This document shows positions 1-64,000 of a DNA stretch of 64,000 nucleotides, piece by piece. This DNA is from Candidatus Woesearchaeota archaeon. GTDB taxonomy: Archaea; Nanobdellota; Nanobdellia; SCGC-AAA011-G17; JAFCDX01. The notes beneath the pieces were generated by a model, which saw only the letters and a list, made by a program, of their open reading frames with translations, did no database searches and was not told the origin of the DNA. The stretch lies in contig JAFCDX010000004.1 in the NCBI GenBank assembly GCA_017609465.1, positions 1,822 to 65,821 on the forward strand, in the 5' to 3' direction. Positions within the stretch are counted from its first letter, which is position 1; each line of letters begins with the position of its first letter. Made by a program: the position numbers and the translations under genes.

Positions 1-14
1 GGATCTCAATTCCT

Positions 15-272
15 ATGGCTTCTTCAATATTAACAATTCATTATCCTGAAAAATATGGAGTTATAGACATAAGAGATTGGCACACACTATATAATTTAAG
101 GTTAGTAGAATATAAGAAAGATGTTTTCAATGTTAAAGATTGGTTGTTGTATCTTAAAATTATTAGAGATTTAGGTAAGAAATATGGTGTAACTCAAAGA
201 GAAATAGATAAAGCAATATTCATGTATGATAAAATAAACAGAAAAGGAAATTTATATAAGAACACTAAATGA
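15..272 (+). CDS. hypothetical protein, probably 5'-truncated by the window edge
   Basis: ORF track. The frame stays open upstream of the ATG back to nt 3, so the true start may lie outside the window. First gene of a tightly spaced same-strand cluster (15-3891). Confidence 0.4.
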   Translation: MASSILTIHYPEKYGVIDIRDWHTLYNLRLVEYKKDVFNVKDWLLYLKIIRDLGKKYGVTQREIDKAIFMYDKINRKGNLYKNTK

Positions 273-307
273 GAAAATACTTAAAGGTAAAATAAAGGTA
301 TAAAATA

Positions 308-889
308 ATGAATGAAGAAGATAAAATATCTATAAAAATAGTCGAGATGTTAAAAGATAAGTTGTGTAAATTTAATTCAAAGGTTGAGATAGGCTCACAA
401 AAACATGTGTTCATAGGTTCTACTTTGGGTAATTATAACAAAAAACTCAAATTAATATTTCAATCGGCAAAACAAGATATTGTTGTTTATTTAAAACCAA
501 ATATAGATTCTAAAAAGTTATTTGAACATGATTTTTTCTCAAAATTTACTAATAGCTTTCCAGATAACAATTTTATTGTTCCGTTGATTATTTTTGAATT
601 AAAATATAAAGCTGTAACAACACATCAAGTTAGACAATACAGTGAAGAATCAAGAATGATAAAACATATATTCCCTTTTTGTTCATTCAATCTGGTATTA
701 ATTGACGCGGTAGATGTTAATCAAAATAAAATAGATAGAATATATATGGCAGGAAATAATTATAACAAAATAATTAATTTTGAAGAATTAGATTACACTA
801 AACTTGTTGACACCTTGTTTAAATTGATAAAAGAACATATCAATTATCTAAAAACAGAAGAATTCCTTAGATTATCAAATTTTTTATAA
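308..889 (+). CDS. hypothetical protein, possible PD-(D/E)xK-fold nuclease
   Basis: 193 aa. 'QDIVVY...IIFELKYK' gives an Asp ... Glu-x-Lys arrangement reminiscent of PD-(D/E)xK nucleases. The gene ends 5 nt before the DUF2779 gene. The fold call is weak. Confidence 0.45.
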   Translation: MNEEDKISIKIVEMLKDKLCKFNSKVEIGSQKHVFIGSTLGNYNKKLKLIFQSAKQDIVVYLKPNIDSKKLFEHDFFSKFTNSFPDNNFIVPLIIFELKYKAVTTHQVRQYSEESRMIKHIFPFCSFNLVLIDAVDVNQNKIDRIYMAGNNYNKIINFEELDYTKLVDTLFKLIKEHINYLKTEEFLRLSNFL

Positions 890-894
890 GCAAA

Positions 895-2298
895 ATGGAA
901 ATACTAACAAAATCAAAGTATCTTATCGGATTGCAGTGTCCTAAGTATTTATGGACAGTTTTTCATGAGAAAGAGAAGATTCCTGAGGCTTCTGCAGCAG
1001 ATGAGTTCAAGTTCAAGCCAGAAGGCATTGATTTACCAGTTGATAATTATAAGAAAAATCTTGAAGATTCTGAGAAAGCTTTGAAAGATAAAAAGCCATT
1101 ATTTGAAGCTGGATTTGAGTTTGATAATTGCTTTTCAAGAGCAGATATTCTTGTCCCTAATGGAAATAAATGGGATATAATAGAAGTAAAATCAGGGACT
1201 AAAGTTAAGGATATTAATGTTCATGATGTTTCTTTTCAGAAATATGTTTATGAAAATAAAGGCATTAAAATAGGAAAATGTTTTCTTTTGCATCTGAATA
1301 AAGAATATGTAAGAAATGGAGAAATTGATATTGATAAATTGTTTGTAAAAGAAGATATTACTTCTGAAGTTAATGAGCATATTAAAGGCATTAAAGAAAG
1401 GATTACCGAAATGTTTGAAGTAATTAATTCTAAGAAATCTCCTGAAACTTCAATAGGAAATCATTGTAAAGATCCTTATGAATGTCCTGTATGCCATTGC
1501 TGGGAAAGTTTACCTGAAAATCATGTATTTTGTTTGTATAGAGGTGGAAAATTAAGTTGTGAGCTTTATGATTCTGGTGTGGAATCAATAAAAGATATTC
1601 CTGATGATATTAAGCTGAATGACAAGCAGGGAATACAGAGAGATTGTGAGATTAAAGGAAAAGTTCATGTTCATAAAGAAAGATTAAAGCATTTTCTGAA
1701 TACTTTACAATATCCTCTTTATTATCTTGATTTTGAAACATTTTCTACTGCTATTCCTATGTTTGATGGATTAAAACCATATTCTCAGGTTTGTTTTCAG
1801 TTTAGTCTGCATGTTGTTGAGAAAGAAGGAGCTAAGCCTAAACATTATGACTTCCTTTATGAAGGAAATGGAGATCCAAGAGAAGAATTTCTTATTGCTT
1901 TGAAGAAAGTGTTGGGTGATAAAGGTTCTGTTGTTGTTTATAATCAAAGTTTTGAGATTAATCGCTTGAAAGAATTAAGTGAACAGTTTCCTTCTTATAA
2001 AAAATGGGTTGACAATGTTTTAACAAGAATTGTTGATTTATTAATTCCTTTTAGGAATTTTAGTTATTATAATCCTAAACAGCATGGAAGTGCTTCAATT
2101 AAAAAAGTTCTTCCTGCTTTGTGTGGAAAGAGTTATTCTGGAATGGAAATAGATAATGGTGGAACAGCTTCTGTTGAATTTTTTAATATGTGTTATAATA
2201 ATGGAAAAGATGTTCGTAAAGCTTTATTGAAATATTGTGAATTGGATACTTTAGCTGAGGTTATGATTGTTGAGAAGTTGAGAGAGTTGGTTAGTTAA
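895..2298 (+). CDS. DUF2779-family protein (Cas4/RecB-like nuclease domain with Fe-S cysteines plus C-terminal DFET domain)
   Basis: N-terminal 'SKYLIGLQCPKYLW'. 'ADILV..WDIIEVKSGTK' supplies D...ExK. Cys cluster 'HCKDPYECPVCHC' at nt 1465-1500, then 'LYYLDFETF'. This is the layout I know for DUF2779. Confidence 0.8.
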   Translation: MEILTKSKYLIGLQCPKYLWTVFHEKEKIPEASAADEFKFKPEGIDLPVDNYKKNLEDSEKALKDKKPLFEAGFEFDNCFSRADILVPNGNKWDIIEVKSGTKVKDINVHDVSFQKYVYENKGIKIGKCFLLHLNKEYVRNGEIDIDKLFVKEDITSEVNEHIKGIKERITEMFEVINSKKSPETSIGNHCKDPYECPVCHCWESLPENHVFCLYRGGKLSCELYDSGVESIKDIPDDIKLNDKQGIQRDCEIKGKVHVHKERLKHFLNTLQYPLYYLDFETFSTAIPMFDGLKPYSQVCFQFSLHVVEKEGAKPKHYDFLYEGNGDPREEFLIALKKVLGDKGSVVVYNQSFEINRLKELSEQFPSYKKWVDNVLTRIVDLLIPFRNFSYYNPKQHGSASIKKVLPALCGKSYSGMEIDNGGTASVEFFNMCYNNGKDVRKALLKYCELDTLAEVMIVEKLRELVS

Positions 2299-2327
2299 AA
2301 AAAGAAGATTATTTAAATAAAAGAACA

Positions 2328-2945
2328 TTGTTTATTATAATGATAAGAAAAATACCTGCATCAAATAATAATGAAGTAGAGGTTTTATGTGTTCCATGGT
2401 ATCCTCAACAAGAAAATAGTTATTACTGTCTTCCATATTCGCTTTGGATGGTATTACAATTTTACAAAAATATACATAATAATGATTTAATAAGGAAGAA
2501 TATCCCAGATTTAGATGTAGAGAAAATTGCAAAAATATGCAAAACAGATCCAAGAGCAGGAACCAGAATCAATGAACAATTGATTGTAAGTTTAAACAAA
2601 GAAATCCCAGCTTTAAATTTCAGGTTAGTAAATGCTTACGATTTTAATCAACTTAAAAGAATTGTAGTGGAAAATAATTGTCCTTGCATCATCATTTATG
2701 ATTGTGGATATTATATTTATGGTATTGAAAGCCAAGTTGGGCACGCAGGGGTAGTTATAGGATTAGATGATAATGCAATATATTTAAATAATCCATGGTT
2801 GGGGGCAGAAGTAGAAATTGATAAAGTGAAATTTAATGATTGTTGGGAAATCGAATATAATCAAATTTTGCTGATAGAACCTAATTTACAAACAAATTTG
2901 AATGAAGAAAATTTTAATAAAAATGCAAACAAAAATTCCAATTGA
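2328..2945 (+). CDS. papain-fold cysteine peptidase, C39-like
   Basis: 'PQQENSYYCLPYSLWMVLQFY' supplies the Gln and catalytic Cys context. 'VGHAGVVIGLDDNAIYLNNPW' supplies the His and Asn/Asp context. Order and spacing match C39-like peptidases. Confidence 0.55.
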   Translation: MFIIMIRKIPASNNNEVEVLCVPWYPQQENSYYCLPYSLWMVLQFYKNIHNNDLIRKNIPDLDVEKIAKICKTDPRAGTRINEQLIVSLNKEIPALNFRLVNAYDFNQLKRIVVENNCPCIIIYDCGYYIYGIESQVGHAGVVIGLDDNAIYLNNPWLGAEVEIDKVKFNDCWEIEYNQILLIEPNLQTNLNEENFNKNANKNSN

Positions 2946-3891
2946 AAAACCTCAAAAAGAGGATATTAAAAGAATATCTCATTTTTTTATTAGAGAAAAC
3001 TACGGGACAATTCCTTCAATTGGAGAACCAAAATTAGAAGGAGAGAAATGGAATGTTCCAATAAACGCTAATTATCCAAGGGTTTTGTTTAACCACGTTA
3101 AACAAATACCAGATAAAGTAAGATTTATGTCTTTTAAAAATTTAGGCAAACTTGAATTATCTGAAAAGGGAATAGTGATTTCTAAACCAAGATATTATGA
3201 GATGGTTGGTGCTATAAAGAAAAGACTAGATGAAATAAAAGTGTCAGTAGAAAAAGCTCTGTTAAAAGTTGCAGCGGATAAATTTTCTTTATTAAGTTTT
3301 CCGGATCATATGTTTACTCCGATACAAGATATTCTGGCATGGTTAATACTTGAGGATACTCTAAAATTAGACGAATTTCTGTTTAATATACATGATGAAA
3401 CTAGAAAAGAGAAATATTTACAGAATATTAAAATATTAGAATCTGTTAAATTAGTAAAAAACCAAAACGGACTTATTTTACCAGGAGACCCATTAATTGA
3501 AATTGAAATGAGAAAAGATTTGTCTAGAACACAAAAATTAGCGACTGCACTTACTTATTTTTATCAAAATGGTTACGAAAATTTAGATGCGATATCCTCT
3601 TTCCTAGGTCCACATTTAATTATTTCTGCACAAGTATATAGAGAATCGATTGAATGCAATCAAATTATTGCAATTAATGAAAAAGGTTTTAAAGAAATCA
3701 TTAATGAGTCATATACAGACAAATCTAAATTAAGTAAATTACCAAGATATTTATTACAACTTGAATCTATTAACTTATTAAAACCTAGTGAAAAATTTGA
3801 AAATTCATGGGAACCAAATCCAGAGGTTTTTAGTAAGATTATCGGAGAAGAAGAATTAATAGCTCCAATACAAGAGATGATAATCAAATAA
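2902..3891 (+). CDS. hypothetical protein (last gene of the 15-3891 cassette)
   Basis: 329-aa ORF overlapping the end of the peptidase gene; the start may be the internal Met at about 2923. No motif recognised. Confidence 0.6.
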   Translation: MKKILIKMQTKIPIEKPQKEDIKRISHFFIRENYGTIPSIGEPKLEGEKWNVPINANYPRVLFNHVKQIPDKVRFMSFKNLGKLELSEKGIVISKPRYYEMVGAIKKRLDEIKVSVEKALLKVAADKFSLLSFPDHMFTPIQDILAWLILEDTLKLDEFLFNIHDETRKEKYLQNIKILESVKLVKNQNGLILPGDPLIEIEMRKDLSRTQKLATALTYFYQNGYENLDAISSFLGPHLIISAQVYRESIECNQIIAINEKGFKEIINESYTDKSKLSKLPRYLLQLESINLLKPSEKFENSWEPNPEVFSKIIGEEELIAPIQEMIIK

Positions 3892-3904
3892 AAATTATAT
3901 TTAT

Positions 3905-4210
3905 TTATTTTTCTTCAAAATTTTTATCAATGATTTTAATTTCCTCTTTTGTTAATCCATAAATTCTATAGATTCCTTTGTCAATTTCTTCATCTAATTT
4001 TTGAATTTCTTTTTCAATCTTTTCTTTCTCATCCGTAGTTTTGTCTTTTAACTTTATTAGTTTTTCTCTTAATTCAACTTCTTTATTTATTAATTTAATA
4101 AATTCATCTTGTATTTTCCCACTAATTTTTTTAATTGGTATACTCTCCAAAAATGTTTTAGAAATATTCACTGTAAGAGTGGATTTATTAGGAAATTTAT
4201 TTACATAGTT
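3905..4210 (-). pseudogene. 3' remnant of a second type IIG/Eco57I-TaqI-like RM gene
   Basis: The frame is open only from the stop at 4211-4213. It reads NYVNKFPNKSTLTVNISKTFLESIPIK...IYRIYGLTKEEIKIIDKNF, collinear with NYYYINVFSMKSSLTVNVTQGYLSQIPIP...VYRLYGLTKEEIKVVEEDF of the 1039-aa enzyme. 27 nt are identical (3935-3961 vs 4962-4988). Confidence 0.7.
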
Positions 4211-4282
4211 TTATTTTTTCACAGATACAACATCTGAAATTAGATTTTCTTTTTGCTTCAATCTTTATCTTTTCTTGGAATA

Positions 4283-4957
4283 TCATTTTATGTTAAATCT
4301 TTCTTTTAAGATACACTTACTCTGTTCTAAACTATAAGTTAAACCTTTCTTATCTTTCTCGTTTAGTATAGAAAGTATCTTTGGATGGTAATAGTTGAAT
4401 ATTTTATTATTATCTATAAAATCTTTTACTTTCTTATTTAATTTTTGATTATTTTTAATATCTTGTAAGTTTACTTTATTAGATTTTAAATACGTGTCAA
4501 AAGATTTATGTAATTTTTTCATCATAAGATTGATAATTTTTGCTTTGTCTTCAATTCTATTAATATATAATTTCAAATCATCTGTATTATTCCCTTCTAT
4601 TTTATAATCTATTTCTTTATAATAAAGAGATTCTTCAGGTAAAGGTAATAAATAAAAAGGAAGTGGTTGTTCTTTGTAAGAATTAACCATAGTCTCTATT
4701 TCTTCTATTTTAAACTTTAATGTTTTTAAGAGGGATATTTGATTCTTTTTGTGTTCATATCTATTGATTCTCCAACCAGAATAAAAAATTATAATAGCAA
4801 TCAAAATAGATAAACTCCCAACTTTTGAAGAAAGGGTAATATCTAATTTTATCCACCCGAAGATTATAACAATAAGTAGGATTAAATAAACCATAATTTC
4901 TAGAAGAAAACAACAGATCTTATTCCATTTACACATCCTATTTAAAGTCCTCCTCAA
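4283..4957 (-). CDS. membrane protein, two N-terminal TM helices, unknown function
   Basis: 224-aa ORF immediately downstream of the type IIG gene. It overlaps by 20 nt, or starts at the Met at 4936, 1 nt after the RM stop. Hydrophobic 'VYLILLIVIIFGWI' and 'VGSLSILIAIIIFYSGW'. Confidence 0.6.
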   Translation of the reverse strand: MRRTLNRMCKWNKICCFLLEIMVYLILLIVIIFGWIKLDITLSSKVGSLSILIAIIIFYSGWRINRYEHKKNQISLLKTLKFKIEEIETMVNSYKEQPLPFYLLPLPEESLYYKEIDYKIEGNNTDDLKLYINRIEDKAKIINLMMKKLHKSFDTYLKSNKVNLQDIKNNQKLNKKVKDFIDNNKIFNYYHPKILSILNEKDKKGLTYSLEQSKCILKERFNIK

Positions 4958-7900
4958 CCACTTTAATTTCCTCTTTTGTTAATCCATATAATCTATAAAC
5001 CATATTATCAATCTCTTTATCTGTTTTATCAATTTCTAACTTTAATTTAGATAATTCTTTTTTGTTCTTTTCAAAAAAGTCTAAAAGTTCAGATTTTTTA
5101 TCCATGCTTAGATTTACTTTTAACTGCCCCATAAAATCATTAAAATCCAATTCATAGAATTTATCTAATTTTTTAGTTACTTTTTCTATTTTATATTCAT
5201 GTTTGATTAGTTTTAAAAATTTATTTTTCTTTTCATAAAACTCCTTATTTAATTTTAACATTAAGTCTGCTTTTTCTATAAATGGTTTCTGTTCTTTTTC
5301 TGAGATTGTTGGAATTGGAATTTGTGAAAGATAACCTTGAGTTACATTGACCGTCAAACTAGATTTCATTGAAAATACATTAATATAATAATAATTAACT
5401 AATTTTGAATTTAGTAAGCATAGAACATATTTAATAGAATAATCATCTATTTTTGATAAAATCATATTTGTAGAGTTATAACAATATAATTTTTCATCAT
5501 CATATGTAGCCACTAAACCAGAACCAATTCTTTGTAAAATTAATTTTTCTTTTGAATTAAAAGCTTCAATATCTCCTTTTCTTGTTAAAACTGAATCGTC
5601 ATAAAAGACATAGCCGAAAGACTTAACTTTCCAACGAGCAATGTCCCTTCCCATTACTGCCTTTTTCCATTTAGTGTCTTTTTGTGTTGTAAGAAAATAT
5701 TTTTTATTATCTTTTGTGTTTAGTCCAAAAGAAACGATATCATAACAATTTTCTAAATTATCAGAATTTTTTTGCATTTTGGATTTTATGTTTGACACTG
5801 AATCATCTTGATAAATATTAAACATATTATCCAAAGTTTCATTAAAAGTGTTTTGTGTAATTTTTCGTTTTTTAAAATTATTTTGTTCAAGATTTATGTT
5901 CTCTTTAATAACAATATTATTGTTTTTTGGTTTCTCATTTAATATTCTTAATATGATAGTTTCTCCAGTTACATTATCAAATATCCCTGCACCTAAATCA
6001 AAGATTTCTGAAATGGTTGTATTATTAAGAAGATATTTTCTTAAGAATTTGTAGGATTCTACTTTTAATAAATTCTTATGGACTATTAAGGACAAAAATC
6101 CGCCCTCTTTTAATAAATTTACACCTCTTTCTATCCATAAGGAGAACAAATTTAGTTTTACTCCTCCCCTAGTTGATAATTCATTACTTGATAAAGTGTC
6201 ATATGTCTTTCTATAATATTCTCTTTCTTTATAATCTATATTTGGATTTTCCGAAGTTCCTTTTTGACTTACATAAGGAGGATTCCCAATCACAATATCA
6301 AATTTAAATGAAAACTCTTTTTTCCAATTAAACGCTTTTGAATCAATTTCTTTGTCATCAATCAAAGAATTTCCACATTTTATATTCTTAGATAAATCAA
6401 TTAATTTTTTATTTTTCTTTGCAATTTTTAAAAATAAACTTAATTTAGTTATTTCAACAGATTCCTCATTTATATCTACACCAAAAATATTTCTCTCTAT
6501 AATTTCTCTGGCTTCATCTTCTTCATTCCACTTAACTAACATTAACTGACCTTCATCTTTTTTCTTCTTCCTACCTTTCTTAATGGCAGTATATTCTCCT
6601 TTATCTTGTTTAAACAATTGTATTTCTTTGTGTATTTCCAACAGGATATCAACTGCTTTGATTAAAAAGGCACCAGAACCACAAGCAGGATCCAATATTT
6701 TAATGGAAGAAAATTTTCCTTCTAATTCTTTAATATTTTTTTGATGTTCCAATACCAAATCTCTTGGTGTTGAAGCTTTTCCTTTTGATAAATAAGGAAT
6801 GATCGTATTTCTACAAATATAATCTGTGATGTATTCGGGGGTGTAATAAATTCCTTCCTTTTTCCTTTTTGTTATTTTTCCTTTTTTTAATTCTTCTAAA
6901 TCAGAAAGAGATTGCTCAAATATATGTCCTAAAATATTAACACTAACTTCAGTGTTAAAATCAAAAGAAGCCATAATTAGCAGGTTTTTAATAATTGAGT
7001 TAATTTTATTCTCATATTTTAAAAATATTTTTTTAGAAATTGGATCTAATTCTGGTTCCTTCTTCAATTTCGAATGTTGATAAATCTCTACATAAAATTT
7101 TTTATTTCTTAAATCCTTAAAATATACTACTGGAGGAATTTCTTCTCCAAACAATCCACCATTAAAACCAAATATTTTAGTAGGAGTTTGAGAACCTTTA
7201 TCAAGACTTAAAAAAAATCCTCTTATTGCTTCTGAAATAAAGTTTGAATGTTCGGTTATTGGCATACCAGAATCTAAAACCTTTACAATTAAATTTTCAA
7301 ATAATCTTTTTTCTAGCTTACTTGTATCTTCTGCAAAAAATACAAACATTAATCTATTCAAAAATAGCTGTGCATAATGTATTGATTCTTCATTAGAAAC
7401 CCCATTCGCTTGGAATTCCTTCACTAACATTAATCTTGTTTCATGAAATAGTTTGTAAAATTCTTTAGTAAAATTTCTTTCTTCTATATTTGATTCTTCT
7501 TTTAATTTCTCTACAAAATTATTATCAATTATTTGCTCTTTTGAAAAAATAGCAATAAACTCTTTTAGTTTACTATCATTGTTTTTTACTTCTTCAAAAT
7601 CAAAGAAGTGATAGGTGGATGAACCCTTTGCTCTATCAATTAAAACAAAATCTTTGTAATTTGTAGCAATACCATAATCTAAATTAAGTTTGCCCATATA
7701 TGTCCACAACTGATTTACAGGTGTTTTTTGTCCTTCTCTATATCCTTTTTGTTCAGCAAACAAATCTTTAGTTTTAGTCCCTTTAGCTTCTATACCTAAA
7801 ATTGTCTTTCCTTGATTATTTTTAAAAGAAAACTCGATATTTCCTGCTTCAAAATCCATATCTTTTCTAACATCATACCCTAAAAGGTCCTTTAGGATAT

Positions 7901-8057
7901 ATTCAACAAATTTAATATAATTTAGTTTCTCTTTTTTTAATTTACCTTGTTCAAGAAGATATAACCAACTTTTAGCAGCTACTTTTTGTTTATTATTGAT
8001 TTTAATTTTAGAAGAAAGCCTTTCTACTGTTTTAAGATTAAATAATTCTTTCTTCAT
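4938..8057 (-). CDS. type IIG restriction-modification enzyme (fused nuclease / N6-adenine methyltransferase / TaqI-like specificity domain)
   Basis: SAM motif I 'ILDPACGSGAFL', motif IV 'VIGNPPYV', and 'GIYYTPEYI'. N-terminal 'DFEAG...ILGIEAKG' gives D...ExK. C-terminal 'VYRLYGLTKEEIKVVE' is typical of Eco57I/TaqI-like enzymes. Confidence 0.85.
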   Translation of the reverse strand: MKKELFNLKTVERLSSKIKINNKQKVAAKSWLYLLEQGKLKKEKLNYIKFVEYILKDLLGYDVRKDMDFEAGNIEFSFKNNQGKTILGIEAKGTKTKDLFAEQKGYREGQKTPVNQLWTYMGKLNLDYGIATNYKDFVLIDRAKGSSTYHFFDFEEVKNNDSKLKEFIAIFSKEQIIDNNFVEKLKEESNIEERNFTKEFYKLFHETRLMLVKEFQANGVSNEESIHYAQLFLNRLMFVFFAEDTSKLEKRLFENLIVKVLDSGMPITEHSNFISEAIRGFFLSLDKGSQTPTKIFGFNGGLFGEEIPPVVYFKDLRNKKFYVEIYQHSKLKKEPELDPISKKIFLKYENKINSIIKNLLIMASFDFNTEVSVNILGHIFEQSLSDLEELKKGKITKRKKEGIYYTPEYITDYICRNTIIPYLSKGKASTPRDLVLEHQKNIKELEGKFSSIKILDPACGSGAFLIKAVDILLEIHKEIQLFKQDKGEYTAIKKGRKKKKDEGQLMLVKWNEEDEAREIIERNIFGVDINEESVEITKLSLFLKIAKKNKKLIDLSKNIKCGNSLIDDKEIDSKAFNWKKEFSFKFDIVIGNPPYVSQKGTSENPNIDYKEREYYRKTYDTLSSNELSTRGGVKLNLFSLWIERGVNLLKEGGFLSLIVHKNLLKVESYKFLRKYLLNNTTISEIFDLGAGIFDNVTGETIILRILNEKPKNNNIVIKENINLEQNNFKKRKITQNTFNETLDNMFNIYQDDSVSNIKSKMQKNSDNLENCYDIVSFGLNTKDNKKYFLTTQKDTKWKKAVMGRDIARWKVKSFGYVFYDDSVLTRKGDIEAFNSKEKLILQRIGSGLVATYDDEKLYCYNSTNMILSKIDDYSIKYVLCLLNSKLVNYYYINVFSMKSSLTVNVTQGYLSQIPIPTISEKEQKPFIEKADLMLKLNKEFYEKKNKFLKLIKHEYKIEKVTKKLDKFYELDFNDFMGQLKVNLSMDKKSELLDFFEKNKKELSKLKLEIDKTDKEIDNMVYRLYGLTKEEIKVVEEDFK

Positions 8058-8305
8058 TTCCCCATCTCCTTCACAGCTTCAGCAGGATCCTTTAATTTAT
8101 ATAACCTTTTTCTGGAATCATTTGGATCTAATGTTAATTCTAACCACCTATATTTCTTTAATCTTGAAAGAACTATACTTGTATTTGTTATCTTGAGTAA
8201 ATCTTCTGCCTGCTGATGGGTAAACTGCTTATCTTTAAATTTAGACCATAATTTAGAATAGTGCTTCATAATCCATTTTGGAAGAGGAGATATTATATTA
8301 CTCAT
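8054..8305 (-). CDS. small winged-helix DNA-binding protein, possible controller of the RM gene
   Basis: 83 aa. 'SIVLSRLKKYRWLELTLDPNDSRKRLYKL' looks like a recognition helix plus wing. Its stop overlaps the RM start by 4 nt. Confidence 0.65.
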   Translation of the reverse strand: MSNIISPLPKWIMKHYSKLWSKFKDKQFTHQQAEDLLKITNTSIVLSRLKKYRWLELTLDPNDSRKRLYKLKDPAEAVKEMGK

Positions 8306-8507
8306 TTGGTTAATTATTGTATAATTAATATATAAAGATTTCTATCATCAAACAACTGGACAGAATTATATAGAAGCATCCATGAATGGAGGAAGTGTCA
8401 TATTGATAACTGGATCTCCTAGTAACTATTGGGTAATTTATAGTTTAGCTAAGGGTTAGTTACTTTCGGAACTACTGTTATTATTTACATTGTTAAGTAA
8501 GCGAGAG

Positions 8508-9281
8508 TTATTTCCTTCTTTTAGATTTCTTTTTTGTTTTATTCTTCAGATTTTTTAAATAAAATATAGTAATAATGGCTAAAAGAATTATTACTAAAAC
8601 GATTAAACCCAACATGATAAGATTACTGAGAGGGGGCACAAAATATATTTTTGCAATTCCCTCCTCATCGACATCTATCCAAATGGTTCTATGTGCTTGC
8701 GCTGTGTATGTTTTATATGTAATTTCAATATTAAATTCATATGTTCCGGAAGCAATATTTTTTGGTAGAAATAATTCTTTAATTTTGGTTTTTTCTTCAT
8801 AACTTTCAAAATAAATTGTATCCTTCCCAGAGGTAATTATACTATTATTTTTTTGAATCCAAAAATTTATTTCTACATCTCCTTTTATTTCAGCTACAGC
8901 TTTAATGAAATATTTGAAATTAAAAAAATTACCAGTTTTTACAGGAGATTCAAATTCCAATATTTCTATATCAAACAATTTTTTGCATTTATAATCCCAA
9001 CATACTTCTCCTTCTTCTATATTACAACTAGAATCATCTAAGCATTCTACACTATGGCATTTATTTTCAAGACAGTATTGTCCATCGGGACACTCAGAAT
9101 CTTGAGAACATTCAGATATTCTTGCACTTCCGCTACCTCCTCCACCAGAACCAGAACCGCCACTTGATGGAAAATCTTCCATTATAAAAAAATCATCTGG
9201 ATTATCAAAGAAAGTAGAATCTGCATTTATAAATGGAATTATTAAAATTAATGCTAAAATCCAAATTAAGTTTTTTTTCAA
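8508..9281 (-). CDS. secreted Cys-rich surface protein with C-terminal TM anchor and basic tail
   Basis: Signal peptide 'MKKNLIWILALILIIPFINA', Gly/Ser linker, Cys-rich 'CSQDSECPDGQYCLENKCHSVEC', C-terminal TM, then 'KTKKKSKRRK'. Confidence 0.7.
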   Translation of the reverse strand: MKKNLIWILALILIIPFINADSTFFDNPDDFFIMEDFPSSGGSGSGGGGSGSARISECSQDSECPDGQYCLENKCHSVECLDDSSCNIEEGEVCWDYKCKKLFDIEILEFESPVKTGNFFNFKYFIKAVAEIKGDVEINFWIQKNNSIITSGKDTIYFESYEEKTKIKELFLPKNIASGTYEFNIEITYKTYTAQAHRTIWIDVDEEGIAKIYFVPPLSNLIMLGLIVLVIILLAIITIFYLKNLKNKTKKKSKRRK

Positions 9282-10456
9282 TTTCCAACTCTCAATAATG
9301 TGATTCTTCCCTCATGATAAGTTCCTGTTCCAGAGCCATCTAAATCTTTTAATCTTAAAGTAACATTGCTTCCTTTATCTAAATTTATATAAGATGGTAT
9401 TGAGTGCATATTAACTACATTTTGAGAAGTTCCTCTGGTCCATGTTTGAGTTCCTTGCTGTTCTATACCATCAATGAATATTGCCCCAACATAATCGTGA
9501 TTTTGAGTTCCAATTCCAGACATAGTATAAGTAACCATATATTCTCCAGAGCCATCTCCTATTAGTTGCAGGGAAGTATTTGAATGAAAATCAAATCCAT
9601 GAAGTTGAGTTCCATTTGATGAATTTGAAAAGGTCATTGTTTGATAAGATTCGTTAATAGGAATAGTAAGTCCAGTACTAAAATTATAATACCAAACAGA
9701 GCCATAAAAATCATTACCTGTTATATTTCCTGTTACATTTAAATTTTGGTCTATATGAATAGATTTACTGAAACTAAACCAATCTATTAATTCTTCAATA
9801 ACTCCACCTAATAAAAAAGTTATTTTTTGTGCTAATGATAAATTACCACCAAAGTTACCATAAGAACTTACATTCAAACTTGAAATATTTAAATGATTTG
9901 TAATATTAACTTGCCTTGATTCTTGTTGTTTAACATAAGATTCATTATAACTTCCATCACTCATATTATAAGCATAATTTGTTAAATTTATCCCCCCAGA
10001 ATATGTTGTTTTTCCATAAACATTATCAGAGGTTAAATTCTTTAAAGTTATATTAGATGTTGTTGTCTCATCTATATCTTTCCTGATTAAATTAAAAAGT
10101 GTTAATTCCCTTCTACTATCCCCATTAACATCTGTTTGGGTTTCATTATCTATATCTATTTGTAGATAATAATCATTGGATGTATCTGAACAAGATGAAC
10201 TAACCTTATATTGTGTTGTTTTCCATTGTCCCCATGTCCCTGTTTTTAAATCTGTGGTATTACTATAACATATATTTCCACCAACTTCTGAATCATAAAC
10301 AGTAAAATTAAAGTTATATGTTCCAGTATTAAAAGAACTTCCAGTATAATATTGTCCCTGCCATACTTGTACATCACTCATAGCTAAAATTGGGAGAGGG
10401 CAAACGAGTACAATAATTGCTATTAATACTAAAAATATATAACCTCTTTTTTCCAT
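9278..10456 (-). CDS. secreted protein, extremely rich in N-glycosylation sequons
   Basis: N-terminal hydrophobic signal. About 20 N-x-S/T sequons counted by eye in 392 aa. 4-nt overlap with the downstream gene. Confidence 0.7.
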   Translation of the reverse strand: MEKRGYIFLVLIAIIVLVCPLPILAMSDVQVWQGQYYTGSSFNTGTYNFNFTVYDSEVGGNICYSNTTDLKTGTWGQWKTTQYKVSSSCSDTSNDYYLQIDIDNETQTDVNGDSRRELTLFNLIRKDIDETTTSNITLKNLTSDNVYGKTTYSGGINLTNYAYNMSDGSYNESYVKQQESRQVNITNHLNISSLNVSSYGNFGGNLSLAQKITFLLGGVIEELIDWFSFSKSIHIDQNLNVTGNITGNDFYGSVWYYNFSTGLTIPINESYQTMTFSNSSNGTQLHGFDFHSNTSLQLIGDGSGEYMVTYTMSGIGTQNHDYVGAIFIDGIEQQGTQTWTRGTSQNVVNMHSIPSYINLDKGSNVTLRLKDLDGSGTGTYHEGRITLLRVGN

Positions 10457-10529
10457 AATGCTAGAAAAATTTACATTTATAAAAAGTTTTTCATTATCAT
10501 CTAAAATGGAAATTTTAATTAAATTCAGC

Positions 10530-10760
10530 CATTTATTTTTTCCTAACTTCTGGTAAGGCTTTTTCAGCAGGAGTCTTTCCTAAGGCTCGGTGTTAACAAT
10601 GCATATTTTATTTTTTATCTTTAATCTTTCCTTTCAAGAATATAATTCCAAGAACAAGCATCTTCATCTTCGTAAGAAAACCATAGGTAAATGAAGTATA
10701 AAAATCAATTACTCTTAATGCATTCAATTTAAGTCCTGAAAGCATATTATATAACATCTT
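10530..10760 (-). pseudogene. possible transposase (DDE/rve-type) C-terminal remnant
   Basis: The minus strand reads ...LKGKIKDKK* NMHC* HRALGKTPAEKALPEVRKK*. 'H-x-ALGxKTPAE' is the usual C-terminal signature of integrase-core transposases. The frame is broken by stops and there is no start. Confidence 0.3.
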
Positions 10761-10852
10761 TTTTAATATTTAAGCTTTTTTAGAGCCTTTTGAAGAAAGT
10801 TTTAAGGTGGATTGACCGCAACTTTTATTAATTTTTATTTAATAAAAATAAT

Positions 10853-11293
10853 ATGGAAGTTAAAAGCACATCATTCAAAAACAATGGTAACATTCCTTCT
10901 AAATACACATGCGATGGGGATAATGTAAATCCTCCTTTGATTATTGAAGACATACCTGAAAATACAAAATCAATAGCAATAATCATGGATGATCCTGATG
11001 CCCCTTCGGAGACATTTACGCACTGGATAATATGGAATATAAAACCAGAAGGCGATAAATTAACAATAGAAGAAAATTCAAAACCAGGTGTTGAAGGTAT
11101 TAATGATTTTAACAAAACAGGATATGGTGGTCCTTGCCCTCCAAGCGGAATACATAGGTATTTCTTTAGGATATATGCATTAAACAGTGAATTAAATCTT
11201 GAAGAAAACTCTGGAAGAGTTGAACTGGAAAATCAGATAAAAAAACACAGAATTGAAGAATCTGTTCTTATGGGAACTTATAAAAGAGTTTGA
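10853..11293 (+). CDS. YbhB/YbcL-family PEBP (Raf kinase inhibitor-like) protein
   Basis: 'IIMDDPDAPSETFTHW' and 'GYGGPCPPSGIHRYFFRIYAL' are hallmark PEBP motifs. Confidence 0.9.
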   Translation: MEVKSTSFKNNGNIPSKYTCDGDNVNPPLIIEDIPENTKSIAIIMDDPDAPSETFTHWIIWNIKPEGDKLTIEENSKPGVEGINDFNKTGYGGPCPPSGIHRYFFRIYALNSELNLEENSGRVELENQIKKHRIEESVLMGTYKRV

Positions 11294-11316
11294 TTTTCTT
11301 AAAAAATTTAAAATGC

Positions 11317-11330
11317 AAAGATTTATAAAG
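11317..11330 (+). promoter_or_regulatory. BRE/TATA promoter element (aaagatttataaag)
   Basis: Exact 14-mer also present at 40019-40032 and 55930-55943. Here it lies 113 nt before the helicase ATG, implying a long leader. Confidence 0.4.
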
Positions 11331-11442
11331 AGTTAATTCAGGACAATATCATAATAGTATTGATGGGAGAAAGCACTTGCTCATAAATTGATCATTTCGC
11401 TTTTTCTATGTAAGTGCTAGAAATTAAGGAGAGTAATAAAAA

Positions 11443-12639
11443 ATGAATGTATTTAGAGATTTTGGTCTTAATGACCAGATATTAACAGAAATAGAAAAAC
11501 AGGGGATTACAAACCCTACAAAGATTCAAGATGAATCAATACCCTACATAATTAAAGGTCAGGATGTAATAGGAGAATCATCAACAGGTTCTGGAAAGAC
11601 TCTTGCTTTTGGATGCGGTATAATGGAAAAAGTGCATCCCGGAAAAGGATTGCAGGCTTTAGTATTAACGCCTACAAGAGAGCTTGCAGAACAAGTAAGA
11701 AAATCCTTATATAACTTATCAAGCCAGAACTTAAACGTAGTTTCTGTTTATGGAGGGGTTTCAATAGAAAACCAGGTAAGAGATTTGTATAATGCAGATG
11801 TTACTGTTGCAACACCAGGAAGATTATTGGATCATCTGCAAAGAAGGACGATAGATATATCAAAGATAAAAATACTTGTTCTTGATGAAGCAGACAGAAT
11901 GCTTGATATGGGTTTCATAGACGATGTAGAAAAAATAATAAGAAAATGCCCAAAAGAAAGGCAGACTTTGTTCTTTTCTGCAACAATATTGCCAAGCATA
12001 AAAAAGCTTGCATACAAGTATATGAAAGACCCTAAAAGAATATCAGTTAACAAATATGTTGACCCTAGCAAGCTAAAACAGTTGTATTTTGACATACCAA
12101 AGAACATAAAATTGTCTTTGCTTGTTCATCTTTTACAAAACGAGAAATCAAATCTTGTAATGGTTTTCTGCAACACCAGAAGAACAACTGATTTTGTTGT
12201 AAAGAACCTTAAGGCAAATAGTATAGATGCAATTGCCATACACGGAGGTTTATCCCAAAACAAGAGAACAAAGACTCTTAATTTATTTAATAAGGGAAAA
12301 TTGAGTGTGTTGGTATGCACAGATGTTGCTGCAAGAGGACTTCACATTGACAATGTATCTCATATTTACAATTATGAGATTCCGAGTGATCCTACTGATT
12401 ATATACACAGGATAGGAAGAACTGCAAGAGCAGGAGAAGAAGGAGAAGTCATAAATCTTTTATGTGAAATAGATTATGACAATTTTTCAAAAGTCCTGAG
12501 AGATAACAGAGATTTCAAAATAGAGAAGAAGGAAGTTCCAAGAATAAGAAGGATATCTGCCATAAAAGAGAACAATTTCAGGAAACCAAACAGGAATTTC
12601 AGGAGATTTCCAAGGAGAAAGAGCAATAGAAGATATTAG
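11443..12639 (+). CDS. DEAD-box ATP-dependent RNA helicase
   Basis: 'SSTGSGKT', 'PTRELA', 'DEAD', 'SAT', 'HRIGRTARAG'. Basic C-terminal tail. SD-like aaggagag at 11426-11433. Confidence 0.95.
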   Translation: MNVFRDFGLNDQILTEIEKQGITNPTKIQDESIPYIIKGQDVIGESSTGSGKTLAFGCGIMEKVHPGKGLQALVLTPTRELAEQVRKSLYNLSSQNLNVVSVYGGVSIENQVRDLYNADVTVATPGRLLDHLQRRTIDISKIKILVLDEADRMLDMGFIDDVEKIIRKCPKERQTLFFSATILPSIKKLAYKYMKDPKRISVNKYVDPSKLKQLYFDIPKNIKLSLLVHLLQNEKSNLVMVFCNTRRTTDFVVKNLKANSIDAIAIHGGLSQNKRTKTLNLFNKGKLSVLVCTDVAARGLHIDNVSHIYNYEIPSDPTDYIHRIGRTARAGEEGEVINLLCEIDYDNFSKVLRDNRDFKIEKKEVPRIRRISAIKENNFRKPNRNFRRFPRRKSNRRY

Positions 12640-12691
12640 TAAGATTTAAAAGGTCTTGTTAATGTATAAAATTGTTTAGGAGGGACAAATA

Positions 12692-12901
12692 ATGAAAGGT
12701 AATGTAAAGTTTTTCAATAGAACCAAAGGTTTTGGATTTATTGCCGGAGAAGACGGAAAAGAGTACTTTGTACATCAATCTGGATTAGAAGAAGGAGTAA
12801 ATCTTAATGAAAATGATGCTGTTACATTTGATGTTGAAGAAGGCGATAGAGGCCCTAAAGCAGTAAATGTTAAAAAAGCTGAAGAATCATCTGAAGAATA
12901 A
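12692..12901 (+). CDS. csp: cold-shock domain protein (CspA family)
   Basis: 'KGNVKFFNRTKGFGFI' (RNP1) and 'EYFVHQS' (RNP2). 69 aa. SD aggaggg sits 7 nt upstream. Confidence 0.95.
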   Translation: MKGNVKFFNRTKGFGFIAGEDGKEYFVHQSGLEEGVNLNENDAVTFDVEEGDRGPKAVNVKKAEESSEE

Positions 12902-12933
12902 ATTTGTTTCTATATATGATTTAGAATTTAATA

Positions 12934-12955
12934 TTTTTTCTTGTTTTTTTATTTT
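12934..12955 (+). terminator. oligo-T tract, candidate archaeal terminator after csp
   Basis: tttttt (12934-12939) and ttttttt (12944-12950) about 35 nt after the csp stop. Confidence 0.35.
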
Positions 12956-12993
12956 GTTAGATAGTTTTATGTTAAATCATTAAAGAATATGAA

Positions 12994-13098
12994 TGCTCCC
13001 GCCGGGATTTGAACCCGGGTCCTCGGCGCGAAAGGCCGAAATGCAAAGCCTTAGTATAGTAAGCCTAAACTAATTTGGCCGGACTACACCACAGGAGC
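12994..13098 (-). tRNA. tRNA-Glu(UUC) with a ~30-nt non-canonical intron in the D-arm region
   Basis: Reverse complement: GCTCCTG-TG-GTGTAGTCCGGCCAA-[intron ~13045-13074]-GCAT-T-TCGGC-CTTTCGC-GCCGA-GGAC-CCGGG-TTCAAAT-CCCGG-CGGGAGC-A. Anticodon TTC at 13030-13032. The anticodon stem-loop is uninterrupted. No encoded CCA. Confidence 0.85.
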
Positions 13099-13126
13099 AT
13101 TAAGAATTTCAAGAATTATATGCTTT

Positions 13127-13654
13127 TTAAAGTTTTTCTTTTAAATTCATCAAAGAATTCTTGGCTTCCAAAGGAGTCATCCCTAAAATCTTTAATAAAG
13201 ATATTAAATCATTTGCCTGTCTCATTTCATATTTATCCTTAGCAAATGTAAAAAATACCATCTTTACTTTGTATTTTCTGCACAATCTTATGTTCTGCAT
13301 TATTCTTCCAATTATATCTGGATTATTTATCCTGTCAAGAGTAAAGCCAACAAGAATATTATTTTTATTTGCTAACTTGCAAAGAACCTGATTCAAACCA
13401 GAAATTCTTTGTTTTATAGAATCTTTTCCTTCAGACTCTGGATTAATCAAAACATCAACCTTTTTTGACTCCAATGCCTTTCTATTCAGTTCTTCAGAGC
13501 CACCCTCAACAATAACAAGTCCTTTTTTCTTTTGTATCTCTTTTACTGATTTGCAAATATCTTTCTCATTTAAGAAATAAATGTCAGAGAAATTAAGTTT
13601 TTTCCCAAATTCTATAATGTCTTTGTTTTCCTTCATCAACACAATATCTATCAT
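13127..13654 (-). CDS. RNase P protein component 3 (Rpp30-like), short form
   Basis: 'VDVLINPE', 'LCKLANKNNILVGFTL', 'CRKYKVKMVFFTFAKDKYEMRQANDLISLLKILGM' follow the Rpp30 pattern as I remember it. Shorter (175 aa) than typical. Confidence 0.6.
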   Translation of the reverse strand: MIDIVLMKENKDIIEFGKKLNFSDIYFLNEKDICKSVKEIQKKKGLVIVEGGSEELNRKALESKKVDVLINPESEGKDSIKQRISGLNQVLCKLANKNNILVGFTLDRINNPDIIGRIMQNIRLCRKYKVKMVFFTFAKDKYEMRQANDLISLLKILGMTPLEAKNSLMNLKEKL

Positions 13655-13691
13655 AGAAATAAATATGTTTTTTAGTATATAAATTTTTCAA

Positions 13692-14507
13692 TTACAATTC
13701 ATTAAGAAAATCATAAAGCTTTTCCATATATTCATCATGATATTGCAAATTTCCTTTTTTAGAACTTTCAAGAGTGTATTTTATAAGAGAATCTGCCTTT
13801 TCTCTTTCTTTTTTGTTTAAATTAAGAATATCCCCTGTTATCTCTAATTCCCTTTCAAAACTTAATATCATTTCCAAAGGGATATAAATATCTCCTATAC
13901 TGTTTTTATAATCTGCAATCAAAGGGAAATATTCATATCTGTAATCTTCTGATACTTTTCCATTTTTGACAACTTTGTATTTCAGATAAGAGTCAATTTT
14001 TATTCTTTCATCTTCAATATCATATCCTCTTGCTTCAATATAAAGTTCTCCACTAACTATGTTTCTTTCTATAAAGAATAATTTTCCAATATAATCACAA
14101 AAAGCATTAGCTGATTTTTTATCATTATCACCAACATCTTCATAATTTTTATTTTCAAGCAAGAAAAAGCTGTTAAATATTAATTTTACAAATTCTTCTT
14201 TTTCATAATCCGAATAATTTTCTGGATATTTTAATAAATTTTCAGTTTTGTCTAATCTTTTATCAATTTTCTCCATCAATTCATTTCCATATTCTTTTTC
14301 AAGCATTACTTCTTCAACAACATTATCTAAATTTAATGATTTTTCATATTCTAGTTCGTTTTCAAATACAGTTACAGTGTTTTTTTTAATAACTTCTTCA
14401 TAAGATATTTTTTCTCTTGGTATTTCTATTTTATTCTCATCAGAGGAATTACAACCCATAGCTCCTGCAGCTAATGCACCTGCCAATATCAAACTTAACT
14501 TTTTCAT
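13692..14507 (-). CDS. putative lipoprotein, unknown function (surface operon gene 5)
   Basis: Signal plus lipobox-like 'LAAGAMGCNSS'. 4-nt overlap with the upstream gene. Confidence 0.6.
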   Translation of the reverse strand: MKKLSLILAGALAAGAMGCNSSDENKIEIPREKISYEEVIKKNTVTVFENELEYEKSLNLDNVVEEVMLEKEYGNELMEKIDKRLDKTENLLKYPENYSDYEKEEFVKLIFNSFFLLENKNYEDVGDNDKKSANAFCDYIGKLFFIERNIVSGELYIEARGYDIEDERIKIDSYLKYKVVKNGKVSEDYRYEYFPLIADYKNSIGDIYIPLEMILSFERELEITGDILNLNKKEREKADSLIKYTLESSKKGNLQYHDEYMEKLYDFLNEL

Positions 14508-16057
14508 CTTAAATAATTCTCCACTTCTTCTAATTTTTTATTTAATTCATTTATATTATCTGTCTTAAAATTTATGTCTTCATTACAATCAACTCTAAGT
14601 ATAAAATTAAAGGGTTTTTCTCCTAATTCAGGATATTTATTAATGCAGATCTTTCCCATAGACAATATTGTGCTTATGATTTCTTCTGAATCTTTTACAG
14701 ACTTGCTGCATCTGGACATGTCAAAACCTGCTCTTTTAAGGGCTTTGTCTTCAAATGCATAACATCTCCCGCCTCTAGATGTAGGAACAGCCCAGAACAA
14801 ATCTTTATCCATCAATTTTGTAATATATTTCACTTCTGGACAAAATCTTATGTCTGTATTTCTGTTGCTTCTTTTTACATCAAGGGTTAATTCAGAACAT
14901 TTTTTATCACTTTTTTTGTTTCTTTTATTATCCAAAGTTATTGCGCTTCTTGTTTTTTTACTCTTATTTTTTATCTCTTCTACTTTTTTATTAATCGCCT
15001 TCAATTCCTCAACAAATCTATAACCCATTGAATCTTCATCATCAACATCCCATTTTCTTTCAATTGTATTAAAAACAGTTTCCCATTTAACCATTTCTTT
15101 TTCATAAGCATCAAATGCTTCTTCCATGTTTTTATTGGAAAAAATATACTTTCTCATATTTTCATCTTTAATCATCTCATCAATATTTAATCCTGTAAAA
15201 CCTTCTGCAAAATTGCTTCCTATATCCTTTGCAATATTTGAAAATGTATTTTGTTCTGATAATTTTGACCATAATGCAGCGCATGCAAATCCTTCTTTCA
15301 TGCCTTCTGTGTAATTTTCCCAGTATTTTTCTCTTAACAATGATTCTTCAGAATCTCCTACTTCTTTCATGTTATCTGAAATTCTTTCTGCAGTTTCAAG
15401 CTTTCCAATTGCCCTTATCATCTTGTAATGAACAGTATCTTTGAATCTGCTTTCAAGAGAACTTGCAAGACTTAATACATCATCTATGTTTTGTAATTCT
15501 TCATCAGAACCATTAAAAACAAAATCGTATATTATGTCTTTTGCATATCCAATTACAGTCTCTTTTACCAATTCTTTTTGAATATTTACAGGAAGACTTG
15601 CATTTCCCATTGATATCATTGAAGATAATTTCCCTTCCAAATTAGAGCCTTTTTCAATAACAGACTGCATTAAATCTTGTGTTAAAACCTGTGCATACAA
15701 AACTTCTCTAAAACCACTATTTGCCTCTTCTATGTTTTCATAATTATCCTTCATGAATTTGTTCATTTCAAACTGGAAAGCCAATTCCTCATACAATTTT
15801 ATTTCATCTTCTTCATCACCAATTAATTCCCCGTCTTTATCAACAATCTGCCAGTTAGCAACTTTGTTTTCATAATCAACAGAAAATCTTGCTCTATAAT
15901 CTTTATTATAATGATGAATAGAATAAATTTGGCCTATTTTTTTCAAGTTATAATCTCTTACATTATCTGCGCTTATTGAAGCATAAGAAAAAGTTGTTAA
16001 TAATAATGGCAATGCAAATTTTTTAACTTTCTTTAACATTTTTAATGTGTTCCACAT
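14504..16057 (-). CDS. secreted protein, unknown function (surface operon gene 4)
   Basis: Signal peptide 'FALPLLLTTFSYASISA'. Cys-containing C-terminal domain. 16-nt overlap with the upstream gene. Confidence 0.6.
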   Translation of the reverse strand: MWNTLKMLKKVKKFALPLLLTTFSYASISADNVRDYNLKKIGQIYSIHHYNKDYRARFSVDYENKVANWQIVDKDGELIGDEEDEIKLYEELAFQFEMNKFMKDNYENIEEANSGFREVLYAQVLTQDLMQSVIEKGSNLEGKLSSMISMGNASLPVNIQKELVKETVIGYAKDIIYDFVFNGSDEELQNIDDVLSLASSLESRFKDTVHYKMIRAIGKLETAERISDNMKEVGDSEESLLREKYWENYTEGMKEGFACAALWSKLSEQNTFSNIAKDIGSNFAEGFTGLNIDEMIKDENMRKYIFSNKNMEEAFDAYEKEMVKWETVFNTIERKWDVDDEDSMGYRFVEELKAINKKVEEIKNKSKKTRSAITLDNKRNKKSDKKCSELTLDVKRSNRNTDIRFCPEVKYITKLMDKDLFWAVPTSRGGRCYAFEDKALKRAGFDMSRCSKSVKDSEEIISTILSMGKICINKYPELGEKPFNFILRVDCNEDINFKTDNINELNKKLEEVENYLR

Positions 16058-16950
16058 GCTATATTTTCTAATTCAATATGGTTACAATTAATAACTTTCC
16101 CCTCTACATTAAATACTGTTTTTTTATCATCGACTTCCAGAACAATGTTCCTTGATATATCCTCATTATTTTTTATTATATCTTCTAAAACAAAATCTGG
16201 CTTTTTTCCTTTTAATTCTCTTATTAATTCTGCTTCATAAGGGCTTTCCAAATAGAAATTATTTGGGAAGCTTACATCTGCTGTTGCTATTCCATCTGAA
16301 TTTGAATGTACTATTGCTGAAGTTTTTCCATTAATCAAGAAATAATTGCTTGAAACATTTACATCAGCTTCTACAGGCTTGTTTTTGTAAATTAAGTTTG
16401 TTTTATTATTACCATATTCTACTCTTTCATCAATAACTTCTGTTTTTGTTTCTCCTGTAGGTTCTTTTTCAAGAGTTTCTTTTTTTTCTGTAGCTACCAA
16501 TAAACCAAATGCTGTACATACAATTGCTCCTGCCCATGTAGCAGTATTATCTCCCTGTGTTAAATAGGATGTTAAAAGAATTCCACCCCAAAAACCAATA
16601 TTTCCCAAAGTTATAGCATCATCACTATCCATTTCATATTCAACGGTTTTAGTTACATTAACTTCTTCATAATCCTGTTTTGTTTTTACCATATATTTTC
16701 CAGAAATGTTTGAGTATTTATCCTCAAGAACCTTGAATTCCAAATCTGAACTTAATTTTATATCTTCAATGTGTTTATTTGTTTGATAATTCTTGTCTGA
16801 TTTTAATGGAACAGTTTCCTCATAAGTTTTTGTTGCTTCCCATTCTGTGCCCATATCATATGTTTTTGGAGCGCATGCAAAACTTGATAATCCCAAGGAT
16901 AAACTTAAAATTCCTGCTTCCATTGCCTTCTTTAATGATTTATATTTCAT
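16042..16950 (-). CDS. putative lipoprotein with internal TM hairpin (surface operon gene 3)
   Basis: 'LSLGLSSFACAPK' lipobox-like signal. Central hydrophobic pair 'IGFWGGILLTSYL' / 'WAGAIVCTAFGLLVA'. Confidence 0.6.
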   Translation of the reverse strand: MKYKSLKKAMEAGILSLSLGLSSFACAPKTYDMGTEWEATKTYEETVPLKSDKNYQTNKHIEDIKLSSDLEFKVLEDKYSNISGKYMVKTKQDYEEVNVTKTVEYEMDSDDAITLGNIGFWGGILLTSYLTQGDNTATWAGAIVCTAFGLLVATEKKETLEKEPTGETKTEVIDERVEYGNNKTNLIYKNKPVEADVNVSSNYFLINGKTSAIVHSNSDGIATADVSFPNNFYLESPYEAELIRELKGKKPDFVLEDIIKNNEDISRNIVLEVDDKKTVFNVEGKVINCNHIELENIACGTH

Positions 16951-16984
16951 TTTAATATTTTATAACATTATTTATTTATAAATA

Positions 16985-19900
16985 TTATCTCTTTTTCTTT
17001 TTAGGTCTTGTTTCTTTTTCAACAAGGTCTTCCATTGAACTTATTTTTCTATTTCTGTAAGCTCTTGCACCAAATATTATTGCCAATATCAATATTAAAG
17101 CACCTAATCCAACACCTGAATACAAAAGTATTTTTTCGGTGATTTTTAATGGACCTAATTCAAAGATTATATTTCCTGTTACTTCAGGAGTTTCTTCTTC
17201 ATTATTATTTTCTGGTTGCTCAATTACTTGTGGTATATAATATGTACATGATTCATTTATTTCTGGTTTATTCTTATAACATTTATTTTCATCAATACAT
17301 GTTCTTGTTCTGAATCCATGTTCTGCTACACCTTCTTGTATTACAATACCTGTTGATTTACATGAACTCCATTCAGTACAGTTCCAGTCAGATGTGCATG
17401 ATGCTCCTGAACTACCACCAGATGAACCTCCTGAACTTCCTCCACCACCATTATTATTAGTTGAAGATGCCACTACTTCAATTGTTACATTATCACTATC
17501 AGTTAATCCAAAATTATCAGTTACTATTAATAATGCATTAAAGGTACCTACTCCATAATTATGTGTTGCAGTTATTCCTTTATCATCAATTGAATCATCA
17601 CCATCAAAGTCCCATTCATAAGTCAAACTATCATCTAAAACACCTCCAACATTTATATCTAGACTCCCTGAAGCATCAAAGTTTACTGTTAATGAATCCG
17701 TTCCACTGGTTTTGTCTACTGAAATTTGTGCTGTTGGTGCATAATTTATATAATCTGTTAATGAAGTACAGGTTGAAACTGTAAAAGTTCCTAATTCTGT
17801 TTTAATAGTACCAGAGCAAATTTCCCCATCAATTACATTAGCGTCCTGTAATTCAGCATTTAATAACTCTGAGTTTTCAATGTTCGAATTTGTTGCAGTT
17901 ACATTAAATAATATACTATTATCTATTGTAGATAAATCTACAGTTGAATTATCAATAGTTGAATCAACTATGTTCGAATTTGTTGTTGTTGAATACCAAA
18001 CATGTGAATCCATAATTGTTGACCCTGTAGCATCAGTCATATAGACATCAGATGGGTCTATATATAGATTTACACAACTAAATCCTGTGTATGTTGAGTT
18101 TATTATAGTACAATTATCTACATCCAAGGACCCTCCAGATATAAGATATAATGAACTTCCTTCGAAGTATGAAGCCCCAATGAAATTAGCTATTTCCCCC
18201 ATTATACTTGAATCTGTTATCTCTGAATTTGTCACTGTAGTATCTGGAATTTGTGATGTAAAGTTTAATGGGTAATAAGTTCCATAAATAAATGAATTAG
18301 TTACTGTTGGAGTTCCTATAGTTGTTTGTGTTAAACTTATATCTAATTTTGCAACATCATTCTGTGATGTAGCTTCTATTTGAACATCATAAAATCCTTC
18401 ATCTGCATCATTTATAGTTACAGTAAATGTAGTTGAAGCGCCAACACCCAATGAAATCGAGGAATCACTCAAAGTAATAGAATCAACTCCCCCTGTTAAA
18501 TCAGTGTATGTAATATCATAAATATCTGCTACATTACCTGTATTTGTAATTGTTATTGTATAAATCACGTCATTGCCAAGATCTACTGAACTTGATTGTG
18601 AAGCTGGTGAAAGGTCTATCCCATAAACAGATGGTCCTCCTGTAGCAGATGTTGTAAAACTGTATTCTGTTGATTCTGCTGAGTTATCGCTAGGATCTGT
18701 ACTATTTACAACATAATAATAAGTTGTTGAAGAAGATAATCCAATTAAAGATATTGAGTGGGATAATACATCACTTGTATCGTTTGAAATTAAAGTATAA
18801 GTTCCTGATGTTGTTCCATATTTAACTATCGAATCTGCAATTTCATCAGTATCCCAAGTTATTAAAGCTGAAACATCTGTTATTGAACTACTTTGTACAT
18901 TACTTATTGCTGGTGCAGTTATATCATCATCAATTCCATTATTATACTGTGTTAGTCTATTTGAAGATCCAGGTGTTGGTGCCAATTCCATCCATGTTCC
19001 TGATCCATCTGGTAACATTCCCTCTGATATATTTTCTATGCTTGAAGTATAGCTATAATCAAAAATAATATTACCATAATTATCTCTTAATGTTATACTG
19101 TCTCCTCCATTATTCAATGTAATTCCTGTTTCAGGTCTTCCTAAACTTAAGAAATTTCCAATATTCATAGTTTGACTTGGTATATTGTATAAATCAGTGC
19201 CATCTTCTATTGTAAATCCAGTTAAATCAGTTGAAGTTGTTCCTCTGTTATATAATTCTATAAATTCATCATTTGCTTCATCAATTCCATCAGCCAAAAA
19301 TTCATTTAATGCAATGTCACAATCTTGAACATTTATATTTACATTATCAACACTTTTTGCTCCATTAGTATCTACAGCAACAAAACTTATTGTATAGCTT
19401 TCTCCAGCTGTCAATACTGACATATTCAATTGTGTAGTATCTCCAAGACCGAATGAAGTTCCGTCACCAGAGGTTCCCTGTATTTTGTAGAACCATTCTC
19501 CTTCTAATACTCCATCTTCAGCATCTGTTGCAGTTCCATCAAATGATATATCTGTTATTGTGTTTGTACAATAATTGTTTCCATCCGCAGGTGAATTGAT
19601 TATTACATCTGGTGCTGTGTTTATTGTTATTGTTAAACTATCTGAATCTGAACTATCTTCATCATAAACTGTTAAAGTTACTGTGAAAGTATTTCCTCCA
19701 GTTCCTGTAAATGTGTGGGTTGGATCTGTTAATGAAGCTCCGCTTTCTACAGGACTTCCATCACCAAAGTCCCATTCGTAATTTGATATTAAATCGCTTG
19801 AACTTCCATTTATTGAATTACTTCCATCAAATTGAACAAGTTCTCCTGAGTTTACAATTTGATCAGAACCTGCATCAGCTATAGGATCAACATCATCTAT

Positions 19901-22900
19901 TATTACATCTGCTGAATTTCCAGTTCCAACATCACCATCAACATCAGTTACAGTACATACACCTATATATGTTCCATTATCCATGTAAGTTGTTGTGAAA
20001 TTTACTGATGTTGCACTATCAGAAGTTGCGACATTTGTAATTCCATTTCCAAAGTCAAAATTAAATGTTAATGGGAAATCTCCTCCAACAGTTTCACATG
20101 TGTAAGTTATTGAAGTTGGCTCTGTTCCTGAAGTCTGATTTGCAGTAACTGTAACTGATGGTTCGTTGTTTCCTACATTAATTAATTGTGAAACAGTATC
20201 TTGTGAACCATCAATATCTGTTACTGTTAAAGTAGCATTATATAAACCATCAGACAAGTAAGTATGTTCAACACTTATGTCACTTGCAGTATTTCCGTCT
20301 CCAAAGTTCCATGAATAACTTATTATATTGTCTAATGGAGTTGTTGAATCTGAACCATTGAACAATATCATTTCGTTTTCTTCTGGTGCAGTATTATTTA
20401 CATTCATTACAGCAGTTGGGCTTAAATCATTCACAACTATATCTTTTGATATTGTGTTTGTTGAACCGTCTGCATCTGTAACATTCAATGTAACTGTGAA
20501 TGTTTCATTAGCAGCATTTATTGCTGTTGTTTGATAAGTATGAGTTGGATTTTGTAAATCACTTGTTGCTCCATCGCCAAAGTCCCAAGAGTAATTCAAT
20601 GGCAAGTCATAAGCTACACTCAAATCACTAAATGAAACCGAATCCCCTTCATCAGGATTTACTGGTGTGAATGTGAAATTAGCCAATGGAATTGTATCTC
20701 CAACAGCAACATTCAATGTGTCTGTGTCAACTGTTCCATCTGCATCTGTAACATTCAATGTAACTATGTAGATTCCATTTTGTGTATAAATATGATCCAC
20801 TAAATCTCCTGTTGCAGTATTTCCATCACCAAAGTCCCACAAGTAACTTAATGGCTGGTCATAACCTGTTGAATTGCTTCCATCAAATTGAACCAAGACA
20901 TTTTCTTCTGTAATTTGATCATCGCCAGCAACTGCTGTAGGTGCTGTGTCAAATATTTCAATATCGTGAGTTGAAGTTGCTACATCACCATCAAAGTCTG
21001 TAACTGTTAAAGTAACTGTGTAATTGCCTTGCTGAGCATAAATATTATTTACTATTTGTCCGCTTGCAGTATTTCCATCACCAAAGTCCCAATCATAAGT
21101 TAATGGCTCATCATAACCTGTTCCAAATCCTGTGAATTGAACTGTATCATTTTCTGTTGCATTATAAAGGCCAACTATTGCTGCTGTAGGAACAGTATCA
21201 CCAACACTCACATCTTTTGTAACTGAATTTTGTGAACCATCTGAATCAGTAACTGTCAATGTAACTAGATAAATACCATTTTGTGTATAAACATGGGATG
21301 GATTTTCCAATGTGCTAGTATTACCATCATCAAAGTTCCATTCATATGAAACTATTGCATCATAACTTGTTGAATTATCAGTAAAATTAATGGTTTCATT
21401 TTCCTGTGGATTCAATGGATTGTAATAAAAGTCTGCAACTGGTATTGCATCATCTACAACAATTTGCACAGTTGCGTTTCCTACATCTCCATCTTCATCT
21501 ATAACAGTACATACAGGATTGTAAGTTCCATTATTATAATAAATATTATTTGCTGTCAATGAAGTTGTGCTTGTAGTTGTGTTTCCTGTCACAAAATTAA
21601 AATCAAATGTATAATCAGGATTTCCATTTACAACATCACATGTGAATGAAACATTCAATGGTTCTGTCCCTGATAAAGGATCTGCTGTCAATGTTACCTC
21701 AGGTGCATTATTTAATACATCTATTGTTATGTTAAATACATTTGAAACTGCTCCTATATCATCAATTACTCTTGCAGTAACTGTGTAGGTTCCATTAACT
21801 AATAATTCAGGAAGATTGAATGTTGAGCTTTCATTATCATACAATGTTTCAGCATCTGAACTATCTTCAACAACATTCCATATCCATGTTGTTATCAAAT
21901 CACCATCTGGGTCTGAAGCAATACCTTCACAGTAAATAGGTTCCAATTCCATCAGAGTTGTTGTATCATCATTGCCATTGTAACATACAATGCTGTCAAC
22001 TTGCGGAATTGTGTTTGTTATGTTTACCAAGATGTTATCAGTATTGAATTTTCCATATGCATCTGTAGCATAAACAGTTATTGGATGTTCCCCTAATCCC
22101 AATGCATCTGTAATGAAATTCACGTCTGTGCTTAATACTGATCCATCAAATGCATCATCCCATTTCCAAGTGTAATTATTTACATCTGAACTTCCACATA
22201 CATCATTAGGAGTTACTATAGCATCAAATTCAACATCATTACCTAAATGATCTTCGTAATATCCTGTGTTTGAAGGTAAAGTTATTGAAACATTTGAAGC
22301 AACATGCTCTATAATTTCAAAATCAACATTTGTTATATTAACCGCTCCATCATTATCAGCAATAGTCAATGTAACAGTATTATTTCCTGAATCAAAATGA
22401 TTTGCAGGTATGCTGAAATTTTCCTGTGTGCTTAACAAGTTTCCTTTCCATGTCCATACAACACTTATTATATTACCATCATTATCAAAAACTGTTGACG
22501 TAAAGTCTACTGTCTCACATGCATCAACAAATTGTTCATTCATTAATGGAGTATCTATTTCAGCATTAGGTGCCTGATTTGTTACATTTATATCAACACT
22601 TACAATATTTTCTGCTGCATCACCATAACAATCAACAGCTGTCAATGTTATTTCATGCATTCCAACACTTAAGTTAGCAGTAATGTCCTCAGTATCTCCT
22701 ATATTTACTCCATTGTCCTTCCATATCCAAGCATAATCATTTACATCACATCCACAATCTATCAAGTCATCTCCGTCCCCTGATAATATAATACCATCAA
22801 GATCAACCAATACACCATAATATGTTTGTGGTATTTCATAATAATCTGGGCTTACTTCAGTATATCCTGTAACATCCATATAAAGATTTAATTTTTCGTT

Positions 22901-25306
22901 TTCTGTTGTATTAATAACAATAGTGTCTGAACCCATTGTTCCTTGATCATCAACAACACTTGCAGTAAAGAAATTGTTTCCAATAGGTAATACTGAATCA
23001 TAAGTGAAATTTTGAGCATTGCTTAATTGTGAATCTGTTCCATTAGCAAAGAATGCCTGCCAGTTCCATGAAGTTGGTATTACATAACCGTATGGACTGT
23101 CTGGATCATATGCATCTGCAGTGAAATCTATAGGGCAGTATTCCATAACATTTGTGTTTACTGGATTTGTTATGTCAACAACAGGTGCCTGGTTTGCATT
23201 AACATGAATTGTTACTTCATCGTTTCCTGTAAGACCGTATGAATCTGTTCCTATCAATGTTATTGTATGGTCTGCATCACAAGTTAAATTATCTAATGAA
23301 AATCCTGTTCCTGTTCCTATTGCTCCATCTTCGCTTGATACCCATGAAAATGATACTGAATCTCCTTCAAACATCTCATCAATGTCAAAGTAAGTTCCAT
23401 CAAATGTTATTGGCTCTCCGCATACAAATGTATTTCCTTCATTTGGACTTGTAATATTTACTGTTGGAGCGTCTGCTACAGGTAATACCTTAATTAAGAA
23501 AGTATCCTGGTCTGTCAATGAGCCGTCTGAGACTTCCAATGTAACATTTTCCTCTCCATTCCAGTTTGCCAAAGCTGACAATGTTGCTATATTATCTGAA
23601 CTTATGTTAATTATTATGTTAACTGCTGATAAAACACTCCATATTAATTCATCATCTGTATTATCAACATCATCAGCATACATATTAAGATTCAATGTTG
23701 TAGAACTATCCTCATCAAATTCTAGATAGACTATAGGAGTTATTACAGGTGCATCGTTTACAGCATTGACTGTTACTGTTATGTTATATGAATCAGATAA
23801 TAATCCTATATCTGTTGCAATGAATGTGATATTTTCCTGCCCGTACCAGTTTTGTGGAGAATCAAAGGTAACTGTTCCGTTTGCATTTATGTTAACACTT
23901 ATGTAATTGTCTCCTGAATATGACCATGTTACTTCATCATCAGGATTATCAATATCTGTCAAGTAATCATATAAACTCCATGAAGTTGTTAATGTTGTAT
24001 CTTCATCGAAATTAACATCTGGTATGTTTTCAACTATTGGGGCATCATTTACAGGCAATACTGTTATGAATGAGTCACTTGAATCACATAAACCATCAGG
24101 GTCGCATGCTTCATAAGTTATTGTAGCATGACCGTAAAAGTCCTGTGTTAAAATATAAGATATTGTGTTATCTGGATTTATTACTGCTGTAACGTTTCCA
24201 TTATCAGAATATGCTGTCCATGTCAATTCATCATTAGTATTATCAACATCTGATACAAAATTATCCAAATTAATCAAAGGATCTGCTGTATCTGGCATGT
24301 CTTCATACATTTCAACATTTGGTATTGTATCTGAAACAACAGGTGCATCGTTTATTGGTGTTACTGTTACAACAAAATCATCTGTGTCTGTCAATGAGCC
24401 GTCTGAAACTTCAACAACAACAGTTGAATTTCCAAACATGTTTGTCTGTGTGACACATTCTATGTATCTGTTATCATATACTGAGCAATCAACAATATCC
24501 AATCCTGATTCATTTAATATCCTGTAATCAAGATTTTCAACAGAAATCTCTACATCATAAGCATAATTCCATAAATCAATAAGCATTTTATTTAATCCTG
24601 AATCTTCTTCAATTGTTACATCTGTTAAATTAGCTATTACAGGAGGGTTGTTTAATTGTATTACATTTACCCTGAATATGTCTTCTGCAAACAATCCCTG
24701 ATTGTCTGTTACTCTTATTGTAATATCAGAATAACCAAATTGGTTTTGCTGTGTTTCACAATCTACCCACGCTCCAGTATCGTTATTTCTTATTGAACAA
24801 TCAACAACACCTAGATTGCTTTCTCCTATGATCTCATAAGTCAATTCATTATCCGGACTTTCTGCATCATCAACATAATCCCATATGTTCATCAAGTCCT
24901 GATTTAATCCTGAATTCTGCATTATGTCAACATCTGGCAATAATGGATTTATCAAAGGAACTGTGTTTGGTATTGTTACTGTATAACTTCCAACTAATAT
25001 TGAACTTCCATCATAAGGCTTCCAAGCTTCACATGTAACATCCCCAACACTTGTAGATCTTGATAGCAATGGGTTTACATTTGTTATTTCACCGCCAATA
25101 ACTCCAGAACCTTTCCAGTGGAAATTATATCCTGTGTCATCCCCATTTACATAACATGTCAAATTATCAGTTGTCAAGGGATTTGTTGGTGTAATCAAAA
25201 CAGCTGATGCTGACAAACCAACAGTTCCCATTAATACTATTAACAATAAGCTCATTATTCCAAATAAGCTTAAGTTCATTTTTCCCAATTTGTTATTTAT
25301 TCTCAT
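16985..25306 (-). CDS. giant mosaic surface adhesin (2773 aa)
   Basis: Signal anchor, then five ~100-aa 'VNDAP' cadherin-like modules and many PKD/Ig-like domains (W[DN]FGDG). A lamin-tail domain ('NEFLADGIDEANDEFIELYN'), FN3, a CARDB-like domain and an Asn/Ser/Thr-rich beta-helix-like stretch follow. It ends in a GS linker, the 6-Cys module, TPEVTG, a TM helix and a KKKKR tail. Confidence 0.9.
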   Translation of the reverse strand: MRINNKLGKMNLSLFGIMSLLLIVLMGTVGLSASAVLITPTNPLTTDNLTCYVNGDDTGYNFHWKGSGVIGGEITNVNPLLSRSTSVGDVTCEAWKPYDGSSILVGSYTVTIPNTVPLINPLLPDVDIMQNSGLNQDLMNIWDYVDDAESPDNELTYEIIGESNLGVVDCSIRNNDTGAWVDCETQQNQFGYSDITIRVTDNQGLFAEDIFRVNVIQLNNPPVIANLTDVTIEEDSGLNKMLIDLWNYAYDVEISVENLDYRILNESGLDIVDCSVYDNRYIECVTQTNMFGNSTVVVEVSDGSLTDTDDFVVTVTPINDAPVVSDTIPNVEMYEDMPDTADPLINLDNFVSDVDNTNDELTWTAYSDNGNVTAVINPDNTISYILTQDFYGHATITYEACDPDGLCDSSDSFITVLPVNDAPIVENIPDVNFDEDTTLTTSWSLYDYLTDIDNPDDEVTWSYSGDNYISVNINANGTVTFDSPQNWYGQENITFIATDIGLLSDSYNITVTVNAVNDAPVITPIVYLEFDEDSSTTLNLNMYADDVDNTDDELIWSVLSAVNIIINISSDNIATLSALANWNGEENVTLEVSDGSLTDQDTFLIKVLPVADAPTVNITSPNEGNTFVCGEPITFDGTYFDIDEMFEGDSVSFSWVSSEDGAIGTGTGFSLDNLTCDADHTITLIGTDSYGLTGNDEVTIHVNANQAPVVDITNPVNTNVMEYCPIDFTADAYDPDSPYGYVIPTSWNWQAFFANGTDSQLSNAQNFTYDSVLPIGNNFFTASVVDDQGTMGSDTIVINTTENEKLNLYMDVTGYTEVSPDYYEIPQTYYGVLVDLDGIILSGDGDDLIDCGCDVNDYAWIWKDNGVNIGDTEDITANLSVGMHEITLTAVDCYGDAAENIVSVDINVTNQAPNAEIDTPLMNEQFVDACETVDFTSTVFDNDGNIISVVWTWKGNLLSTQENFSIPANHFDSGNNTVTLTIADNDGAVNITNVDFEIIEHVASNVSITLPSNTGYYEDHLGNDVEFDAIVTPNDVCGSSDVNNYTWKWDDAFDGSVLSTDVNFITDALGLGEHPITVYATDAYGKFNTDNILVNITNTIPQVDSIVCYNGNDDTTTLMELEPIYCEGIASDPDGDLITTWIWNVVEDSSDAETLYDNESSTFNLPELLVNGTYTVTARVIDDIGAVSNVFNITIDVLNNAPEVTLTADPLSGTEPLNVSFTCDVVNGNPDYTFDFNFVTGNTTTSTTSLTANNIYYNNGTYNPVCTVIDEDGDVGNATVQIVVDDAIPVADFYYNPLNPQENETINFTDNSTSYDAIVSYEWNFDDGNTSTLENPSHVYTQNGIYLVTLTVTDSDGSQNSVTKDVSVGDTVPTAAIVGLYNATENDTVQFTGFGTGYDEPLTYDWDFGDGNTASGQIVNNIYAQQGNYTVTLTVTDFDGDVATSTHDIEIFDTAPTAVAGDDQITEENVLVQFDGSNSTGYDQPLSYLWDFGDGNTATGDLVDHIYTQNGIYIVTLNVTDADGTVDTDTLNVAVGDTIPLANFTFTPVNPDEGDSVSFSDLSVAYDLPLNYSWDFGDGATSDLQNPTHTYQTTAINAANETFTVTLNVTDADGSTNTISKDIVVNDLSPTAVMNVNNTAPEENEMILFNGSDSTTPLDNIISYSWNFGDGNTASDISVEHTYLSDGLYNATLTVTDIDGSQDTVSQLINVGNNEPSVTVTANQTSGTEPTSITYTCETVGGDFPLTFNFDFGNGITNVATSDSATSVNFTTTYMDNGTYIGVCTVTDVDGDVGTGNSADVIIDDVDPIADAGSDQIVNSGELVQFDGSNSINGSSSDLISNYEWDFGDGSPVESGASLTDPTHTFTGTGGNTFTVTLTVYDEDSSDSDSLTITINTAPDVIINSPADGNNYCTNTITDISFDGTATDAEDGVLEGEWFYKIQGTSGDGTSFGLGDTTQLNMSVLTAGESYTISFVAVDTNGAKSVDNVNINVQDCDIALNEFLADGIDEANDEFIELYNRGTTSTDLTGFTIEDGTDLYNIPSQTMNIGNFLSLGRPETGITLNNGGDSITLRDNYGNIIFDYSYTSSIENISEGMLPDGSGTWMELAPTPGSSNRLTQYNNGIDDDITAPAISNVQSSSITDVSALITWDTDEIADSIVKYGTTSGTYTLISNDTSDVLSHSISLIGLSSSTTYYYVVNSTDPSDNSAESTEYSFTTSATGGPSVYGIDLSPASQSSSVDLGNDVIYTITITNTGNVADIYDITYTDLTGGVDSITLSDSSISLGVGASTTFTVTINDADEGFYDVQIEATSQNDVAKLDISLTQTTIGTPTVTNSFIYGTYYPLNFTSQIPDTTVTNSEITDSSIMGEIANFIGASYFEGSSLYLISGGSLDVDNCTIINSTYTGFSCVNLYIDPSDVYMTDATGSTIMDSHVWYSTTTNSNIVDSTIDNSTVDLSTIDNSILFNVTATNSNIENSELLNAELQDANVIDGEICSGTIKTELGTFTVSTCTSLTDYINYAPTAQISVDKTSGTDSLTVNFDASGSLDINVGGVLDDSLTYEWDFDGDDSIDDKGITATHNYGVGTFNALLIVTDNFGLTDSDNVTIEVVASSTNNNGGGGSSGGSSGGSSGASCTSDWNCTEWSSCKSTGIVIQEGVAEHGFRTRTCIDENKCYKNKPEINESCTYYIPQVIEQPENNNEEETPEVTGNIIFELGPLKITEKILLYSGVGLGALILILAIIFGARAYRNRKISSMEDLVEKETRPKKKKR
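17174..17191 (-). other. TPEVTG motif codons (copy 1 of 4)
   Basis: The + strand tcctgttacttcaggagt is the reverse complement of T-P-E-V-T-G. It is followed by a spacer, a TM helix and a basic tail. Confidence 0.6.
20130..21470 (-). repeat. tandem PKD-domain coding repeats (~250-nt period)
   Basis: The W(D/N)FGDG-coding string cca/gtc(a/g/t)(c/t)caaagt(c/t)cca recurs at 20295, 20571, 20823, 21075 and 21324. More diverged copies lie at ~19758 and ~17590. Confidence 0.7.
23465..24965 (-). repeat. five ~300-nt modules each ending in (V/I/N)(N/A)(D/P)(A/P)P(V/I/T)
   Basis: NNPPVI (~24640), INDAPVV (~24350), VNDAPIV (~24045), VNDAPVI (~23755), VADAPTV (~23475). Cadherin-like adhesin repeats. Confidence 0.5.
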
Positions 25307-33989: not shown

Positions 33990-34549
33990 TAAAATTAAAC
34001 AGCACTAACATAAAATTATGCAGAAGCTGTTTCCTTAAATATTTTGAAAAAAAAGTTCTTGGAACAATAAGAAAATATGACATGATAGGAAATTCAAAAA
34101 AAATAAATATTCTTGATGATGAATTTTTTAATATTAACTTCAATATATTAAATCAATTGTCAGAGCAAAGAAGAGGAAAATTTAAGGTCTTTAAGACAAA
34201 ATTAAGAAAAGGAAAAACAGCAACTTCCGATAACATAGATACAATATCTTCATTGATATTGTTAAGCGAGTTCAAGAACAGATTAAGAAAGGACCTTCTT
34301 CCTGTTTACAAAAACACAATAAGGCCATTATATTTTATGCATCTTGAGGAAATAGAACTGTATGCAAAATTAAAAAAATTAAGAATTAAAAAAAGAAAGC
34401 TTCCTACAAGGCAGAAAAAAGTTATGAATTTCATAAATGATATGGAAAAACAGTATTCTGGAACAAAAAACAATATAGTAAAATCTTATATTGAATTAAT
34501 TAATAATCTAATTGATGAAACAGAAGAAGAAAGATACAAAAAGCATTAG
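33956..34549 (+). CDS. degenerate TtuA/Ncs6-like protein lacking the PP-loop
   Basis: N-terminal zinc ribbon 'CKNCKTRPVIKL..KLCRSCFLKYFEKKV..IRKY' and C-terminal 'IRPLYFMHLEEIELYAKL...MNFINDMEKQYSGTKNNIV' are collinear with tRNA thiolases. There is no SGGKDS motif. Confidence 0.55.
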   Translation: MPCKNCKTRPVIKLNSTNIKLCRSCFLKYFEKKVLGTIRKYDMIGNSKKINILDDEFFNINFNILNQLSEQRRGKFKVFKTKLRKGKTATSDNIDTISSLILLSEFKNRLRKDLLPVYKNTIRPLYFMHLEEIELYAKLKKLRIKKRKLPTRQKKVMNFINDMEKQYSGTKNNIVKSYIELINNLIDETEEERYKKH

Positions 34550-34620
34550 AAGAAGTTAAACAAGGAAAACTTTATTCTATAGAGGATGTAGCTAAGGGAC
34601 ATGGGGTAACTTTAGAGTAA
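34519..34620 (+). pseudogene. antitoxin C-terminal remnant
   Basis: The frame is open only from 34519 and has no start: NRRRKIQKALEEVKQGKLYSIEDVAKGHGVTLE*. The stop lies 1 nt before the decayed RelE-like ATG. Confidence 0.35.
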
Positions 34621-34621
34621 A

Positions 34622-34874
34622 ATGTATTCTATTGAATTAACTAAAATATCCAAAGACTATCTTAAAAAAATTCTAAAAAGGATAATAAGATAATATTAAA
34701 TAAAATATTCCTTGAGAGAGAATCCCTTTCAGGTATATAAGGAGATTAAAAGGTAGCAAATTATGGAGACTTAGAGTGTTAAAATATAGAATTATAATTG
34801 ATATTATAATATCAAATAATAAAATAATTTTTCTAAGAATAGGGCGTAGAAAAAATATTTATAACAAACAATAA
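34622..34874 (+). pseudogene. RelE/ParE-family toxin pseudogene (at least 2 frameshifts)
   Basis: Frame 1: MYSIELTKISKDYLKKILKR..*. Frame 2: KIILNKIFLER.. Frame 3: IPFRYIRRLKGSKLWRLRVLKYRIIIDIIISNNKIIFLRIGRRKNIY. Joined, these give the RelE pattern (..wRlRvg.yRii..i.....i.il.i.hR...Y). Confidence 0.65.
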
Positions 34875-35365
34875 CTCATTAATTTTTTATATTTCCATGT
34901 CAATGCTACTTTTGATCCTTCGTATTCTACATTATAATCATTATTCTCTTTTATTGTCTTGTAAAGTTCGCATATACTTTTAGATTCAAGATTTCTTACA
35001 TAATAATCCCCTGTAAGCATCTTGAAATCATAATTTTCATCAATGGTTTCTCTGATATCTCCAGAACCGTACAGAGTCAATCCATTATCAGTAATATAAC
35101 CATTGCCGTCAAAGAACTGCATTGCGATTACTGCATCTTCAGGTATTACATCAAATATGTCAGAATTCATTAATTTCTCCTTTATTAAAGTTAAATCAAT
35201 CTCATAACTTTTTGTGTAAAAGGAACCAACATCATTGCTTCTTGCAGAATAATCAATATTTTGTATGTTAAAATCATTAAACTCTTCTTCCTCCTTCTCA
35301 GGAAGATTTAATACAATAATAACCAAGGCTATTATTATAACAAATACACCAATTTTCTTTATCAT
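34859..35365 (-). CDS. secreted/anchored hypothetical protein
   Basis: N-terminal TM 'IGVFVIIIALVIIVLNL'. No motif recognised. Confidence 0.55.
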   Translation of the reverse strand: MIKKIGVFVIIIALVIIVLNLPEKEEEEFNDFNIQNIDYSARSNDVGSFYTKSYEIDLTLIKEKLMNSDIFDVIPEDAVIAMQFFDGNGYITDNGLTLYGSGDIRETIDENYDFKMLTGDYYVRNLESKSICELYKTIKENNDYNVEYEGSKVALTWKYKKLMSYCLL

Positions 35366-35395
35366 ATAAAATTAAATAAAAAGGGATTTATAAAT

Positions 35396-35500
35396 TTATT
35401 TGAATTTTCTCCTTCTTATCTTTTCCTTCATCCTCAAAAGCTGGATGTACTCAATGATGTATGGGTCAAAACCTATAAGGTTGTGAAAATCTGATTTCAT
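35396..35500 (-). CDS. candidate 34-aa micro-protein
   Basis: ggaggtga SD lies 7 nt upstream of the ATG. MKSDFHNLIGFDPYIIEYIQLLRMKEKIRRRKFK. Below the ORF-track cutoff. Confidence 0.3.
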   Translation of the reverse strand: MKSDFHNLIGFDPYIIEYIQLLRMKEKIRRRKFK

Positions 35501-35602
35501 GTGAAATCACCTCCTGAAAATAGGATAATTTTTCTTTATAAATAGGGTATGCAACAAAAATACAGAATTAAGATATGGATTAATAATTCATAATGTTTTT
35601 AA

Positions 35603-36337
35603 ATGGATTTTAGGGATTTTTATAAAATGCCTACTCTGGAATTTGTGCCTCAATGGTTTAATGGATATTCCTTTGTAATATTTGAATTCTTCAGTGCAAT
35701 AGTGTTAATGCTTATTGCAGCATATTCATACAAATGCTACAAATTCACAGACAACATAAAGAACAAGAGACTTGCAACAGCATTTTTCTTGATGGGTCTT
35801 GGTTTTATATCAAAAATATCAACCAACATAATAATACATTACACTTTTGTTGAGACAATAAATTTTGGGTTCTTTAACTTCATTGTAAGCACTGTAAAAT
35901 CCTCTGACATCCTGTTTACAATAGGTTACTTCTTTTACAGGTTATTGATATTGTTTGGGCTTTATGTTTTTTATCTTGCTATATCAGACTCAAAGGAAAA
36001 CATTTTATTTATGACATATTTCATAATAATAACTACAATATTCAGCAGCTTTGCACATTACGTTTTCCACATGACGGTTTTAATACTTGCTGGAACAATA
36101 ACAGGATTGTATTACAAGAATTACTTGAAAAAAAAGACTAAAAGAATTATGTTAATATTTACATCATTCCTACTGATAACAATAGCTCAGGCCTTTTTCA
36201 TATTCTCTATAGGCAAACACAACATTTATGTAGTTTCTGAAATTATACAATTAACAGGTTTCATACTGTTATTATACACATTCATAAAAACGATAGGTAA
36301 AAATGCCAAAAAGAAACAGAATAGAAATAATAAATGA
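35603..36337 (+). CDS. polytopic membrane protein (about 7-8 TM)
   Basis: Repeated hydrophobic segments throughout. Overlaps the downstream wHTH gene by 35 nt. Confidence 0.7.
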   Translation: MDFRDFYKMPTLEFVPQWFNGYSFVIFEFFSAIVLMLIAAYSYKCYKFTDNIKNKRLATAFFLMGLGFISKISTNIIIHYTFVETINFGFFNFIVSTVKSSDILFTIGYFFYRLLILFGLYVFYLAISDSKENILFMTYFIIITTIFSSFAHYVFHMTVLILAGTITGLYYKNYLKKKTKRIMLIFTSFLLITIAQAFFIFSIGKHNIYVVSEIIQLTGFILLLYTFIKTIGKNAKKKQNRNNK

Positions 36338-36581
36338 CATCTTGAGTTCTATAAGTTCTAAGGGAAAAATAAAGCCAACCCATTTGATGTACAAGTCAAA
36401 TTTATCCCATACCTTGATGAAGTCTTATTTAGAAGAGTTAATAGAAAAAAACATGGTTGAGGAAAAGAAAGTTGAACATAAGAAACACGAGCATTCTTAT
36501 TTTATCATAACAGAGAAAGGGATTAAGTTTATGGAGAAGTTCAAGCAGATGAAAGAATTTGAAGAGACTTTCGGATTATGA
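36303..36581 (+). CDS. archaeal winged-helix protein (HTH_45-like)
   Basis: 'KRNRIEIINDILSSI...KPTHLMYKSNLSHTLMKSYLEELIEKNMV...YFIITEKGIKFMEKF'. Confidence 0.65.
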   Translation: MPKRNRIEIINDILSSISSKGKIKPTHLMYKSNLSHTLMKSYLEELIEKNMVEEKKVEHKKHEHSYFIITEKGIKFMEKFKQMKEFEETFGL

Positions 36582-36808
36582 ATTAACTATAATTTCTTTT
36601 TATGGTTTCATTTTTCAAGCGCCTCTGAAATTAATGCTCTTCTTCCCAATGGATTTTCAAAGGATGTAAAGGGAGAAGAAAAAATGTATTGAATAATTAA
36701 TTAAAGAAAAAATATTATTTTTTAAACAAACCTTCTATAGAAAAGAGTTTTCTGTTAACACAGGAGAAAAAGAAAAATAATGTATTATATTAATAAGTTC
36801 TTGGGGGA

Positions 36809-37177
36809 TTAATTCTTATTTTCATAATTTTCAATTGCTTTTTTAAAAGTTTTTATAACCATGTGTGTACAATGCAGTTTTATTGCAGGAACATCACCAA
36901 GATCATTTTTTATGTCCTCATATGATACTTTTTTTGCCTCTTCTATGGTTTTTCCCTTAACGATTCTGCAGAATGATTCAGAAGCAGCTATTGCAGCTAT
37001 ACATCCATATGTCAAATAAGAAATATCTTTTATCTTGTTGTTTTTTATTTTCAAGAATATCTTAAATATGTCCCCACATTTAATGTTTCCTTCTTCTGCA
37101 ACAGCACTAGGGTTCTTTATTTCCCTTGCAAACTTGGGATTCTTGAAGTAATCCATTAATTTTTCAGAATACATCAT
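36809..37177 (-). CDS. iscU: Fe-S cluster scaffold, IscU/NifU N-terminal type
   Basis: Three ligand cysteines in 'GNIKCGD', 'YGCIAAIAASE', 'KLHCTHM'. Confidence 0.85.
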   Translation of the reverse strand: MMYSEKLMDYFKNPKFAREIKNPSAVAEEGNIKCGDIFKIFLKIKNNKIKDISYLTYGCIAAIAASESFCRIVKGKTIEEAKKVSYEDIKNDLGDVPAIKLHCTHMVIKTFKKAIENYENKN

Positions 37178-38313
37178 TTTATCGGTGACATCTTCCTTAA
37201 TTTTTTAATAATATCAGGAAGTACTTTAATTACAAAATCAATGTCTTTTTCTTTTGTGTATTTGCTTAATGTTAATCTCAAAGAACCGTGGGCCTCTTCA
37301 TGTGTTAATCCGATTGTCTTAAGAACATGGCTTGGTTCTAATGATTTTGAAGAGCATGCACTTCCAGTTGATGAACATATTCCTTTTGCATCAAGATAAC
37401 CTCCAATGGCTTCTCCTTCAACAGCATCAAAGGATATATTCACATTATTGCATAACCTTCTTTCTCTTGAGCCGTTTAATCTTGCATTGTCAATATTGTT
37501 TAATATAAAATCTATTAATTTATCTCTTAATTTTGTCATGTTTTTTATGTCACTGTTCTTTATTATCTTTGTAGCTTCTGCAAAACCCACAATCCCAGAA
37601 ATGTTTTCTGTTCCAGCTCTTAACTTTCTTTCTTGTGAACCCCCATGCATTTGCTTTTTTAACTTTATTCTTTCTCTAATATATAACGCGCCTATGCCTT
37701 TCGGTCCGTGAAACTTGTGCCCTGAAAAAGATATTAAGTCTATTTTTAATTTTTTAACACTTATTGGTATTTTTGTAAATGATTGAACTGCATCTGTATG
37801 AAAGATTATGTCATGCTTCTTGCATAATTCTGCTATTTGCTCAATGGGTTGTATTGTCCCTATTTCATTGTTTGCGTGCATTACAGAAATTAATATTGTA
37901 TCTTTTCTTATTGAATTTTTTAATTGATCCAAGTCTATGAAACCTTCACTGTCCACATCAATATATGTTGCTTCAAAGCCTTTTTTTTCAAGTTCTTCAA
38001 CAGTTCTTAAAACACACGGATGCTCTATTTTTGAAGTTATTATGTGCCCTCTTCCTTTTTCATATGCAACACCTTTTATTGCCAAATTGTTTGATTCAGA
38101 ACCTCCTGAAGTGAATATTATTTCTGAAGGCTTTGCGCTTATTGCATTTGCGACTGTCCTTCTTGATTCTTCCAAAGCCATTCTTGCTTCCTGTCCTTTT
38201 TGATGCAGTGAGGAGGCATTTCCAAATTTTTCATTGAAATACGGGAGCATTTTTTTTATTACTTTATCATCTACTTTTGTTGTTGCCCCATTATCTAAAT
38301 ATATTAAATTCAT
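37174..38313 (-). CDS. iscS: cysteine desulfurase (NifS/IscS)
   Basis: 'IYLDNGATT', PLP-Lys 'SFSGHKFHGPKG', active-site loop 'SSTGSACSS'. Confidence 0.92.
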   Translation of the reverse strand: MNLIYLDNGATTKVDDKVIKKMLPYFNEKFGNASSLHQKGQEARMALEESRRTVANAISAKPSEIIFTSGGSESNNLAIKGVAYEKGRGHIITSKIEHPCVLRTVEELEKKGFEATYIDVDSEGFIDLDQLKNSIRKDTILISVMHANNEIGTIQPIEQIAELCKKHDIIFHTDAVQSFTKIPISVKKLKIDLISFSGHKFHGPKGIGALYIRERIKLKKQMHGGSQERKLRAGTENISGIVGFAEATKIIKNSDIKNMTKLRDKLIDFILNNIDNARLNGSRERRLCNNVNISFDAVEGEAIGGYLDAKGICSSTGSACSSKSLEPSHVLKTIGLTHEEAHGSLRLTLSKYTKEKDIDFVIKVLPDIIKKLRKMSPIK

Positions 38314-38609
38314 TTTTTATAACACTCCTTTTTGCAATAGCATTGAACATGTTTTTCCACTAATTTCATCAATGGAACCATTGTCTTCTTGTTTAATGAG
38401 TATATTCTTTCTTTTCCTTTTCTTTCAACTTCTATAAAATGGCAGTCATGTAATCTCTTTAAATTATGGGATACTTTTGACTGTTCCTCTTTTAATATCT
38501 TGGTTATTTCATTTACTGGCATTGGTTTTTTCATTAGAAGATCTAGTATCTTTACTCTTAACTTAGAGCTCATGGTCTCGAAAAACAAATTATATGAAGG
38601 ACATTTCAT
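38310..38609 (-). CDS. ArsR/SmtB-family regulator with Cys-rich C-terminus
   Basis: 'LRVKILDLL..PMPVNEITKILKEEQSKVSHNLKRLHDCHFIEVERKGKERIYSLN', C-terminal 'QCYCKKEC'. 4-nt overlap with iscS. Confidence 0.8.
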   Translation of the reverse strand: MKCPSYNLFFETMSSKLRVKILDLLMKKPMPVNEITKILKEEQSKVSHNLKRLHDCHFIEVERKGKERIYSLNKKTMVPLMKLVEKHVQCYCKKECYKK

Positions 38610-38890
38610 ATGAAATAATATTCATAAGTAGTTTATAAATGTTGTGGTTAAAAAGATCTAAAGAAAATAAGAACTAGTATCATTAAAAAGGATATTACTA
38701 TTGTTAAAGGAAAGTATTTCGGTTTTCTTATTATTAATGGAATTAATTAAGTATTACTATCAATTATTGCAACCCATCAAATAATAACAACAATTCCTGC
38801 AATAATATCAATGGGATTTCCGAGTAATACACTTAACCTTTTCATAATAACAATATAATAATTTTATTTATAAACATTTTGTGTTTTAAC

Positions 38891-39172
38891 TCATTTTAGA
38901 ACTTCCAGGCTTCCCATTTTTCCGGTTGATACCTGCATATTGCTGTTATATATGCTTGACCATCCCTTTGTTATTTTTATTTTGTCTCCCTCATTCACTT
39001 TTTCTATGTCATCATTCCATAACGTTATTGTTACTTCTCCTGTATCATCCTTTCCCTTGCAATTGCATACTCTTAATTGCCCGTTTCTCACTTCTCTTGG
39101 TTCTTCCTTTTCTGTAATTTCTAGAATTATCTCATCCACTGGAGACCTGTCTTTTAATTCATTGACTTTCAT
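38891..39172 (-). CDS. single OB-fold nucleic-acid-binding protein (short RPA/SSB-like)
   Basis: 'VDEIILEITEKEEPREV...CKGKDDTGEVTITLWNDDIEKVNEGDKIKITKGW' fits the archaeal single-OB pattern. Confidence 0.6.
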   Translation of the reverse strand: MKVNELKDRSPVDEIILEITEKEEPREVRNGQLRVCNCKGKDDTGEVTITLWNDDIEKVNEGDKIKITKGWSSIYNSNMQVSTGKMGSLEVLK

Positions 39173-39228
39173 TGTTATTCACCTCAAGAAAATCAAAAAT
39201 AGATTATATATAAATGTTGTTGTGAAGA

Positions 39229-39615
39229 TTAAATTGAGTTTATTTTTTTCTGTTCTCTTTTCCATTCATCAAATCTTCTTTCTTCCTCTTTATATGCTGA
39301 ATTAAATGCATCATGGACTTCATCAACACTTATTCTTTCTTCATATAGTTTGTATAAAAGCATTGAATTAAAAACATTTAATCTTGGTTCTAGTTTTTCT
39401 TTTTCAGTAAGCGCGAAATCCCTTAAAACTCCCCTTGGAATAACAAAACTTTTTTCTTCTCCATCTTTTTCTATTATATAGAGCAAATGATCATCAATAG
39501 AAGTCTTGAGATAATCTATCCTTAATCTTTCACTTTCATAAAGAGGTTTTTCTTCCATAATTTTTGTAATTAAAACATATATATAAGCATTTATTTTAAC
39601 AAAAATATATTTCAA
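39229..39615 (-). CDS. hypothetical protein
   Basis: ORF only. The likely true start is the internal 'MEEKPLY'. Confidence 0.5.
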   Translation of the reverse strand: MKYIFVKINAYIYVLITKIMEEKPLYESERLRIDYLKTSIDDHLLYIIEKDGEEKSFVIPRGVLRDFALTEKEKLEPRLNVFNSMLLYKLYEERISVDEVHDAFNSAYKEEERRFDEWKREQKKINSI

Positions 39616-39649
39616 AAAAACTTATAAAGAACCTAATAAAGCAGTTTAT

Positions 39650-39985
39650 ATGAGAAAATCTATTTTATTAATAATTCCATTGTTGTTTTTGATGGCTGCA
39701 TGTGACAACACAACAGGAAGTTCAGTAAAAGATGTTTCTGAATTAAGTGAAATGGAGAGATTTGCAAAGCTTGAGGCTGAATTTGCATGTGACTTGTTTG
39801 ATTCTGAAAGTGAACAGGATGTATTGGAAGCCATGAAAAACATAGGTTACTTGCTTGACAAATACGGATTTACTGAACAAGATATTGAAAAACTTAAAGT
39901 AAAATACAATAATACTGAATTCGTTCAAGTTGTTGTTGAAAACATAGAAGGTATTTGTCCTGAAAACCTTGAAAATATGCAATAG
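39650..39985 (+). CDS. small putative lipoprotein
   Basis: 'LLIIPLLFLMAACDN' signal plus lipobox-like Cys. TATA-like cttataaag sits ~27 nt upstream. Confidence 0.55.
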   Translation: MRKSILLIIPLLFLMAACDNTTGSSVKDVSELSEMERFAKLEAEFACDLFDSESEQDVLEAMKNIGYLLDKYGFTEQDIEKLKVKYNNTEFVQVVVENIEGICPENLENMQ

Positions 39986-40018
39986 TTTTATTAATTTCCT
40001 TATAGTGGTGACAAATAG

Positions 40019-40032
40019 AAAGATTTATAAAG
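40019..40032 (+). promoter_or_regulatory. BRE/TATA promoter element (aaagatttataaag)
   Basis: Exact 14-mer, 28 nt before the ATG at 40060, implying a near-leaderless transcript. Confidence 0.45.
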
Positions 40033-40059
40033 TATGAAATATTCTTATTTTTAATTAAA

Positions 40060-40770
40060 ATGAAGCTTGAAAATAGATTAAAATGTGTTAAAAGAGGAGC
40101 TACAATATTGGCATTATCAACTGCTTTAGGTTTAGGTGCTGGTTATTGTGGCGGAAGTTCTGGTGGAAGTTCTGGTAGAGGAGATACTCCTACGAATAAT
40201 GCTCCAACAGTTTATATTAACAACCCTTTAGATGGAAGTACTTTTTATAGAGGAGAAGATATTCCTTTAAGTGCTTATGCTACAGACCCTGAAAATAACA
40301 TAAGTTATGGAGGGTGGGATCCTGTTGATGGACTTACACCAATAGATGGTGTTAACAAACTTAACGGTGGAACTTATAATGTTCAATTAGATTCTACTTT
40401 AGGAACAAAAACATTGACTGCTTATGCTGTGGACGAGGAAGGCCTTCAAGGAGATACAACAGTTAATATTGATATCTTAAATAATCCACCTGAAGCTATA
40501 GCAGAACGTAAAAACGTTGATTGTGACTCAATAGTTCCATATGATTTTACAAGGAGTTCGGATTTGGAAGATGGAAACACATTAGGTAATTATTATGTTG
40601 ATTGGGGGGATAGTCATTATGACAATGATCCTGATGGTATAATATTTCATACATATAAATTCTCAGAGGGTTCATGTGGTAAAATTTTTCTTTTAAAATT
40701 AATAGTAACAGATCTTGATGGAGATACTGCTAGCGATACTGCTTTTATTAATGTTAGTGATAATCAGTAA
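40060..40770 (+). CDS. surface lipoprotein with Ig/PKD-like modules
   Basis: 'LGAGYCGGSSGGSSG' signal/Cys/GS linker. 'NNAPTVYINNPLDGSTF' and 'LIVTDLDGDTASD' resemble modules of the giant adhesin. Confidence 0.65.
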   Translation: MKLENRLKCVKRGATILALSTALGLGAGYCGGSSGGSSGRGDTPTNNAPTVYINNPLDGSTFYRGEDIPLSAYATDPENNISYGGWDPVDGLTPIDGVNKLNGGTYNVQLDSTLGTKTLTAYAVDEEGLQGDTTVNIDILNNPPEAIAERKNVDCDSIVPYDFTRSSDLEDGNTLGNYYVDWGDSHYDNDPDGIIFHTYKFSEGSCGKIFLLKLIVTDLDGDTASDTAFINVSDNQ

Positions 40771-40802
40771 ATTTTATATATCTCTATTTATAATTCTATA
40801 TT

Positions 40803-42515
40803 ATGAAAAAAGAGGTAATTTTTAGTATTGTATTAATTTTATTAATGAATTTTGTTTCTGCTTCTATAGATGTTACATATGATACAACGCCTGAAGAATC
40901 TGTTATTTATAATGGGTATGATTGTAATGATGATTGTGATAATGTGAATAATTTAGAGAAATTTTTAACTAAAACAGGAACAAATAATTTAATTTATGTT
41001 TCATATCCTAATGAAGGATTATTTAGTAATTATTTTTATAAGAGTTGTTTTTATCCAGAAGCTAGGAAGACAAATATAAATTCCTATTTTAATGATCAAA
41101 TTATAAGTATATCGTTATCAAAAAAATCTATATGTGAATCTAGTATTTCTTCTGTAAATATAGTAGGGGATACTGAAGTGGGTTCTTCAATAAAAATCTC
41201 AACAAGTATAAGTAGTCCATTTCAAAAATCATCAAACTCCCCTTATAATTTTGTACCTCCAGACAGACAGGATTATTATAAAGCCGAAACAAAAGTAGAA
41301 TTATTAATAGATGGGATTGTTAAAGATACTATAGAAAAAAATTTATTAATCTCTACAACCGAAAATGTAGAATTTATATGGATTCCAGAAACTTCTGATA
41401 AAGGAACCCATGAAATAAAAATAAGAACGAATGTAATAGATTGTCAATGTGAACAACCACAAAATAATGTGGAATCTTCTCCAATTTCAATCACAATATC
41501 AGAACCAACAACAGAAGAAGAAACATGCACAGATGAATGCACATCAAACACATGCTCAAGTAATGCAAGAGGATATTACATATGCTCAGACATAGACAAT
41601 GATGGTTGTAAAGAACTAAGTTCAACATTAACACAATGCCCTTATACAGAAGTATGTGACAATGGGCAATGTTTAACGCAACAAGAAGCTCAAAAATGCT
41701 CAGATGGAACTCCAATAAACACCTGCTCTTCAACAAAGCCAAAATACTGTGATGATAATTTAATATTAATTGATTATCCAAGTCATTGTGGATGTCCTGA
41801 TGGAAAAGTCAGAGTGGATGACTTATGCGTAATTCCCGAAGATGATTACACTCAATGCATCCCAGTATGGGAATGCGGTGAATGGGGAGACTGCTTTAAC
41901 AAAGTAAAGGAAAGAACATGCATAGACATAAACAACTGTGACACAACACAAAACAAGCCAATAACAACCCAATCATGCTCAAGAACAGAAACAGATGAAT
42001 TCTCAAACACTTATCAAACAACAGGAAACTACACTGCATTATTTGAGTCAGAAGGGTGGGGAAATGCCTTTGACACAATACTTGAAAAGATACAGGACAT
42101 TCTCTTCTACCAGTTAACAAACATAATAATGATAATAATAGCATTAACTATCATAATATTAATCATATACTTCATAGCAAAAAGGTCATTCTCAAAAACA
42201 ACGCAAGACCTTAAAGAAGGGGCAAAGAACACAGGAGAGAAAATCAAAAAAGCAGTGGAAAAAGTTCAAATAAAATCAGTAAAGCCAAATGAATTGTTAA
42301 TTGGAATAATAAAATCACTCCCTCAGGAAGAACAGAATGTTGCTTACACATTAATGGAAGGGGAAGGAATAAGGCAAAGTAATCTAAGGAAAAAAACGGG
42401 ATTGTCTTTCACGAGACTTGAAGAAATTCTGAAGAAATTCGAGAAAAGGGAAATAATAAAGAAAAGGGAAAAAGAAAATGATCCAAAGATTTATTTCCAT
42501 GACATGATTAAGTGA
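40803..42515 (+). CDS. single-pass membrane protein: extracellular Cys-rich sensor-like domain plus cytoplasmic winged-helix domain
   Basis: Signal peptide, CARDB-like region and Cys-rich region including the 6-Cys Trp module (41856-41978). TM 'IIMIIIALTIIILIIYFI'. C-terminal 'QNVAYTLMEGEGIRQSNLRKKTGLSFTRLEEILKKFEKREIIKK'. Confidence 0.7.
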   Translation: MKKEVIFSIVLILLMNFVSASIDVTYDTTPEESVIYNGYDCNDDCDNVNNLEKFLTKTGTNNLIYVSYPNEGLFSNYFYKSCFYPEARKTNINSYFNDQIISISLSKKSICESSISSVNIVGDTEVGSSIKISTSISSPFQKSSNSPYNFVPPDRQDYYKAETKVELLIDGIVKDTIEKNLLISTTENVEFIWIPETSDKGTHEIKIRTNVIDCQCEQPQNNVESSPISITISEPTTEEETCTDECTSNTCSSNARGYYICSDIDNDGCKELSSTLTQCPYTEVCDNGQCLTQQEAQKCSDGTPINTCSSTKPKYCDDNLILIDYPSHCGCPDGKVRVDDLCVIPEDDYTQCIPVWECGEWGDCFNKVKERTCIDINNCDTTQNKPITTQSCSRTETDEFSNTYQTTGNYTALFESEGWGNAFDTILEKIQDILFYQLTNIIMIIIALTIIILIIYFIAKRSFSKTTQDLKEGAKNTGEKIKKAVEKVQIKSVKPNELLIGIIKSLPQEEQNVAYTLMEGEGIRQSNLRKKTGLSFTRLEEILKKFEKREIIKKREKENDPKIYFHDMIK

Positions 42516-42574
42516 TTTCATATTTTGGGGGTAATTATAACAGATAATTCAAATATAGGCTGGACAACATTGAT

Positions 42575-42751
42575 ATGGGACAAATTATTAAGATTAAAAA
42601 TGTTGTTCCAACAAGAATAATAAGAAGAGCTAAATTATTCAAATTAAATGAGAAAAATCCTGCTGTAAAGGAATTAATCAAGGTATATGATACATTAATT
42701 TATCAAGAAACTGAAAAATATTTCTCAAAAGAATTAAAAGTTGCTTGTTAA
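42575..42751 (+). CDS. candidate 58-aa protein
   Basis: ATG-to-TAA ORF just below the track cutoff (MGQIIKIKNVVPTRIIRRAKLFKLNEKNPAVKELIKVYDTL...). No motif recognised. Confidence 0.3.
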   Translation: MGQIIKIKNVVPTRIIRRAKLFKLNEKNPAVKELIKVYDTLIYQETEKYFSKELKVAC

Positions 42752-42765
42752 ATAAAAAGAAAAAA

Positions 42766-43707
42766 TTACTTTCTTTTCCAGTAAAATACACCAATAAGCA
42801 TTGCAACAAAGAATCCTAATATCCAGTATTTTAATATTCCTGATGATTCTGTTTCTGTTGTTGCTGCACCTGTTACTTCTGGAGTTTCTTCTTCAGTATC
42901 TTCTACAACAAGTTCTGCAGAAGCTTCTTTAATGCCTTCACAATTTCCGTAAGTGTATGCTTCTTTGTACATGTCCAAGAAACATGCTCTTGGCTGAAAG
43001 TAAACAGTGTCAATTATGTTCGGTTTTCTGTAATCCCCTTTTAATATTGTTGAAGTTATCCTGTATTTGTCATCAGATATTTTTTCAAGAACTGCATCCT
43101 CTGCCAAAACATTGTCTGCCTCATCAACGAATTCATTGTTTCCGCTTGTGTGTATAAACAAGTCCTGTAATCCAAGAACCTCATTTTCATCTATGTTTGC
43201 ATTTGAAAATTCTATTATCAGTTTTTCATCTTCTGTGTTGTAACAAGTGTCTATTCTTGGCTTGAAATCATCGCATGAATATCTGAATTCAGGGCATTCT
43301 GCATCAAATTCATTTGGAAAAGACAATGCATCAAGATTGTTCAACTTAATCTCGTATGTTCCTCCATCAAACAAGGAATCTGAGAAAAAATAATATTCAG
43401 TATCTTCTCTTAATCTGTCTACTGTTTTGAAGAATCCCAAATTATCTCTTTTGTAAAATGTTCCTGTAAGGGACTTTTCTTCATTTTCATTATCAATATA
43501 AGTCAATTCAATATTATCTGTATTTAAGTTATCTGCTGAAGTGAATCTGAAAAACACTCTCCCCTGTGTAGAGCATCCAAAACCTTCATCATCCCTTATC
43601 ATTCCGCTCTTTTCATCATCGAACTTGATAATGTAATCTGTTCCAAGAAAAGCAAATGCTATGAATATTGTCATGAAAATTCCCAATATATATGCTAGCT
43701 TTTTCAT
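42766..43707 (-). CDS. secreted protein with TPEVTG-TM-basic C-terminal tail
   Basis: Signal anchor. Tail 'EEETPEVTGAATTETESSGILKYWILGFFVAMLIGVFYWKRK'. Lacks the 6-Cys module. Confidence 0.7.
   Translation of the reverse strand: MKKLAYILGIFMTIFIAFAFLGTDYIIKFDDEKSGMIRDDEGFGCSTQGRVFFRFTSADNLNTDNIELTYIDNENEEKSLTGTFYKRDNLGFFKTVDRLREDTEYYFFSDSLFDGGTYEIKLNNLDALSFPNEFDAECPEFRYSCDDFKPRIDTCYNTEDEKLIIEFSNANIDENEVLGLQDLFIHTSGNNEFVDEADNVLAEDAVLEKISDDKYRITSTILKGDYRKPNIIDTVYFQPRACFLDMYKEAYTYGNCEGIKEASAELVVEDTEEETPEVTGAATTETESSGILKYWILGFFVAMLIGVFYWKRK
42868..42885 (-). other. TPEVTG motif codons (copy 2 of 4)
   Basis: The + strand reads acctgttacttctggagt. Confidence 0.6.
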
Positions 43708-43741
43708 GATAATGATATATTATAAAAACTTATAAGATTAA

Positions 43742-43954
43742 CTATTTAAGAATTACTTCTCTCAATAAATAATCTCCAATTGGAATCCCAAAGGATAACA
43801 ACAATGTAATATCTGTAGCAAATGCACTAAAATATTCTAATTTTGACATTTCATAATTTCCTTTTAAAGCCTTGTAAGTGTAAATTGGCAAGAGACTAAG
43901 TCCTATATTTTTCAATCCTGTTACTGTATCTATTCTTCTTTCCAGATTTTCCAT
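43742..43954 (-). CDS. small hypothetical protein
   Basis: 70-aa ORF only. Confidence 0.35.
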   Translation of the reverse strand: MENLERRIDTVTGLKNIGLSLLPIYTYKALKGNYEMSKLEYFSAFATDITLLLSFGIPIGDYLLREVILK

Positions 43955-44325
43955 AGTAAATTTTTAATTACAAATTATTTAAATATTTAACTCATTGGAA
44001 TAATATGAACAAGCCATTACTAATAATAGGGGAAATATTGAAAACAATAAAGCTAATGCAAGATAATCTTCACTAAAGAACAATATTGTATATCCACAAA
44101 AATGTGATATCAAGTCATGATATTTCAATAAAATTGTTATTTAAAAATCTTGTTTAATTCTTAATGCTCAAAAATATAGCAAAATATATTAAACCAAAAA
44201 GTAACAAATAACAAACAAATAGTAAACCTTATCTTCATCAATTAACTTTCCTTCTAATTTTTGAATATTTGAATTAAGTAATTTTACCATTAAAATTATT
44301 CAGAAAATCTTTATTTAAAATATTC

Positions 44326-44898
44326 CTAAATATATTTCAACACTTTATCTTTTATGTTTTTTGGATATTTCTTCAGATATTTTTTTAATTTTTCTTTGTC
44401 AATTCTCTTCTTGAACTCTTTCAGCAAATCCTTGTCCATGTTTTCCCTGAAATAAATCATGTCAATGAAAGTCTTTTCAACATCAGAAACAGGATAATAA
44501 ATATCTCCTTGCTTTATATAATCAAATCCAAAAACATATTTTGGATCAATTCTCCTTATAACAACATTGTTTCCAAATACTTTTCTTATTCCCTGTCTCA
44601 CTTTTCTTGCAGTAATTACAACAGTATTTGTTTCCTGCTCCCATAAGTCATGTATGCTTAATGCATCCTGCAACCCCATATAAGAAGGTTTAAAACAAAA
44701 AACCATTAAAGAAGTATCCTCGTATTTAGTATAATATCCCTTTGTTATTCTTTTTAATTTGTTTTTTAAAATTAAGTTTTTTATTAACTGTTTTGCATAT
44801 TTCTCATCACCAACAATTCTTTTTATAGAGCCAAAATCAACAACAGGACTTTTTTCAAATAATTTTATCACTTTGTCTATGTGTTTTTTTCTTCCCAT
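44326..44898 (-). CDS. AbiEi-like (COG5340-type) transcriptional regulator/antitoxin
   Basis: 'LKRITKGYYTKY', 'SYMGLQDALSIHDLWEQETNTVVITARK', 'VSDVEKTFIDMIYF'. Partner of the adjacent AbiEii-like gene. Confidence 0.65.
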   Translation of the reverse strand: MGRKKHIDKVIKLFEKSPVVDFGSIKRIVGDEKYAKQLIKNLILKNKLKRITKGYYTKYEDTSLMVFCFKPSYMGLQDALSIHDLWEQETNTVVITARKVRQGIRKVFGNNVVIRRIDPKYVFGFDYIKQGDIYYPVSDVEKTFIDMIYFRENMDKDLLKEFKKRIDKEKLKKYLKKYPKNIKDKVLKYI

Positions 44899-44900
44899 TT

Positions 44901-45545
44901 TTAAGCATATCTTTTTATATATTGTATCATCTTTTCTGGTTCAGGAACAATCCCTTCAAGTATAAGAACTTTTAATTCTTTTTTATCAACAGGTTCATAA
45001 AAGTTCTTTATTAGATAATTTATCTCAGTAATTATTTCCTTTTTGTTTTTTACATATCTCAAAAGAAAGAATATATCATACAAGTCTCTTATTTTTCTTC
45101 TTTTTGTATAAGCATGCACTTTTTCCTTTATTATTTCTTCAGGCGTTAAAGTGAACACTGTTATCATGTTTCCATTAACTTCCTTGTATTCCATCAATGA
45201 TCCTTTTGGAATTAGTTTTTTGAATAATGCTTCAAGTCTTACATTTATGTTGTTTATTTTTAGATTAGAATAAAGACTGTTTTCTCCTATTTTTTTCTTT
45301 AATATTTCAAATCCTTTGTTTTTTAAATTATCAAATAATTTATTTATTTTTGCTTCATTTTTTGGTATATATACATCAATATCTTCAGAAAATCTATTTC
45401 CGTTATAACATCTCCATATAGCTGTTCCGCCATGAATAACTGCTTTTTCAAATATTTTGTATAATTCAACAACAATTATATCCTGAGCTCTGGCTATTTC
45501 TTTATGTGCCTGTTTCTTTATCTTAAGTATCAAAGGAATTTCCAT
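44901..45545 (-). CDS. AbiEii/DUF1814-family nucleotidyltransferase (type IV TA toxin-like)
   Basis: 'VIHGGTAIWRCYNGNRFSEDIDVY' matches the GGTAL...R.S.D(I/L)D signature. Confidence 0.8.
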   Translation of the reverse strand: MEIPLILKIKKQAHKEIARAQDIIVVELYKIFEKAVIHGGTAIWRCYNGNRFSEDIDVYIPKNEAKINKLFDNLKNKGFEILKKKIGENSLYSNLKINNINVRLEALFKKLIPKGSLMEYKEVNGNMITVFTLTPEEIIKEKVHAYTKRRKIRDLYDIFFLLRYVKNKKEIITEINYLIKNFYEPVDKKELKVLILEGIVPEPEKMIQYIKRYA

Positions 45546-45584
45546 ATTTAACCAAAGTTATTAATATATATAACTTTAGTTTAT

Positions 45585-46196
45585 TTATAAATCTTTTGAT
45601 TCTATTCTTTCAAGAATTTCTTTCCAGTTTTCAACTCTTTCTATCATATCATATTCAGATTCATCAAAATTCTGGTTCCAGTAATTCTTTTTGTCATTTC
45701 CAAACAAGTATGACCTTATTCCGTTTTCTGAACAATCCACCACATGTGCAACTTTATCATCAATGATTAAATCAGCATCCATCTTTTTGCAATACATTGC
45801 TTTGGAATATCCATTGGATAGATACAATTCTGACAAGCTATCTCCAAAATAACGATTGGCCCAGAATATAGAATCCCCGAAAAGATAATTTGGTCTATCA
45901 CTTAATCCTATAATCTTGTGTTTCTCGCTTAATTTCTTTATTGATTCAACAGCATTTTCCAATGGCATTATGTTTTTGAAATAAGGAGACCTTGAGAATC
46001 TCTGAATCATTTTGTATTCCTCTTCTTCTGTTATATTAAGAATTTTTCCTATAGAATATGTTGTAAAATTCTCTCTTTTCAGGTTTTTAATTGGATTTTT
46101 GAAATTTCCAAGTAAATAATAACCTTCATTATAATATCTTATCAATGGGTCTATAAGACTTCCAAGAACCTCATCAATGTCTGTTATTATTATCAT
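45585..46196 (-). CDS. HAD-superfamily 5'(3')-deoxyribonucleotidase-like (NT5C) protein
   Basis: 'IIITDIDEVLG' (DxDxV) and 'DLIIDDKVAHV'. Confidence 0.6.
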   Translation of the reverse strand: MIIITDIDEVLGSLIDPLIRYYNEGYYLLGNFKNPIKNLKRENFTTYSIGKILNITEEEEYKMIQRFSRSPYFKNIMPLENAVESIKKLSEKHKIIGLSDRPNYLFGDSIFWANRYFGDSLSELYLSNGYSKAMYCKKMDADLIIDDKVAHVVDCSENGIRSYLFGNDKKNYWNQNFDESEYDMIERVENWKEILERIESKDL

Positions 46197-46227
46197 CTTT
46201 TTTTTAAAAATAGAATTTATATAAGGT

Positions 46228-47610
46228 TTACTGTGTTAGTTTATCGAGATTCTTGTATTGTGTTGATCTTATAGTATCCTTTTCCCTGTAATACATAAGA
46301 TTTTCCTTTATATATTCCTCATAATCACCAGTAATTCCTTTTTTATATAAGAAATCCGATAATGAATGCTGTAAATCAAGAACATTGGTGTAATTTCCGT
46401 TCATGCACGAAATTACAATCTCATCCGCTTCCTTTTGTACTTCTTTTCCTATTAATTTTCTCATTGAAGAAGGCTTCTTTTTTTTCTTTATCATTTTTTT
46501 AACATATTCGATGTTTCCGGAAGGATGCCTGAAAGGTCTTCTTCCTGTTATCATTTCATACATTACAACTCCTGCTGAATGTATGTCATTCATAGGATGA
46601 ATAAGTCCTTCTAATGCCATTGGGGACATATAGCTTGGCTTTCCAGCTGATTTATATCCAATAGAATTGCTTGGAAGATTATCATAATCAAATTCCTGAA
46701 TAATGCTATAATCTATTAAAAAAGTATTTCCATTGTCTGTTATCAATATGTTAGAAGGGTCTATGTCCCCATGAGAATAACCTATCCTCTTTCCCATGAT
46801 CATTCTCGGCTTACTAATCTCTTCAACAGCTCTAAGAAACCTGCAACCTATTGTAAAAGCGACATTTACAGGGATATTGTATTCCTGTAGTTTTAATCTT
46901 TCGCTATCATTCATTATTGAAAGAAGATTATCTCCATCAATATATTCTATGCATAGATACGAGCCTGCTGCCCCTCCATCATCAATCTTGAATGCACCCC
47001 TGAAATCAGGTATTGATTCATTTTTTAGTTTTCTTAATATAAATTCCCTTTCAATATCACTATAATCAATATTTTCTGATTCACCAACCCTTTTTCTTGA
47101 CATATACTTAACACCAAGAAGTTCAAGTTCACTCTTGAAACCATACTTTCTCTTTATTGAATCTATGTTGTCTTGATTATATATAGGAAGTTTTTCCTTA
47201 AACATTTCCTCAAGAATATTTCTTCTTGTTTCAGTTCTTTCATAATCAACCCTGTTATCAGAGGTTTTTTCAGTATCATCAAGATATCTCTGTGAATTAT
47301 AATATAAATGCTCAATTGCAGTGGTTTTAAGAAGGAACCTTACAAATTCATCCACATCACCATAGTCTGAATTAACTCTAACAGCCTTGAAAAATTCACC
47401 AACAGAACCTGATCTTCCCTTTTTCTTGTTTAATATGTAAATCCTGTTTTCCTTCATTTTTGGATCTCCTGGACTTATTATCAAACCAGGCTCAAGCAAT
47501 CCATAAATTCGTGCATCCTCTTTTATTTTATACAATCCTTTTTCCCCTTCCAGGATTATATCTATTTTTTCTTTTTCTCTTTCAATTTCATCACTAAGCG
47601 AATAAACCAT
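46228..47610 (-). CDS. Hanks-type Ser/Thr protein kinase with long N-terminal extension
   Basis: Catalytic loop 'YSHGDIDPSNILI', 'FLIDYS' (DFG position), 'PSYMSPMALEG', 'DIHSAGVVMYEMITGRRPF'. Confidence 0.85.
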   Translation of the reverse strand: MVYSLSDEIEREKEKIDIILEGEKGLYKIKEDARIYGLLEPGLIISPGDPKMKENRIYILNKKKGRSGSVGEFFKAVRVNSDYGDVDEFVRFLLKTTAIEHLYYNSQRYLDDTEKTSDNRVDYERTETRRNILEEMFKEKLPIYNQDNIDSIKRKYGFKSELELLGVKYMSRKRVGESENIDYSDIEREFILRKLKNESIPDFRGAFKIDDGGAAGSYLCIEYIDGDNLLSIMNDSERLKLQEYNIPVNVAFTIGCRFLRAVEEISKPRMIMGKRIGYSHGDIDPSNILITDNGNTFLIDYSIIQEFDYDNLPSNSIGYKSAGKPSYMSPMALEGLIHPMNDIHSAGVVMYEMITGRRPFRHPSGNIEYVKKMIKKKKKPSSMRKLIGKEVQKEADEIVISCMNGNYTNVLDLQHSLSDFLYKKGITGDYEEYIKENLMYYREKDTIRSTQYKNLDKLTQ

Positions 47611-47612
47611 TT

Positions 47613-48749
47613 TTATTTCATAAAACCTTTTTCATCAATATAAGGTATTATATTCATAAGATTGTAATTTGGATCCTTTGGAAGAAAAGGAACAATATGT
47701 ACATACTTGTTATTATCATCCTTGTAAGCATTGTTATTCACATAAACCGCGGTTACCGCAGCTTCAAGAGGATTATCAAGCAACAGTATAGTGTATTTTG
47801 ATGTTGTATTCTCTGCAAAATCATTTATAACTTTAAGAGAATGTTCAAGACATGAATTCCCTATGCTTATTTTTCTCTTTGAGAATTTTCCAAATCCAGG
47901 AAATAATCTTTTTTCTCCGAAGTAATCATAAAATTGCTTGGGAGCCTTGTGTTTTTTCCATCTTCCCTTGAACCATGAAATAATTTTGTTTTCCTGTTTC
48001 AATCCAGAATGCTTAACGAAATTGTCTGCATAAAAGAAGCTGTCTCCATCACTCCTGTATTCATAAAAACCTCTTCTGAGTTTTTTTTCTTCTTCAACAT
48101 CAAATGCAGAAAGTATTATTGTGTCATTGATTATCTCTTTAACTTTTTCCTTATCAAATTTTGGAAACATTAACTTGACAGACTCATTATATTTTTCAAT
48201 AATGTTCTTCTTGTTTTTTAATTCACTGCTTTCTAATCTTTCCTGCATATACAACAAAGTATCAAGAGCTATATTCTCTGCCATTCCAATACCAAGATTG
48301 TATTTCTTAACTAATCTAAGTATATCATCGCTTGGAATACTCAAACCTAACCTTTTAATGAGTTTCCAGAAAGCCTCTTCTCTTGTATTTGAGGGATCTT
48401 CCAATAGATCTGCTAATGCATAAGAATAAGACATTCCAATAACCAACTCCCCTTTTCTAAACATTGTATTTGATCTTTCTATATTTACCCTGTGACCCTT
48501 GTCAACACCAACAGTATTTATGCTTCCTGAGAGATTATAGTGAATCCCCATTTCATTAGTATACTTGTTCAGTAACTTTTCAAGGTTTGACAGGAATTTC
48601 TTTGTTGTGGCTTGTCTCTTCGCATATCTTTCATAATATCCTGGGTCCACCAAGGAATTTTCTTCATGCATATCTTCAGGAACTTCTAAAATATCTCTTG
48701 CAGGGTTTTCAAAAAATCCCTTTCTTTCATGTTCATTATTGTTTTCCAT
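47613..48749 (-). CDS. hypothetical protein inside the kinase/FHA/phosphatase operon
   Basis: 378-aa ORF, 2-nt gaps on both sides. No motif recognised. Confidence 0.6.
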   Translation of the reverse strand: MENNNEHERKGFFENPARDILEVPEDMHEENSLVDPGYYERYAKRQATTKKFLSNLEKLLNKYTNEMGIHYNLSGSINTVGVDKGHRVNIERSNTMFRKGELVIGMSYSYALADLLEDPSNTREEAFWKLIKRLGLSIPSDDILRLVKKYNLGIGMAENIALDTLLYMQERLESSELKNKKNIIEKYNESVKLMFPKFDKEKVKEIINDTIILSAFDVEEEKKLRRGFYEYRSDGDSFFYADNFVKHSGLKQENKIISWFKGRWKKHKAPKQFYDYFGEKRLFPGFGKFSKRKISIGNSCLEHSLKVINDFAENTTSKYTILLLDNPLEAAVTAVYVNNNAYKDDNNKYVHIVPFLPKDPNYNLMNIIPYIDEKGFMK

Positions 48750-48751
48750 TT

Positions 48752-49849
48752 TTAAGATTTAATCTGAAGATTAAAGTAAAGATAATACCATGGCACACTT
48801 ACATATCCTTCGGGCCTTTTTTTCTTTTCCAGTGAAATATCAAATTTCTTGTCTTCTGCCCATCTTGCCTTTCCTGCTTCTATATCGACTATAGTTCCCA
48901 TTTCATATATTATCTCAATATCCACATCTACATTTTCAGGGTCAAAAAGATATACCAACCTATGCATTGGGTTATCTTCCTGGGATACAGGTTTTACTGT
49001 TTCTTCCCCTTGTATGTAAAAGTTATAGTTTGTGTAATTATCATTTATATTTAAAGAGAGTTTTCCTCCTCCTGCAGAGCAATCATCAAAATAAATTCCT
49101 TTTTTCATTTTTTTCTTGATATCATCACAAGACATTACCTTTAATGCATAATTTTCATTAAAAACAAATTGCTTTCTTGCCTTATCAAAAACTTTTCTTG
49201 CCTTTTCCACATATTCATCTGCTTTATCCTCATATTTTGAAAATTCCTTTCTCAACATTTCATTTATTTTATGGTCAATGTTTTCTATTGGTTTTCCTGA
49301 ATCATTTCCATTAAATAACATGTCAAATTCTTCATAGGTTTTTTTCATTTCAATAAGATGAGACTTTACAACAAGATCTTCTGTTGAAAATATTAATTCA
49401 AGCATACTGTCATTAACTTCTCTTGCTATACCATACTTTGAATCAGAATCATCAAGAACACTGTCCAAATCACCTGGTTTTTCATAATTTATTATTCTTG
49501 CATGTTGTGAGGAGACTTCATCATCATTTACAAACGCGTGTGATATGATCCTGTTTCTTCCCACTATTATCTGGTTCATTGATGATGACATTTCAAGGAG
49601 CTTCACTATATCATCTTCAAGATTTTTTTCACAATAAAATTCTCCTGTTCTTGGATTTATATAAAACAACCCTGCAGAGATTCCGAGTTTTGTTATCTCT
49701 TTTGAGGCTCCTGTTATTGTGCTCTTTAATTTTTTTCTTTTCTCCCTGTTAATCTGGGTTCCTCTTTTACCTCTATCTATCTTTTTCTCCATAAATTCCC
49801 TTTTTCTTTCGTTGTTTTCCTTTTTCTTGAAAAGATCCTTTAATGCCAT
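48752..49849 (-). CDS. FHA-domain protein
   Basis: 'IIVGRNRIISHAFVNDDEVSSQHARI...LDDSDSKYGIAREVN'. Start set at 'MALKDLF', whose ATG shares one nt with the PP2C stop (TAATG); the track ORF extends to 49879. Confidence 0.65.
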   Translation of the reverse strand: MALKDLFKKKENNERKREFMEKKIDRGKRGTQINREKRKKLKSTITGASKEITKLGISAGLFYINPRTGEFYCEKNLEDDIVKLLEMSSSMNQIIVGRNRIISHAFVNDDEVSSQHARIINYEKPGDLDSVLDDSDSKYGIAREVNDSMLELIFSTEDLVVKSHLIEMKKTYEEFDMLFNGNDSGKPIENIDHKINEMLRKEFSKYEDKADEYVEKARKVFDKARKQFVFNENYALKVMSCDDIKKKMKKGIYFDDCSAGGGKLSLNINDNYTNYNFYIQGEETVKPVSQEDNPMHRLVYLFDPENVDVDIEIIYEMGTIVDIEAGKARWAEDKKFDISLEKKKRPEGYVSVPWYYLYFNLQIKS

Positions 49850-51375
49850 TATGCAATCCTCCTTTTCCTGTATTTGCATCCATTTATTTTTCCTAATTTG
49901 TCAAGAGCCCTGTACATAGACTTTTCACTCATGTTAATCCCTGTATTTCTTTTTATTTTTTTAAGAGCCTCTTCATTAGTTCCTGAGAAATATGCATCTT
50001 TTATGATTTCAAGCTCTTCATAATTTATCATGCTTATATTTGTTTTTCTTTCATGATTAATTTCATTCCATGCATAACTCAAAACCTTTCTCAATTCAGA
50101 TTCATCATCAAGCATTGAGAACATATCTAAAGTATCCTCTTTGCCATTCACTGAATAAAAATCAGCTATATCTCTAACATGATTATAAAAATTTTCCATT
50201 CCTTTTTCTATAACATCATCGGCATTCTGTAAAGTCGCATTTGAATATGACTCAATCAGATCCAACTCAATATCAACAGAAGCCTGCTCTTGCGGAAGCT
50301 CAATTTCCTGTCCTGGATAAATAAGGTCTCCTTTTATTCCATCCTTTCCTTTTCTAACAACCTTATTATCAACATAAACCTTGTCTATTTTTAAATTAGG
50401 ATATTTTTCTGAATTTAATTCAGCTATTTCATTAACTTTTTCTGCTATATCCTTCTCATCGCTAAGATTATATCTTTCCTTTACTATGTTCCATAAGTTA
50501 TCCTCTTTTTTTACAACATGAACATATTTATTTGTATTTTCATTTGATTCATTATTTTTAGGAATATTGCTTGTCATTGAGGTTTTTATCTCTAAATTGT
50601 TTTTTTCAAAAATCTTTTCCATTATTTCTTGATTCTTATTGCAATTCTTTCCTGCAAACAATCCTGATAAACCTCCTATCAATAAAGATGCAGAAATATA
50701 TGCTGCTGTTTTCTTTATTGCGCTTGATTTTAACACATAACGAGGGTCTTCAATATCAATAACTATTACAGAGGCATCATCTTCCTTGCCTGAATTTCTT
50801 ATTATATACTCAACGGATTTTCTTGGATTTTTCCTAACTTCCTTTAGTATTTTATTATCTTCCAAATCAACACCATCAGATGCAAGAACAATCTTGTCTC
50901 CAGCTCTCAAGGGAACATTTCTGTAAAAAGGTTTTAATTCTCCCTTGTAATCAGGTCCAAGAGCCTGGTTCAATTTTCCTTCTTCATTAACATGCTCGTC
51001 TGTAAGTTTTTCTATCATATTGTTTTTTATCAAATAAGCCTTTGAATCACCAACATGAACAATGTCAAGTGAATAATCTCCATCTTCATCATTTATCCTT
51101 GCTGCAGTAAATGTTGTACCTCCAACAAAGACATTGTCTCTCAATTTTCTTATTAGGTCCTCTAGATTCATGTTTCTGTCCTTGTTTAATATGGATCCTG
51201 CAGCAGAAACACACTGCATGCTTGCTTCTCTTCCATTAAAAGTACCGTCTTTGCTGAGTTCACTCACACCATCTGCTATTGCATAAAATCTAAGTTTGTC
51301 AGAAACAAAAAAGGAATCTTCATTATACAACTTTCCTTCCTTAGCCCTGGTTTTCTTATAGGATGCTATCTTCAT
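49849..51375 (-). CDS. PP2C-family Ser/Thr phosphatase - TM - LysM fusion
   Basis: 'YAIADGVS', 'VHVGDSKAYL', 'VLASDGV', 'DDASVIVI'. TM 'AAYISASLLIGGLSGLFAG'. LysM 'YVHVVKKEDNLWNIVKERY...IYPGQEIELP'. Confidence 0.8.
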   Translation of the reverse strand: MKIASYKKTRAKEGKLYNEDSFFVSDKLRFYAIADGVSELSKDGTFNGREASMQCVSAAGSILNKDRNMNLEDLIRKLRDNVFVGGTTFTAARINDEDGDYSLDIVHVGDSKAYLIKNNMIEKLTDEHVNEEGKLNQALGPDYKGELKPFYRNVPLRAGDKIVLASDGVDLEDNKILKEVRKNPRKSVEYIIRNSGKEDDASVIVIDIEDPRYVLKSSAIKKTAAYISASLLIGGLSGLFAGKNCNKNQEIMEKIFEKNNLEIKTSMTSNIPKNNESNENTNKYVHVVKKEDNLWNIVKERYNLSDEKDIAEKVNEIAELNSEKYPNLKIDKVYVDNKVVRKGKDGIKGDLIYPGQEIELPQEQASVDIELDLIESYSNATLQNADDVIEKGMENFYNHVRDIADFYSVNGKEDTLDMFSMLDDESELRKVLSYAWNEINHERKTNISMINYEELEIIKDAYFSGTNEEALKKIKRNTGINMSEKSMYRALDKLGKINGCKYRKRRIA

Positions 51376-51506
51376 CTTAACATTATATGATTAGAGAATT
51401 AATATATAAACTTTTCTAAATTTTATCACTATAAAGTCAGAAAATTATTTTGTTAAATGATATAAATCTTATAATAATTTAAATAACAAAAATAAAGAAG
51501 AAAAAA

Positions 51507-52703
51507 TTATTTTCTTTTTCTGTAATACAGATATCCGCCTGATCCTATTGCCAATAATCCTAAAGCTATCAATAACCATACAACACTTGATCCTGATGTG
51601 CCTACTGCTGCTCCTGTTACTTCAGGAGTTTCATCAACAACTTCAGGTTCTTGTTCAGTTTCTGTAATTTCACAATCTCTGTTTTCTCTTTTTTCTGATT
51701 CTATTTCAGGACATTCTTTTACATCATTACAAAATCTTGTTTGTTCTCCATCAACACATGATGTCCATTCACCACATACCCATTCAGGTATACAAAATGG
51801 ACCAGAACTTCCACCAGATGAACTTCCACCAGATGAACTTGTTGGTGCTGGACATGCTAAATCAGAACCGTCACAATCTTGATCAATTCCATCACCACAA
51901 ATTTCTGTGTTACCAGGGAATCTGTTTCCATCATCATCTGCACAATCTATTTCTGTATTTACACAAAAACTTGTATCTCCTGCACTATAACCATCACCAT
52001 CATTATCTATACATGGTGGGTTTACAACTTCTATTGTAACACTTCCAATAACATCAGTACATGTTTTTTGTATATTACCTTCCACTAACATATTTATTAC
52101 TAATGTTCCTGCTGTTAATGGTTTTATTACAATGCTTGAAGTTCCATCATTTGATACTGCGCTTTTAGTTGTTGCATAAACTTCTGAAGCCTCTATAATC
52201 TCATCATTAGGTGCTCCTAAAGTTGTATTTTTACCAACTAACAATGCATCTGCTGTTGAAGAAGGATCTATTGAAAATAAAACTCCTGTTGCTCCTCTTC
52301 TTGCATCAAAACCATTATTAACACCATATAATGAATTAACATAAAATTCCAGTGTTTGTTCTGTGTTTATTTCTATTGGACCTGCTATTTCGCTTGTTAT
52401 TATTTCTTCTGGACACCCTTGCAATTCATTTGTCAATGTTCCAAAGAATAACTGGTCTAAAAGACTTGAATCCGCGCTTGTGACAGAACCATCTCCATTA
52501 AGGTCATATATGTCTGCACATTCATAATCTCCTTGTATACTTGTATCTCCTAATACTATACATTCATCAACACCACTTAAATCAGTGGATAATATAGAAC
52601 AATCTCCATTAGAATCCCCTAATCTACATACTCCTAATTCCTTCGCTCCTAAAACTAAAGGAAGCATAAGTAAAATTCCTGCTAATATTAATATTTTTTT
52701 CAT
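51507..52703 (-). CDS. surface protein: dockerin-like repeats, MopE-like Cys/Asp motif, GS linker, 6-Cys module, TPEVTG tail
   Basis: 'GDSNGDCSILSTDL' and 'DLNGDGSVTSADSSLLDQLFFG'. 'DCADDDGNRFPGNTEICGDGIDQDCDG'. 'CIPEWVCGEWTSC'. 'DETPEVTGAAVG..YLYYRKRK'. Confidence 0.75.
   Translation of the reverse strand: MKKILILAGILLMLPLVLGAKELGVCRLGDSNGDCSILSTDLSGVDECIVLGDTSIQGDYECADIYDLNGDGSVTSADSSLLDQLFFGTLTNELQGCPEEIITSEIAGPIEINTEQTLEFYVNSLYGVNNGFDARRGATGVLFSIDPSSTADALLVGKNTTLGAPNDEIIEASEVYATTKSAVSNDGTSSIVIKPLTAGTLVINMLVEGNIQKTCTDVIGSVTIEVVNPPCIDNDGDGYSAGDTSFCVNTEIDCADDDGNRFPGNTEICGDGIDQDCDGSDLACPAPTSSSGGSSSGGSSGPFCIPEWVCGEWTSCVDGEQTRFCNDVKECPEIESEKRENRDCEITETEQEPEVVDETPEVTGAAVGTSGSSVVWLLIALGLLAIGSGGYLYYRKRK
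51612..51629 (-). other. TPEVTG motif codons (copy 3 of 4)
   Basis: The + strand reads tcctgttacttcaggagt, identical to copy 1. Confidence 0.6.
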
Positions 52704-52779
52704 TTTTATTTACTATTTAGTTAAACAAAGTCTATTTAAAGGTTTCGGTATGGATTTTGTTCAAAAATAAAGAAAAAAA

Positions 52780-53961
52780 TTACTTCTTTTTATAGTATAA
52801 ATACCCGCCAATACCAACAACTAACAATCCCAAGGCAGTTAGTAACCATATAATATTTGTATTATTTTCTGTTCCAACAACAGCGCCTGTTACTTCTGGT
52901 ACTTCTGGTGTTTCTCTACTGGTTTCTTCAACGATTTCAGATTCCTCAACAACTTTTGGATAATATGTGCATGTCCTTGCTGTTTCTGGCTTGTTTTTAT
53001 TACAAGAATTCAATAAAATACATTCTCTTGTTCTTAATCCATCTTCACTACAAGGAACTTCATTCCAATCTTGGCATTCCCATTCTGGTTTACAAGATGA
53101 ACCTCCACCTGAACTTGTTGATGGACTTGTTGGTGATGGTGCAGGAGTTTTTCCTAAAACACCATCACAATTCTCATCAACATCATTATCATTTATTTCT
53201 GTTGCATTTGGATTTATTGAAGCATTATTATCATTACAATCAACATCAGAAGTAAAATTATCATTATCATAATCAATGTAATAATTCATTACTCCAATAC
53301 ATATAATATTTTCCATTTCAACATTCCAGGATTCATTATTCAAGTAATAACATGTTCCATTAAAATTGCTATTTATTAGTTCATCAAAATTAAACAAGTT
53401 TATGTCTGAACCATAACCAACAGTCATATATCCGTTATAAAACCCAAATATATTTCCTTGTATGTTTGTCTCATTTATGTATCCATCTCCAATCAAGGCT
53501 TCAAATTCCTTGTATCCTAAAATATAAAGATTATCTCCATCTTTTACCTCCCCACTAAGAAAATATCCTTCTGCATTAAAACCTTGTTCATTGGACACAA
53601 AACATCCAAAAGTATTATTTTCTGCAACACAAAACCCATTATAAGGATTTTTTATTGATATGTCTGGAGACATTTCAGTTTCATTATTCAAGATTATTTT
53701 ACCATAAAAAATACCATCTATTGTGTCTCCTATGAAAACACCATCATAAACAACAGTCCCTAATTGAGTATCATCCCAACCATTATACAAATTACAAGTT
53801 ATTGGCCAAGAATCAAAAACAGTATAATTTAATTCATTAACTGTAAAAGAAGCTTCAGAATTTGTCTTAAATTCATTATAATTTATTTCAAATTCATAAA
53901 CATTTGCTAATACCAACGGTAAAACTAGTAATATTATTAATGTTATCAGTATTTTTTTCAT
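52780..53961 (-). CDS. surface protein paralog: unrelated ectodomain, MopE-like motif, GS linker, 6-Cys module, TPEVPEVTG tail
   Basis: Signal 'MKKILITLIILLVLPLVLA' is close to the neighbour's. 'DCNDNNASINPNATEINDNDVDENCDG'. 'CKPEWECQDWNEVPC'. 'RETPEVPEVTGAVVG...YLYYKKK'. Confidence 0.75.
   Translation of the reverse strand: MKKILITLIILLVLPLVLANVYEFEINYNEFKTNSEASFTVNELNYTVFDSWPITCNLYNGWDDTQLGTVVYDGVFIGDTIDGIFYGKIILNNETEMSPDISIKNPYNGFCVAENNTFGCFVSNEQGFNAEGYFLSGEVKDGDNLYILGYKEFEALIGDGYINETNIQGNIFGFYNGYMTVGYGSDINLFNFDELINSNFNGTCYYLNNESWNVEMENIICIGVMNYYIDYDNDNFTSDVDCNDNNASINPNATEINDNDVDENCDGVLGKTPAPSPTSPSTSSGGGSSCKPEWECQDWNEVPCSEDGLRTRECILLNSCNKNKPETARTCTYYPKVVEESEIVEETSRETPEVPEVTGAVVGTENNTNIIWLLTALGLLVVGIGGYLYYKKK
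52885..52911 (-). other. TPEVPEVTG motif codons (copy 4 of 4, PEV duplicated)
   Basis: The + strand reads gcctgttacttctggtacttctggtgt. Confidence 0.6.
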
Positions 53962-54087
53962 TTATGTCATCTCCTTTGGTTTAATTACCATTTATTTACC
54001 GGTAACTAATAATATTTAAATCTTTCGGTATTTAATTGGTAAGTAATTGGGTATAACAATTATAAAGGGTAATAATATGTATATTAT

Positions 54088-54351
54088 ATGGTAAACAAAT
54101 GGTATCTTGTGGGAAAAGTGAATGCAAGCACCTACAGGATAAAAGTTCTCAAAGAATTAAACAATAACAACAAAACACCAAGTGAATTAGAAAATATATT
54201 AAAAATAAAAATTTCTCATATAAGTCGCGCCCTTACAGAATTAACAGAAATAGGATTGGTAAAATGCTTAACACCTGAATTAAGAAAGAACAAGATATAT
54301 TCAATTACAAAAAAGGGAAAAGAAGTTCTCAAGATGTTATCAAAACCTTAA
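54088..54351 (+). CDS. small winged-helix regulator (ArsR/MarR-like)
   Basis: 'YRIKVLKELNNNNKTPSELENILKIKISHISRALTELTEIGLVKCL...KNKIYSITKKGKEVL'. Confidence 0.7.
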   Translation: MVNKWYLVGKVNASTYRIKVLKELNNNNKTPSELENILKIKISHISRALTELTEIGLVKCLTPELRKNKIYSITKKGKEVLKMLSKP

Positions 54352-54613
54352 AAGACAGTTTATTGGATTTTTTCACTGCCCATATTACTTTTTTTGCTTT
54401 TGACATTTCCTGTATCATTAACGCGTATGTTTTTGCCTTTTTCATGTCAACATTTCCCTTGACAAAGAATATAATTGATTTTCCATTATTTTTATTTATG
54501 AATTTTCTAATCTCCATAAAATTTCCTTCCTTACACACGTAATTTTTGCTGTCACACAAAACATCAAGAATATCCTTAAGTTCACAGCCTTTCTTGTTCA
54601 AGCATTCTAACAT
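54329..54613 (-). CDS. hypothetical protein
   Basis: 94-aa ORF only. Its 3' end overlaps the convergent wHTH gene. Confidence 0.4.
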   Translation of the reverse strand: MLECLNKKGCELKDILDVLCDSKNYVCKEGNFMEIRKFINKNNGKSIIFFVKGNVDMKKAKTYALMIQEMSKAKKVIWAVKKSNKLSFKVLITS

Positions 54614-54652
54614 TTTATTACCAATTATTTACCACTTATATATTTTTTGATT

Positions 54653-55018
54653 TTAATATTCATATATGATATCTATTTTTATTCTGTCATCTTTTTCACT
54701 ATTTTTTGACATCCATAAAATATTGGAATTACCATCAACATGTTTAGATATTGTTTCAATTATCTCACTTGCCTTTTCAAGAATGAAATTCTCTCCAACT
54801 TTCACGCTTATTATGGCCCCATTTATTTTTCTTGGAATTTTTTTTATTTTCTTTTTTAATTCATTCATATCAAAACTTCTTATTTCTATTTTATCAGAAT
54901 TTTTTAATGTTGCAATGACATCATGAGAATCAAAATCATTGTCATAAAGAAAATCTATTAATTTCCTTGCCACTTTCTTGTTTTTCCTAAAAATCTCCTT
55001 TAATCTGTCTCTTGTCAT
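54653..55018 (-). CDS. hypothetical protein with faint FtsZ C-terminal-domain-like pattern
   Basis: 'INGAIISVKVGENFILEKASEIIETISKHVDGNSNILW...DRIKIDIIY' resembles the FtsZ C-domain strand-helix pattern. Weak. Confidence 0.4.
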   Translation of the reverse strand: MTRDRLKEIFRKNKKVARKLIDFLYDNDFDSHDVIATLKNSDKIEIRSFDMNELKKKIKKIPRKINGAIISVKVGENFILEKASEIIETISKHVDGNSNILWMSKNSEKDDRIKIDIIYEY

Positions 55019-55136
55019 GTATTTTGAAATATTAAATTATATTTAAACCTTTCTATTATTTTGTATATTTGTATATAAATTAGTATAATAATAAACAATA
55101 AAAAGACTTATAAATAGATTAGTATAATAAACTAAA

Positions 55137-55736
55137 ATGGCAAAAGTTCTATTAGCCACATTATATACTGCAGATCCTGTACTATTGGCTGCAAACAGGC
55201 TTGGCCCTGACAGATTAATATTATTTATCGATAAAGAGCCGAATAACGAACAGAAAAAATCCCTTAAATTAATAAAAGATTCCATTGGGAGGGTTGTTGA
55301 TGTAAAGGAAGTAAAGACAGATGTTTATGATATTGTTAATGTTGCCAAAAAATCCGTTGAAATAATTGACATGCAGCCAAAGGATGATTACATATTCATT
55401 AATATCACTTCTGGAAGAAAGACAAAGGCTCTTGGATTGTTGTTTGCTGCTTATGCACGTCATGAGAGAATAAAGAAAATAGCTTATAACCCTGAAGAGG
55501 ACAAGACTTCTGTTATTTATCTTCCAAAATTATCCTTTAAATTAACTGAAAGCCAAAAGAAAATTCTTGAAATTCTTGATAAAAAAGAAAATCTTAATTT
55601 TGCTGAACTTGCTGAAAAAGTTGAAATTTCAAGGGCAATGCTTTACAGAAATATTGATGAGTTAAGGGATTTGGACTTGATAAACACTGAAAACGGATTT
55701 AAGTTAACGGATGCAGGGAGAATTGCTGTTCTCTGA
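55137..55736 (+). CDS. CARF-like Rossmann domain + wHTH regulator (Csa3-like)
   Basis: N-terminal 'KVLLATLYTADPVL...RLILFID', 'FINITSGRKTKALGLLFAAY'. C-terminal 'SQKKILEIL...LNFAELAEKVEISRAMLYRNIDELRDLDLI'. This is the Csa3 architecture. Confidence 0.55.
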   Translation: MAKVLLATLYTADPVLLAANRLGPDRLILFIDKEPNNEQKKSLKLIKDSIGRVVDVKEVKTDVYDIVNVAKKSVEIIDMQPKDDYIFINITSGRKTKALGLLFAAYARHERIKKIAYNPEEDKTSVIYLPKLSFKLTESQKKILEILDKKENLNFAELAEKVEISRAMLYRNIDELRDLDLINTENGFKLTDAGRIAVL

Positions 55737-55752
55737 CAAAAAAGAGGAAAGA

Positions 55753-55926
55753 ATGGAAAATGTTGAAACAGATAATTTGGATGAAATTAAGAAGAAATTA
55801 AAAGATTATAAGGAAGATGATATAAAATTTAATGAACCTCATTTTTCAGACCAACTTATGCTCAGAGAAGGAAAGAAGGAAGATGTCATTAGGAACATAT
55901 TAAATCATGGGGCATATTTTAAATAA
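55753..55926 (+). CDS. short ORF, possibly a truncated gene fragment
   Basis: 'MENVETDNLDEIKKKLKDYKEDDIKFNEPHFSDQLMLREGKKEDVIRNILN' stops right at the MNT promoter. Confidence 0.3.
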   Translation: MENVETDNLDEIKKKLKDYKEDDIKFNEPHFSDQLMLREGKKEDVIRNILNHGAYFK

Positions 55927-55929
55927 TCA

Positions 55930-55943
55930 AAAGATTTATAAAG
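55930..55943 (+). promoter_or_regulatory. BRE/TATA promoter element (aaagatttataaag)
   Basis: Exact 14-mer, 22 nt before the ATG at 55965 (leaderless geometry). Confidence 0.45.
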
Positions 55944-55964
55944 TTAAGTTTACTCATATAAACT

Positions 55965-56513
55965 ATGATTAATATATATAAACTAAAGTTAACAATATTA
56001 CAGCAAGAGATTTTAAGATTCCTTTTTATAAATAATGGAGAAACATTCAATGCCAGAGATCTTGCAAGAAATTTAAAGGTTTCACAAACTGCAATCTCAA
56101 AAGCCCTACCTTCTCTTGAAGAATTAGATTATATAAAAGTACAAAAAAACAAAATATCAAAAAGATTATCCATCAATTTAAATACAGAAAATCCCTTGAT
56201 TAATGGTCTAAAAAGATCTGAAAACTTAAAAATTTTCTATGAATCTGGATTAGCAGATTTCTTATCAGATAATTTACCAGGGTGCACCATAATACTTTTT
56301 GGCTCATATTCATGGGGGGATGATACAATAAATTCAGATATTGACATTGCAGTCATTGGGACAAAAAAAAGGGATTTAAAGATTGAAAGATTTGAAAGAA
56401 TACTCAAAAAGAAGATTATCCTTCAATTTTATCCAGATTTTAAAGATATTCATAAACATTTAAAGGAGAATTTATTCAATGGCATATTGATAAGCGGGGG
56501 GATAGAATTATGA
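55965..56513 (+). CDS. wHTH + minimal nucleotidyltransferase (MNT, antitoxin-like)
   Basis: 'IILFGSYSWGDDTINSDIDIAVIG' (GS...SD.D). N-terminal 'FNARDLARNLKVSQTAISKALPSLEELDYI'. Confidence 0.85.
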   Translation: MINIYKLKLTILQQEILRFLFINNGETFNARDLARNLKVSQTAISKALPSLEELDYIKVQKNKISKRLSINLNTENPLINGLKRSENLKIFYESGLADFLSDNLPGCTIILFGSYSWGDDTINSDIDIAVIGTKKRDLKIERFERILKKKIILQFYPDFKDIHKHLKENLFNGILISGGIEL

Positions 56514-56953
56514 AATTGCCAAAAAAATTTGAAGAGTATTTAAACCAAGGCATTATAAGAAAAATACATCCAAACAAATCAAGGGCAAATTTCTTAATAA
56601 AGGGATCTAAAAATTCATTGCAAGGTATAAAAGAAATAGTTAAAAAGATAGGTATAAATGATAAAAATTCAAATACAATAATAAAGGATTCTTATGATAT
56701 AATTATGGAAATTATAAGAGCGCAACTCCTGATGAAAGGATATACATCCTCTGGTCTTTATTCACATGAAGCAGAAATATCGTACATGTGGAATCTTGGT
56801 TTTACAGATAATGAGATTTCTTTCGTGAATGAATTGAGGTTTTTCAGAAATGGGATAATATATTACGGAAAGATTCTAGATAAGGAATATGCAACGAAAG
56901 TTTATGAATTCTTAAACAAAGTACTTCCAAAATTAACAAAAATTAATCTTTAA
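56510..56953 (+). CDS. HEPN-like partner of the MNT gene
   Basis: 4-nt overlap with the MNT gene. Helical, with 'ELRFFRNGIIYYG' resembling the HEPN R-x-x-x-x-N/H..Y region. No clear R-x4-6-H seen. Confidence 0.6.
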   Translation: MKLPKKFEEYLNQGIIRKIHPNKSRANFLIKGSKNSLQGIKEIVKKIGINDKNSNTIIKDSYDIIMEIIRAQLLMKGYTSSGLYSHEAEISYMWNLGFTDNEISFVNELRFFRNGIIYYGKILDKEYATKVYEFLNKVLPKLTKINL

Positions 56954-56975
56954 TGGAAAATGAAGTTAAATATCT

Positions 56976-58235
56976 TTAAAGAACCAGTATCCTTTCACCA
57001 ATATTTTCTATTATGTCTTTTTCCAATTCCTTTTTAGAATTACCTATATCAATCTCATCTAATTTTTTTATGGTTTTGTTAATCTCAAATTCATTCTCTT
57101 TTATTTTTGAATCAATCAAGGACTGCTCTTTCTTGATTTTTTCTATCTCATCAGCAAGTTTTATCTCACCAATCTTGTTTTTTAATTCATTAAGCTTCTT
57201 GCTTAAATTATTGTAATTTTCCAGAAAGTCTTTGAAATATTCATTATTGAATCTGTCAGTATTCCCGAGTATCTTGTTTTTCTTGTCTTCTTTTAATTCA
57301 AGCTCCCCTTTCCTGATGGATTCCATCATTTTATCAATAACCTCTGTAATTTCAAGATCTTCATCTTCCAATAATGCCTTTACAGGATCCTCAAGATATT
57401 TTCTTATCAATTTGTCCTTTAAGCTTAATCTTTCATATTTTTTTAATGCTGGCTTGAGTATTGAGAATGAATCATTCATCTCTTTTTTTGCTTTTTCTGT
57501 TTTTTCTTCCAGGATATTCTTTTCATTAATTAAATCAAGAAATTCCCTGTATTCATCGCTTTCCTCAATTGCTTCTATCTGTTTTGTTTTTTCTTTTTTC
57601 TCTTTCTCCATTTTCTGCAGCGCTTTTTTCGAAGATGAGATTTTTTTGTTTATTCTTTCTTCATAATCTTTTTTATTAATTATTTCACTAATCTTGTTTT
57701 TTAATTCTCTTGTTTCTCTTAATTTAGCATCCTCCGATATTTTTTTCATTTTCTTTGTGATTAAGTAATCCAGTTTTCTTAAGTTTCCTGAAATAACATT
57801 AATTTCATTTACAAAAAATTCCTGCAAAACATTGTAGCTTTTTTCCGTACTGTTTGTAAAAATATTAAGATATTCATCAAAAGCAGAATGAAATTCAAGA
57901 ATATTTTCAAAATCATTGGGAAATTCAATTTCATTCAAGAGAGATTCTGTTTTTTCAACATATATTTTCCTGTTTCCCTCCATTATATGCTTGGCTCTGT
58001 CAGGTATATCAGGGTTTTTTAATTCTGAATTTCTTAATTTATCAATATTATCCCTTAAGGTTTTTATCTCATTATATATTTCTTCCTTGATCTTTTCTAA
58101 TTCAGGTTTTTTAGATTCTAATTTTTTCTTAACCAGGGAATCTGCCCACTCATCCAATGCTTCTAATTCAATTTCTTTTATCTCTTTCTCAGGAGAATTT
58201 TTAAAAAAATCAAGGAATCCCATGTTAAATTGCAA
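56976..58235 (-). CDS. long coiled-coil protein
   Basis: 419 aa, Lys/Glu-rich heptad-like sequence throughout. Probable start at 'MGFLDFFK'. Confidence 0.6.
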   Translation of the reverse strand: MQFNMGFLDFFKNSPEKEIKEIELEALDEWADSLVKKKLESKKPELEKIKEEIYNEIKTLRDNIDKLRNSELKNPDIPDRAKHIMEGNRKIYVEKTESLLNEIEFPNDFENILEFHSAFDEYLNIFTNSTEKSYNVLQEFFVNEINVISGNLRKLDYLITKKMKKISEDAKLRETRELKNKISEIINKKDYEERINKKISSSKKALQKMEKEKKEKTKQIEAIEESDEYREFLDLINEKNILEEKTEKAKKEMNDSFSILKPALKKYERLSLKDKLIRKYLEDPVKALLEDEDLEITEVIDKMMESIRKGELELKEDKKNKILGNTDRFNNEYFKDFLENYNNLSKKLNELKNKIGEIKLADEIEKIKKEQSLIDSKIKENEFEINKTIKKLDEIDIGNSKKELEKDIIENIGERILVL

Positions 58236-58508
58236 ATATTTTCTTTTATATTTATTATGGTTTTTCTATTTTAAAGATTTATTTAAAGAATCAAAAATTT
58301 ATAGAATATCCATCAATTCCTTCCAGTTCTCGACAATTTTAATGTTATCAGGATTTCCAAGATTTCCATTAATCATGTTCTTTCAGTCATTATTGAAAAG
58401 ATAGGTATATAATAAAAATCAATGAAAGTACTGTCATAATCCATCAATATCCTGTCTTGCAATGCTTAATTTCATTTTTTGCTCAAAAACCACCATTATA
58501 TAAAAGTT

Positions 58509-64000: not shown

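Follow-up and report, generated by a model that had tools for sequence, protein, structure and literature searches.

Five genes lie packed on the forward strand at the start of a 64,000 nucleotide stretch of contig (the window) from a DPANN archaeon of the Woesearchaeota type, next to genes for restriction-modification (RM). The question is whether they make up one system. The first-pass annotation took them as a single candidate defence cassette in which a nuclease is combined with a cysteine peptidase.

Gene content and the division into two modules

The five open reading frames are present as described, with gaps of 35, 5 and 29 nt followed by a 44-nt overlap. They are g1 (3/15-272), g2 (308-889, 193 aa), g3 (895-2298, 467 aa), g4 (2328-2945, 205 aa) and g5 (2902-3891, 329 aa). 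On the reverse strand beyond them, the two adjoining RM genes reported earlier are both real. Of the decayed one (3905-4171), a type IIG gene, only the 3' end is left, matching the C-terminal positions 1176-1245 of the 1247 in the PADLOC model REase_MTase_IIG (E 1.5e-7). The intact one (4938-8057) encodes a type IIG enzyme of 1039 aa with Eco57I, TaqI_C, MmeI_Mtase and MmeI_hel matches (PADLOC REase_MTase_IIG, E 3e-64). It is trailed by a 224 aa gene (4283-4957), and an 83 aa gene (8054-8305) overlaps its start by 4 nt; both are on the reverse strand and neither has a family match.

Tight packing of genes is not in itself evidence of a single operon. Neither the five-gene combination nor the trio of DUF2779 gene (g3), peptidase gene (g4) and 329 aa gene (g5) was found at any other locus, and at no other locus examined does DUF2779 lie beside either the peptidase or the 329 aa gene. 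DUF2779 loci are present in 9 of 40 relatives, with no g2, g4 or g5 within 1.5 kb, and DUF2779 is absent from the g5 loci examined (n=23), the window excepted. In one relative, locus L060, a g1 homologue, a 160 aa gene, DUF2779 and a type IIG enzyme follow one another with 4-nt overlaps, and there are no counterparts of g2, g4 or g5. For the DUF2779 genes, the association with type IIG RM is genuine in this one relative. The window's IIG enzyme is 69% identical to that of L060 over residues 1-696, while residues ~697-877, presumably the specificity domain, do not align between the two; the 224 aa gene is absent from L060.

Because DUF2779 and g5 loci occur without each other, because of the layout of L060, and because a TATA-like element precedes g4, the stretch is divided into two modules. 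Module A is the glycosylase-like gene with the DUF2779 double nuclease, and Module B is the cysteine peptidase with its winged-helix partner. The two are unrelated, each is conserved, and they stand side by side in this window only. A single co-transcribed and co-functioning nuclease and peptidase defence system would fit the common strand and close spacing of the genes, the adjoining RM genes and the lack of any matching known system. It does not fit the separate occurrence of the two sets, the pairing of Module A with an RM gene but without g4-g5 in L060, or the promoter-like element at a conserved distance before g4. This reading is largely refuted by the absence of co-conservation, and is now very improbable.

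What stands of the cassette is a variable stretch resembling a defence island and holding conserved, undescribed genes; what falls is its unity. Apart from the generic Cas4 match of g3, neither module matches a PADLOC model. The direct observations are which genes are present, how they are conserved, which catalytic residues they keep, that they are patchily distributed and that g4 has a promoter-like element of its own. Both modules recur beside RM, helicase, HerA, Mrr and IS genes; they are uncharacterised, and an immune role for either, which we infer from this context, is plausible. Overall, a variable, defence-island-like region with two independent modules, working by the mechanisms proposed below, is considered the probable reading, with a modest degree of confidence.

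Module A: a glycosylase-like gene and a double nuclease

The first gene had been listed as a partial unknown. Its reading frame in the window is indeed partial, but the window edge alone does not account for this. A frameshift splits a gene of ~180 aa, leaving the C-terminal half in the window and the N-terminal half immediately before it (contig C31 1546-1818 = L002 1546-1818), and the two frames overlap at L002 1797-1815. The read-through matches intact single-ORF homologues of ~180 aa that are up to 93% identical. A 12/14 match to the promoter 14-mer lies 28 nt upstream of the g1 ATG, and g1 also matches phrog_24538 (E 6.9e-13). Two homologues carry the JGI name 'thermostable 8-oxoguanine DNA glycosylase', there is a weak, below cut-off match to the N-glycosylase/DNA lyase model NF002305 (E 1.7e-3), and an Asp (Asp115) after an HhH-like motif is invariant in the family. 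On sub-threshold matches, the motif and the source names, g1 is a putative OGG-fold/HhH glycosylase.

The g3 product is clearly a DUF2779 protein (PF11074, E 1.6e-43, 148 bits against a cut-off of 23.3), with further matches to RNase_H_2 (1.4e-6) and to PADLOC Cas4 (1.4e-7). The Cas4-like cysteines and DFET motif noted previously are present: the Cas4-type residues are C15, D84 and E97-x-K99, with a C-terminal Cys cluster, and DFET marks the exonuclease. With the exception of the Cys cluster, these do not vary among relatives, and neither do the catalytic residues of the two nuclease domains. This suggests that a solo-Cas4-type Fe-S nuclease at the N-terminus is joined to a C-terminal DEDDy 3'-5' exonuclease. 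No Cas1 was found in the genome. The gene starts 5 nt after g2, and no promoter-like element was found at a usable distance before it.

Genes of the g1 family and DUF2779 share a strand and lie no more than 2 kb apart at six DPANN loci (the window, L060, G065, G341, G342 and G408), in two gene orders and with identities of 31-83% for g1 and 41-58% for DUF2779. The small middle gene differs between loci. In the window it is g2, which has no family match in profile searches and just 6 other family members among 5.8 billion clustered proteins. Its reported D...ExK hint is borne out, since D57 and K99 are invariant and E97 is lost in one decayed copy alone. An AF2 model (pLDDT 77) has an alpha-beta-beta-beta-alpha-beta core with D57, E97 and K99 all on the expected strands, and Foldseek returns weak matches to Mus81/Eme1, EcoO109I and FAAP24 (E >= 0.014). 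A Cas4-family PDDEXK_1 gene follows the g2 homologue in the L023 and L027 types but not in L026, L045 and L047. The place of g2 in Module A is putative, with three loci (two of them related) set against three without a nuclease.

In the window, Module A appears to be decaying. In addition to the frameshift in g1, g3 has lost 13 conserved residues in frame (alignment columns 54-66) that are missing in no other copy, although both changes could be assembly artefacts. Where intact, the glycosylase-like product may recognise an unusual or modified DNA base and flip or excise it, and the double nuclease would then cut and resect the resulting abasic or nicked DNA. An interchangeable small gene, here the PD-(D/E)xK-like g2, would sit between g1 and DUF2779, and in some genomes the module may act alongside a type IIG RM enzyme.

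Module A could instead be a pairing for housekeeping or accessory DNA repair, in which Ogg-like base excision is followed by end processing by DUF2779 with no immune role, because most DUF2779 genes have no adjacent g1 and distant g1 relatives lie beside housekeeping genes. In a sample of 400 genomes of the phylum, DUF2779 is found in 98 (25%) and the g1 family is restricted to 11 genomes, of which seven have both families and four have them adjacent; ~94 of the 98 DUF2779 carriers have no adjacent g1. The more distant g1 relatives adjoin genes for enolase, an RFC-like AAA+ ATPase and a RIO-type kinase. The 8-oxoguanine names on g1 homologues point the same way, as does the quasi-essential status of DUF2779 in JCVI-syn3.0 (PMC13621843). 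Repair is harder to reconcile with the patchy distribution, with the decay tolerated in the window and with the neighbours. The linked loci adjoin Csa3/CARF-like (preceding the module in L060 and G065), type IIG RM and DUF4238 (both following it in L060) and DUF4365 genes, and solo DUF2779 genes lie among restriction fragments and PIN/ImmA-like, MNT-HEPN and HNH genes (read from sequence). A repair role is thus possible but rather doubtful.

Module B: a cysteine peptidase and its partner

The identification of g4 as a C39-like peptidase holds, with a Peptidase_C39_2 match above the cut-off (E 5.9e-7, 30.6 bits against 24) and a match to PDB 3erv, a 'putative C39-like peptidase' (E 1e-4). Alignments of homologues make ATG 2340 the likely true start. 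The triad is intact, with Cys34, His139 and Asn155 conserved in 14 diverged orthologues, and no signal peptide is seen by eye; the product is probably a stand-alone cytoplasmic enzyme of the papain fold. The orthologues are confined to genomes with g5.

As stated previously, the 329 aa product of g5 has no family match in profile searches. Its likely true start, from homologue alignments, is ATG 2923. The family comprises 178 clusters at 50% identity. The AF2 model (pLDDT 88.7, pTM 0.84) has an N-terminal alpha/beta domain, a long helix and helical or winged-helix modules, with no whole-fold match in the PDB or BFVD and local winged-helix matches only. As modelled, it is a new architecture with winged-helix parts, and weak HTH_45/Sso10a signals are also found.

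In 23 of 23 loci examined the two genes are coupled, with the g4-type gene always upstream and a gap of -44 to +2 nt; no third gene is common to these loci. The pair is rare in the phylum, being found in 3 of the 400 genomes sampled, and its hosts include DPANN, Methanoperedens/Methanosarcinales, Methanobacteriota and a Haladaptatus megaplasmid. Frequent neighbours are RM genes, a ResIII helicase with a methylase, SNF2, SWIM with HD, HerA, Mrr and IS1595 and, as read from the sequence, part of an IS110-like transposase, and some loci adjoin housekeeping genes (GMP/CTP synthase, CDC48, AspRS, aminotransferase). The pair also appears to have its own promoter. A BRE/TATA-like element (2304-2320, forward strand), matching the promoter 14-mer of the genome at 9/14 positions, is centred 28 nt before ATG 2340, and strong matches to this 14-mer in the window cluster 25-34 nt upstream of ATGs. 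With equivalent elements 27-30 nt before g4 in L003, L005, L006 and L009, five loci have the arrangement. We read Module B as an archaeal gene pair that stands on its own, is coupled in translation and moves horizontally.

The winged-helix signals of g5 are weak, and its DNA binding and its contact with g4 are putative. In the proposed mechanism g5 would bind nucleic acid through its winged-helix modules, and its N-terminal alpha/beta domain would dock the active peptidase in a roughly 1:1 complex, which we infer, as we do all the biochemical activities given for both modules. A trigger would release or activate proteolysis, directed either at g5 or at targets from the cell or a virus. Module B would then be a protease-based conflict, abortive-infection or toxin-antitoxin-like module.

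By analogy with ImmR/ImmA or CapH/CapP, the pair could be the switch of a mobile element, with g5 a DNA-binding repressor cleaved by g4 on a signal. The winged-helix parts, the strict and coupled pairing, the megaplasmid location and the IS elements beside the pair are all compatible with this. Against it, no regulated cargo or third gene is conserved beside the pair, the neighbours vary in every lineage, and no relatives were found on viral contigs. In addition, typical repressors are much smaller than g5, whose N-terminal domain is conserved and is not HTH, and a switch is judged unlikely. The placement of g4 in C39-like families by Pfam also raises the classical role of these enzymes, maturation of a secreted peptide by removal of a double-glycine leader. 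This is extremely doubtful, as there is no ABC transporter or conserved small precursor ORF nearby, no signal peptide is visible by eye in g4, and the sole conserved partner is a 329 aa protein in which no signal peptide, membrane segment or double-glycine site is seen by eye. The conflict module remains the preferred reading of the pair.

Comparison with described systems

Stand-alone HhH glycosylases (Dag) and Brig1 are anti-phage defences (bioRxiv 10.1101/2025.10.29.685425; PMC11078745). Like Dag, of the HhH superfamily, and Brig1, of the UDG family, the g1 family is small, HhH/OGG-fold-like with its invariant Asp after the HhH motif, and found in defence-type neighbourhoods in a subset of genomes. 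Dag and Brig1 work alone, whereas g1 is coupled to a double nuclease. It also differs in having no above cut-off match to a curated glycosylase model, in its frameshifted copy in the window and in an activity that is predicted.

DUF2779 has been described as an uncharacterised fusion of Cas4 and DEDDh (PMC13621843, PMC3985635). With the fusions of this family, such as MMSYN1_0389 of JCVI-syn3.0 and the NCBIfam UU173 family, g3 shares the Cas4-type D...ExK, the Q-K-Y and the DEDD-type exonuclease motifs (PMC13621843; PMC3985635). Unlike MMSYN1_0389, g3 is archaeal (DPANN) and has all four Fe-S cysteines, a complete set that is absent from the mycoplasma protein. It is further set apart by the 13 missing residues of the window copy and by its linkage to an OGG-fold gene, a link not found in the literature consulted on the family.

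In fold (papain) and catalytic set (Gln/Cys/His/Asn(Asp)), the peptidase agrees with family C39/Peptidase_C39_2, which includes the bacteriocin-processing domains of PCAT ABC exporters and PDB 3erv. In contrast to the PCAT domains, it stands alone and is accompanied by neither a transporter nor a double-glycine precursor; its obligate partner is a winged-helix-containing protein. As a two-gene combination of a protease and a (winged-)helix DNA-binding-type protein on mobile or variable DNA, Module B resembles ImmA/ImmR, IrrE/DdrO and CapP/CapH. However, its cleavage step is hypothetical, it has no conserved regulated cargo, and g5 is three times larger than the partners in those systems and of a new architecture. 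The protease also differs in kind, as g4 is a cysteine peptidase and theirs are Zn metallopeptidases.

The five genes and their units

The window opens with five open reading frames on the same strand, all present as the first-pass annotation had described them: g1 at 3/15-272, g2 at 308-889 (193 aa), g3 at 895-2298 (467 aa), g4 at 2328-2945 (205 aa), and g5 at 2902-3891 (329 aa). The first four are spaced, in order, 35, 5, and 29 nt apart, and g4 and g5 overlap by 44 nt. Family scans on the opposite strand identify a type IIG RM remnant (3905-4171) and a type IIG RM gene encoding 1039 aa (4938-8057), so that the decayed and the intact neighbour reported earlier are both type IIG RM sequences. 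The window corresponds to positions 1822-65821 of contig C31. The source genome is 801 kb in 36 contigs and 89% complete; close homologues of window genes are found in a MAG named Candidatus Woesearchaeota.

The five genes had been proposed as one candidate defence cassette. Searches outward from g5, g2, g3, g4, and g1 found no second locus with the full set, and this proposal does not hold. What looked like a five-gene 'system' is the juxtaposition of two units, Module A, comprising g1 to g3, and Module B, the g4-g5 pair, each of them conserved and uncharacterised. DUF2779, the family to which g3 belongs, is tied to g1 and not to the g4-g5 pair. As a caution on method, same-strand genes packed tightly in a small genome need not form one system. 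For Module A as for Module B, a defence role is putative and its support purely contextual. There is a fair chance, somewhat below even, that one module or both truly act against viruses or plasmids.

Upstream of the window, positions 1-127 of the contig (C31; 2-127 of the fetched locus L002) carry a 41-aa open frame with no Pfam match that by eye resembles a transposase C-terminus. It is probably a repeated element at which the contig breaks off.

Module A and the linkage of g1 to DUF2779

The first frame, previously annotated as a partial unknown, is really the C-terminal part of a broken glycosylase-like gene, the rest of which lies upstream of the window. In the 1.8 kb of upstream sequence fetched, a 90-aa ORF at contig positions 1546-1818 runs into it in a different frame, the two frames overlapping at contig positions 1797-1815. 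The read-through product has 88 relatives. These include intact single-ORF homologues of approximately 180 aa, at most 93% identical with 98-99% query cover. Intact copies are thus found elsewhere, and the one in this genome carries a frameshift or an assembly error. Two of the homologues are named 'thermostable 8-oxoguanine DNA glycosylase' by JGI. The match of the read-through product to NCBIfam NF002305, N-glycosylase/DNA lyase, is weak (E 1.7e-3, 17.8 bits against a cut-off of 183) and Pfam HhH-GPD gives no match; PDB profile matches to MutY are not significant (E about 0.6-1.2) and cover exactly the HhH and Asp region. An HhH-like motif (L-x-x-L-x-G-V-S-I-P-M-A-S) is nearly or fully invariant in the family, as is Asp115, the invariant residue that follows it. 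On reading of the motif there is no Lys at the HhH position and thus the g1-type protein, if active, is probably monofunctional. No g1 relatives were found in IMG/VR. DUF6308 and a 307-aa protein (locus L027) were considered as g1 homologues on the basis of motifs, an idea unsupported by hhalign; neither DUF6308 nor 'OGG fold protein' brought up any paper in a literature search.

The description of g3 as a DUF2779/Cas4-like Fe-S protein is borne out. It belongs to DUF2779, matching PF11074 well above its cut-off (E 1.6e-43, 148.4 bits against 23.3) with model positions 1-126 of 126 covered, and scans also return RNase_H_2 and a weak Cas4 match. Residues C15, D84, E97-x-K99, and Q115-K-Y are invariant among aligned relatives and the C-terminal Cys cluster in the window is C-x5-C-x2-C-x-C, so the RecB-type D...ExK and Q-x-x-x-Y motifs of Cas4, and its one N-terminal and three C-terminal Cys, are found in g3. 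The score against Pfam Cas_Cas4 is 16 bits, below the cut-off of 22.7, and the PADLOC Cas4 model matches at E 1.4e-7. Because Cas1 (PF01867) was not found in the 89%-complete genome, control genomes being positive, g3 is seen as a 'solo' Cas4-type fusion; ORFs and family scans show no cas genes in its neighbourhood. The window g3 alone is without a 13-residue segment between K53 and P54 (consensus E-G-x-x-V-G-x-L-A-x-x-L-F) that is present in 10 of 10 other aligned DUF2779 proteins, and it retains all catalytic residues despite this loss. Together with the g1 frameshift, the loss suggests that Module A is decaying here or that the assembly is wrong.

Among relatives, DUF2779 is present in 9 of 40 genomes, and in the phylum sample in 98 of 400. 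Its surroundings are not conserved among the relatives: as read from the sequences, it is found beside PIN with an ImmA-like gene, MNT-HEPN, and HNH, and it also lies near restriction fragments. Starting from an intact g1 homologue leads to locus L060 (GCA_974442395.1, 27.6% GC), where the order is Csa3/CARF-like, g1, a 160-aa gene, DUF2779, type IIG RM, and DUF4238, with 4-nt overlaps. Nothing at this locus matches g2, g4, g5, or the window's 224-aa protein. Its type IIG enzyme (7082-10315) is 69% identical to that of the window (4938-8057, minus strand) over residues 1-696 and 42% identical over 878-1039. Over the stretch from about 697 to 877, which is presumably the specificity domain, the two enzymes show no alignment, a difference that looks like a domain swap. 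In the window the type IIG gene and DUF2779 lie in opposite orientations.

A search of the phylum sample with g1 recovered its family in 11 genomes, 7 of which have DUF2779 against a base rate of 25%; the two are adjacent in 4. Genome G065 has the order Csa3-like, g1, a 153-aa gene, DUF2779; in G341 and G342, DUF2779 overlaps g1 downstream of it; and G408 has g1 followed by DUF4365, a 360-aa gene, and DUF2779.

An HFX_2341_N/Csa3-like (CARF-type) gene of 217 aa precedes g1 at L060 (3906-4559) and in G065 (L077, G065:C3, 8944-9597). These two genes are 75% identical, although the g1 next to the G065 copy shares only about 31-33% identity with the window/L060 type. The Csa3-like gene could be a Module A regulator or a recombination hitch-hiker. 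No remnant of one was found upstream of g1 in the window's contig.

The D...ExK residues hinted at for the 193-aa g2 are present. A core of alpha-beta-beta-beta-alpha-beta is predicted, and the placement of D57 and E97-x-K99 fits the strand 2 and strand 3 positions expected of a PD-(D/E)xK nuclease; the structural matches of the model in Foldseek (Mus81/Eme1, EcoO109I, FAAP24) are not significant (E >= 0.014). Neither g2 nor g5 has a match in Pfam, NCBIfam, PHROGs, or PADLOC, and g2 has no PDB sequence match. The family has six other members only. A Cas4-family PDDEXK_1 gene follows g2 in two related metagenomic loci and is absent after g2 in three others. The middle genes of other Module A loci, namely the 160-aa gene of L060, the 153-aa gene of G065, and the DUF4365 gene of G408, were rejected as g2 homologues, being unrelated to it by hhalign; g2 is therefore read as one of several interchangeable small genes at the middle position. 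The gene after g1 in G408 (L080, G408:C2, 5736-6260) encodes a DUF4365 protein, of a family that we take to be PD-(D/E)xK nuclease-like. If that is so, a small nuclease-like gene would recur in the middle slot of Module A, drawn from unrelated families.

DUF2779 is common in bacteria and without known function. It has been described as an uncharacterised Cas4-like and DEDDh-like fusion (PMC13621843; PMC3985635), quasi-essential in the minimal cell JCVI-syn3.0 (PMC13621843). The proposed mechanism is that the OGG-fold protein would mark modified or foreign DNA and that the Cas4/DEDDy double nuclease would destroy the DNA so marked, our hypothesis being that DUF2779 acts on DNA once a base has been recognised or excised. 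Phages with modified bases are countered in bacteria by Brig1 and by HhH glycosylases that stand alone (bioRxiv 10.1101/2025.10.29.685425; PMC11078745), and no description of a glycosylase-DUF2779 pairing was found in the literature searched. A role in repair is possible for part of the g1 family, since its more distant members adjoin enolase, RFC-like AAA+ ATPase, RIO-type kinase, or prepilin peptidase genes. DUF2779 is present in a quarter of sampled DPANN genomes. Its recurrent, order-variable linkage to the OGG-fold glycosylase-like g1 makes its action on DNA after a base step a concrete and testable hypothesis. If true, a 'glycosylase + DUF2779' system would be the first functional context for this widespread uncharacterised family.

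Module B, a peptidase and its partner

There are 11 close relatives of g5, at 39-81% identity, and when clustered at 50% identity the matches of a profile search form 178 clusters. In all 23 loci inspected (about 20 non-redundant), the gene immediately upstream of g5 is of the g4 type, at a spacing of -44 to +2 nt. These loci are that of the window and those of Woesearchaeota-type contigs, Methanoperedens, Methanosarcinales, Methanobacteriota MAGs, two deep-branching DPANN genomes, and a megaplasmid of the cultured Haladaptatus pallidirubidus. In the last, strain YIM 93656, the pair lies in the WP_227777232/WP_227777233 region of plasmid NZ_CP085302.1. In the phylum sample only 3 of the 400 genomes have g5 relatives, and high-scoring g4 orthologues occur only where a close g5 is present. 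Distant C39-like genes of 145-185 aa stand alone in 40 other genomes, approximately 10% of the sampled DPANN genomes; ten of their loci (L050-L059) show no g5-like partner and no common neighbour. In the window and in four other loci, the ATG of g4 is preceded at 27-30 nt by a BRE/TATA-like element, the spacing at which strong promoter matches cluster in the window. The g4-g5 pair is autonomous.

What lies beside the pair differs from locus to locus: RM genes, ResIII helicase with methylase, SNF2, SWIM with HD, HerA, Mrr/TraC-like genes, or IS elements are frequent, and housekeeping genes occur at times. All-versus-all clustering of neighbours yielded no third conserved gene, candidate insertion scars around the pair were AT-rich chance repeats only, and no g5 relatives were found in IMG/VR. 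Two loci syntenic in other respects, L006 and L007, differ just past the pair, with Znu-type ABC genes in one and an IS1595 transposase in the other; this marks the 3' border of the pair as a hot spot of recombination or insertion. In L031 (G319:C69), a 234-aa gene (726-1430) is convergent to a deep-branching pair, its end 29 nt from that of the g5-type gene; the N-terminus of its product has, by eye, a likeness to Cas1-like proteins. A 2.5-kb contig with the pair (L034, CAZTRD010000104.1), its g5 75% identical to that of the window, is binned as 'Saccharibacteria', and a contig with an archaeal pair (L039, JAIWAT010000019.1) as 'Anaerolineales'. These bacterial bins are probably mis-binning, transfer to bacteria being less likely.

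As first annotated, g4 is a C39-like papain-fold peptidase, scoring 30.6 bits against PF13529 (Peptidase_C39_2; cut-off 24), and its Cys34, His139, and Asn155, the last replaced by Asp in some members, are kept across 14 diverged orthologues, as expected of a papain-like catalytic site. A literature search found nothing relevant on Peptidase_C39_2 in archaea. The AlphaFold2 model of g5, from a 12-sequence alignment, has a pLDDT of 88.7 and a pTM of 0.84 and shows an N-terminal domain of a helix and six strands (residues 19-94), a long helix, and helical and winged-helix-like modules. Foldseek against PDB and BFVD gave local winged-helix matches only, with no whole-fold match and none below E 2e-3. 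Sequence profiles carry a weak HTH_45 signal, PDB profiles give Sso10a alone (E 0.07), and a Pfam scan of 74 members returned scattered weak matches, with 3-4 members for each of nSTAND_NTPase4, HTH_45, and Abi_alpha. The best-conserved residues are Y-P-R and K-x-R-F-M-x-F in the N-terminal domain, plus P-R-Y-L-x-Q. A PepSY/cystatin-like reading of this domain, based solely on the order of its secondary structure, was not adopted.

The pair should be seen as a compact, strictly coupled archaeal module, in which a protease with intact catalytic residues is joined to a partner of new architecture. The C39-like peptidase and a winged-helix sensor may act as a protease-based two-gene immune system, which would spread horizontally among DPANN, methanogen-related, and haloarchaeal lineages. 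Its presence on the megaplasmid of a cultured haloarchaeon makes the pair genetically testable.

Comparison with known systems

Among known anti-phage systems, the PADLOC-DB v2 models give generic Cas4 matches for g3 alone, and nothing for g1, g2, g4, or g5 at E <= 0.1. With Cas4, the CRISPR adaptation nuclease, g3 shares the motifs and the Fe-S Cys set, but no genomic association with cas1/cas2 or a CRISPR array was found for it. C39 peptidases normally cleave double-glycine leaders at ABC exporters. In the 23 loci there is no ABC exporter or conserved small ORF beside the pair; g4 has the papain-like Cys/His/Asn(Asp) set of Peptidase C39, whereas the context of an exporter and a double-glycine precursor is absent. 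Switches of the ImmA/IrrE type, which combine an HEXXH Zn-metallopeptidase with its cleavage target, a small HTH repressor, also differ from this pair, where g5 is 329 aa with no HTH family match above threshold and g4 is a cysteine peptidase.

What the first reader, a model, noticed from the sequence alone, without database searches (positions are those of the whole stretch)
16985..17405. Shared tripartite C-terminal tail (acidic stalk with TPEVTG, TM helix, basic end) on four secreted proteins: an unnamed sorting-signal candidate
Seen directly: four otherwise unrelated secreted proteins end the same way.
- 2773-aa adhesin: ..NNNEEETPEVTGNIIF..TM..KKKKR (codons 17174-17191).
- 313-aa protein: ..DTEEETPEVTGAATTETESSGILKYWILGFFVAMLIGVFYWKRK (42868-42885).
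- 398-aa protein: ..VVDETPEVTGAAVGTSGSSVVWLLIALGLLAIGSGGYLYYRKRK (51612-51629).
- 393-aa protein: ..SRETPEVPEVTGAVVGTENNTNIIWLLTALGLLVVGIGGYLYYKKK (52885-52911).

The DNA is also conserved (cctgttacttc[a/t]gg on the + strand). Short motif, hydrophobic helix, then basic tail is the layout of processed sorting signals such as LPXTG/sortase and PGF- or PEF-CTERM/archaeosortase. TPEVTG has P-x-x-T-G spacing, not L-P-x-T-G, and is not a CTERM motif I know. The window contains no sortase-, archaeosortase- or rhombosortase-like gene. It could mark a cleavage or anchoring site handled by an enzyme encoded elsewhere.
Basis: partly seen in the sequence, partly recalled or inferred. Interest (0 to 1): 0.8.

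Follow-up and report, generated by a model that had tools for sequence, protein, structure and literature searches.

The report
Shared C-terminal anchor motif, archaeal surface proteins
Four secreted proteins of a tiny uncultivated archaeon end in the same short motif, membrane helix and basic tip, which looks like a new, still unnamed variant of the tags microbes use to sort and anchor surface proteins, although no processing enzyme could be found.

Summary
TPEVTG occurs four times in the window and nowhere else in six frames (0 expected). Each copy lies 33-34 residues before the stop (62 in the adhesin) of a signal-peptide protein, after an acidic linker and before a spacer, a TM helix and a Lys/Arg end.

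The window is archaeal, and relatives are annotated Candidatus Woesearchaeota. TPEVTG is the local form of a wider motif, [I/V/L]-T-G-x-[V/A]-[V/I](-G), found 8-14 residues before the C-terminal helix of many related surface proteins (11 of 45 anchored ORFs in independent loci, against 0.8% expected). Orthologues keep P-x-x-T-G-A (IPPITGA, PPATTGA) while the flanks diverge.

All eight of Haft's published attributes of tripartite sorting signals are met or largely met. No Pfam or NCBIfam model covers the motif. LPXTG models align only to the helix and basic end, at borderline scores.

No sortase, archaeosortase or rhomboid gene is in the window. About 0.39 Mb of related loci held no sortase and no recurrent neighbouring protease. 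Cleavage and the enzyme are therefore inferred, not shown. The main rival is a permanent membrane anchor with a conserved stalk motif.

Verdict: a plausible new variant of a known kind; interest about 0.55.

The parts
16985..25306 (-). 2773-aa secreted adhesin with PKD, cadherin-like, Big_9 and LTD domains, carrying the tail
   Evidence: ORF; Pfam PKD_4 E=2.5e-120 and further domains; N-terminal hydrophobic signal seen
17225..17398 (-). Six-Cys domain (CxxxWxCxxWxxC..G..TR.C.D.N.C..KP..C) directly upstream of the adhesin tail
   Evidence: BLAST to p393 E=7e-10 and to p398 E=1e-4 over adhesin residues 2637-2699; profile finds 1739 representative proteins
17174..17191 (-). TPEVTG motif of the adhesin
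16988..17173 (-). Adhesin tail after the motif: 14-aa spacer NIIFELGPLKITEK (17132-17173), TM helix ILLYSGVGLGALILILAIIFGA (17066-17131), and a 26-aa cytoplasmic end RAYRNRK..KKKKR (16988-17065)
   Evidence: orthologous tails in P0045 and P0131 keep ITGxxxxxGPLK(V/L)T and long cytoplasmic ends
42766..43707 (-). 313-aa secreted protein with no known domain. It shares only the tail with the other three proteins
   Evidence: orthologue P0159 at 57% identity
42868..42885 (-). TPEVTG motif of p313
42769..42867 (-). p313 tail after the motif: spacer AATTETESSGILKY, TM WILGFFVAMLIGVFYW, and KRK
51507..52703 (-). 398-aa secreted protein with dockerin-like, MopE-type metal-binding and Cys-rich domains, carrying the tail
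   Evidence: Pfam Dockerin_1 E=2.1e-6 and Cu-binding_MopE E=3.9e-6
51666..51794 (-). Six-Cys domain of p398
51612..51629 (-). TPEVTG motif of p398
51510..51611 (-). p398 tail after the motif: spacer AAVGTSGSS, TM VVWLLIALGLLAIGSGGYLYY, and RKRK
   Evidence: the LPXTG_anchor HMM aligns only here (residues 371-398 on profile positions 6-33)
52780..53961 (-). 393-aa secreted protein with MopE-type motif and Cys-rich domain, carrying the tail. It is a tandem paralogue of p398
52960..53094 (-). Six-Cys domain of p393. It is confidently folded in the AF2 model
   Evidence: block-mean pLDDT 79-90 for model residues 1-50
52885..52911 (-). TPEVPEVTG motif of p393, with a 9-nt tandem duplication of PEV
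   Evidence: variant P0001 has ETPEVTG
52783..52884 (-). p393 tail after the motif: spacer AVVGTENNTN, TM IIWLLTALGLLVVGIGGYLYY, and KKK
   Evidence: the AF2 model has a helix at residues 79-104 and a disordered linker (pLDDT 44-54) containing the motif

Best explanation
TPEVTG is the signature motif of a C-terminal sorting and anchoring domain used by a Woesearchaeota-like (DPANN) archaeon for its surface proteins.

Shown or read directly from the sequence:
- The proteins carry Sec-type signal peptides, so they are exported.
- The C-terminal helix followed by Lys/Arg acts as a stop-transfer signal. This leaves the ectodomain outside and the motif on a disordered acidic linker 8-14 residues above the membrane.
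- The motif is under its own purifying selection and sits on different ectodomains.

Inferred:
- An extracytoplasmic peptidase or transpeptidase encoded elsewhere in the genome recognises P-x-[VI]-T-G-A.
- It most likely cuts at or next to the invariant T-G, as sortase cuts LPXT|G.
- It then either transfers the ectodomain to another anchor (a lipid or a surface-layer component) or trims it.

The enzyme class is unknown. The adhesin-type subfamily, which has long cytoplasmic tails, may keep its helix.
For: - Non-random and position-locked: 4 sites against 0 expected, none elsewhere in six frames, and the stop lies 33, 34, 34 and 62 residues after the Gly.
- Haft's attributes are met: near the C-terminus, several copies per genome, at least three invariant motif residues, a TM helix, a basic cluster, and N-terminal signal peptides. 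p313 shares nothing else with the other three. Homologues exist with plain helices or no helix at all.
- Selection acts on the motif itself. The flanks diverge while the 20-nt core differs only at synonymous positions. Orthologues keep P-x-x-T-G-A: p313 TPEVTGA against P0159 IPPITGA at 57% overall identity, and p398/p393 against the syntenic P0154 PPATTGAVVG.
- A broader family exists. In 30 tails T and G are invariant, position -1 is I/V/L in 29, and positions +3 and +4 are mainly V/A and V/I. The generic motif lies in the pre-helix window of 25 of 96 anchored proteins (P=2e-32). In loci chosen without reference to the motif it is 11 of 45, against 0.84% background (P=1e-13).
- Within this genome the variable positions are uniform (TPEV in all four), while other genomes use DV, DI, EL or GI. 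That pattern fits co-evolution with one recognition partner.
- The motif lies in a predicted disordered linker, so it is accessible.
- Other C-terminally anchored proteins in the window lack it (8508-9281; 40803-42515), so it is not needed for anchoring as such.
Against: - No candidate enzyme was found. The window has no sortase-like ORF and only one ORF with four or more predicted helices, which matches no archaeosortase, rhomboid or other NCBIfam model.
- About 0.39 Mb from 50 related loci gave no sortase and no recurrent neighbouring protease. This was about half a genome equivalent searched with weak methods, so the negative is soft.
- Residues after T-G (A-V-V/I-G) are conserved too, which is unusual for a segment that would be discarded.
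- The adhesin and its orthologues (P0045, P0131), and several other members, have cytoplasmic tails of 14-39 residues. That is atypical for cleaved sorting signals.
- The tail mostly co-occurs with one Cys-rich domain, so modularity is weaker than for LPXTG or PEP-CTERM.
- There is no proteomic evidence of cleavage.
- DPANN archaea are not known to have a wall polymer that could accept a sortase product (my own knowledge).
Confidence: 0.45

Rival explanations
1. Permanent type-I membrane anchor. The helix is never removed. The conserved [IVL]-T-G-A-V-V-G stretch is a structural or interaction element of the juxtamembrane stalk, for example a strand pairing or GxxxG-like contact between stalks or with a surface-layer or host component. 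It is not a cleavage site.
For: - Conservation continues downstream of T-G (A at +2, V/A at +3, V/I at +4, G at +5 in 12 of 30).
- The helix itself has family-conserved features: an interfacial Trp, LGL, and GGYLYY.
- The adhesin subfamily has 26-39-residue cytoplasmic tails with conserved GPLK(I/V)T after the motif.
- No processing enzyme was found anywhere examined.
- The tail travels as a cassette with the Cys-rich domain.
Against: - AF2 places the motif in a low-confidence, unstructured linker rather than in a fold.
- Uniformity within the genome and drift between genomes at the variable positions is what enzyme-signal pairs show.
- All formal attributes of cleaved sorting signals are met.
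- T and G are strictly invariant, whereas a purely structural strand should tolerate more variation.
Confidence: 0.3
2. Shedding or release site. The proteins are first helix-anchored. A membrane-proximal or intramembrane protease, for example a rhomboid, then cuts at G|x-[VA]-[VI] (small P1, hydrophobic P2') to release the ectodomain, without re-anchoring it.
For: - The invariant small Gly followed by hydrophobic residues at +3 and +4 matches part of the published rhomboid preference for a small P1 and a hydrophobic P2' (Strisovsky 2009, from my own knowledge).
- Rhomboid-family genes exist in these lineages and lie less than 1 kb from Cys-domain surface protein genes in L078 (1910-2506) and L082 (2493-3128).
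- The linker is accessible.
Against: - The two rhomboid-adjacent proteins lack the T-G motif.
- Two rhomboid genes in 0.39 Mb is not clearly more than chance.
- The motif sits 8-14 residues outside the helix, further than typical rhomboid or rhombosortase sites, where GlyGly abuts the helix.
- The hydrophobic residue is at P3, not P4.
- No rhomboid gene is in the window.
Confidence: 0.15
3. Classical LPXTG/sortase substrates. The tails are diverged LPXTG signals cut by a horizontally acquired class A-F sortase.
For: - TIGR01167 LPXTG_anchor scores 21.2 bits on the isolated p398 tail and 16.2 bits on the full protein, against a cut-off of 15.9.
- There are weak hits to the NCBIfam variants LPxTATN, LAVTG, GVDTG and QVPTGV.
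- T-G is invariant as in LPXT|G, and the length after the Gly (33-34 residues) is sortase-like.
Against: - The HMM alignments start at profile position 6 or 11, so they cover only the helix and basic end, not the motif.
- p393 is below the cut-off, and p313 and the adhesin get no hit.
- Pfam PF00746 is below its gathering score for all four.
- The spacing is P-x-x-T-G, and the wider family often has no Pro at all.
- No SrtA-like or TLxTC ORF exists in the window or in 0.39 Mb of related loci.
- The organism is an archaeon with no known murein or pseudomurein (own knowledge).
Confidence: 0.07
4. No specific function. The identity reflects recent duplication or gene conversion of a C-terminal cassette among paralogues.
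For: - p398 and p393 are adjacent paralogues.
- Three of the four proteins share the upstream Cys-rich domain.
- The DNA core is nearly identical in all four.
Against: - Only about 20 nt are conserved, inside flanks at roughly background similarity, and the core carries synonymous differences.
- p313 has no other similarity to the other three.
- Orthologues in other assemblies keep P-x-x-T-G-A after about 40-60% divergence.
- T-G is invariant in 30 distant tails.
Confidence: 0.03

Closest known systems
LPXTG cell-wall sorting signal / sortase (TIGR01167, PF00746) and the NCBIfam variants LAVTG (NF058582), GVDTG (NF058571), LPxTATN (NF058670) and QVPTGV (TIGR03065)
   Same: - Tripartite layout.
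- Invariant Thr-Gly.
- The motif lies a few to about 12 residues outside the helix.
- About 30-35 residues from the Gly to the C-terminus.
- Signal-peptide proteins, with several per genome.
- The helix and basic end score weakly against these HMMs.
   Different: - The motif is P-x-[VI]-T-G-A, or [IVL]-T-G-x-V-V in the wider family, with no Leu-Pro.
- The HMMs do not align to the motif.
- Residues after the Gly are conserved.
- The basic end is Lys-rich.
- The host is an archaeon.
- No sortase was found.
PGF-CTERM / archaeosortase A, with the related PEF-CTERM and VPXXXP-CTERM signals
   Same: - An archaeal C-terminal tripartite signal on surface glycoprotein-like proteins.
- It is preceded by a low-complexity acidic or Thr-rich linker.
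- It is a precedent for replacing the helix with a lipid anchor (PMC6098224).
   Different: - There is no PGF or PEF motif and no HMM hit even at E<=10.
- Here the motif is separated from the helix by 8-14 polar residues instead of abutting it.
- The window has no polytopic archaeosortase-like gene.
Orphan lineage-specific C-terminal signals catalogued in NCBIfam, such as CGP-CTERM (Thermococcales), Heimdall-CTERM and PFE-CTERM
   Same: - A clade-restricted short C-terminal homology domain.
- It was recognised from sequence before any enzyme was known.
- Only marginal, helix-only hits to Heimdall-CTERM and PFE-CTERM (E 0.2-0.3).
   Different: - A different signature, with no Cys.
- A different clade (Woesearchaeota-like DPANN).
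- A longer spacer.
GlyGly-CTERM / rhombosortase
   Same: An invariant small Gly-containing motif before a C-terminal helix and basic cluster. Rhomboid genes are present in related contigs.
   Different: In GlyGly-CTERM the motif sits at the helix boundary, whereas here it is 8-14 residues away. There is no HMM hit, and the rhomboid-adjacent proteins lack T-G.

Membership tests
Tripartite C-terminal sorting-signal domain (attributes of Haft 2023, bioRxiv 10.1101/2023.06.07.544157, section 5) | [quoted passage not shown] | tested here: met
   The stop lies 33, 34 and 34 residues after the Gly. It is 62 in the adhesin, which is a partial exception.
Tripartite C-terminal sorting-signal domain (attributes of Haft 2023, bioRxiv 10.1101/2023.06.07.544157, section 5) | 2. 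[quoted passage not shown] | tested here: met
   Four in 64 kb. The genome-wide count could not be obtained.
Tripartite C-terminal sorting-signal domain (attributes of Haft 2023, bioRxiv 10.1101/2023.06.07.544157, section 5) | 3. [quoted passage not shown] | tested here: met
   T-P-E-V-T-G is invariant within the genome. T and G are invariant and position -1 is I/V/L in 29 of 30 distant tails.
Tripartite C-terminal sorting-signal domain (attributes of Haft 2023, bioRxiv 10.1101/2023.06.07.544157, section 5) | 4. [quoted passage not shown] | tested here: met
   Uncharged stretches of 16-22 residues. AF2 predicts a helix at model residues 79-104.
Tripartite C-terminal sorting-signal domain (attributes of Haft 2023, bioRxiv 10.1101/2023.06.07.544157, section 5) | 5. 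Cluster of 2-5 basic residues at the end | tested here: met
   KRK, RKRK and KKK, Lys-rich in a 30% GC genome. The adhesin instead has a 26-residue mixed tail ending in KKKKR.
Tripartite C-terminal sorting-signal domain (attributes of Haft 2023, bioRxiv 10.1101/2023.06.07.544157, section 5) | 6. N-terminal signal peptide on most members | tested here: met
   All four start with a basic n-region followed by a hydrophobic core (MKKILILAGILLMLPLVLGA..). This was judged by eye; no predictor was run.
Tripartite C-terminal sorting-signal domain (attributes of Haft 2023, bioRxiv 10.1101/2023.06.07.544157, section 5) | 7. Pairs of members with no similarity outside the signal | tested here: met
   p313 against each of the other three gives no BLAST hit better than E=0.8 once the tails are removed. 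The other three share only the ~45-aa Cys domain, and p398/p393 also share a MopE region.
Tripartite C-terminal sorting-signal domain (attributes of Haft 2023, bioRxiv 10.1101/2023.06.07.544157, section 5) | 8. Homologues elsewhere that lack the signal or carry another one | tested here: met
   Many Cys-domain proteins end with no helix, or with a plain helix and no T-G, for example P0014, P0016, P0055 and the L082 594-aa protein.
Tripartite C-terminal sorting-signal domain (attributes of Haft 2023, bioRxiv 10.1101/2023.06.07.544157, section 5) | Cognate processing enzyme co-occurring across genomes; cleavage demonstrated | not testable with these tools
   Whole proteomes of the source and related genomes could not be retrieved. 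No candidate was found in the window or in about 0.39 Mb of related loci. No proteomics data were found.
LPXTG / sortase substrates | L-P-x-T-G pentapeptide | tested here: not met
   The motif is T-P-E-V-T-G (P-x-x-T-G). The wider family is [IVL]-T-G, with Pro at -3 in only 9 of 30 tails.
LPXTG / sortase substrates | Score above the curated HMM cut-off with the motif aligned | tested here: inconclusive
   TIGR01167: p398 scores 16.2 against a cut-off of 15.9, but only profile positions 6-33 align. p393 scores 14.2, below the cut-off. p313 and the adhesin get no hit. PF00746 scores 14.0-19.5, below its gathering score of 20.
LPXTG / sortase substrates | Sortase (PF04203) encoded in the genome | not testable with these tools
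   None in the window or the related loci by phmmer with SrtA or by a TLxTC pattern.
PGF-CTERM, PEF-CTERM and other archaeosortase signals | Signature motif abutting the helix, an HMM match, and an archaeosortase gene | tested here: not met
   No NCBIfam hit to any archaeosortase-type CTERM model at E<=10. The spacer is 8-14 residues. The only polytopic ORF in the window (35603-36337) matches no NCBIfam model and only weakly matches DUF7521.
GlyGly-CTERM / rhombosortase | Gly-Gly at the helix boundary, an HMM match, and a rhombosortase gene | tested here: not met
   No HMM hit and no rhomboid gene in the window. Rhomboid genes in L078 and L082 sit next to proteins that lack the motif.

The most novel reading that the evidence does not exclude
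The [IVL]-T-G-x-V-V tail marks a sorting system that is widespread in Woesearchaeota and related DPANN archaea. Its processing enzyme belongs to none of the known classes (sortase, exo/archaeosortase, rhombosortase, CPBP-type myxosortase, PorU). The enzyme cuts at T|G and re-anchors adhesins, possibly to host-derived lipid or to a surface layer, and so controls how these episymbionts display their host-binding proteins.
Probability: 0.15. Interest if true: 0.8.

Novelty: new variant of a known kind. Interest (0 to 1): 0.55.

Why it matters
DPANN archaea make up a large share of archaeal diversity and appear to live attached to other cells, yet almost nothing is known about how they build their surface. 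A clade-specific C-terminal signal shared by a 2773-aa PKD/cadherin adhesin and several smaller surface proteins would offer three things:
- A simple sequence handle (an HMM) for listing the displayed surface proteome of these organisms.
- A starting point for finding the processing enzyme by phylogenetic profiling.
- A new entry in the catalogue of prokaryotic sorting signals, from a lineage that lacks a conventional wall.

If the motif turns out to be only a stalk element of a permanent anchor, the result is still a useful annotation feature but biologically modest.

Tried and rejected
- **Curated models.** NCBIfam and Pfam scans of the isolated tails and full proteins at E<=10 found no model covering the motif, only helix and basic-end hits to LPXTG-type models.
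- **Literature.** 'PEVTG', sortase or archaeosortase plus DPANN or Woesearchaeota, and the accession strings for the source all gave nothing relevant.
- **GTDB genome scan.** GAAACWCCWGAAGTWACWGG matched 31 loci, none archaeal DPANN; they look like chance matches or a conserved Veillonella gene. The source genome is apparently not a species representative.
- **Metagenome scan.** E[TV]PEVTG[AN][AVI] matched 96 stretches, none a relative. The four-sequence alignment worked only through Cys-domain patterns.
- **Word-indexed protein search.** The 106-aa tail and the tail-only profile returned nothing usable.
- **Sortase hunt.** The three leads (L065, L083, L074) are not sortases.
- **Neighbourhood clustering.** Only housekeeping families recur: MCM, TBP, DNA ligase and L15e.
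- **Polytopic ORF 35603-36337 as a possible archaeosortase.** Rejected: weak DUF7521 hit and no NCBIfam hit.
- **C39-like peptidase 2328-2945.** It has no signal peptide or helix and lies in a defence-gene region, so it is unlikely to act on an extracellular motif.
- **Walking off the window ends.** Exact protein look-ups found no record.
- **Context look-ups of other tail proteins.** No sortase, exosortase or rhomboid Pfam hit nearby.
- **GPI-like signal.** Considered from memory and set aside: the basic C-terminal end and V at +2 fit poorly, and no test was possible.
Full report
**Observation**

The 14-nt string CCTGTTACTTCWGG occurs four times on the + strand (17175, 42869, 51613, 52886). 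None was expected in 100 dinucleotide-preserving shuffles.

All four sites are the reverse complement of P-E-V-T-G codons in minus-strand ORFs:
- 16985-25306, 2773 aa
- 42766-43707, 313 aa
- 51507-52703, 398 aa
- 52780-53961, 393 aa

(ORFs; translations.)

A six-frame scan with loosened versions of the motif finds only these four sites. The stop codon follows the Gly by 62, 33, 34 and 34 residues.

Each tail has the same order of parts:
- an acidic linker;
- TPEVTG (TPEVPEVTG in p393);
- a 9-14-residue spacer;
- an uncharged stretch of 16-22 residues;
- a Lys/Arg end.

The adhesin differs at the last step. After its helix it has 26 more residues of mixed charge that end in KKKKR.

At the DNA level only about 20 nt are conserved, within otherwise diverged sequence. 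The differences inside that core are synonymous, so the constraint is on the peptide.

**Organism**

The window is 25-34% GC. It encodes archaeal RNase P component 3 and an archaeal-type UMP kinase (TIGR02076, 184.7 bits, above its cut-off).

The same genes lie on contig JAFCGU010000005.1 of NCBI assembly GCA_017607915.1 and on a 69,270-bp contig held by NCBI and JGI.

Two related tail-bearing proteins carry NCBI names from 'Candidatus Woesearchaeota archaeon': MBS3155204.1 and MBD3313510.1. Loci recovered through the shared Cys-rich domain carry MCM, TBP, ATP-dependent DNA ligase and ribosomal protein L15e.

The setting is therefore a DPANN, Woesearchaeota-like archaeon.

**The four proteins**

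- The adhesin is built of PKD, cadherin-like, Big_9 and lamin-tail domains.
- p398 has a dockerin-like domain and a MopE-type metal-binding motif. p393 has the MopE-type motif.
- p313 matches nothing.

With the tails removed, p313 has no similarity to the others. The adhesin, p398 and p393 share a ~45-residue six-Cys domain immediately upstream of the linker. p398 and p393 are tandem paralogues, 28% identical over 143 residues. 'Otherwise unrelated' is therefore only partly correct.

All four begin with a basic and then hydrophobic N-terminus typical of Sec signal peptides (by inspection).

**Wider family**

A profile of the four C-terminal regions found 1739 proteins at E<=1e-3 among 1.84 billion representatives, mostly through the Cys-rich domain.

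Where that domain is followed by a C-terminal helix, a related motif often recurs just before the helix. Examples are DVTGAVVGT, DITGAVVGT, ELTGAVIGT, GITGAVIGG, QITGLVVGE, DVTGNAVSD and ELTGQVVKT. The Gly lies 34-40 residues from the C-terminus in most of them.

In 30 non-identical tails:
- T and G are invariant;
- position -1 is I/V/L in 29;
- position +2 is A in 13;
- position +3 is V or A in 20;
- position +4 is V or I in 24;
- position +5 is G in 12;
- Pro occupies -3 in 9.

The generic pattern [VIL][TS]G.[AVILF][AVILF] lies in the 27-residue pre-helix window of 25 of 96 C-terminally anchored proteins, against a background of 0.67% (P=2e-32). That pool was partly selected with a profile containing the motif. 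In ORFs of the 50 metagenome loci, which were retrieved through Cys-domain patterns only, the figures are 11 of 45 against 0.84% (P=1e-13).

**Orthologues**

- p313 has one homologue, P0159 (57% identity, GCA_024449895.1). Its tail reads ..EESIPPITGATVGAKEKSKISIKYWLLGF..YWKRK, with 34 residues after the Gly.
- A JGI contig (L086) is syntenic with the window through a kinase and PP2C gene cluster. Its counterpart of p398/p393, P0154, ends ..IQPPATTGAVVGGQERSYYWLLGLG..KRKK.
- A contig syntenic with the region from the adhesin to RNase P p30 (L089, GCA_975850245.1) has ..GSEITGAYVFELGPLKVT.. at the equivalent place.

Close relatives thus keep P-x-x-T-G-A or E-I-T-G, while the linker and spacer change freely.

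Exact TPEVTG tails were not found in GTDB species representatives or in JGI metagenomes. Within this genome the positions that vary between genomes are identical in all four proteins.

**Structure**

AlphaFold2 on the last 105 residues of p393, with eight aligned sequences, gives three regions:
- a confident small Cys-rich domain (block-mean pLDDT 79-90);
- a low-confidence linker (44-54) that contains the motif;
- a C-terminal helix (residues 79-104).

The motif is predicted to be exposed and flexible.

**Comparison with known signals**

No NCBIfam or Pfam model aligns to the motif.
- LPXTG_anchor (TIGR01167) scores 21.2 bits on the isolated p398 tail and 16.2 on the whole protein (cut-off 15.9), but it aligns only profile positions 6-33, which are the helix and basic end.
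- p393 scores 14.2. p313 and the adhesin get no hit.
- PF00746 stays below its gathering score.
- The newer NCBIfam variants (LPxTATN, LAVTG, GVDTG, QVPTGV) and Heimdall-CTERM and PFE-CTERM give only sub-threshold, helix-only hits.
- No archaeosortase-type CTERM model (PGF, PEF and the like) and no GlyGly-CTERM model hits at E<=10.

Haft lists eight attributes of tripartite C-terminal sorting signals (bioRxiv 10.1101/2023.06.07.544157, section 5). All eight are met here, with the adhesin's long tail as a partial exception.

The 8-14-residue gap between motif and helix resembles LPXTG signals. In PGF-, PEP- and GlyGly-CTERM signals the motif abuts the helix.

**Search for an enzyme**

The window contains no SrtA-like ORF and no TLxTC signature. 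Its only ORF with four or more predicted helices is 35603-36337, which has a weak DUF7521 hit and no NCBIfam hit.

Pfam annotations on the NCBI contig show nothing sortase-like.

In about 0.39 Mb from the 50 related loci I found no sortase and no recurrent neighbouring peptidase. Context look-ups of six other tail proteins gave none either.

Two rhomboid genes lie within 1 kb of Cys-domain proteins (L078, L082), but those proteins lack the T-G motif.

This sample amounts to roughly half a genome equivalent, searched with weak tools, so the negative result is soft. The rest of the source genome could not be reached.

**Interpretation**

Shown: a position-locked, selectively maintained motif on an exposed linker in front of a C-terminal stop-transfer anchor. 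It is shared by secreted proteins with different ectodomains and belongs to a wider Woesearchaeota-type tail family.

Inferred: it is recognised by a dedicated extracytoplasmic enzyme. The invariant T-G and the spacing make a sortase-like cut the leading guess.

Three observations argue the other way and keep a non-cleaved stalk element as a serious rival:
- residues after the Gly are conserved;
- the adhesin subfamily has long cytoplasmic tails;
- no enzyme was found.

My estimates are:
- about 0.45 that this is a processed sorting signal;
- 0.3 that it is a permanent anchor with a structural motif;
- 0.15 that it is a shedding site;
- under 0.1 that these are classical sortase substrates;
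- about 0.03 that it has no specific function.

**Novelty and score**

Neither the papers I could search nor the curated model libraries describe this motif. The concept of a tripartite C-terminal signal is well established and new clade-specific examples are added regularly, so I rate this a new variant of a known kind. Interest is 0.55. It would rise to about 0.8 if a new enzyme class were tied to it.

Noticed in passing
17225-17398, 51666-51794, 52960-53094 and within 40803-42515 (around residues 350-395): A ~45-residue six-Cys domain (CxxxWxCxxWxxC..G.QTR.C.D.N.C..KP...C) sits just before the tails. It has 1739 representative homologues, with up to 14 tandem copies per protein, yet no Pfam or NCBIfam match. 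AF2 folds it confidently. Only weak fold hits (E>=1) go to proteins that contain thrombospondin-type repeats (C6/C8, Unc5A, midkine).
   Followed up: partly
40803-42515 (+): This 570-aa protein has a signal peptide, the Cys-rich domain and a TM helix, followed by a ~100-residue cytoplasmic winged-helix region with weak MarR/TrmB-like hits. It looks like a membrane-tethered DNA-binding protein. P0066 and P0080 end in a similar way.
   Followed up: no
25303-28059 (-): This 918-aa protein's stop overlaps the adhesin start codon, which suggests translational coupling. It has one N-proximal helix and a beta-rich C-terminal ~300 residues with an alternating pattern. No family matches, and single-sequence AF2 failed (pLDDT 30). 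A syntenic contig (L089) has a large gene in the same position.
   Followed up: partly
13692-14507, 16042-16950, 40060-40770: Three ORFs have N-termini resembling lipoboxes (..GAMGC, ..SSFAC, ..GAGYC). They are possible archaeal lipoproteins, and two of them lie directly downstream of the adhesin gene.
   Followed up: no
46228-51375 (-); L086 107-4931: A gene cluster next to p398/p393 encodes a Ser/Thr kinase, an unknown protein, a protein with a region that looks like an FHA domain (by eye only), and a large membrane protein. The related contig L086 has Pkinase, two unknown genes and a PF00481 PP2C gene in the same order, so the 508-aa window ORF (49849-51375) is presumably PP2C-like. It matched no Pfam family.
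   Followed up: partly
52885-52911: p393 carries a 9-nt tandem duplication (PEVPEV). It is absent from a near-identical database variant (P0001, ETPEVTG), which indicates strain-level indel variation right at the motif.
   Followed up: yes
L078 1910-2506; L082 2493-3128: Rhomboid-family protease genes (WR..H....H and GASGAI.G signatures) lie less than 1 kb from Cys-domain surface protein genes in two unrelated metagenome contigs. The adjacent proteins lack the T-G motif.
   Followed up: partly
1-8057; 44326-45545; 61525-62945: By eye, the window carries probable defence or mobile content. There is a large fused restriction-modification-like enzyme (4938-8057) and a C39-like peptidase (2328-2945, PF13529). 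There is an AbiEii-type toxin gene (44901-45545, PF08843) with an adjacent partner gene. There is also a DNA methyltransferase with a neighbouring ORF (61525-62945).
   Followed up: no
8508-9281 (-): This 257-aa secreted Cys-rich protein has a C-terminal helix and a long Lys/Arg end but no T-G motif. The genome therefore also uses plain C-terminal anchors.
   Followed up: partly

Follow-up and report, generated by a model that had tools for sequence, protein, structure and literature searches.

We hold with moderate confidence that four genes in a 64,000-nucleotide stretch of a Candidatus Woesearchaeota contig (hereafter the window) constitute a self-contained Ser/Thr phosphorylation switch, encoded as a single transcription unit, in which a Hanks-type kinase and an orphan 378-aa protein would form the core, a PP2C-type phosphatase would provide reversal, and an FHA-like protein would be the likely adaptor or output. 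The view that these genes make up a co-conserved phosphosignalling unit is supported by a comparison of seven loci (the window, L003, L006, L009, L018, L007, and L017), drawn from two lineages of DPANN archaea and a bacterial class of two species.

The tight packing of four minus-strand genes between positions 46228 and 51375, recognized in the original prediction, is borne out by the open reading frames. The first gene encodes a 508-aa PP2C–TM–LysM protein (49849–51375), followed by the FHA-like protein (48752–49849 for a 365-aa product, or 48752–49879 for one of 375 aa), the 378-aa protein (47613–48749), and the 460-aa kinase (46228–47610); every feature described below lies on this minus strand. 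The junctions, read directly, consist of a TAATG overlap at 49849 (GCATAATGGCA) and the sequence TAA-AA-ATG, with its 2-nt gap, at both remaining sites (48749/48752 and 47610/47613). The 365-aa start is favoured because a GGAGG lies 8–9 nt 5' of the ATG at 49849, and it is also the choice of the public gene call (P0003). Given DNA of ~31% GC, a chance origin of open frames 365–508 aa in length is rejected. Ahead of the first gene, an AT-rich intergenic region (51376–51506) contains a BRE/TATA-like element, AGAAAAG-TTTATATA, about 28–35 nt 5' of the PP2C start codon and, judged by the archaeal TATA consensus, is the likely candidate for the operon promoter. The flanks of surface-protein and TA/defence genes that had been described are confirmed by the neighbouring gene content: two surface proteins with the MopE motif lie upstream, an NT5C-like HAD gene followed by AbiEii and AbiEi lies downstream, and AbiE, MNT, and CARF-wHTH genes surround the operon within the window.

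Co-conservation of the genes, also part of the original prediction, was found. The same four-gene order recurs on contig L003, with orthologues at 37–56% amino-acid identity, and a 378-family gene sits 1–13 nt upstream of a split-N-lobe kinase at all seven loci (7/7), each time in the company of a third protein (7/7), which at the five loci beyond the window and L003 is not detectably FHA. Because the identities of relatives to the window proteins run in parallel (378 family, 51/24/21%; kinase, 53/27/23%), the two appear to be co-inherited. A phosphatase is co-encoded at five loci, wherever the contig is long enough: PP2C in the window, a matching C-terminal fragment in L003 (where only the last 79 aa encoded by the first gene are present and no PP2C domain is seen), and a Metallophos protein at three bacterial loci; no phosphatase is seen on the short contigs L007 and L017. 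The recurrence of a phosphatase, PP2C or Metallophos, beside the pair points to selection for reversibility. The only universally conserved recognizable families are the kinase and the 378 family, with the phosphatase type and the third-protein family varying by lineage. The genes flanking the module also vary between lineages, the other six neighbourhoods including GNAT and L31e, PadR and MMPL, and SNF and queuosine genes.

The kinase matches Pkinase (PF00069) at 58.1 bits against a cut-off of 31.7 over aa 165–406 (59 bits in the genome search), and K168 in beta-3, E189 in alpha-C, the catalytic D282, N287, and the Mg-binding D300 are invariant in the family alignment. What had been taken for a ~230-aa N-terminal extension was mostly a misreading of a split N-lobe, in which the glycine-rich loop and beta-2 are displaced to aa 65–79 (GRSGSVGEFFKAVRV; 47374–47418) and an insertion of ~85 aa precedes the VAIK Lys168; the real extension is about 55 residues. 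The loop, GRSGSVG (aa 65–71), lies ~90 residues ahead of Lys168 and not directly before the VAIK strand, and the motif GxGxxxExFKA is kept in all kinases of the family. The family-specific insertion (~78–85 aa; aa 81–158; 47137–47370) falls between beta-2 and the VAIK strand, contains an invariant E100, and is conserved in 7/7 kinases. Natural kinases align to Pkinase only from model positions 22–29; with aa 81–158 removed in silico, the match reaches model position 9 and rises from 58.1 to 65.3 bits. In the catalytic segments, the window kinase carries HGDIDPSN and DYS instead of HRDxKxxN and DFG; together with its L003 orthologue (HGDIDPSN and D[YF]S) it lacks the catalytic-loop Lys of the Ser/Thr signature and the DFG triplet, and the L006 and L007 kinases have the canonical NRDIKPEN or HNDLKPSN plus DFG. 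With Asp in place of Lys in the catalytic loop, activity or substrate class could therefore differ. The two archaeal orthologues have no conserved Thr in common in their activation segments.

The 378-aa protein, encoded directly upstream of the kinase at every locus and said from the outset to have no recognizable motif, proves to be a true orphan by sequence searches. Its family comprises four clusters among 1.84 billion representatives, a search of 5.8 billion clusters gave 2 matches, and neither profile searches nor Foldseek returned a significant sequence or fold match, to a housekeeping family or otherwise. None of the 7 members matches a vWA domain or a zinc finger, and no Thr is universally conserved around the best motif of the family. 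An AF2 model (pLDDT 58.3, pTM 0.58) predicts the order b1-b2-b3-a-b4-a-b5 in the C-terminal half, which fits the order of secondary structure in RNase H-like folds, with best Foldseek E-values of 0.01–0.1 and TM-scores ≤0.3; the only acidic residues conserved in the family are D217, E/D313, and E329.

The PP2C–TM–LysM architecture first proposed for the 508-aa protein is supported by the full set of metal-binding motifs, a single TM helix, and a LysM match that exceeds its cut-off when scanned alone. The catalytic domain (aa 1–210; 50746–51375), placed by motif positions and by Pfam and NCBIfam alignments, matches PP2C_2 (PF13672) at 21.8 bits against a cut-off of 24 in hmmscan and at 25.7 bits summed in a six-frame genome search, and matches the NCBIfam model Stp1 with an E-value of 1.3e-10, far under the equivalog cut-off. 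Pattern searches located NED18–20, ADG34–36, GDSK109–112, TDEH125–128, SDG166–168, and DDAS199–202, which we take, on established PPM numbering, to represent metal-binding motifs I, II, VIII, and XI plus GDS[RK]. The single predicted TM helix (aa 222–243, AAYISASLLIGGLSGLFAG; 50647–50712) is the sole Kyte–Doolittle window above 1.2 across all four proteins, and Lys/Arg residues on its N-terminal side suggest an N-in topology. Beyond it, the LysM domain (PF01476; aa 284–361; 50293–50526) has a ~26-aa loop ahead of its final strand and scores 15.3 bits in the whole protein, 22.8 bits against a cut-off of 20.9 for the 94-aa region alone, and 24.3 bits with complete model coverage (1–43) when the loop is deleted. 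The remaining C-terminal domain (aa 362–508; 49852–50292), predicted to be external, belongs to no Pfam family; over the final 62 aa it shares 56% identity with the gene fragment found upstream in L003 (E 3e-21), and weak HTH_33-like matches of 12 bits occur in the tail of both orthologues. The LysM domain sits in an archaeon without murein.

The assignment of the 365-aa protein as an FHA reader stands in part. A divergent FHA identity is probable for a segment at aa 88–142 (VGRNR, VSSQHAR, SKYG; 49424–49588) on the combined evidence of Pfam, a phylum HMM, and hhalign, and the segment retains GR97–98 and S113-x-x-H116, with YG where NG is expected. Its scores stay below the Pfam threshold for FHA (PF00498; 17.1/18.8 bits, cut-off 20.7); an HMM built from 19 same-phylum FHA domains gives 21.2 bits over model positions 9–58 only, and hhalign a probability of 42% (E 2.6e-4). 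The L003 orthologue, the only one, has GS and SKQQ, hence neither the canonical FHA Arg nor His, and no Pfam FHA match. The C-terminal part, ~220 aa without assignment, conserves the motif CS[AS]GGG[KR]LS. The complete write/erase/read set originally proposed for the operon is therefore no more than plausible.

We propose that the module was gained as an accessory unit by a DPANN-type archaeon with a 0.8-Mb genome, and that its core would consist of two proteins, the soluble Hanks-type kinase and the 378-aa protein translationally coupled just upstream. The latter may be a dedicated binding partner of the kinase, serving as regulatory subunit and/or first substrate, and would probably dock on the family-specific insertion; we infer their physical complex. 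The membrane-anchored PP2C would undo the phosphorylation, its external LysM and C-terminal domains could tie its activity or location to a GlcNAc-type surface glycan, own or host's, and the FHA-like protein is a likely phospho-dependent adaptor or output. That this protein reads phosphothreonine is also inferred, as are the sensing of glycans and what the operon does in the cell. Several findings speak against the switch: the sub-threshold FHA score, the missing Arg and His in the L003 orthologue, the altered catalytic loop and DYS of the window-type kinase, the lack of a Thr common to the archaeal activation segments or universal around the best 378-family motif, a LysM domain in an archaeon without murein, and contigs L007 and L017 with no phosphatase and L003 with no PP2C domain in view. 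A bolder version, which we consider rather doubtful, is that the pair may be an obligate two-subunit enzyme unlike any described in prokaryotes, either a "cyclin-like" partner-activated kinase or a kinase gating an RNase H-fold effector, in a cassette that would pass between DPANN archaea and a small class of bacteria, its phosphatases being interchangeable.

Other readings of the operon have to be weighed against this switch. By analogy with the ArnA/ArnB repression module of Sulfolobus, it could be a cell-surface or host-contact regulator of the neighbouring surface-protein genes or of attachment, with the 378-aa and/or FHA-like protein as transcriptional output. The two MopE-type genes directly upstream, the external LysM domain, the PPP-type Metallophos phosphatases of the bacterial loci, and the control of the archaellum in Sulfolobus by Hanks kinases, a PPP phosphatase, and an FHA protein with its partner (PMC5007285, PMC6509490) would all suit such a role, which nevertheless seems unlikely: profile searches of the four proteins revealed neither a vWA nor a zinc-finger domain, the search for a significant DNA-binding domain gave only the 12-bit HTH_33-like hint in a tail predicted to be external, and the surface-protein neighbours are not kept at the other loci. 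Quite unlikely, in our judgement, is a phosphorylation-gated conflict module acting in defence or abortive infection, whose kinase, phosphatase, and FHA-like protein would gate a 378-aa effector, possibly a nuclease, whose C-terminal domain would be RNase H-like. The modelled order of that half would agree with this, with Asp217 invariant on b1, an acidic residue retained at 313, and Glu329 likewise invariant, as would repeated low-probability Foldseek matches to RNase H-fold proteins (integrase cores, ISCth4, Metnase, IscB, and RNase HI), the AbiE, MNT, and CARF-wHTH genes nearby, and kinase-domain matches to the defence-kinase models PD-T4-6 and Mad6. Yet the Foldseek matches never reach E 1e-3 and have TM-scores of at most about 0.3, the acidic residues lack a canonical DDE/DEDD arrangement, and none is conserved past b5. 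A PADLOC-DB search of the four proteins for known anti-phage systems returned just the PD-T4-6 and Mad6 matches, which reflect generic kinase-domain similarity; the PP2C, FHA-like, and 378-aa proteins gave no match. None of the other six loci lies in a defence island, and no relatives were found in viral contigs.

The catalytic loop of the kinase raises a separate question, namely whether the window-type enzyme is a pseudokinase or a small-molecule kinase, in which case the operon would not be a protein-phosphorylation switch in this archaeon. HGDIDPSN, without the Ser/Thr-kinase Lys, recalls the HGDxxxxN of RIO, Bud32, APH, and choline kinases, DYS stands in place of DFG, and P0005 has weak ABC1, APH, and choline-kinase matches over the catalytic-loop segment. 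We find this improbable, however, since no variation is seen in the Lys of beta-3, the Glu of alpha-C, the catalytic Asp, the Asn, or the Asp that binds Mg, a C-lobe specific to protein kinases (DIHSAGVVMYEMITGRRPF) is present, the L006 and L007 relatives have canonical D[IL]KPxN and DFG, and a protein phosphatase is encoded alongside. That unrelated genes lie together by chance is highly improbable: the only point in its favour is that small genomes are gene-dense in general, and against it L003 repeats the gene order and the 378-family/kinase pair persists at 7/7 loci in two domains of life with differing flanks.

The phosphorylation switch that we favour has partial counterparts elsewhere. 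Like mycobacterial PknA/PknB-PstP-FhaA/FhaB and the T6SS set PpkA-PppA-Fha1, it encodes together a Hanks-type kinase, a phosphatase of the PPM family, and a probable FHA-type protein, and PstP, a membrane-anchored phosphatase with an external part, resembles the operon PP2C. Unlike these bacterial modules, the operon carries its external sensor domain (LysM) on the phosphatase and has a soluble kinase whose N-lobe is split by an insertion, includes an obligatory fourth orphan partner, is not adjacent to cell-wall synthesis or T6SS genes, and resides in an archaeal host. Plant LysM receptor kinases of the CERK1/NFR1 type also join an external LysM via one TM to cytoplasmic Ser/Thr phospho-chemistry; here, the cytoplasmic part is PP2C instead of a kinase, one LysM with a long loop replaces three, and the host is prokaryotic. 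A functional analogy to cyclin-dependent kinases and cyclins, drawn from gene coupling alone, would lie in the kinase with an obligatory, separately encoded partner and in the partner-specific element placed in the N-lobe beside the alpha-C helix, although the 378 family has no detected sequence or fold similarity to cyclins. In Sulfolobus, ArnA (ZnF-FHA) and ArnB (vWA) form a phosphorylation-dependent complex under the Hanks kinases ArnC/ArnD and PP2A (PMC5007285, PMC6509490). The operon shares with this archaeal module a probable FHA-type protein, a putative partner, a kinase, and a phosphatase, and its bacterial relatives use a PPP-type phosphatase; it differs in that vWA and zinc-finger domains were not detected in its four proteins and in that the 378 family bears no sequence relationship to the Arn module. 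The four genes studied here form a single operon, whereas those for the Arn kinases and phosphatase lie at other sites.

Little is understood of Ser/Thr signalling in archaea, and a 2016 review lists a single biochemical study of archaeal PPM-type phosphatases (PMC5007285). The operon appears to be the sole Hanks-type signalling set in a ~0.8-Mb episymbiont-type genome, where the kinase is the only Pkinase match besides Bud32, the phosphatase the only PP2C match, and the 365-aa protein the only FHA-like match; the targets of such a set must accordingly be tractable and few in number. With seven loci in the collections searched, the module is extremely rare, and this limits its general biological reach unless the mechanism of the partner proves more widespread at the fold level. 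It brings to light a kinase family defined by an insertion within the N-lobe, and the strict coupling of the 378 family to that kinase yields a specific, testable prediction of a kinase–partner complex. The membrane PP2C with its external LysM domain may, in turn, be a bridge from surface or host glycans to cytoplasmic phosphorylation.

In all seven loci at which we found a member of the 378 family, which comprises the 378-aa protein of the window and its relatives, 1-13 nt separate the gene from the following one, whose product is a kinase with a split N-lobe: an insertion keeps the glycine-rich loop apart from the catalytic lysine. The genes that flank the module differ from lineage to lineage, and we therefore regard the 378 family together with this kinase as the robust core of the system. 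The two partners lose identity to the window proteins in parallel, at 51, 24 and 21% for the 378 family and 53, 27 and 23% for the kinase. The conservation of gene order on which the original prediction depended is borne out: the pair is present in seven of seven loci, and the window order (PP2C protein, FHA-like protein, 378-aa protein, kinase) is kept on L003, a 5.8-kb Logan contig that carries a gene fragment matching the C-terminus of the PP2C protein (56% identity over 62 aa, E 3e-21), an FHA-like gene (37%), a 378-family gene (51%) and a kinase gene (53%), followed by GNAT and L31e. On a complete 3.4-Mb chromosome labelled 'Deltaproteobacteria bacterium bin23' (L006), the order is 378 family, kinase, a 276-aa protein and a Metallophos phosphatase, and the same four-gene set recurs in two close relatives, L009 and L018. 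An ENA contig (L007) and genome G815 (L017) encode a 362/371-aa protein ahead of the pair.

Alongside the core there is also a phosphatase, which belongs to the PPM superfamily in some loci and to the PPP superfamily in others. The bacterial Metallophos (PPP-type) gene, at L006:13290-14225, L009:3506-4441 and L018:4484-5419, stands in place of the archaeal PP2C and is a non-orthologous replacement within an otherwise conserved cassette. Because the type of phosphatase is swapped while the pair is kept, selection would appear to act on reversible phosphorylation and not on a particular enzyme.

The module is sparsely distributed. A word-indexed search of 5.8 billion clusters returned one relative of the 378-aa protein, P0002 on L003 (48% identity), and a two-sequence profile, searched exhaustively with HMMER over 1.84 billion representatives, hit four clusters only. 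The family was not found in 41 close relatives of the window genome or in 240 genomes of its order; in a phylum sample of 401 genomes it was found only in G815, which shares the archaeal class but belongs to a different order, with 399 others lacking it. In the bacterial phylum, 399 of 401 genomes were without it; the other two, which have it, together make up one class. No JGI metagenome contig matched the 378 profile, one matched the kinase N-lobe profile, and viral contigs held no 378-family relatives.

In the window, four minus-strand ORFs fill positions 46228-51375 exactly as originally placed: the PP2C protein (49849-51375, 508 aa), the FHA-like protein (48752-49849, 365 aa), the 378-aa protein (47613-48749) and the kinase (46228-47610, 460 aa). 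Inspection of the junctions agrees with the tight spacing described before, with a TAATG common to the stop of gene 1 and the start of gene 2 at 49849 and TAA-AA-ATG at the two remaining junctions. A GGAGG lies 8-9 nt 5' of the 49849 ATG, and the 365-aa version of gene 2 is likewise favoured by the orthologue alignment and by P0003, the 365-aa product of the public gene call. The 131 nt upstream of gene 1 are AT-rich and include AGAAAAG-TTTATATA about 30 nt 5' of the ATG, a predicted archaeal BRE/TATA promoter. Beyond the kinase stop are an oligo-T run and a second TATA-like box, which belongs to an NT5C-like HAD 5'-nucleotidase gene (45585-46196, 34.8 bits) located 31 nt 3' of the kinase. Since this neighbour is not conserved at other loci, the transcription unit most likely consists of the four genes. 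The window lies within contig C31 of an assembly of 0.80 Mb in 36 contigs (89% complete, GC ~30%); the genome is archaeal and very small, and its archaeal SSU rRNA scores 1378 bits.

The kinase matches Pkinase at 58.1 bits (cut-off 31.7) over aa 165-406. Its remaining N-terminal part had been taken for an extension of about 230 aa, a misreading of the split N-lobe; the true extension is only about 55 residues. A GxGxxxExFKA motif (aa 65-76), invariant in the aligned kinases of related loci, sits some 90 residues ahead of the invariant Lys168, and the alignment further holds Glu189, Asp282, Asn287 and Asp300 invariant. The natural kinases all begin to match Pkinase at model positions 22-29; when aa 81-158 are removed in silico, the match reaches back to model position 9 and gains in score, from 58.1 to 65.3 bits. 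It follows that a family-specific insertion, within which Glu100 is invariant, lies between the G-loop/beta-2 and beta-3. The sole further Pkinase match in the genome is a 203-aa protein at G000:C26:70389-71000 (L020:1387-1998) with HGDLTTSNMIL and FIDFGL, which we take from its motifs to be the Bud32 of KEOPS.

The phosphatase, the assembly's only PP2C match, scores 21.8 bits against PP2C_2 in hmmscan, slightly below the cut-off of 24, and 25.7 bits in a six-frame genome search; the Stp1/IreP NCBIfam model matches with E 1.3e-10, and all PPM metal-binding motifs are in place (NED18-20, ADG34-36, GDSK109, SDG166-168, DDAS199). The hydrophobic segment at aa 222-243 is the sole TM candidate among the four proteins. 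LysM scores 15.3 bits in the full-length protein, 22.8 bits (cut-off 20.9) when the natural 94-aa region is scanned by itself, and 24.3 bits with complete model coverage once a 26-aa loop is removed in silico. Together, the separately scanned LysM, the PP2C motifs and the TM segment therefore support the PP2C-TM-LysM architecture first proposed. The C-terminal domain of about 150 aa matches no Pfam family. Its last ~62 aa (49852-50040, ...TNEEALKKIKRNTGINMSEKSMYRALDKLG; counterpart L003:1-237) resemble a helix-turn-helix and, given the single TM helix, are predicted to lie outside, which would be an odd place for a DNA-binding motif. HTH_33 matches equally weakly in the window and L003 (12 bits, E 0.13-0.17), and we consider the helix-turn-helix reading unsupported.

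The assignment of gene 2 as an FHA protein is less secure. The product, the assembly's only FHA-like match, stays below the Pfam cut-off (17.1/18.8 bits against 20.7), with FhaB NCBIfam at E 0.017, the FHA structure 3gqs at E 0.44 among its profile-search matches, and an hhalign probability of 42% against FHA. With an HMM made from 19 bona fide FHA domains of the same phylum, it reaches 21.2 bits over aa 88-142, spanning the GR, SxxH and (N)G loops. The sole orthologue, on L003, scores 2.7 bits with that HMM, reads GS and SKQQ in the key loops and lacks any Pfam match. Gene 2 is thus probably a divergent FHA with putative phosphothreonine binding. The domain itself is known in the group, since 39 of 301 sampled phylum genomes have FHA above the cut-off, yet the other genomes of the 378 family lack it. 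The C-terminal half of gene 2 carries a YFD[DE]CS[AS]GGG[KR]LS motif (aa 250-265) that is conserved in L003 and lies in a region with no family match. Other genomes of the same archaeal class have FHA domains embedded in giant open frames, of 12045 (G643:C21, L047), 7979 (G778:C43, L034) and 6282 residues (G808:C25, L026), and the G643 frame has at least three matches.

The third genes of the other five loci (L006:12470-13300, L007:599-1687, L017:2630-3745, L009:2664-3506, L018:3642-4484) form an orphan family of their own, A8, with no Pfam match and the motif ACGRT...CQGFFYVK...YLYWxDxxSTNGS, FHA-like by eye. An FHA relationship prompted by 'STNGS' could not be demonstrated (hhalign 0.7% against bona fide FHA domains). 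The third protein beside the core comes in two types, not detectably related, with an hhalign probability of 0.1-1% between A8 and the window FHA-like protein. Profile searches of A8 and of A1, A2 and A9 against PDB sequences gave nothing significant.

For the 378-aa protein, a Pfam scan of the seven family members at E <= 10 yielded no family matching more than one of them, family profiles run against PDB sequences were equally empty, and a vWA/ArnB identity was rejected, with no match and no vWA domain detected. AF2 with two sequences was unusable (pLDDT 34); seven sequences gave a mean pLDDT of 58.3 and pTM of 0.58, and aa 95-150, 200-245 and 300-340 stand out as confident blocks. The N-terminal half is modelled as a beta-hairpin and helices and holds the best-conserved motifs, GELVIG and P..TR..A.W; the C-terminal half follows the order b1-b2-b3-a-b4-a-b5, in which Asp217, on b1, and Glu329 are invariant and residue 313 is acidic.

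The surroundings, about 15 kb of accessory character, are not conserved at other loci; besides the NT5C-like gene, they comprise MopE-type surface proteins, AbiEii/AbiEi, small wHTH proteins, CARF-wHTH, an HTH-nucleotidyltransferase and an XPD-like helicase. In the AbiE pair (44326-45545), the AbiEii toxin gene (214 aa) precedes the AbiEi-like gene (190 aa) by a 2-nt gap, and PADLOC models confirm both. At 55137-56953, a CARF-like and wHTH regulator (HFX_2341_N and Card1 CARF matches) is followed by an MNT-like HTH-nucleotidyltransferase and then by a 147-aa ORF that matches no family, and the vicinity showed no cas genes.

We consider it moderately probable that the operon is a self-contained Ser/Thr switch in which the kinase has the 378-aa protein as its dedicated partner or first substrate, because translational coupling is strict and a family-specific partner co-occurs with a family-specific N-lobe insertion. 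The FHA-like protein would serve as a phospho-dependent adaptor, the membrane PP2C would reset the switch, and its LysM may couple the switch to surface glycans. A defence system with a phosphorylation-gated RNase H-fold effector is quite unlikely: RNase H-fold proteins recur among low-probability Foldseek matches to the seven-sequence model, a lead only for such a fold, while nothing in PDB or BFVD was found at E <= 1e-3, and PADLOC returned generic kinase matches alone on the operon, besides the neighbouring AbiE pair.

The module would work like bacterial Hanks-kinase/PP2C/FHA modules and like the archaeal ArnA/ArnB network (PMC5007285, PMC6509490). It differs from these systems in that it has no vWA or zinc-finger domain and no adjoining cell-wall or T6SS genes, carries its sensor domain on the phosphatase and has an additional obligatory orphan partner; an Arn-like regulator of surface structures is an unlikely reading. 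That the window-lineage kinase is a pseudokinase or small-molecule kinase seems very unlikely; it shares with the L003 kinase the unusual HGDIDPSN and D[YF]S, where the remaining family members keep the canonical D[IL]KPxN and DFG. Chance adjacency is hardly credible and was rejected because of the synteny. Very few loci carry the module, and any role ascribed to its key protein, the 378-aa protein, is putative; the operon itself is real and coherent, with an undescribed kinase-partner pair.

What the first reader, a model, noticed from the sequence alone, without database searches (positions are those of the whole stretch)
51507..53961. Adjacent paralog pair with constant ends and unrelated ectodomains (cassette-style surface variation)
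The two neighbouring minus-strand genes share near-identical signal peptides (MKKILILAGILLMLPLVLGA vs MKKILITLIILLVLPLVLAN). They also share an identical C-terminal stack: MopE-like Cys/Asp motif, GS linker, 6-Cys module, TPEV(PEV)TG, a TM ending GGYLYY(R/K)K(R)K. The ~230-aa regions between these ends show no similarity I can see. The D-type tail (NKNKPE..TCTYY) is closer to that of the distant giant adhesin (NKNKPEINESCTYY) than to its neighbour's. This suggests exchange of end cassettes among surface genes.
Basis: seen in the sequence. Interest (0 to 1): 0.6.

Follow-up and report, generated by a model that had tools for sequence, protein, structure and literature searches.

The report
Archaeal surface genes with shared ends
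Two neighbouring genes of a tiny DPANN archaeon encode cell-surface proteins with the same export signal, stalk and membrane anchor but unrelated outer domains. The pair is an old product of module shuffling, not an active switching system, although a related archaeon shows what looks like a fresh swap of the outer domain between near-identical gene ends.

Summary
Genes 51507-52703(-) (A398) and 52780-53961(-) (B393) share a signal peptide (14/20 residues; next best in the genome 9/20). They also share one C-terminal plan: MopE motif, Gly/Ser linker, six-Cys TSR-like module, acidic stalk, (P)EVTG, membrane helix, basic tip.

Their ectodomains are unrelated (profile-profile probability 0.15%), and each belongs to its own older family:
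- A: a dockerin-like EF-hand pair plus a beta domain.
- B: a ~210-residue all-beta domain, with homologues in two sister genera that carry a dockerin B lacks.

"Cassette-style variation" is only partly supported.
- At residues conserved between A and B, codons match no more often than codon usage predicts (17/40 against 18.7), so the shared ends are old.
- No donor copies, reverse transcriptase or nearby recombinase were found.
- A second assembly 99.8% identical over 18.5 kb has the same ectodomains. Its only protein change in this locus is a 9-nt PEV-repeat indel in B's tail.
- In a sister genus, however, two contigs share a 98.6%-identical promoter flank and a ~99%-identical tail around unrelated gene bodies.

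Earlier agents of this scan had already described the tail and the TSR-like module on this same window.

The parts
51507..52703 (-). Gene A398 (398 aa). Acidic, 18 Cys, single-pass surface protein: signal peptide, dockerin-like EF-hand pair, X beta domain, MopE motif, GS linker, TSR-like module, stalk with TPEVTG, TM helix, RKRK.
   Evidence: ORF and translation; Pfam; composition.
52644..52703 (-). A398 signal peptide, residues 1-20 (MKKILILAGILLMLPLVLGA).
   Evidence: 14/20 identical to B's; next best in the genome 9/20. Codons at identical residues match 7/14, expected 6.4.
52452..52622 (-). A398 dockerin-like EF-hand pair, residues 28-84. The only dockerin in the genome.
   Evidence: PF00404 28.3 bits, cut-off 22.9. 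Single hit in the genome and no cohesin. The family profile hits calmodulin EF-hands and dockerin 4fl4.
52014..52421 (-). A398 'X' domain, residues ~95-230. No Pfam family. Always follows the dockerin in its relatives.
   Evidence: Homologues P0016, P0017, P0019, P0021 and P0023 cover query residues 3-209 as one unit. The AF2 single-sequence model was useless, pLDDT 38.
51855..52013 (-). A398 MopE-like Cys/Asp motif, residues 231-283. Cys-bracketed type, as in P0019.
   Evidence: PF11617 27.4 bits; collinear alignment with P0019.
51672..51854 (-). A398 Gly/Ser linker (residues 284-303) and six-Cys TSR-like module (residues 304-344).
   Evidence: Sequence. Module identities: closest are C12_678 48% and G2773 47%; B only 38%.
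51510..51671 (-). A398 tail: acidic PEV stalk, TPEVTG (51612-51629), spacer, TM helix, RKRK.
   Evidence: TIGR01167 LPXTG_anchor 16.2 bits against cut-off 15.9. 64% identical to B's tail, a mutual best match.
52733..52748 (-). BRE/TATA-type promoter element CCGAAACCTTTAAATA, 30 nt upstream of the A398 ATG. A398 has its own promoter.
   Evidence: The element is generic: 28 copies in the genome, upstream of varied genes.
52780..53961 (-). Gene B393 (393 aa). Acidic, 13 Cys, 10 N-x-S/T sequons: signal peptide, Y all-beta ectodomain, MopE motif, linker, TSR-like module, stalk with PEVPEVTG, TM helix, KKK.
53278..53904 (-). B393 'Y' ectodomain, residues ~20-228. All-beta; no Pfam family and no PDB fold match.
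   Evidence: Homologues: P0007 44%, L028 35-38%, G004 478 aa 29-36%, G007 507 aa ~30%. AF2 pLDDT 55-80 over this part. Best Foldseek E 0.036, TM 0.14.
53158..53277 (-). B393 MopE-like motif, residues 229-268. The YIDYDNDxFxSDVDCNDN type is conserved through the Y family.
   Evidence: PF11617 35.4 bits; invariant columns of alignments A1 and A2.
52960..53157 (-). B393 Pro/Ser/Gly linker (residues 269-289) and six-Cys TSR-like module with NKNKPE..CTYY (residues 290-334).
   Evidence: 63% identical to C12_620, 49% to G2773, 38% to A. Foldseek rank 48 is the TSR-like pleiotrophin domain, prob 0.89 over 52 columns.
52783..52959 (-). B393 tail: acidic stalk, PEVPEVTG (52885-52908), spacer, TM helix, KKK. 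It includes a 9-nt tandem repeat CCAGAAGTA x2, one unit of which (aligned at 52891-52899) is absent from the second assembly.
54013..54028 (-). BRE/TATA-type promoter element CCGAAAGATTTAAATA, 52 nt upstream of the B393 ATG, followed by a GGAG.
16985..17450 (-). 3' end of the 2773-aa adhesin gene: GS linker, TSR-like module of B's subtype, ETPEVTG, TM helix.
42766..42900 (-). 3' end of the 313-aa surface protein gene: ETPEVTGAATTET.. tail, TM helix, KRK. This tail subtype recurs in a sister genus (L028 and L041, 49-51%).

Best explanation
A398 and B393 are two separately transcribed, single-pass, acidic cell-surface proteins of a small-genome DPANN archaeon (0.8 Mb, 30% GC). They are built on a common chassis used across this archaeal order:
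- a Sec-type signal peptide for export;
- a variable outer domain;
- a stalk made of MopE-type Cys/Asp motif(s), a Gly/Ser linker, a disulphide-rich TSR-like module and an acidic PEV-rich segment;
- a short x-[VI]-T-G motif;
- one membrane helix and a basic stop-transfer tip that holds the protein in the membrane.

The chassis presents two different binding heads. A carries a Ca-binding dockerin-like EF-hand pair plus a beta domain. B carries a sequon-rich (presumably glycosylated) all-beta domain.

The two heads, with their adjoining MopE motifs, come from two distinct, older protein families. The pair-specific likeness of the signal peptide and the tail reflects an old local event, either tandem duplication of a chassis gene followed by import of a foreign head, or conversion of the ends between neighbours. 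Since then the likeness has been kept by selection on the protein, not by ongoing exchange.

Heads, dockerins, TSR-like modules and tails are reshuffled among such genes by homologous recombination at the conserved ends on evolutionary time. In a sister genus such a replacement looks recent.

Shown: architecture, family membership, lack of homology between the heads, saturation of synonymous sites, the strain comparison, and the shared flanks in the sister genus. Inferred: surface location, adhesion or host-contact role, recombination as the mechanism, and any processing at the xTG motif.
For: Architecture and Pfam hits. Each gene has its own BRE/TATA element and a T-rich 3' flank.

The ends are specific to the pair: signal peptide 14/20 against a next best of 9/20; tail 64%, a mutual best; the C-terminal stack is the best hit in 61 genomes, 98.6 against 47 bits.

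The interiors belong to different families. A 56-331 is collinear with P0019 (dockerin-X-MopE-TSR), 28% identity, E 9e-28. B 17-361 is collinear with the G004 478-aa protein, E 1e-35. The X and Y profiles are unrelated.

Module combinations vary within the Y family: dockerin present or absent, TSR-like module present or absent, different tails.

The event is old. Identical codons at identical residues are 7/14, 5/10 and 5/16, against 6.4, 4.7 and 7.6 expected. Nucleotide identity of the shared ends is 62-69%.

A second assembly at 99.8% identity has the same heads.

A seemingly recent swap in a sister genus: L028 and G004:C104 share a 144-nt 5' flank (98.6%) and a ~143-nt 3' end (~99%) around unrelated bodies, and both forms occur in sample Ga0180007.
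Against: No experiment or proteome shows surface location or processing.

The order of events (duplication then head import, or conversion of the ends) cannot be resolved with modules of 20-45 residues.

The signal peptide type MKKIL..LL.LP also occurs on the G007 homologue (10/20 by my own hand count). Part of the signal-peptide likeness may therefore be inherited family character, not a pair-specific event.

The sister-genus case rests on short metagenome contigs. L028 is 1593 nt and both of its ends fall in the shared segments. A chimeric assembly, or two paralogous loci instead of alleles, cannot be excluded.

Confidence: 0.65

Rival explanations
1. Active cassette switching. The locus is a programmed variation system in which ectodomain cassettes are swapped in and out between the constant ends during the life of a population, giving antigenic or host-range variation.
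For: The layout looks the part: constant ends with unrelated middles. The genes lie in an accessory region with defence-type neighbours (AbiEii and CARF families among L027's called genes). In the sister genus, contigs break at the shared ends in several assemblies. The three strain differences in the locus all fall within 103 nt of B's tail.
Against: No silent or partial copies of either ectodomain exist anywhere in the 0.8-Mb assembly. Shared ends are only 62-69% identical in DNA, too low for efficient homologous exchange. No reverse transcriptase was found, and the three tyrosine recombinases lie on other contigs. Two assemblies at 99.8% identity have identical ectodomains. No flanking inverted repeats of note.
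Confidence: 0.05
2. Convergence only. The ends look alike because every exported, anchored protein of this organism must fit the same signal peptidase, translocon and anchoring or sorting machinery. No shared descent or exchange of ends is involved, and the adjacency is coincidental.
For: x-[VI]-T-G tails occur on many unrelated proteins across the order. The promoter element is generic. Synonymous sites carry no trace of common descent.
Against: Other proteins of the same genome with the same motif (D313, G2773, C33_78, C12_561) have quite different signal peptides and TM helices, so the machinery does not demand the A/B sequence. A and B are mutual best matches for both ends and are adjacent. 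They are two of only three MopE-bearing proteins in the genome. Their similarity is collinear from promoter to 3' flank.
Confidence: 0.15
3. Plain tandem duplicates. One ancestral gene was duplicated, and the two ectodomains diverged beyond recognition under diversifying selection.
For: The genes are adjacent, on the same strand, of nearly equal length (398 and 393 aa) and collinear from promoter to terminator.
Against: Each ectodomain has its own recognisable relatives elsewhere, with conserved family-specific motifs. The two family profiles show no relationship. The MopE motifs follow the ectodomain families, not the pair. The TSR-like modules are not each other's nearest relatives.
Confidence: 0.05

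Closest known systems
Gram-positive LPXTG surface proteins (sortase substrates; TIGR01167 / PF00746)
   Same: Many unrelated ectodomains share an N-terminal signal peptide and a tripartite C-terminal end: a short motif ending in T-G, a hydrophobic helix and a basic tip. A398 scores 16.2 bits on TIGR01167 against a cut-off of 15.9.
   Different: The motif is (P)EVTG, not LPXTG. It lies 10-15 residues ahead of the helix. No sortase was detected in the genome. Archaea have no peptidoglycan to link to. B393 falls below the cut-off (14.2 bits).
Archaeosortase/exosortase systems (PGF-CTERM with ArtA; pacearchaeosortase NF033505 with PACE-CTERM protein NF033506)
   Same: The C-terminal signal is tripartite. 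The genome encodes a pacearchaeosortase (121 bits, cut-off 80).
   Different: The best NF033506 match in the genome lies next to the enzyme on another contig, though at 92.8 bits it is below the cut-off of 110. A398 and B393 do not match NF033506. The motif differs from all named archaeosortase signals. No processing enzyme can be assigned to the xTG tail.
Helicobacter pylori Hop-family paralogues babA/babB (own knowledge, not tested here)
   Same: Surface-protein paralogues have conserved 5' and 3' ends and divergent middles. Recombination through the shared ends moves the middle parts between loci. The sister-genus pair L028 and G004:C104 has this layout at DNA level.
   Different: Those are bacterial outer-membrane beta-barrel proteins, and the exchange is frequent and documented. 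Here the A/B ends have decayed to 62-69% DNA identity, and no exchange is seen between two strains.
Rapidly diversifying cell-surface proteins of Nanoarchaeota (Jarett et al. 2018, PMC6142677)
   Same: [quoted passage not shown] The authors interpret this as host-interaction genes evolving fast.
   Different: That study reports point variation. Here the variation is by whole modules, and the two strains compared show almost none.
Cellulosomal dockerin type I modules (PF00404)
   Same: A398 residues 28-84 pass the Pfam cut-off and show two EF-hand-like Ca loops.
   Different: No cohesin was detected in the genome. The domain is N-terminal, carries extra cysteines, and is always followed by the X domain in its relatives.

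Membership tests
LPXTG / sortase-dependent surface proteins | LPXTG pentapeptide before the hydrophobic segment | tested here: not met
   The motif is T-P-E-V-T-G; only the T-G is shared.
LPXTG / sortase-dependent surface proteins | Hydrophobic helix plus basic C-terminal tip, scoring over the TIGR01167 cut-off | tested here: inconclusive
   A398 scores 16.2 bits against a cut-off of 15.9. B393 scores 14.2, below it. PF00746 gives 14.0 and 14.3 against a cut-off of 20.
LPXTG / sortase-dependent surface proteins | Sortase (PF04203) encoded in the genome | tested here: not met
   No match at E <= 1 in the 89%-complete genome.
Pacearchaeosortase substrates (PACE-CTERM, NF033506) | Match to NF033506, usually next to the enzyme gene | tested here: not met
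   A398 and B393 have no NF033506 hit. The best genome match (92.8 bits, below the cut-off of 110) lies at C26:92862-93998, beside the enzyme gene at C26:94108-94632.
Dockerin type I (PF00404) | Score over the Pfam gathering cut-off, with a duplicated Ca-binding loop | tested here: met
   A398 residues 28-84, 28.3 bits against 22.9. The family profile hits EF-hand pairs and dockerin 4fl4. B393 has none.
Dockerin type I (PF00404) | Cohesin partner in the same organism | tested here: not met
   PF00963 finds nothing at E <= 0.1.
MopE-type metal-binding motif (PF11617) | Score over the Pfam cut-off | tested here: met
   27.4 bits (A) and 35.4 bits (B) against a cut-off of 27. Only three proteins in the genome carry it.
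Thrombospondin type-1 repeat | Pfam TSP_1 match, or a TSR fold with a layered Trp/Arg core and three disulphides | tested here: inconclusive
   No Pfam hit. The pattern C..W.C..W..C..G..R.C is present. In the B393 model the module matches the TSR-like pleiotrophin domain (prob 0.89, 52 columns), but the local pLDDT is low. An earlier agent (e1-2870534) reported a TSR-like fold.
Programmed cassette or diversity systems (pilE/pilS-type conversion, shufflons, DGRs) | Silent donor copies or template repeats sharing DNA identity with the expressed gene | tested here: not met
   A genome self-comparison finds no repeat involving C31:53328-55782. Within the locus there is nothing above 77 nt at 71%.
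Programmed cassette or diversity systems (pilE/pilS-type conversion, shufflons, DGRs) | Dedicated recombinase or reverse transcriptase at the locus | tested here: not met
   No RVT_1 match in the genome. The three integrases lie on contigs C20, C23 and C24.
Programmed cassette or diversity systems (pilE/pilS-type conversion, shufflons, DGRs) | Variation of the cassette between closely related strains | tested here: not met
   The second assembly (99.8% identical over 18.5 kb) has identical ectodomains, plus a 9-nt indel and two synonymous changes in B's tail.
Mosaic paralogues with conserved DNA ends (babA/babB-like) | Near-identical DNA at the 5' and 3' ends with an unrelated middle | tested here: not met
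   Not met for A/B in this genome: 62-69% nucleotide identity, with codons randomised. Met for L028 against G004:C104 in a sister genus: 98.6% over 144 nt at the 5' end and ~99% over ~143 nt at the 3' end.

The most novel reading that the evidence does not exclude
DPANN archaea of this order diversify their host-contact surface by homologous recombination through conserved gene ends: the promoter/signal-peptide region on one side and the stalk-xTG-TM tail on the other. Whole ectodomain bodies would then be replaced between strains or loci, with the tail serving both as anchor or sorting signal and as a recombination handle. On this reading the A398/B393 pair is a decayed product of that process, and the G004-population contigs are a fresh one.
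Probability: 0.3. Interest if true: 0.7.

Novelty: new variant of a known kind. Interest (0 to 1): 0.42.

Why it matters
DPANN archaea live attached to host cells, and almost nothing is known about how they recognise hosts. These results give three usable points.

1. A recurring chassis (signal peptide, MopE, linker, TSR-like module, xTG tail) marks the displayed, exchangeable binding heads. It offers a simple way to list candidate host-contact proteins in any such genome.
2. Two previously unnamed ectodomain families (X with its dockerin, and Y) are defined, with alignments.
3. There is a concrete, checkable case in a sister genus where unrelated gene bodies lie between near-identical ends. 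If confirmed by long reads, it would be direct evidence that these archaea swap surface heads by recombination, much as some bacterial pathogens do.

For this locus itself the result is sobering: the pair is old and stable.

Tried and rejected
- Pacearchaeosortase as the processing enzyme. I first assumed the genome's pacearchaeosortase processes the PEVTG tails. Earlier notes pointed to a dedicated substrate, and the test showed the best NF033506 match (below cut-off) next to the enzyme and no match for A or B. I dropped this as the default.
- Synteny through the flanking PP2C-LysM gene. It has no homologue in five family genomes, so the locus cannot be followed by its flanks.
- Word-based homologue search with either ectodomain. 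It found only self. The exhaustive HMMER search and an alignment query were needed.
- AlphaFold2 of A398 from a single sequence gave pLDDT 38 and was unusable. The B393 model (pLDDT 55) had no credible PDB neighbour (best E 0.036, TM 0.14; weak beta-propeller-like hits discarded).
- Exact look-up of the L028 protein found no record.
- The promoter element shared by A and B looked pair-specific within the window (2 hits). It is a generic consensus genome-wide (28 hits upstream of varied genes).
- The variant alleles in B's tail were checked against A's tail as a possible conversion donor. The result was inconclusive.
- Literature searches for pacearchaeosortase, and for DPANN with dockerin, returned nothing.
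Full report
**Setting.** The window is contig C31 (bases 1822-65821) of a 0.80-Mb, 36-contig, ~30% GC genome rated 89% complete. The genome encodes a pacearchaeosortase (NF033505, 121 bits against a cut-off of 80) and an archaeal-type SecY (my reading of an ORF printed). It is therefore a small-genome DPANN archaeon. The finding covers two adjacent minus-strand ORFs: A398 (51507-52703) and B393 (52780-53961).

**Checking the observation.**
- The two signal peptides share 14 of 20 residues. Against the first 20 residues of all 1220 ORFs of at least 80 aa in the genome, the next best match to either is 9/20.
- BLASTP aligns only the C-terminal ~200 residues (32% identity, E 3e-22) and nothing in the first ~200.
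- In a six-frame search of 61 related genomes, B393 is by far the best hit of A398's C-terminal half (98.6 bits, next 47).
- Pfam recognises a MopE-type motif in both proteins and a type-I dockerin in A only.
- Both proteins end in acidic stalk, (P)EVTG, a 10-15-residue spacer, a TM helix and a basic tip. From PEVTG to the end they are 64% identical, a mutual best among 20 tails compared.
- B's six-Cys module is 49% identical to that of the 2773-aa adhesin, 63% to that of a 620-aa protein on contig C12, and 38% to A's.

"Identical stack" means identical order of modules, not identical sequence.

**Are the middles really unrelated?** Yes, as far as sequence methods reach.

An exhaustive HMMER search with A's residues 21-232 found a small family in which a dockerin-like EF-hand pair and a following ~130-residue beta domain (X) travel as one unit. 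The unit sits at the N-terminus, in the middle, duplicated, or at the C-terminus of otherwise different surface proteins (P0016, P0017, P0019, P0021, P0023). One member, P0019, has A398's full plan (dockerin, X, MopE, TSR-like module, tail) and aligns collinearly with A398 residues 56-331 (28% identity, E 9e-28).

B's ~210-residue domain (Y) has its own relatives:
- a 478-aa protein in family genome G004 (E 1e-35) and a 507-aa protein in G007;
- a 480-aa metagenome protein (L028);
- a 413-aa protein, P0007 (44% identity).

Profile-profile comparison of the X and Y alignments gives probability 0.15%.

An AlphaFold2 model of B393 built on five sequences is all-beta in the Y region (pLDDT 55-80) but matches no PDB fold credibly. 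The single-sequence model of A398 was unusable.

**What the relatives say about history.** The Y family shows free recombination of modules.
- The G004 and G007 proteins carry an N-terminal dockerin that B393 lacks and A398 has.
- P0007 and L028 lack the TSR-like module.
- L028 has an extra domain.
- The tails differ: APAVTG in L028, and no xTG in P0007, G004 or G007.
- The MopE motif follows the head. B's YIDYDNDxFxSDVDCNDN type is invariant through the Y family. A's Cys-bracketed type resembles P0019's.

So the interiors of A and B descend from two different families, while their outermost ends resemble each other more than they resemble the ends of their own relatives. Other PEVTG proteins of the same genome (D313, G2773, the 78-aa C33 protein, C12_561) have different signal peptides and helices. 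The likeness is therefore not a genome-wide requirement. This pattern calls for a pair-specific event at the ends: duplication of a chassis gene with import of a foreign head, or conversion between neighbours.

One caution applies. The G007 protein's signal peptide is also of the MKKIL..LL.LP type (10/20 by my own hand count), so part of that likeness may be an old family character.

**Is the exchange recent or ongoing here?** No.
- A word-7 blastn between the genes finds nothing longer than 77 nt at 71% for A against B.
- At residues identical in both proteins, identical codons number 7/14 (signal peptide), 5/10 (motif region) and 5/16 (TM helix). Genome codon usage predicts 6.4, 4.7 and 7.6. 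Synonymous sites are thus fully randomised, and the likeness is held at protein level.
- A genome self-comparison finds no other copy of any part of the locus.
- No reverse transcriptase was detected, and the three tyrosine recombinases are on other contigs.
- A second public assembly (JGI 3300033148, contig Ga0366832_1001995) matches window 42780-61342 at 99.8%, with 23 differences. In the 2.45-kb locus there are three, about the number expected from the overall rate. All three lie within 103 nt of B's tail: two synonymous changes, and loss of one unit of a 9-nt tandem repeat that turns PEVPEVTG into PEVTG. Both ectodomains are identical.

**Evidence that such exchange does happen in this archaeal family.** Contig G004:C104 (NCBI GCA_018816585.1, JAHIVQ010000065.1) reads as follows: promoter flank X, a 189-aa secreted protein gene, then a 510-aa gene. 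The 510-aa gene encodes a beta-helix head, MopE motifs, a GS linker and an APAVTG tail.

Contig Ga0180007_10137812 (L028) comes from the same sample as L041/L114 (Ga0180007_10088427), which carries the 510-aa gene. It starts with the same flank X: 144 nt with 2 mismatches, the identity ending two bases after the ATG. It continues with the unrelated Y-type 480-aa gene. It ends with the same tail: 90% over 224 nt, beginning right after the GS linker, and about 99% over the last ~143 nt, including the stop codon and the 11 nt up to the contig end.

The two forms may be alleles of co-existing strains or two loci with duplicated ends. Because L028 is short and both its ends lie in the shared segments, an assembly chimera is not excluded.

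**Function.**
- Each gene has its own BRE/TATA-type element (52733-52748 and 54013-54028), of a consensus found 28 times in the genome upstream of varied genes, and a T-rich 3' flank. They are separate transcription units.
- Both proteins are strongly acidic and Cys-rich. B has 10 N-glycosylation sequons and A has one.
- A carries the only dockerin of the genome, and no cohesin was found.
- I infer two membrane-anchored adhesin-like proteins that present different binding heads on a common disulphide-stiffened stalk.
- Whether the xTG motif is a cleavage or sorting site is open. No sortase was found. The best match to the pacearchaeosortase's PACE-CTERM partner family lies next to the enzyme on contig C26, though below the family's cut-off, and A and B do not match that family.

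**Comparison with known systems.**
- The layout works like Gram-positive LPXTG proteins, in which many heads share one export signal and one anchor signal. It fails that family's defining tests: motif, sortase and wall.
- The DNA-level pattern in the sister genus resembles mosaic surface paralogues such as H. pylori babA/babB (own knowledge).
- Fast evolution of DPANN surface proteins has been reported as SNP density in Nanoarchaeota (PMC6142677), not as module replacement.
- Earlier agents of this scan had already described the tail (e1-2870533) and the TSR-like module (e1-2870534) on this same window. New here are the two ectodomain families, the dating of the A/B likeness, the strain comparison and the sister-genus replacement.

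**Verdict.** It is a new variant of a known kind, of moderate interest.

Noticed in passing
G000:C33:42403-42639 (+), outside the window: A 78-aa 'chassis-only' gene with its own BRE/TATA-like element. It encodes a signal peptide, a 20-residue acidic stalk, HPEVTG, a spacer, a TM helix and ERK, with no ectodomain at all. It lies between the ThrRS gene and a 644-aa surface protein gene. In G007 (L030) the corresponding place holds ThrRS, a 700-aa homologue and then the Y-family 507-aa gene, so B393's family member sits in a different genomic context there.
   Followed up: partly
window 52885-52908 (indel aligned at 52891-52899): The 9-nt tandem repeat CCAGAAGTA x2 (PEVPEV) in B393's tail is a single unit in the second assembly (P0006, 390 aa). 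Two synonymous changes lie at 52807 and 52909. All three differences of the 2.45-kb locus fall within 103 nt.
   Followed up: yes
window 51612-51629, 52885-52908, 42766-42900 and 16985-17450; also G000:C33 and C12: All seven EVTG motif copies in this genome use the codons GTA ACA GG. Genome usage of GTA for Val is 0.32 and of ACA for Thr is 0.58. Relatives use varied codons (ATT ACA, ATA ACT, GTT ACT). The neighbouring TM codons of A and B are randomised. Nucleotide-level uniformity confined to the motif core is unexplained; it could be short-patch conversion or selection on the RNA or DNA.
   Followed up: partly
L018:609-2548 (G004:C30): The G004 Y-family gene (478 aa) overlaps by 4 nt an upstream 168-aa gene with an archaeal pilin-like N-terminus (MNKKKRGVSPLIATILIIGFTIVLAVLI...). 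This recalls the pilin-like partners of surface proteins noted elsewhere in this genome (e1-2773702).
   Followed up: no
window 54660-54701 and 55709-55873: Strain differences cluster here: a 1-nt indel at 54701, a 7-nt indel at 55731-55737 and a 2-nt indel at 55872-55873. In the second assembly the CARF/wHTH gene is called as 248 aa (L027:5451-6197), against a 199-aa ORF in the window (55137-55736). One of the two assemblies therefore carries a frame-shifted or truncated copy.
   Followed up: no
G000:C26:103118-104369 and C26:48702-49951; also C26:2600-2900 and window 8044-8342: The genome has a 1.25-kb internal repeat at 88% identity, beginning just downstream of a TSR-module protein gene (C26:46799-48430). 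A 302-nt repeat at 89% links contig C26 to the region just downstream of the 1039-aa gene in this window.
   Followed up: no
L112-L114 (G004:C104 and equivalents): Two contigs of the beta-helix gene region from different sources (L113 ENA, L114 JGI) begin at the same internal point of the 189-aa gene. All three (with L112) are only 2.1-2.5 kb long. This fits a strain-variable hotspot that fragments assemblies.
   Followed up: partly
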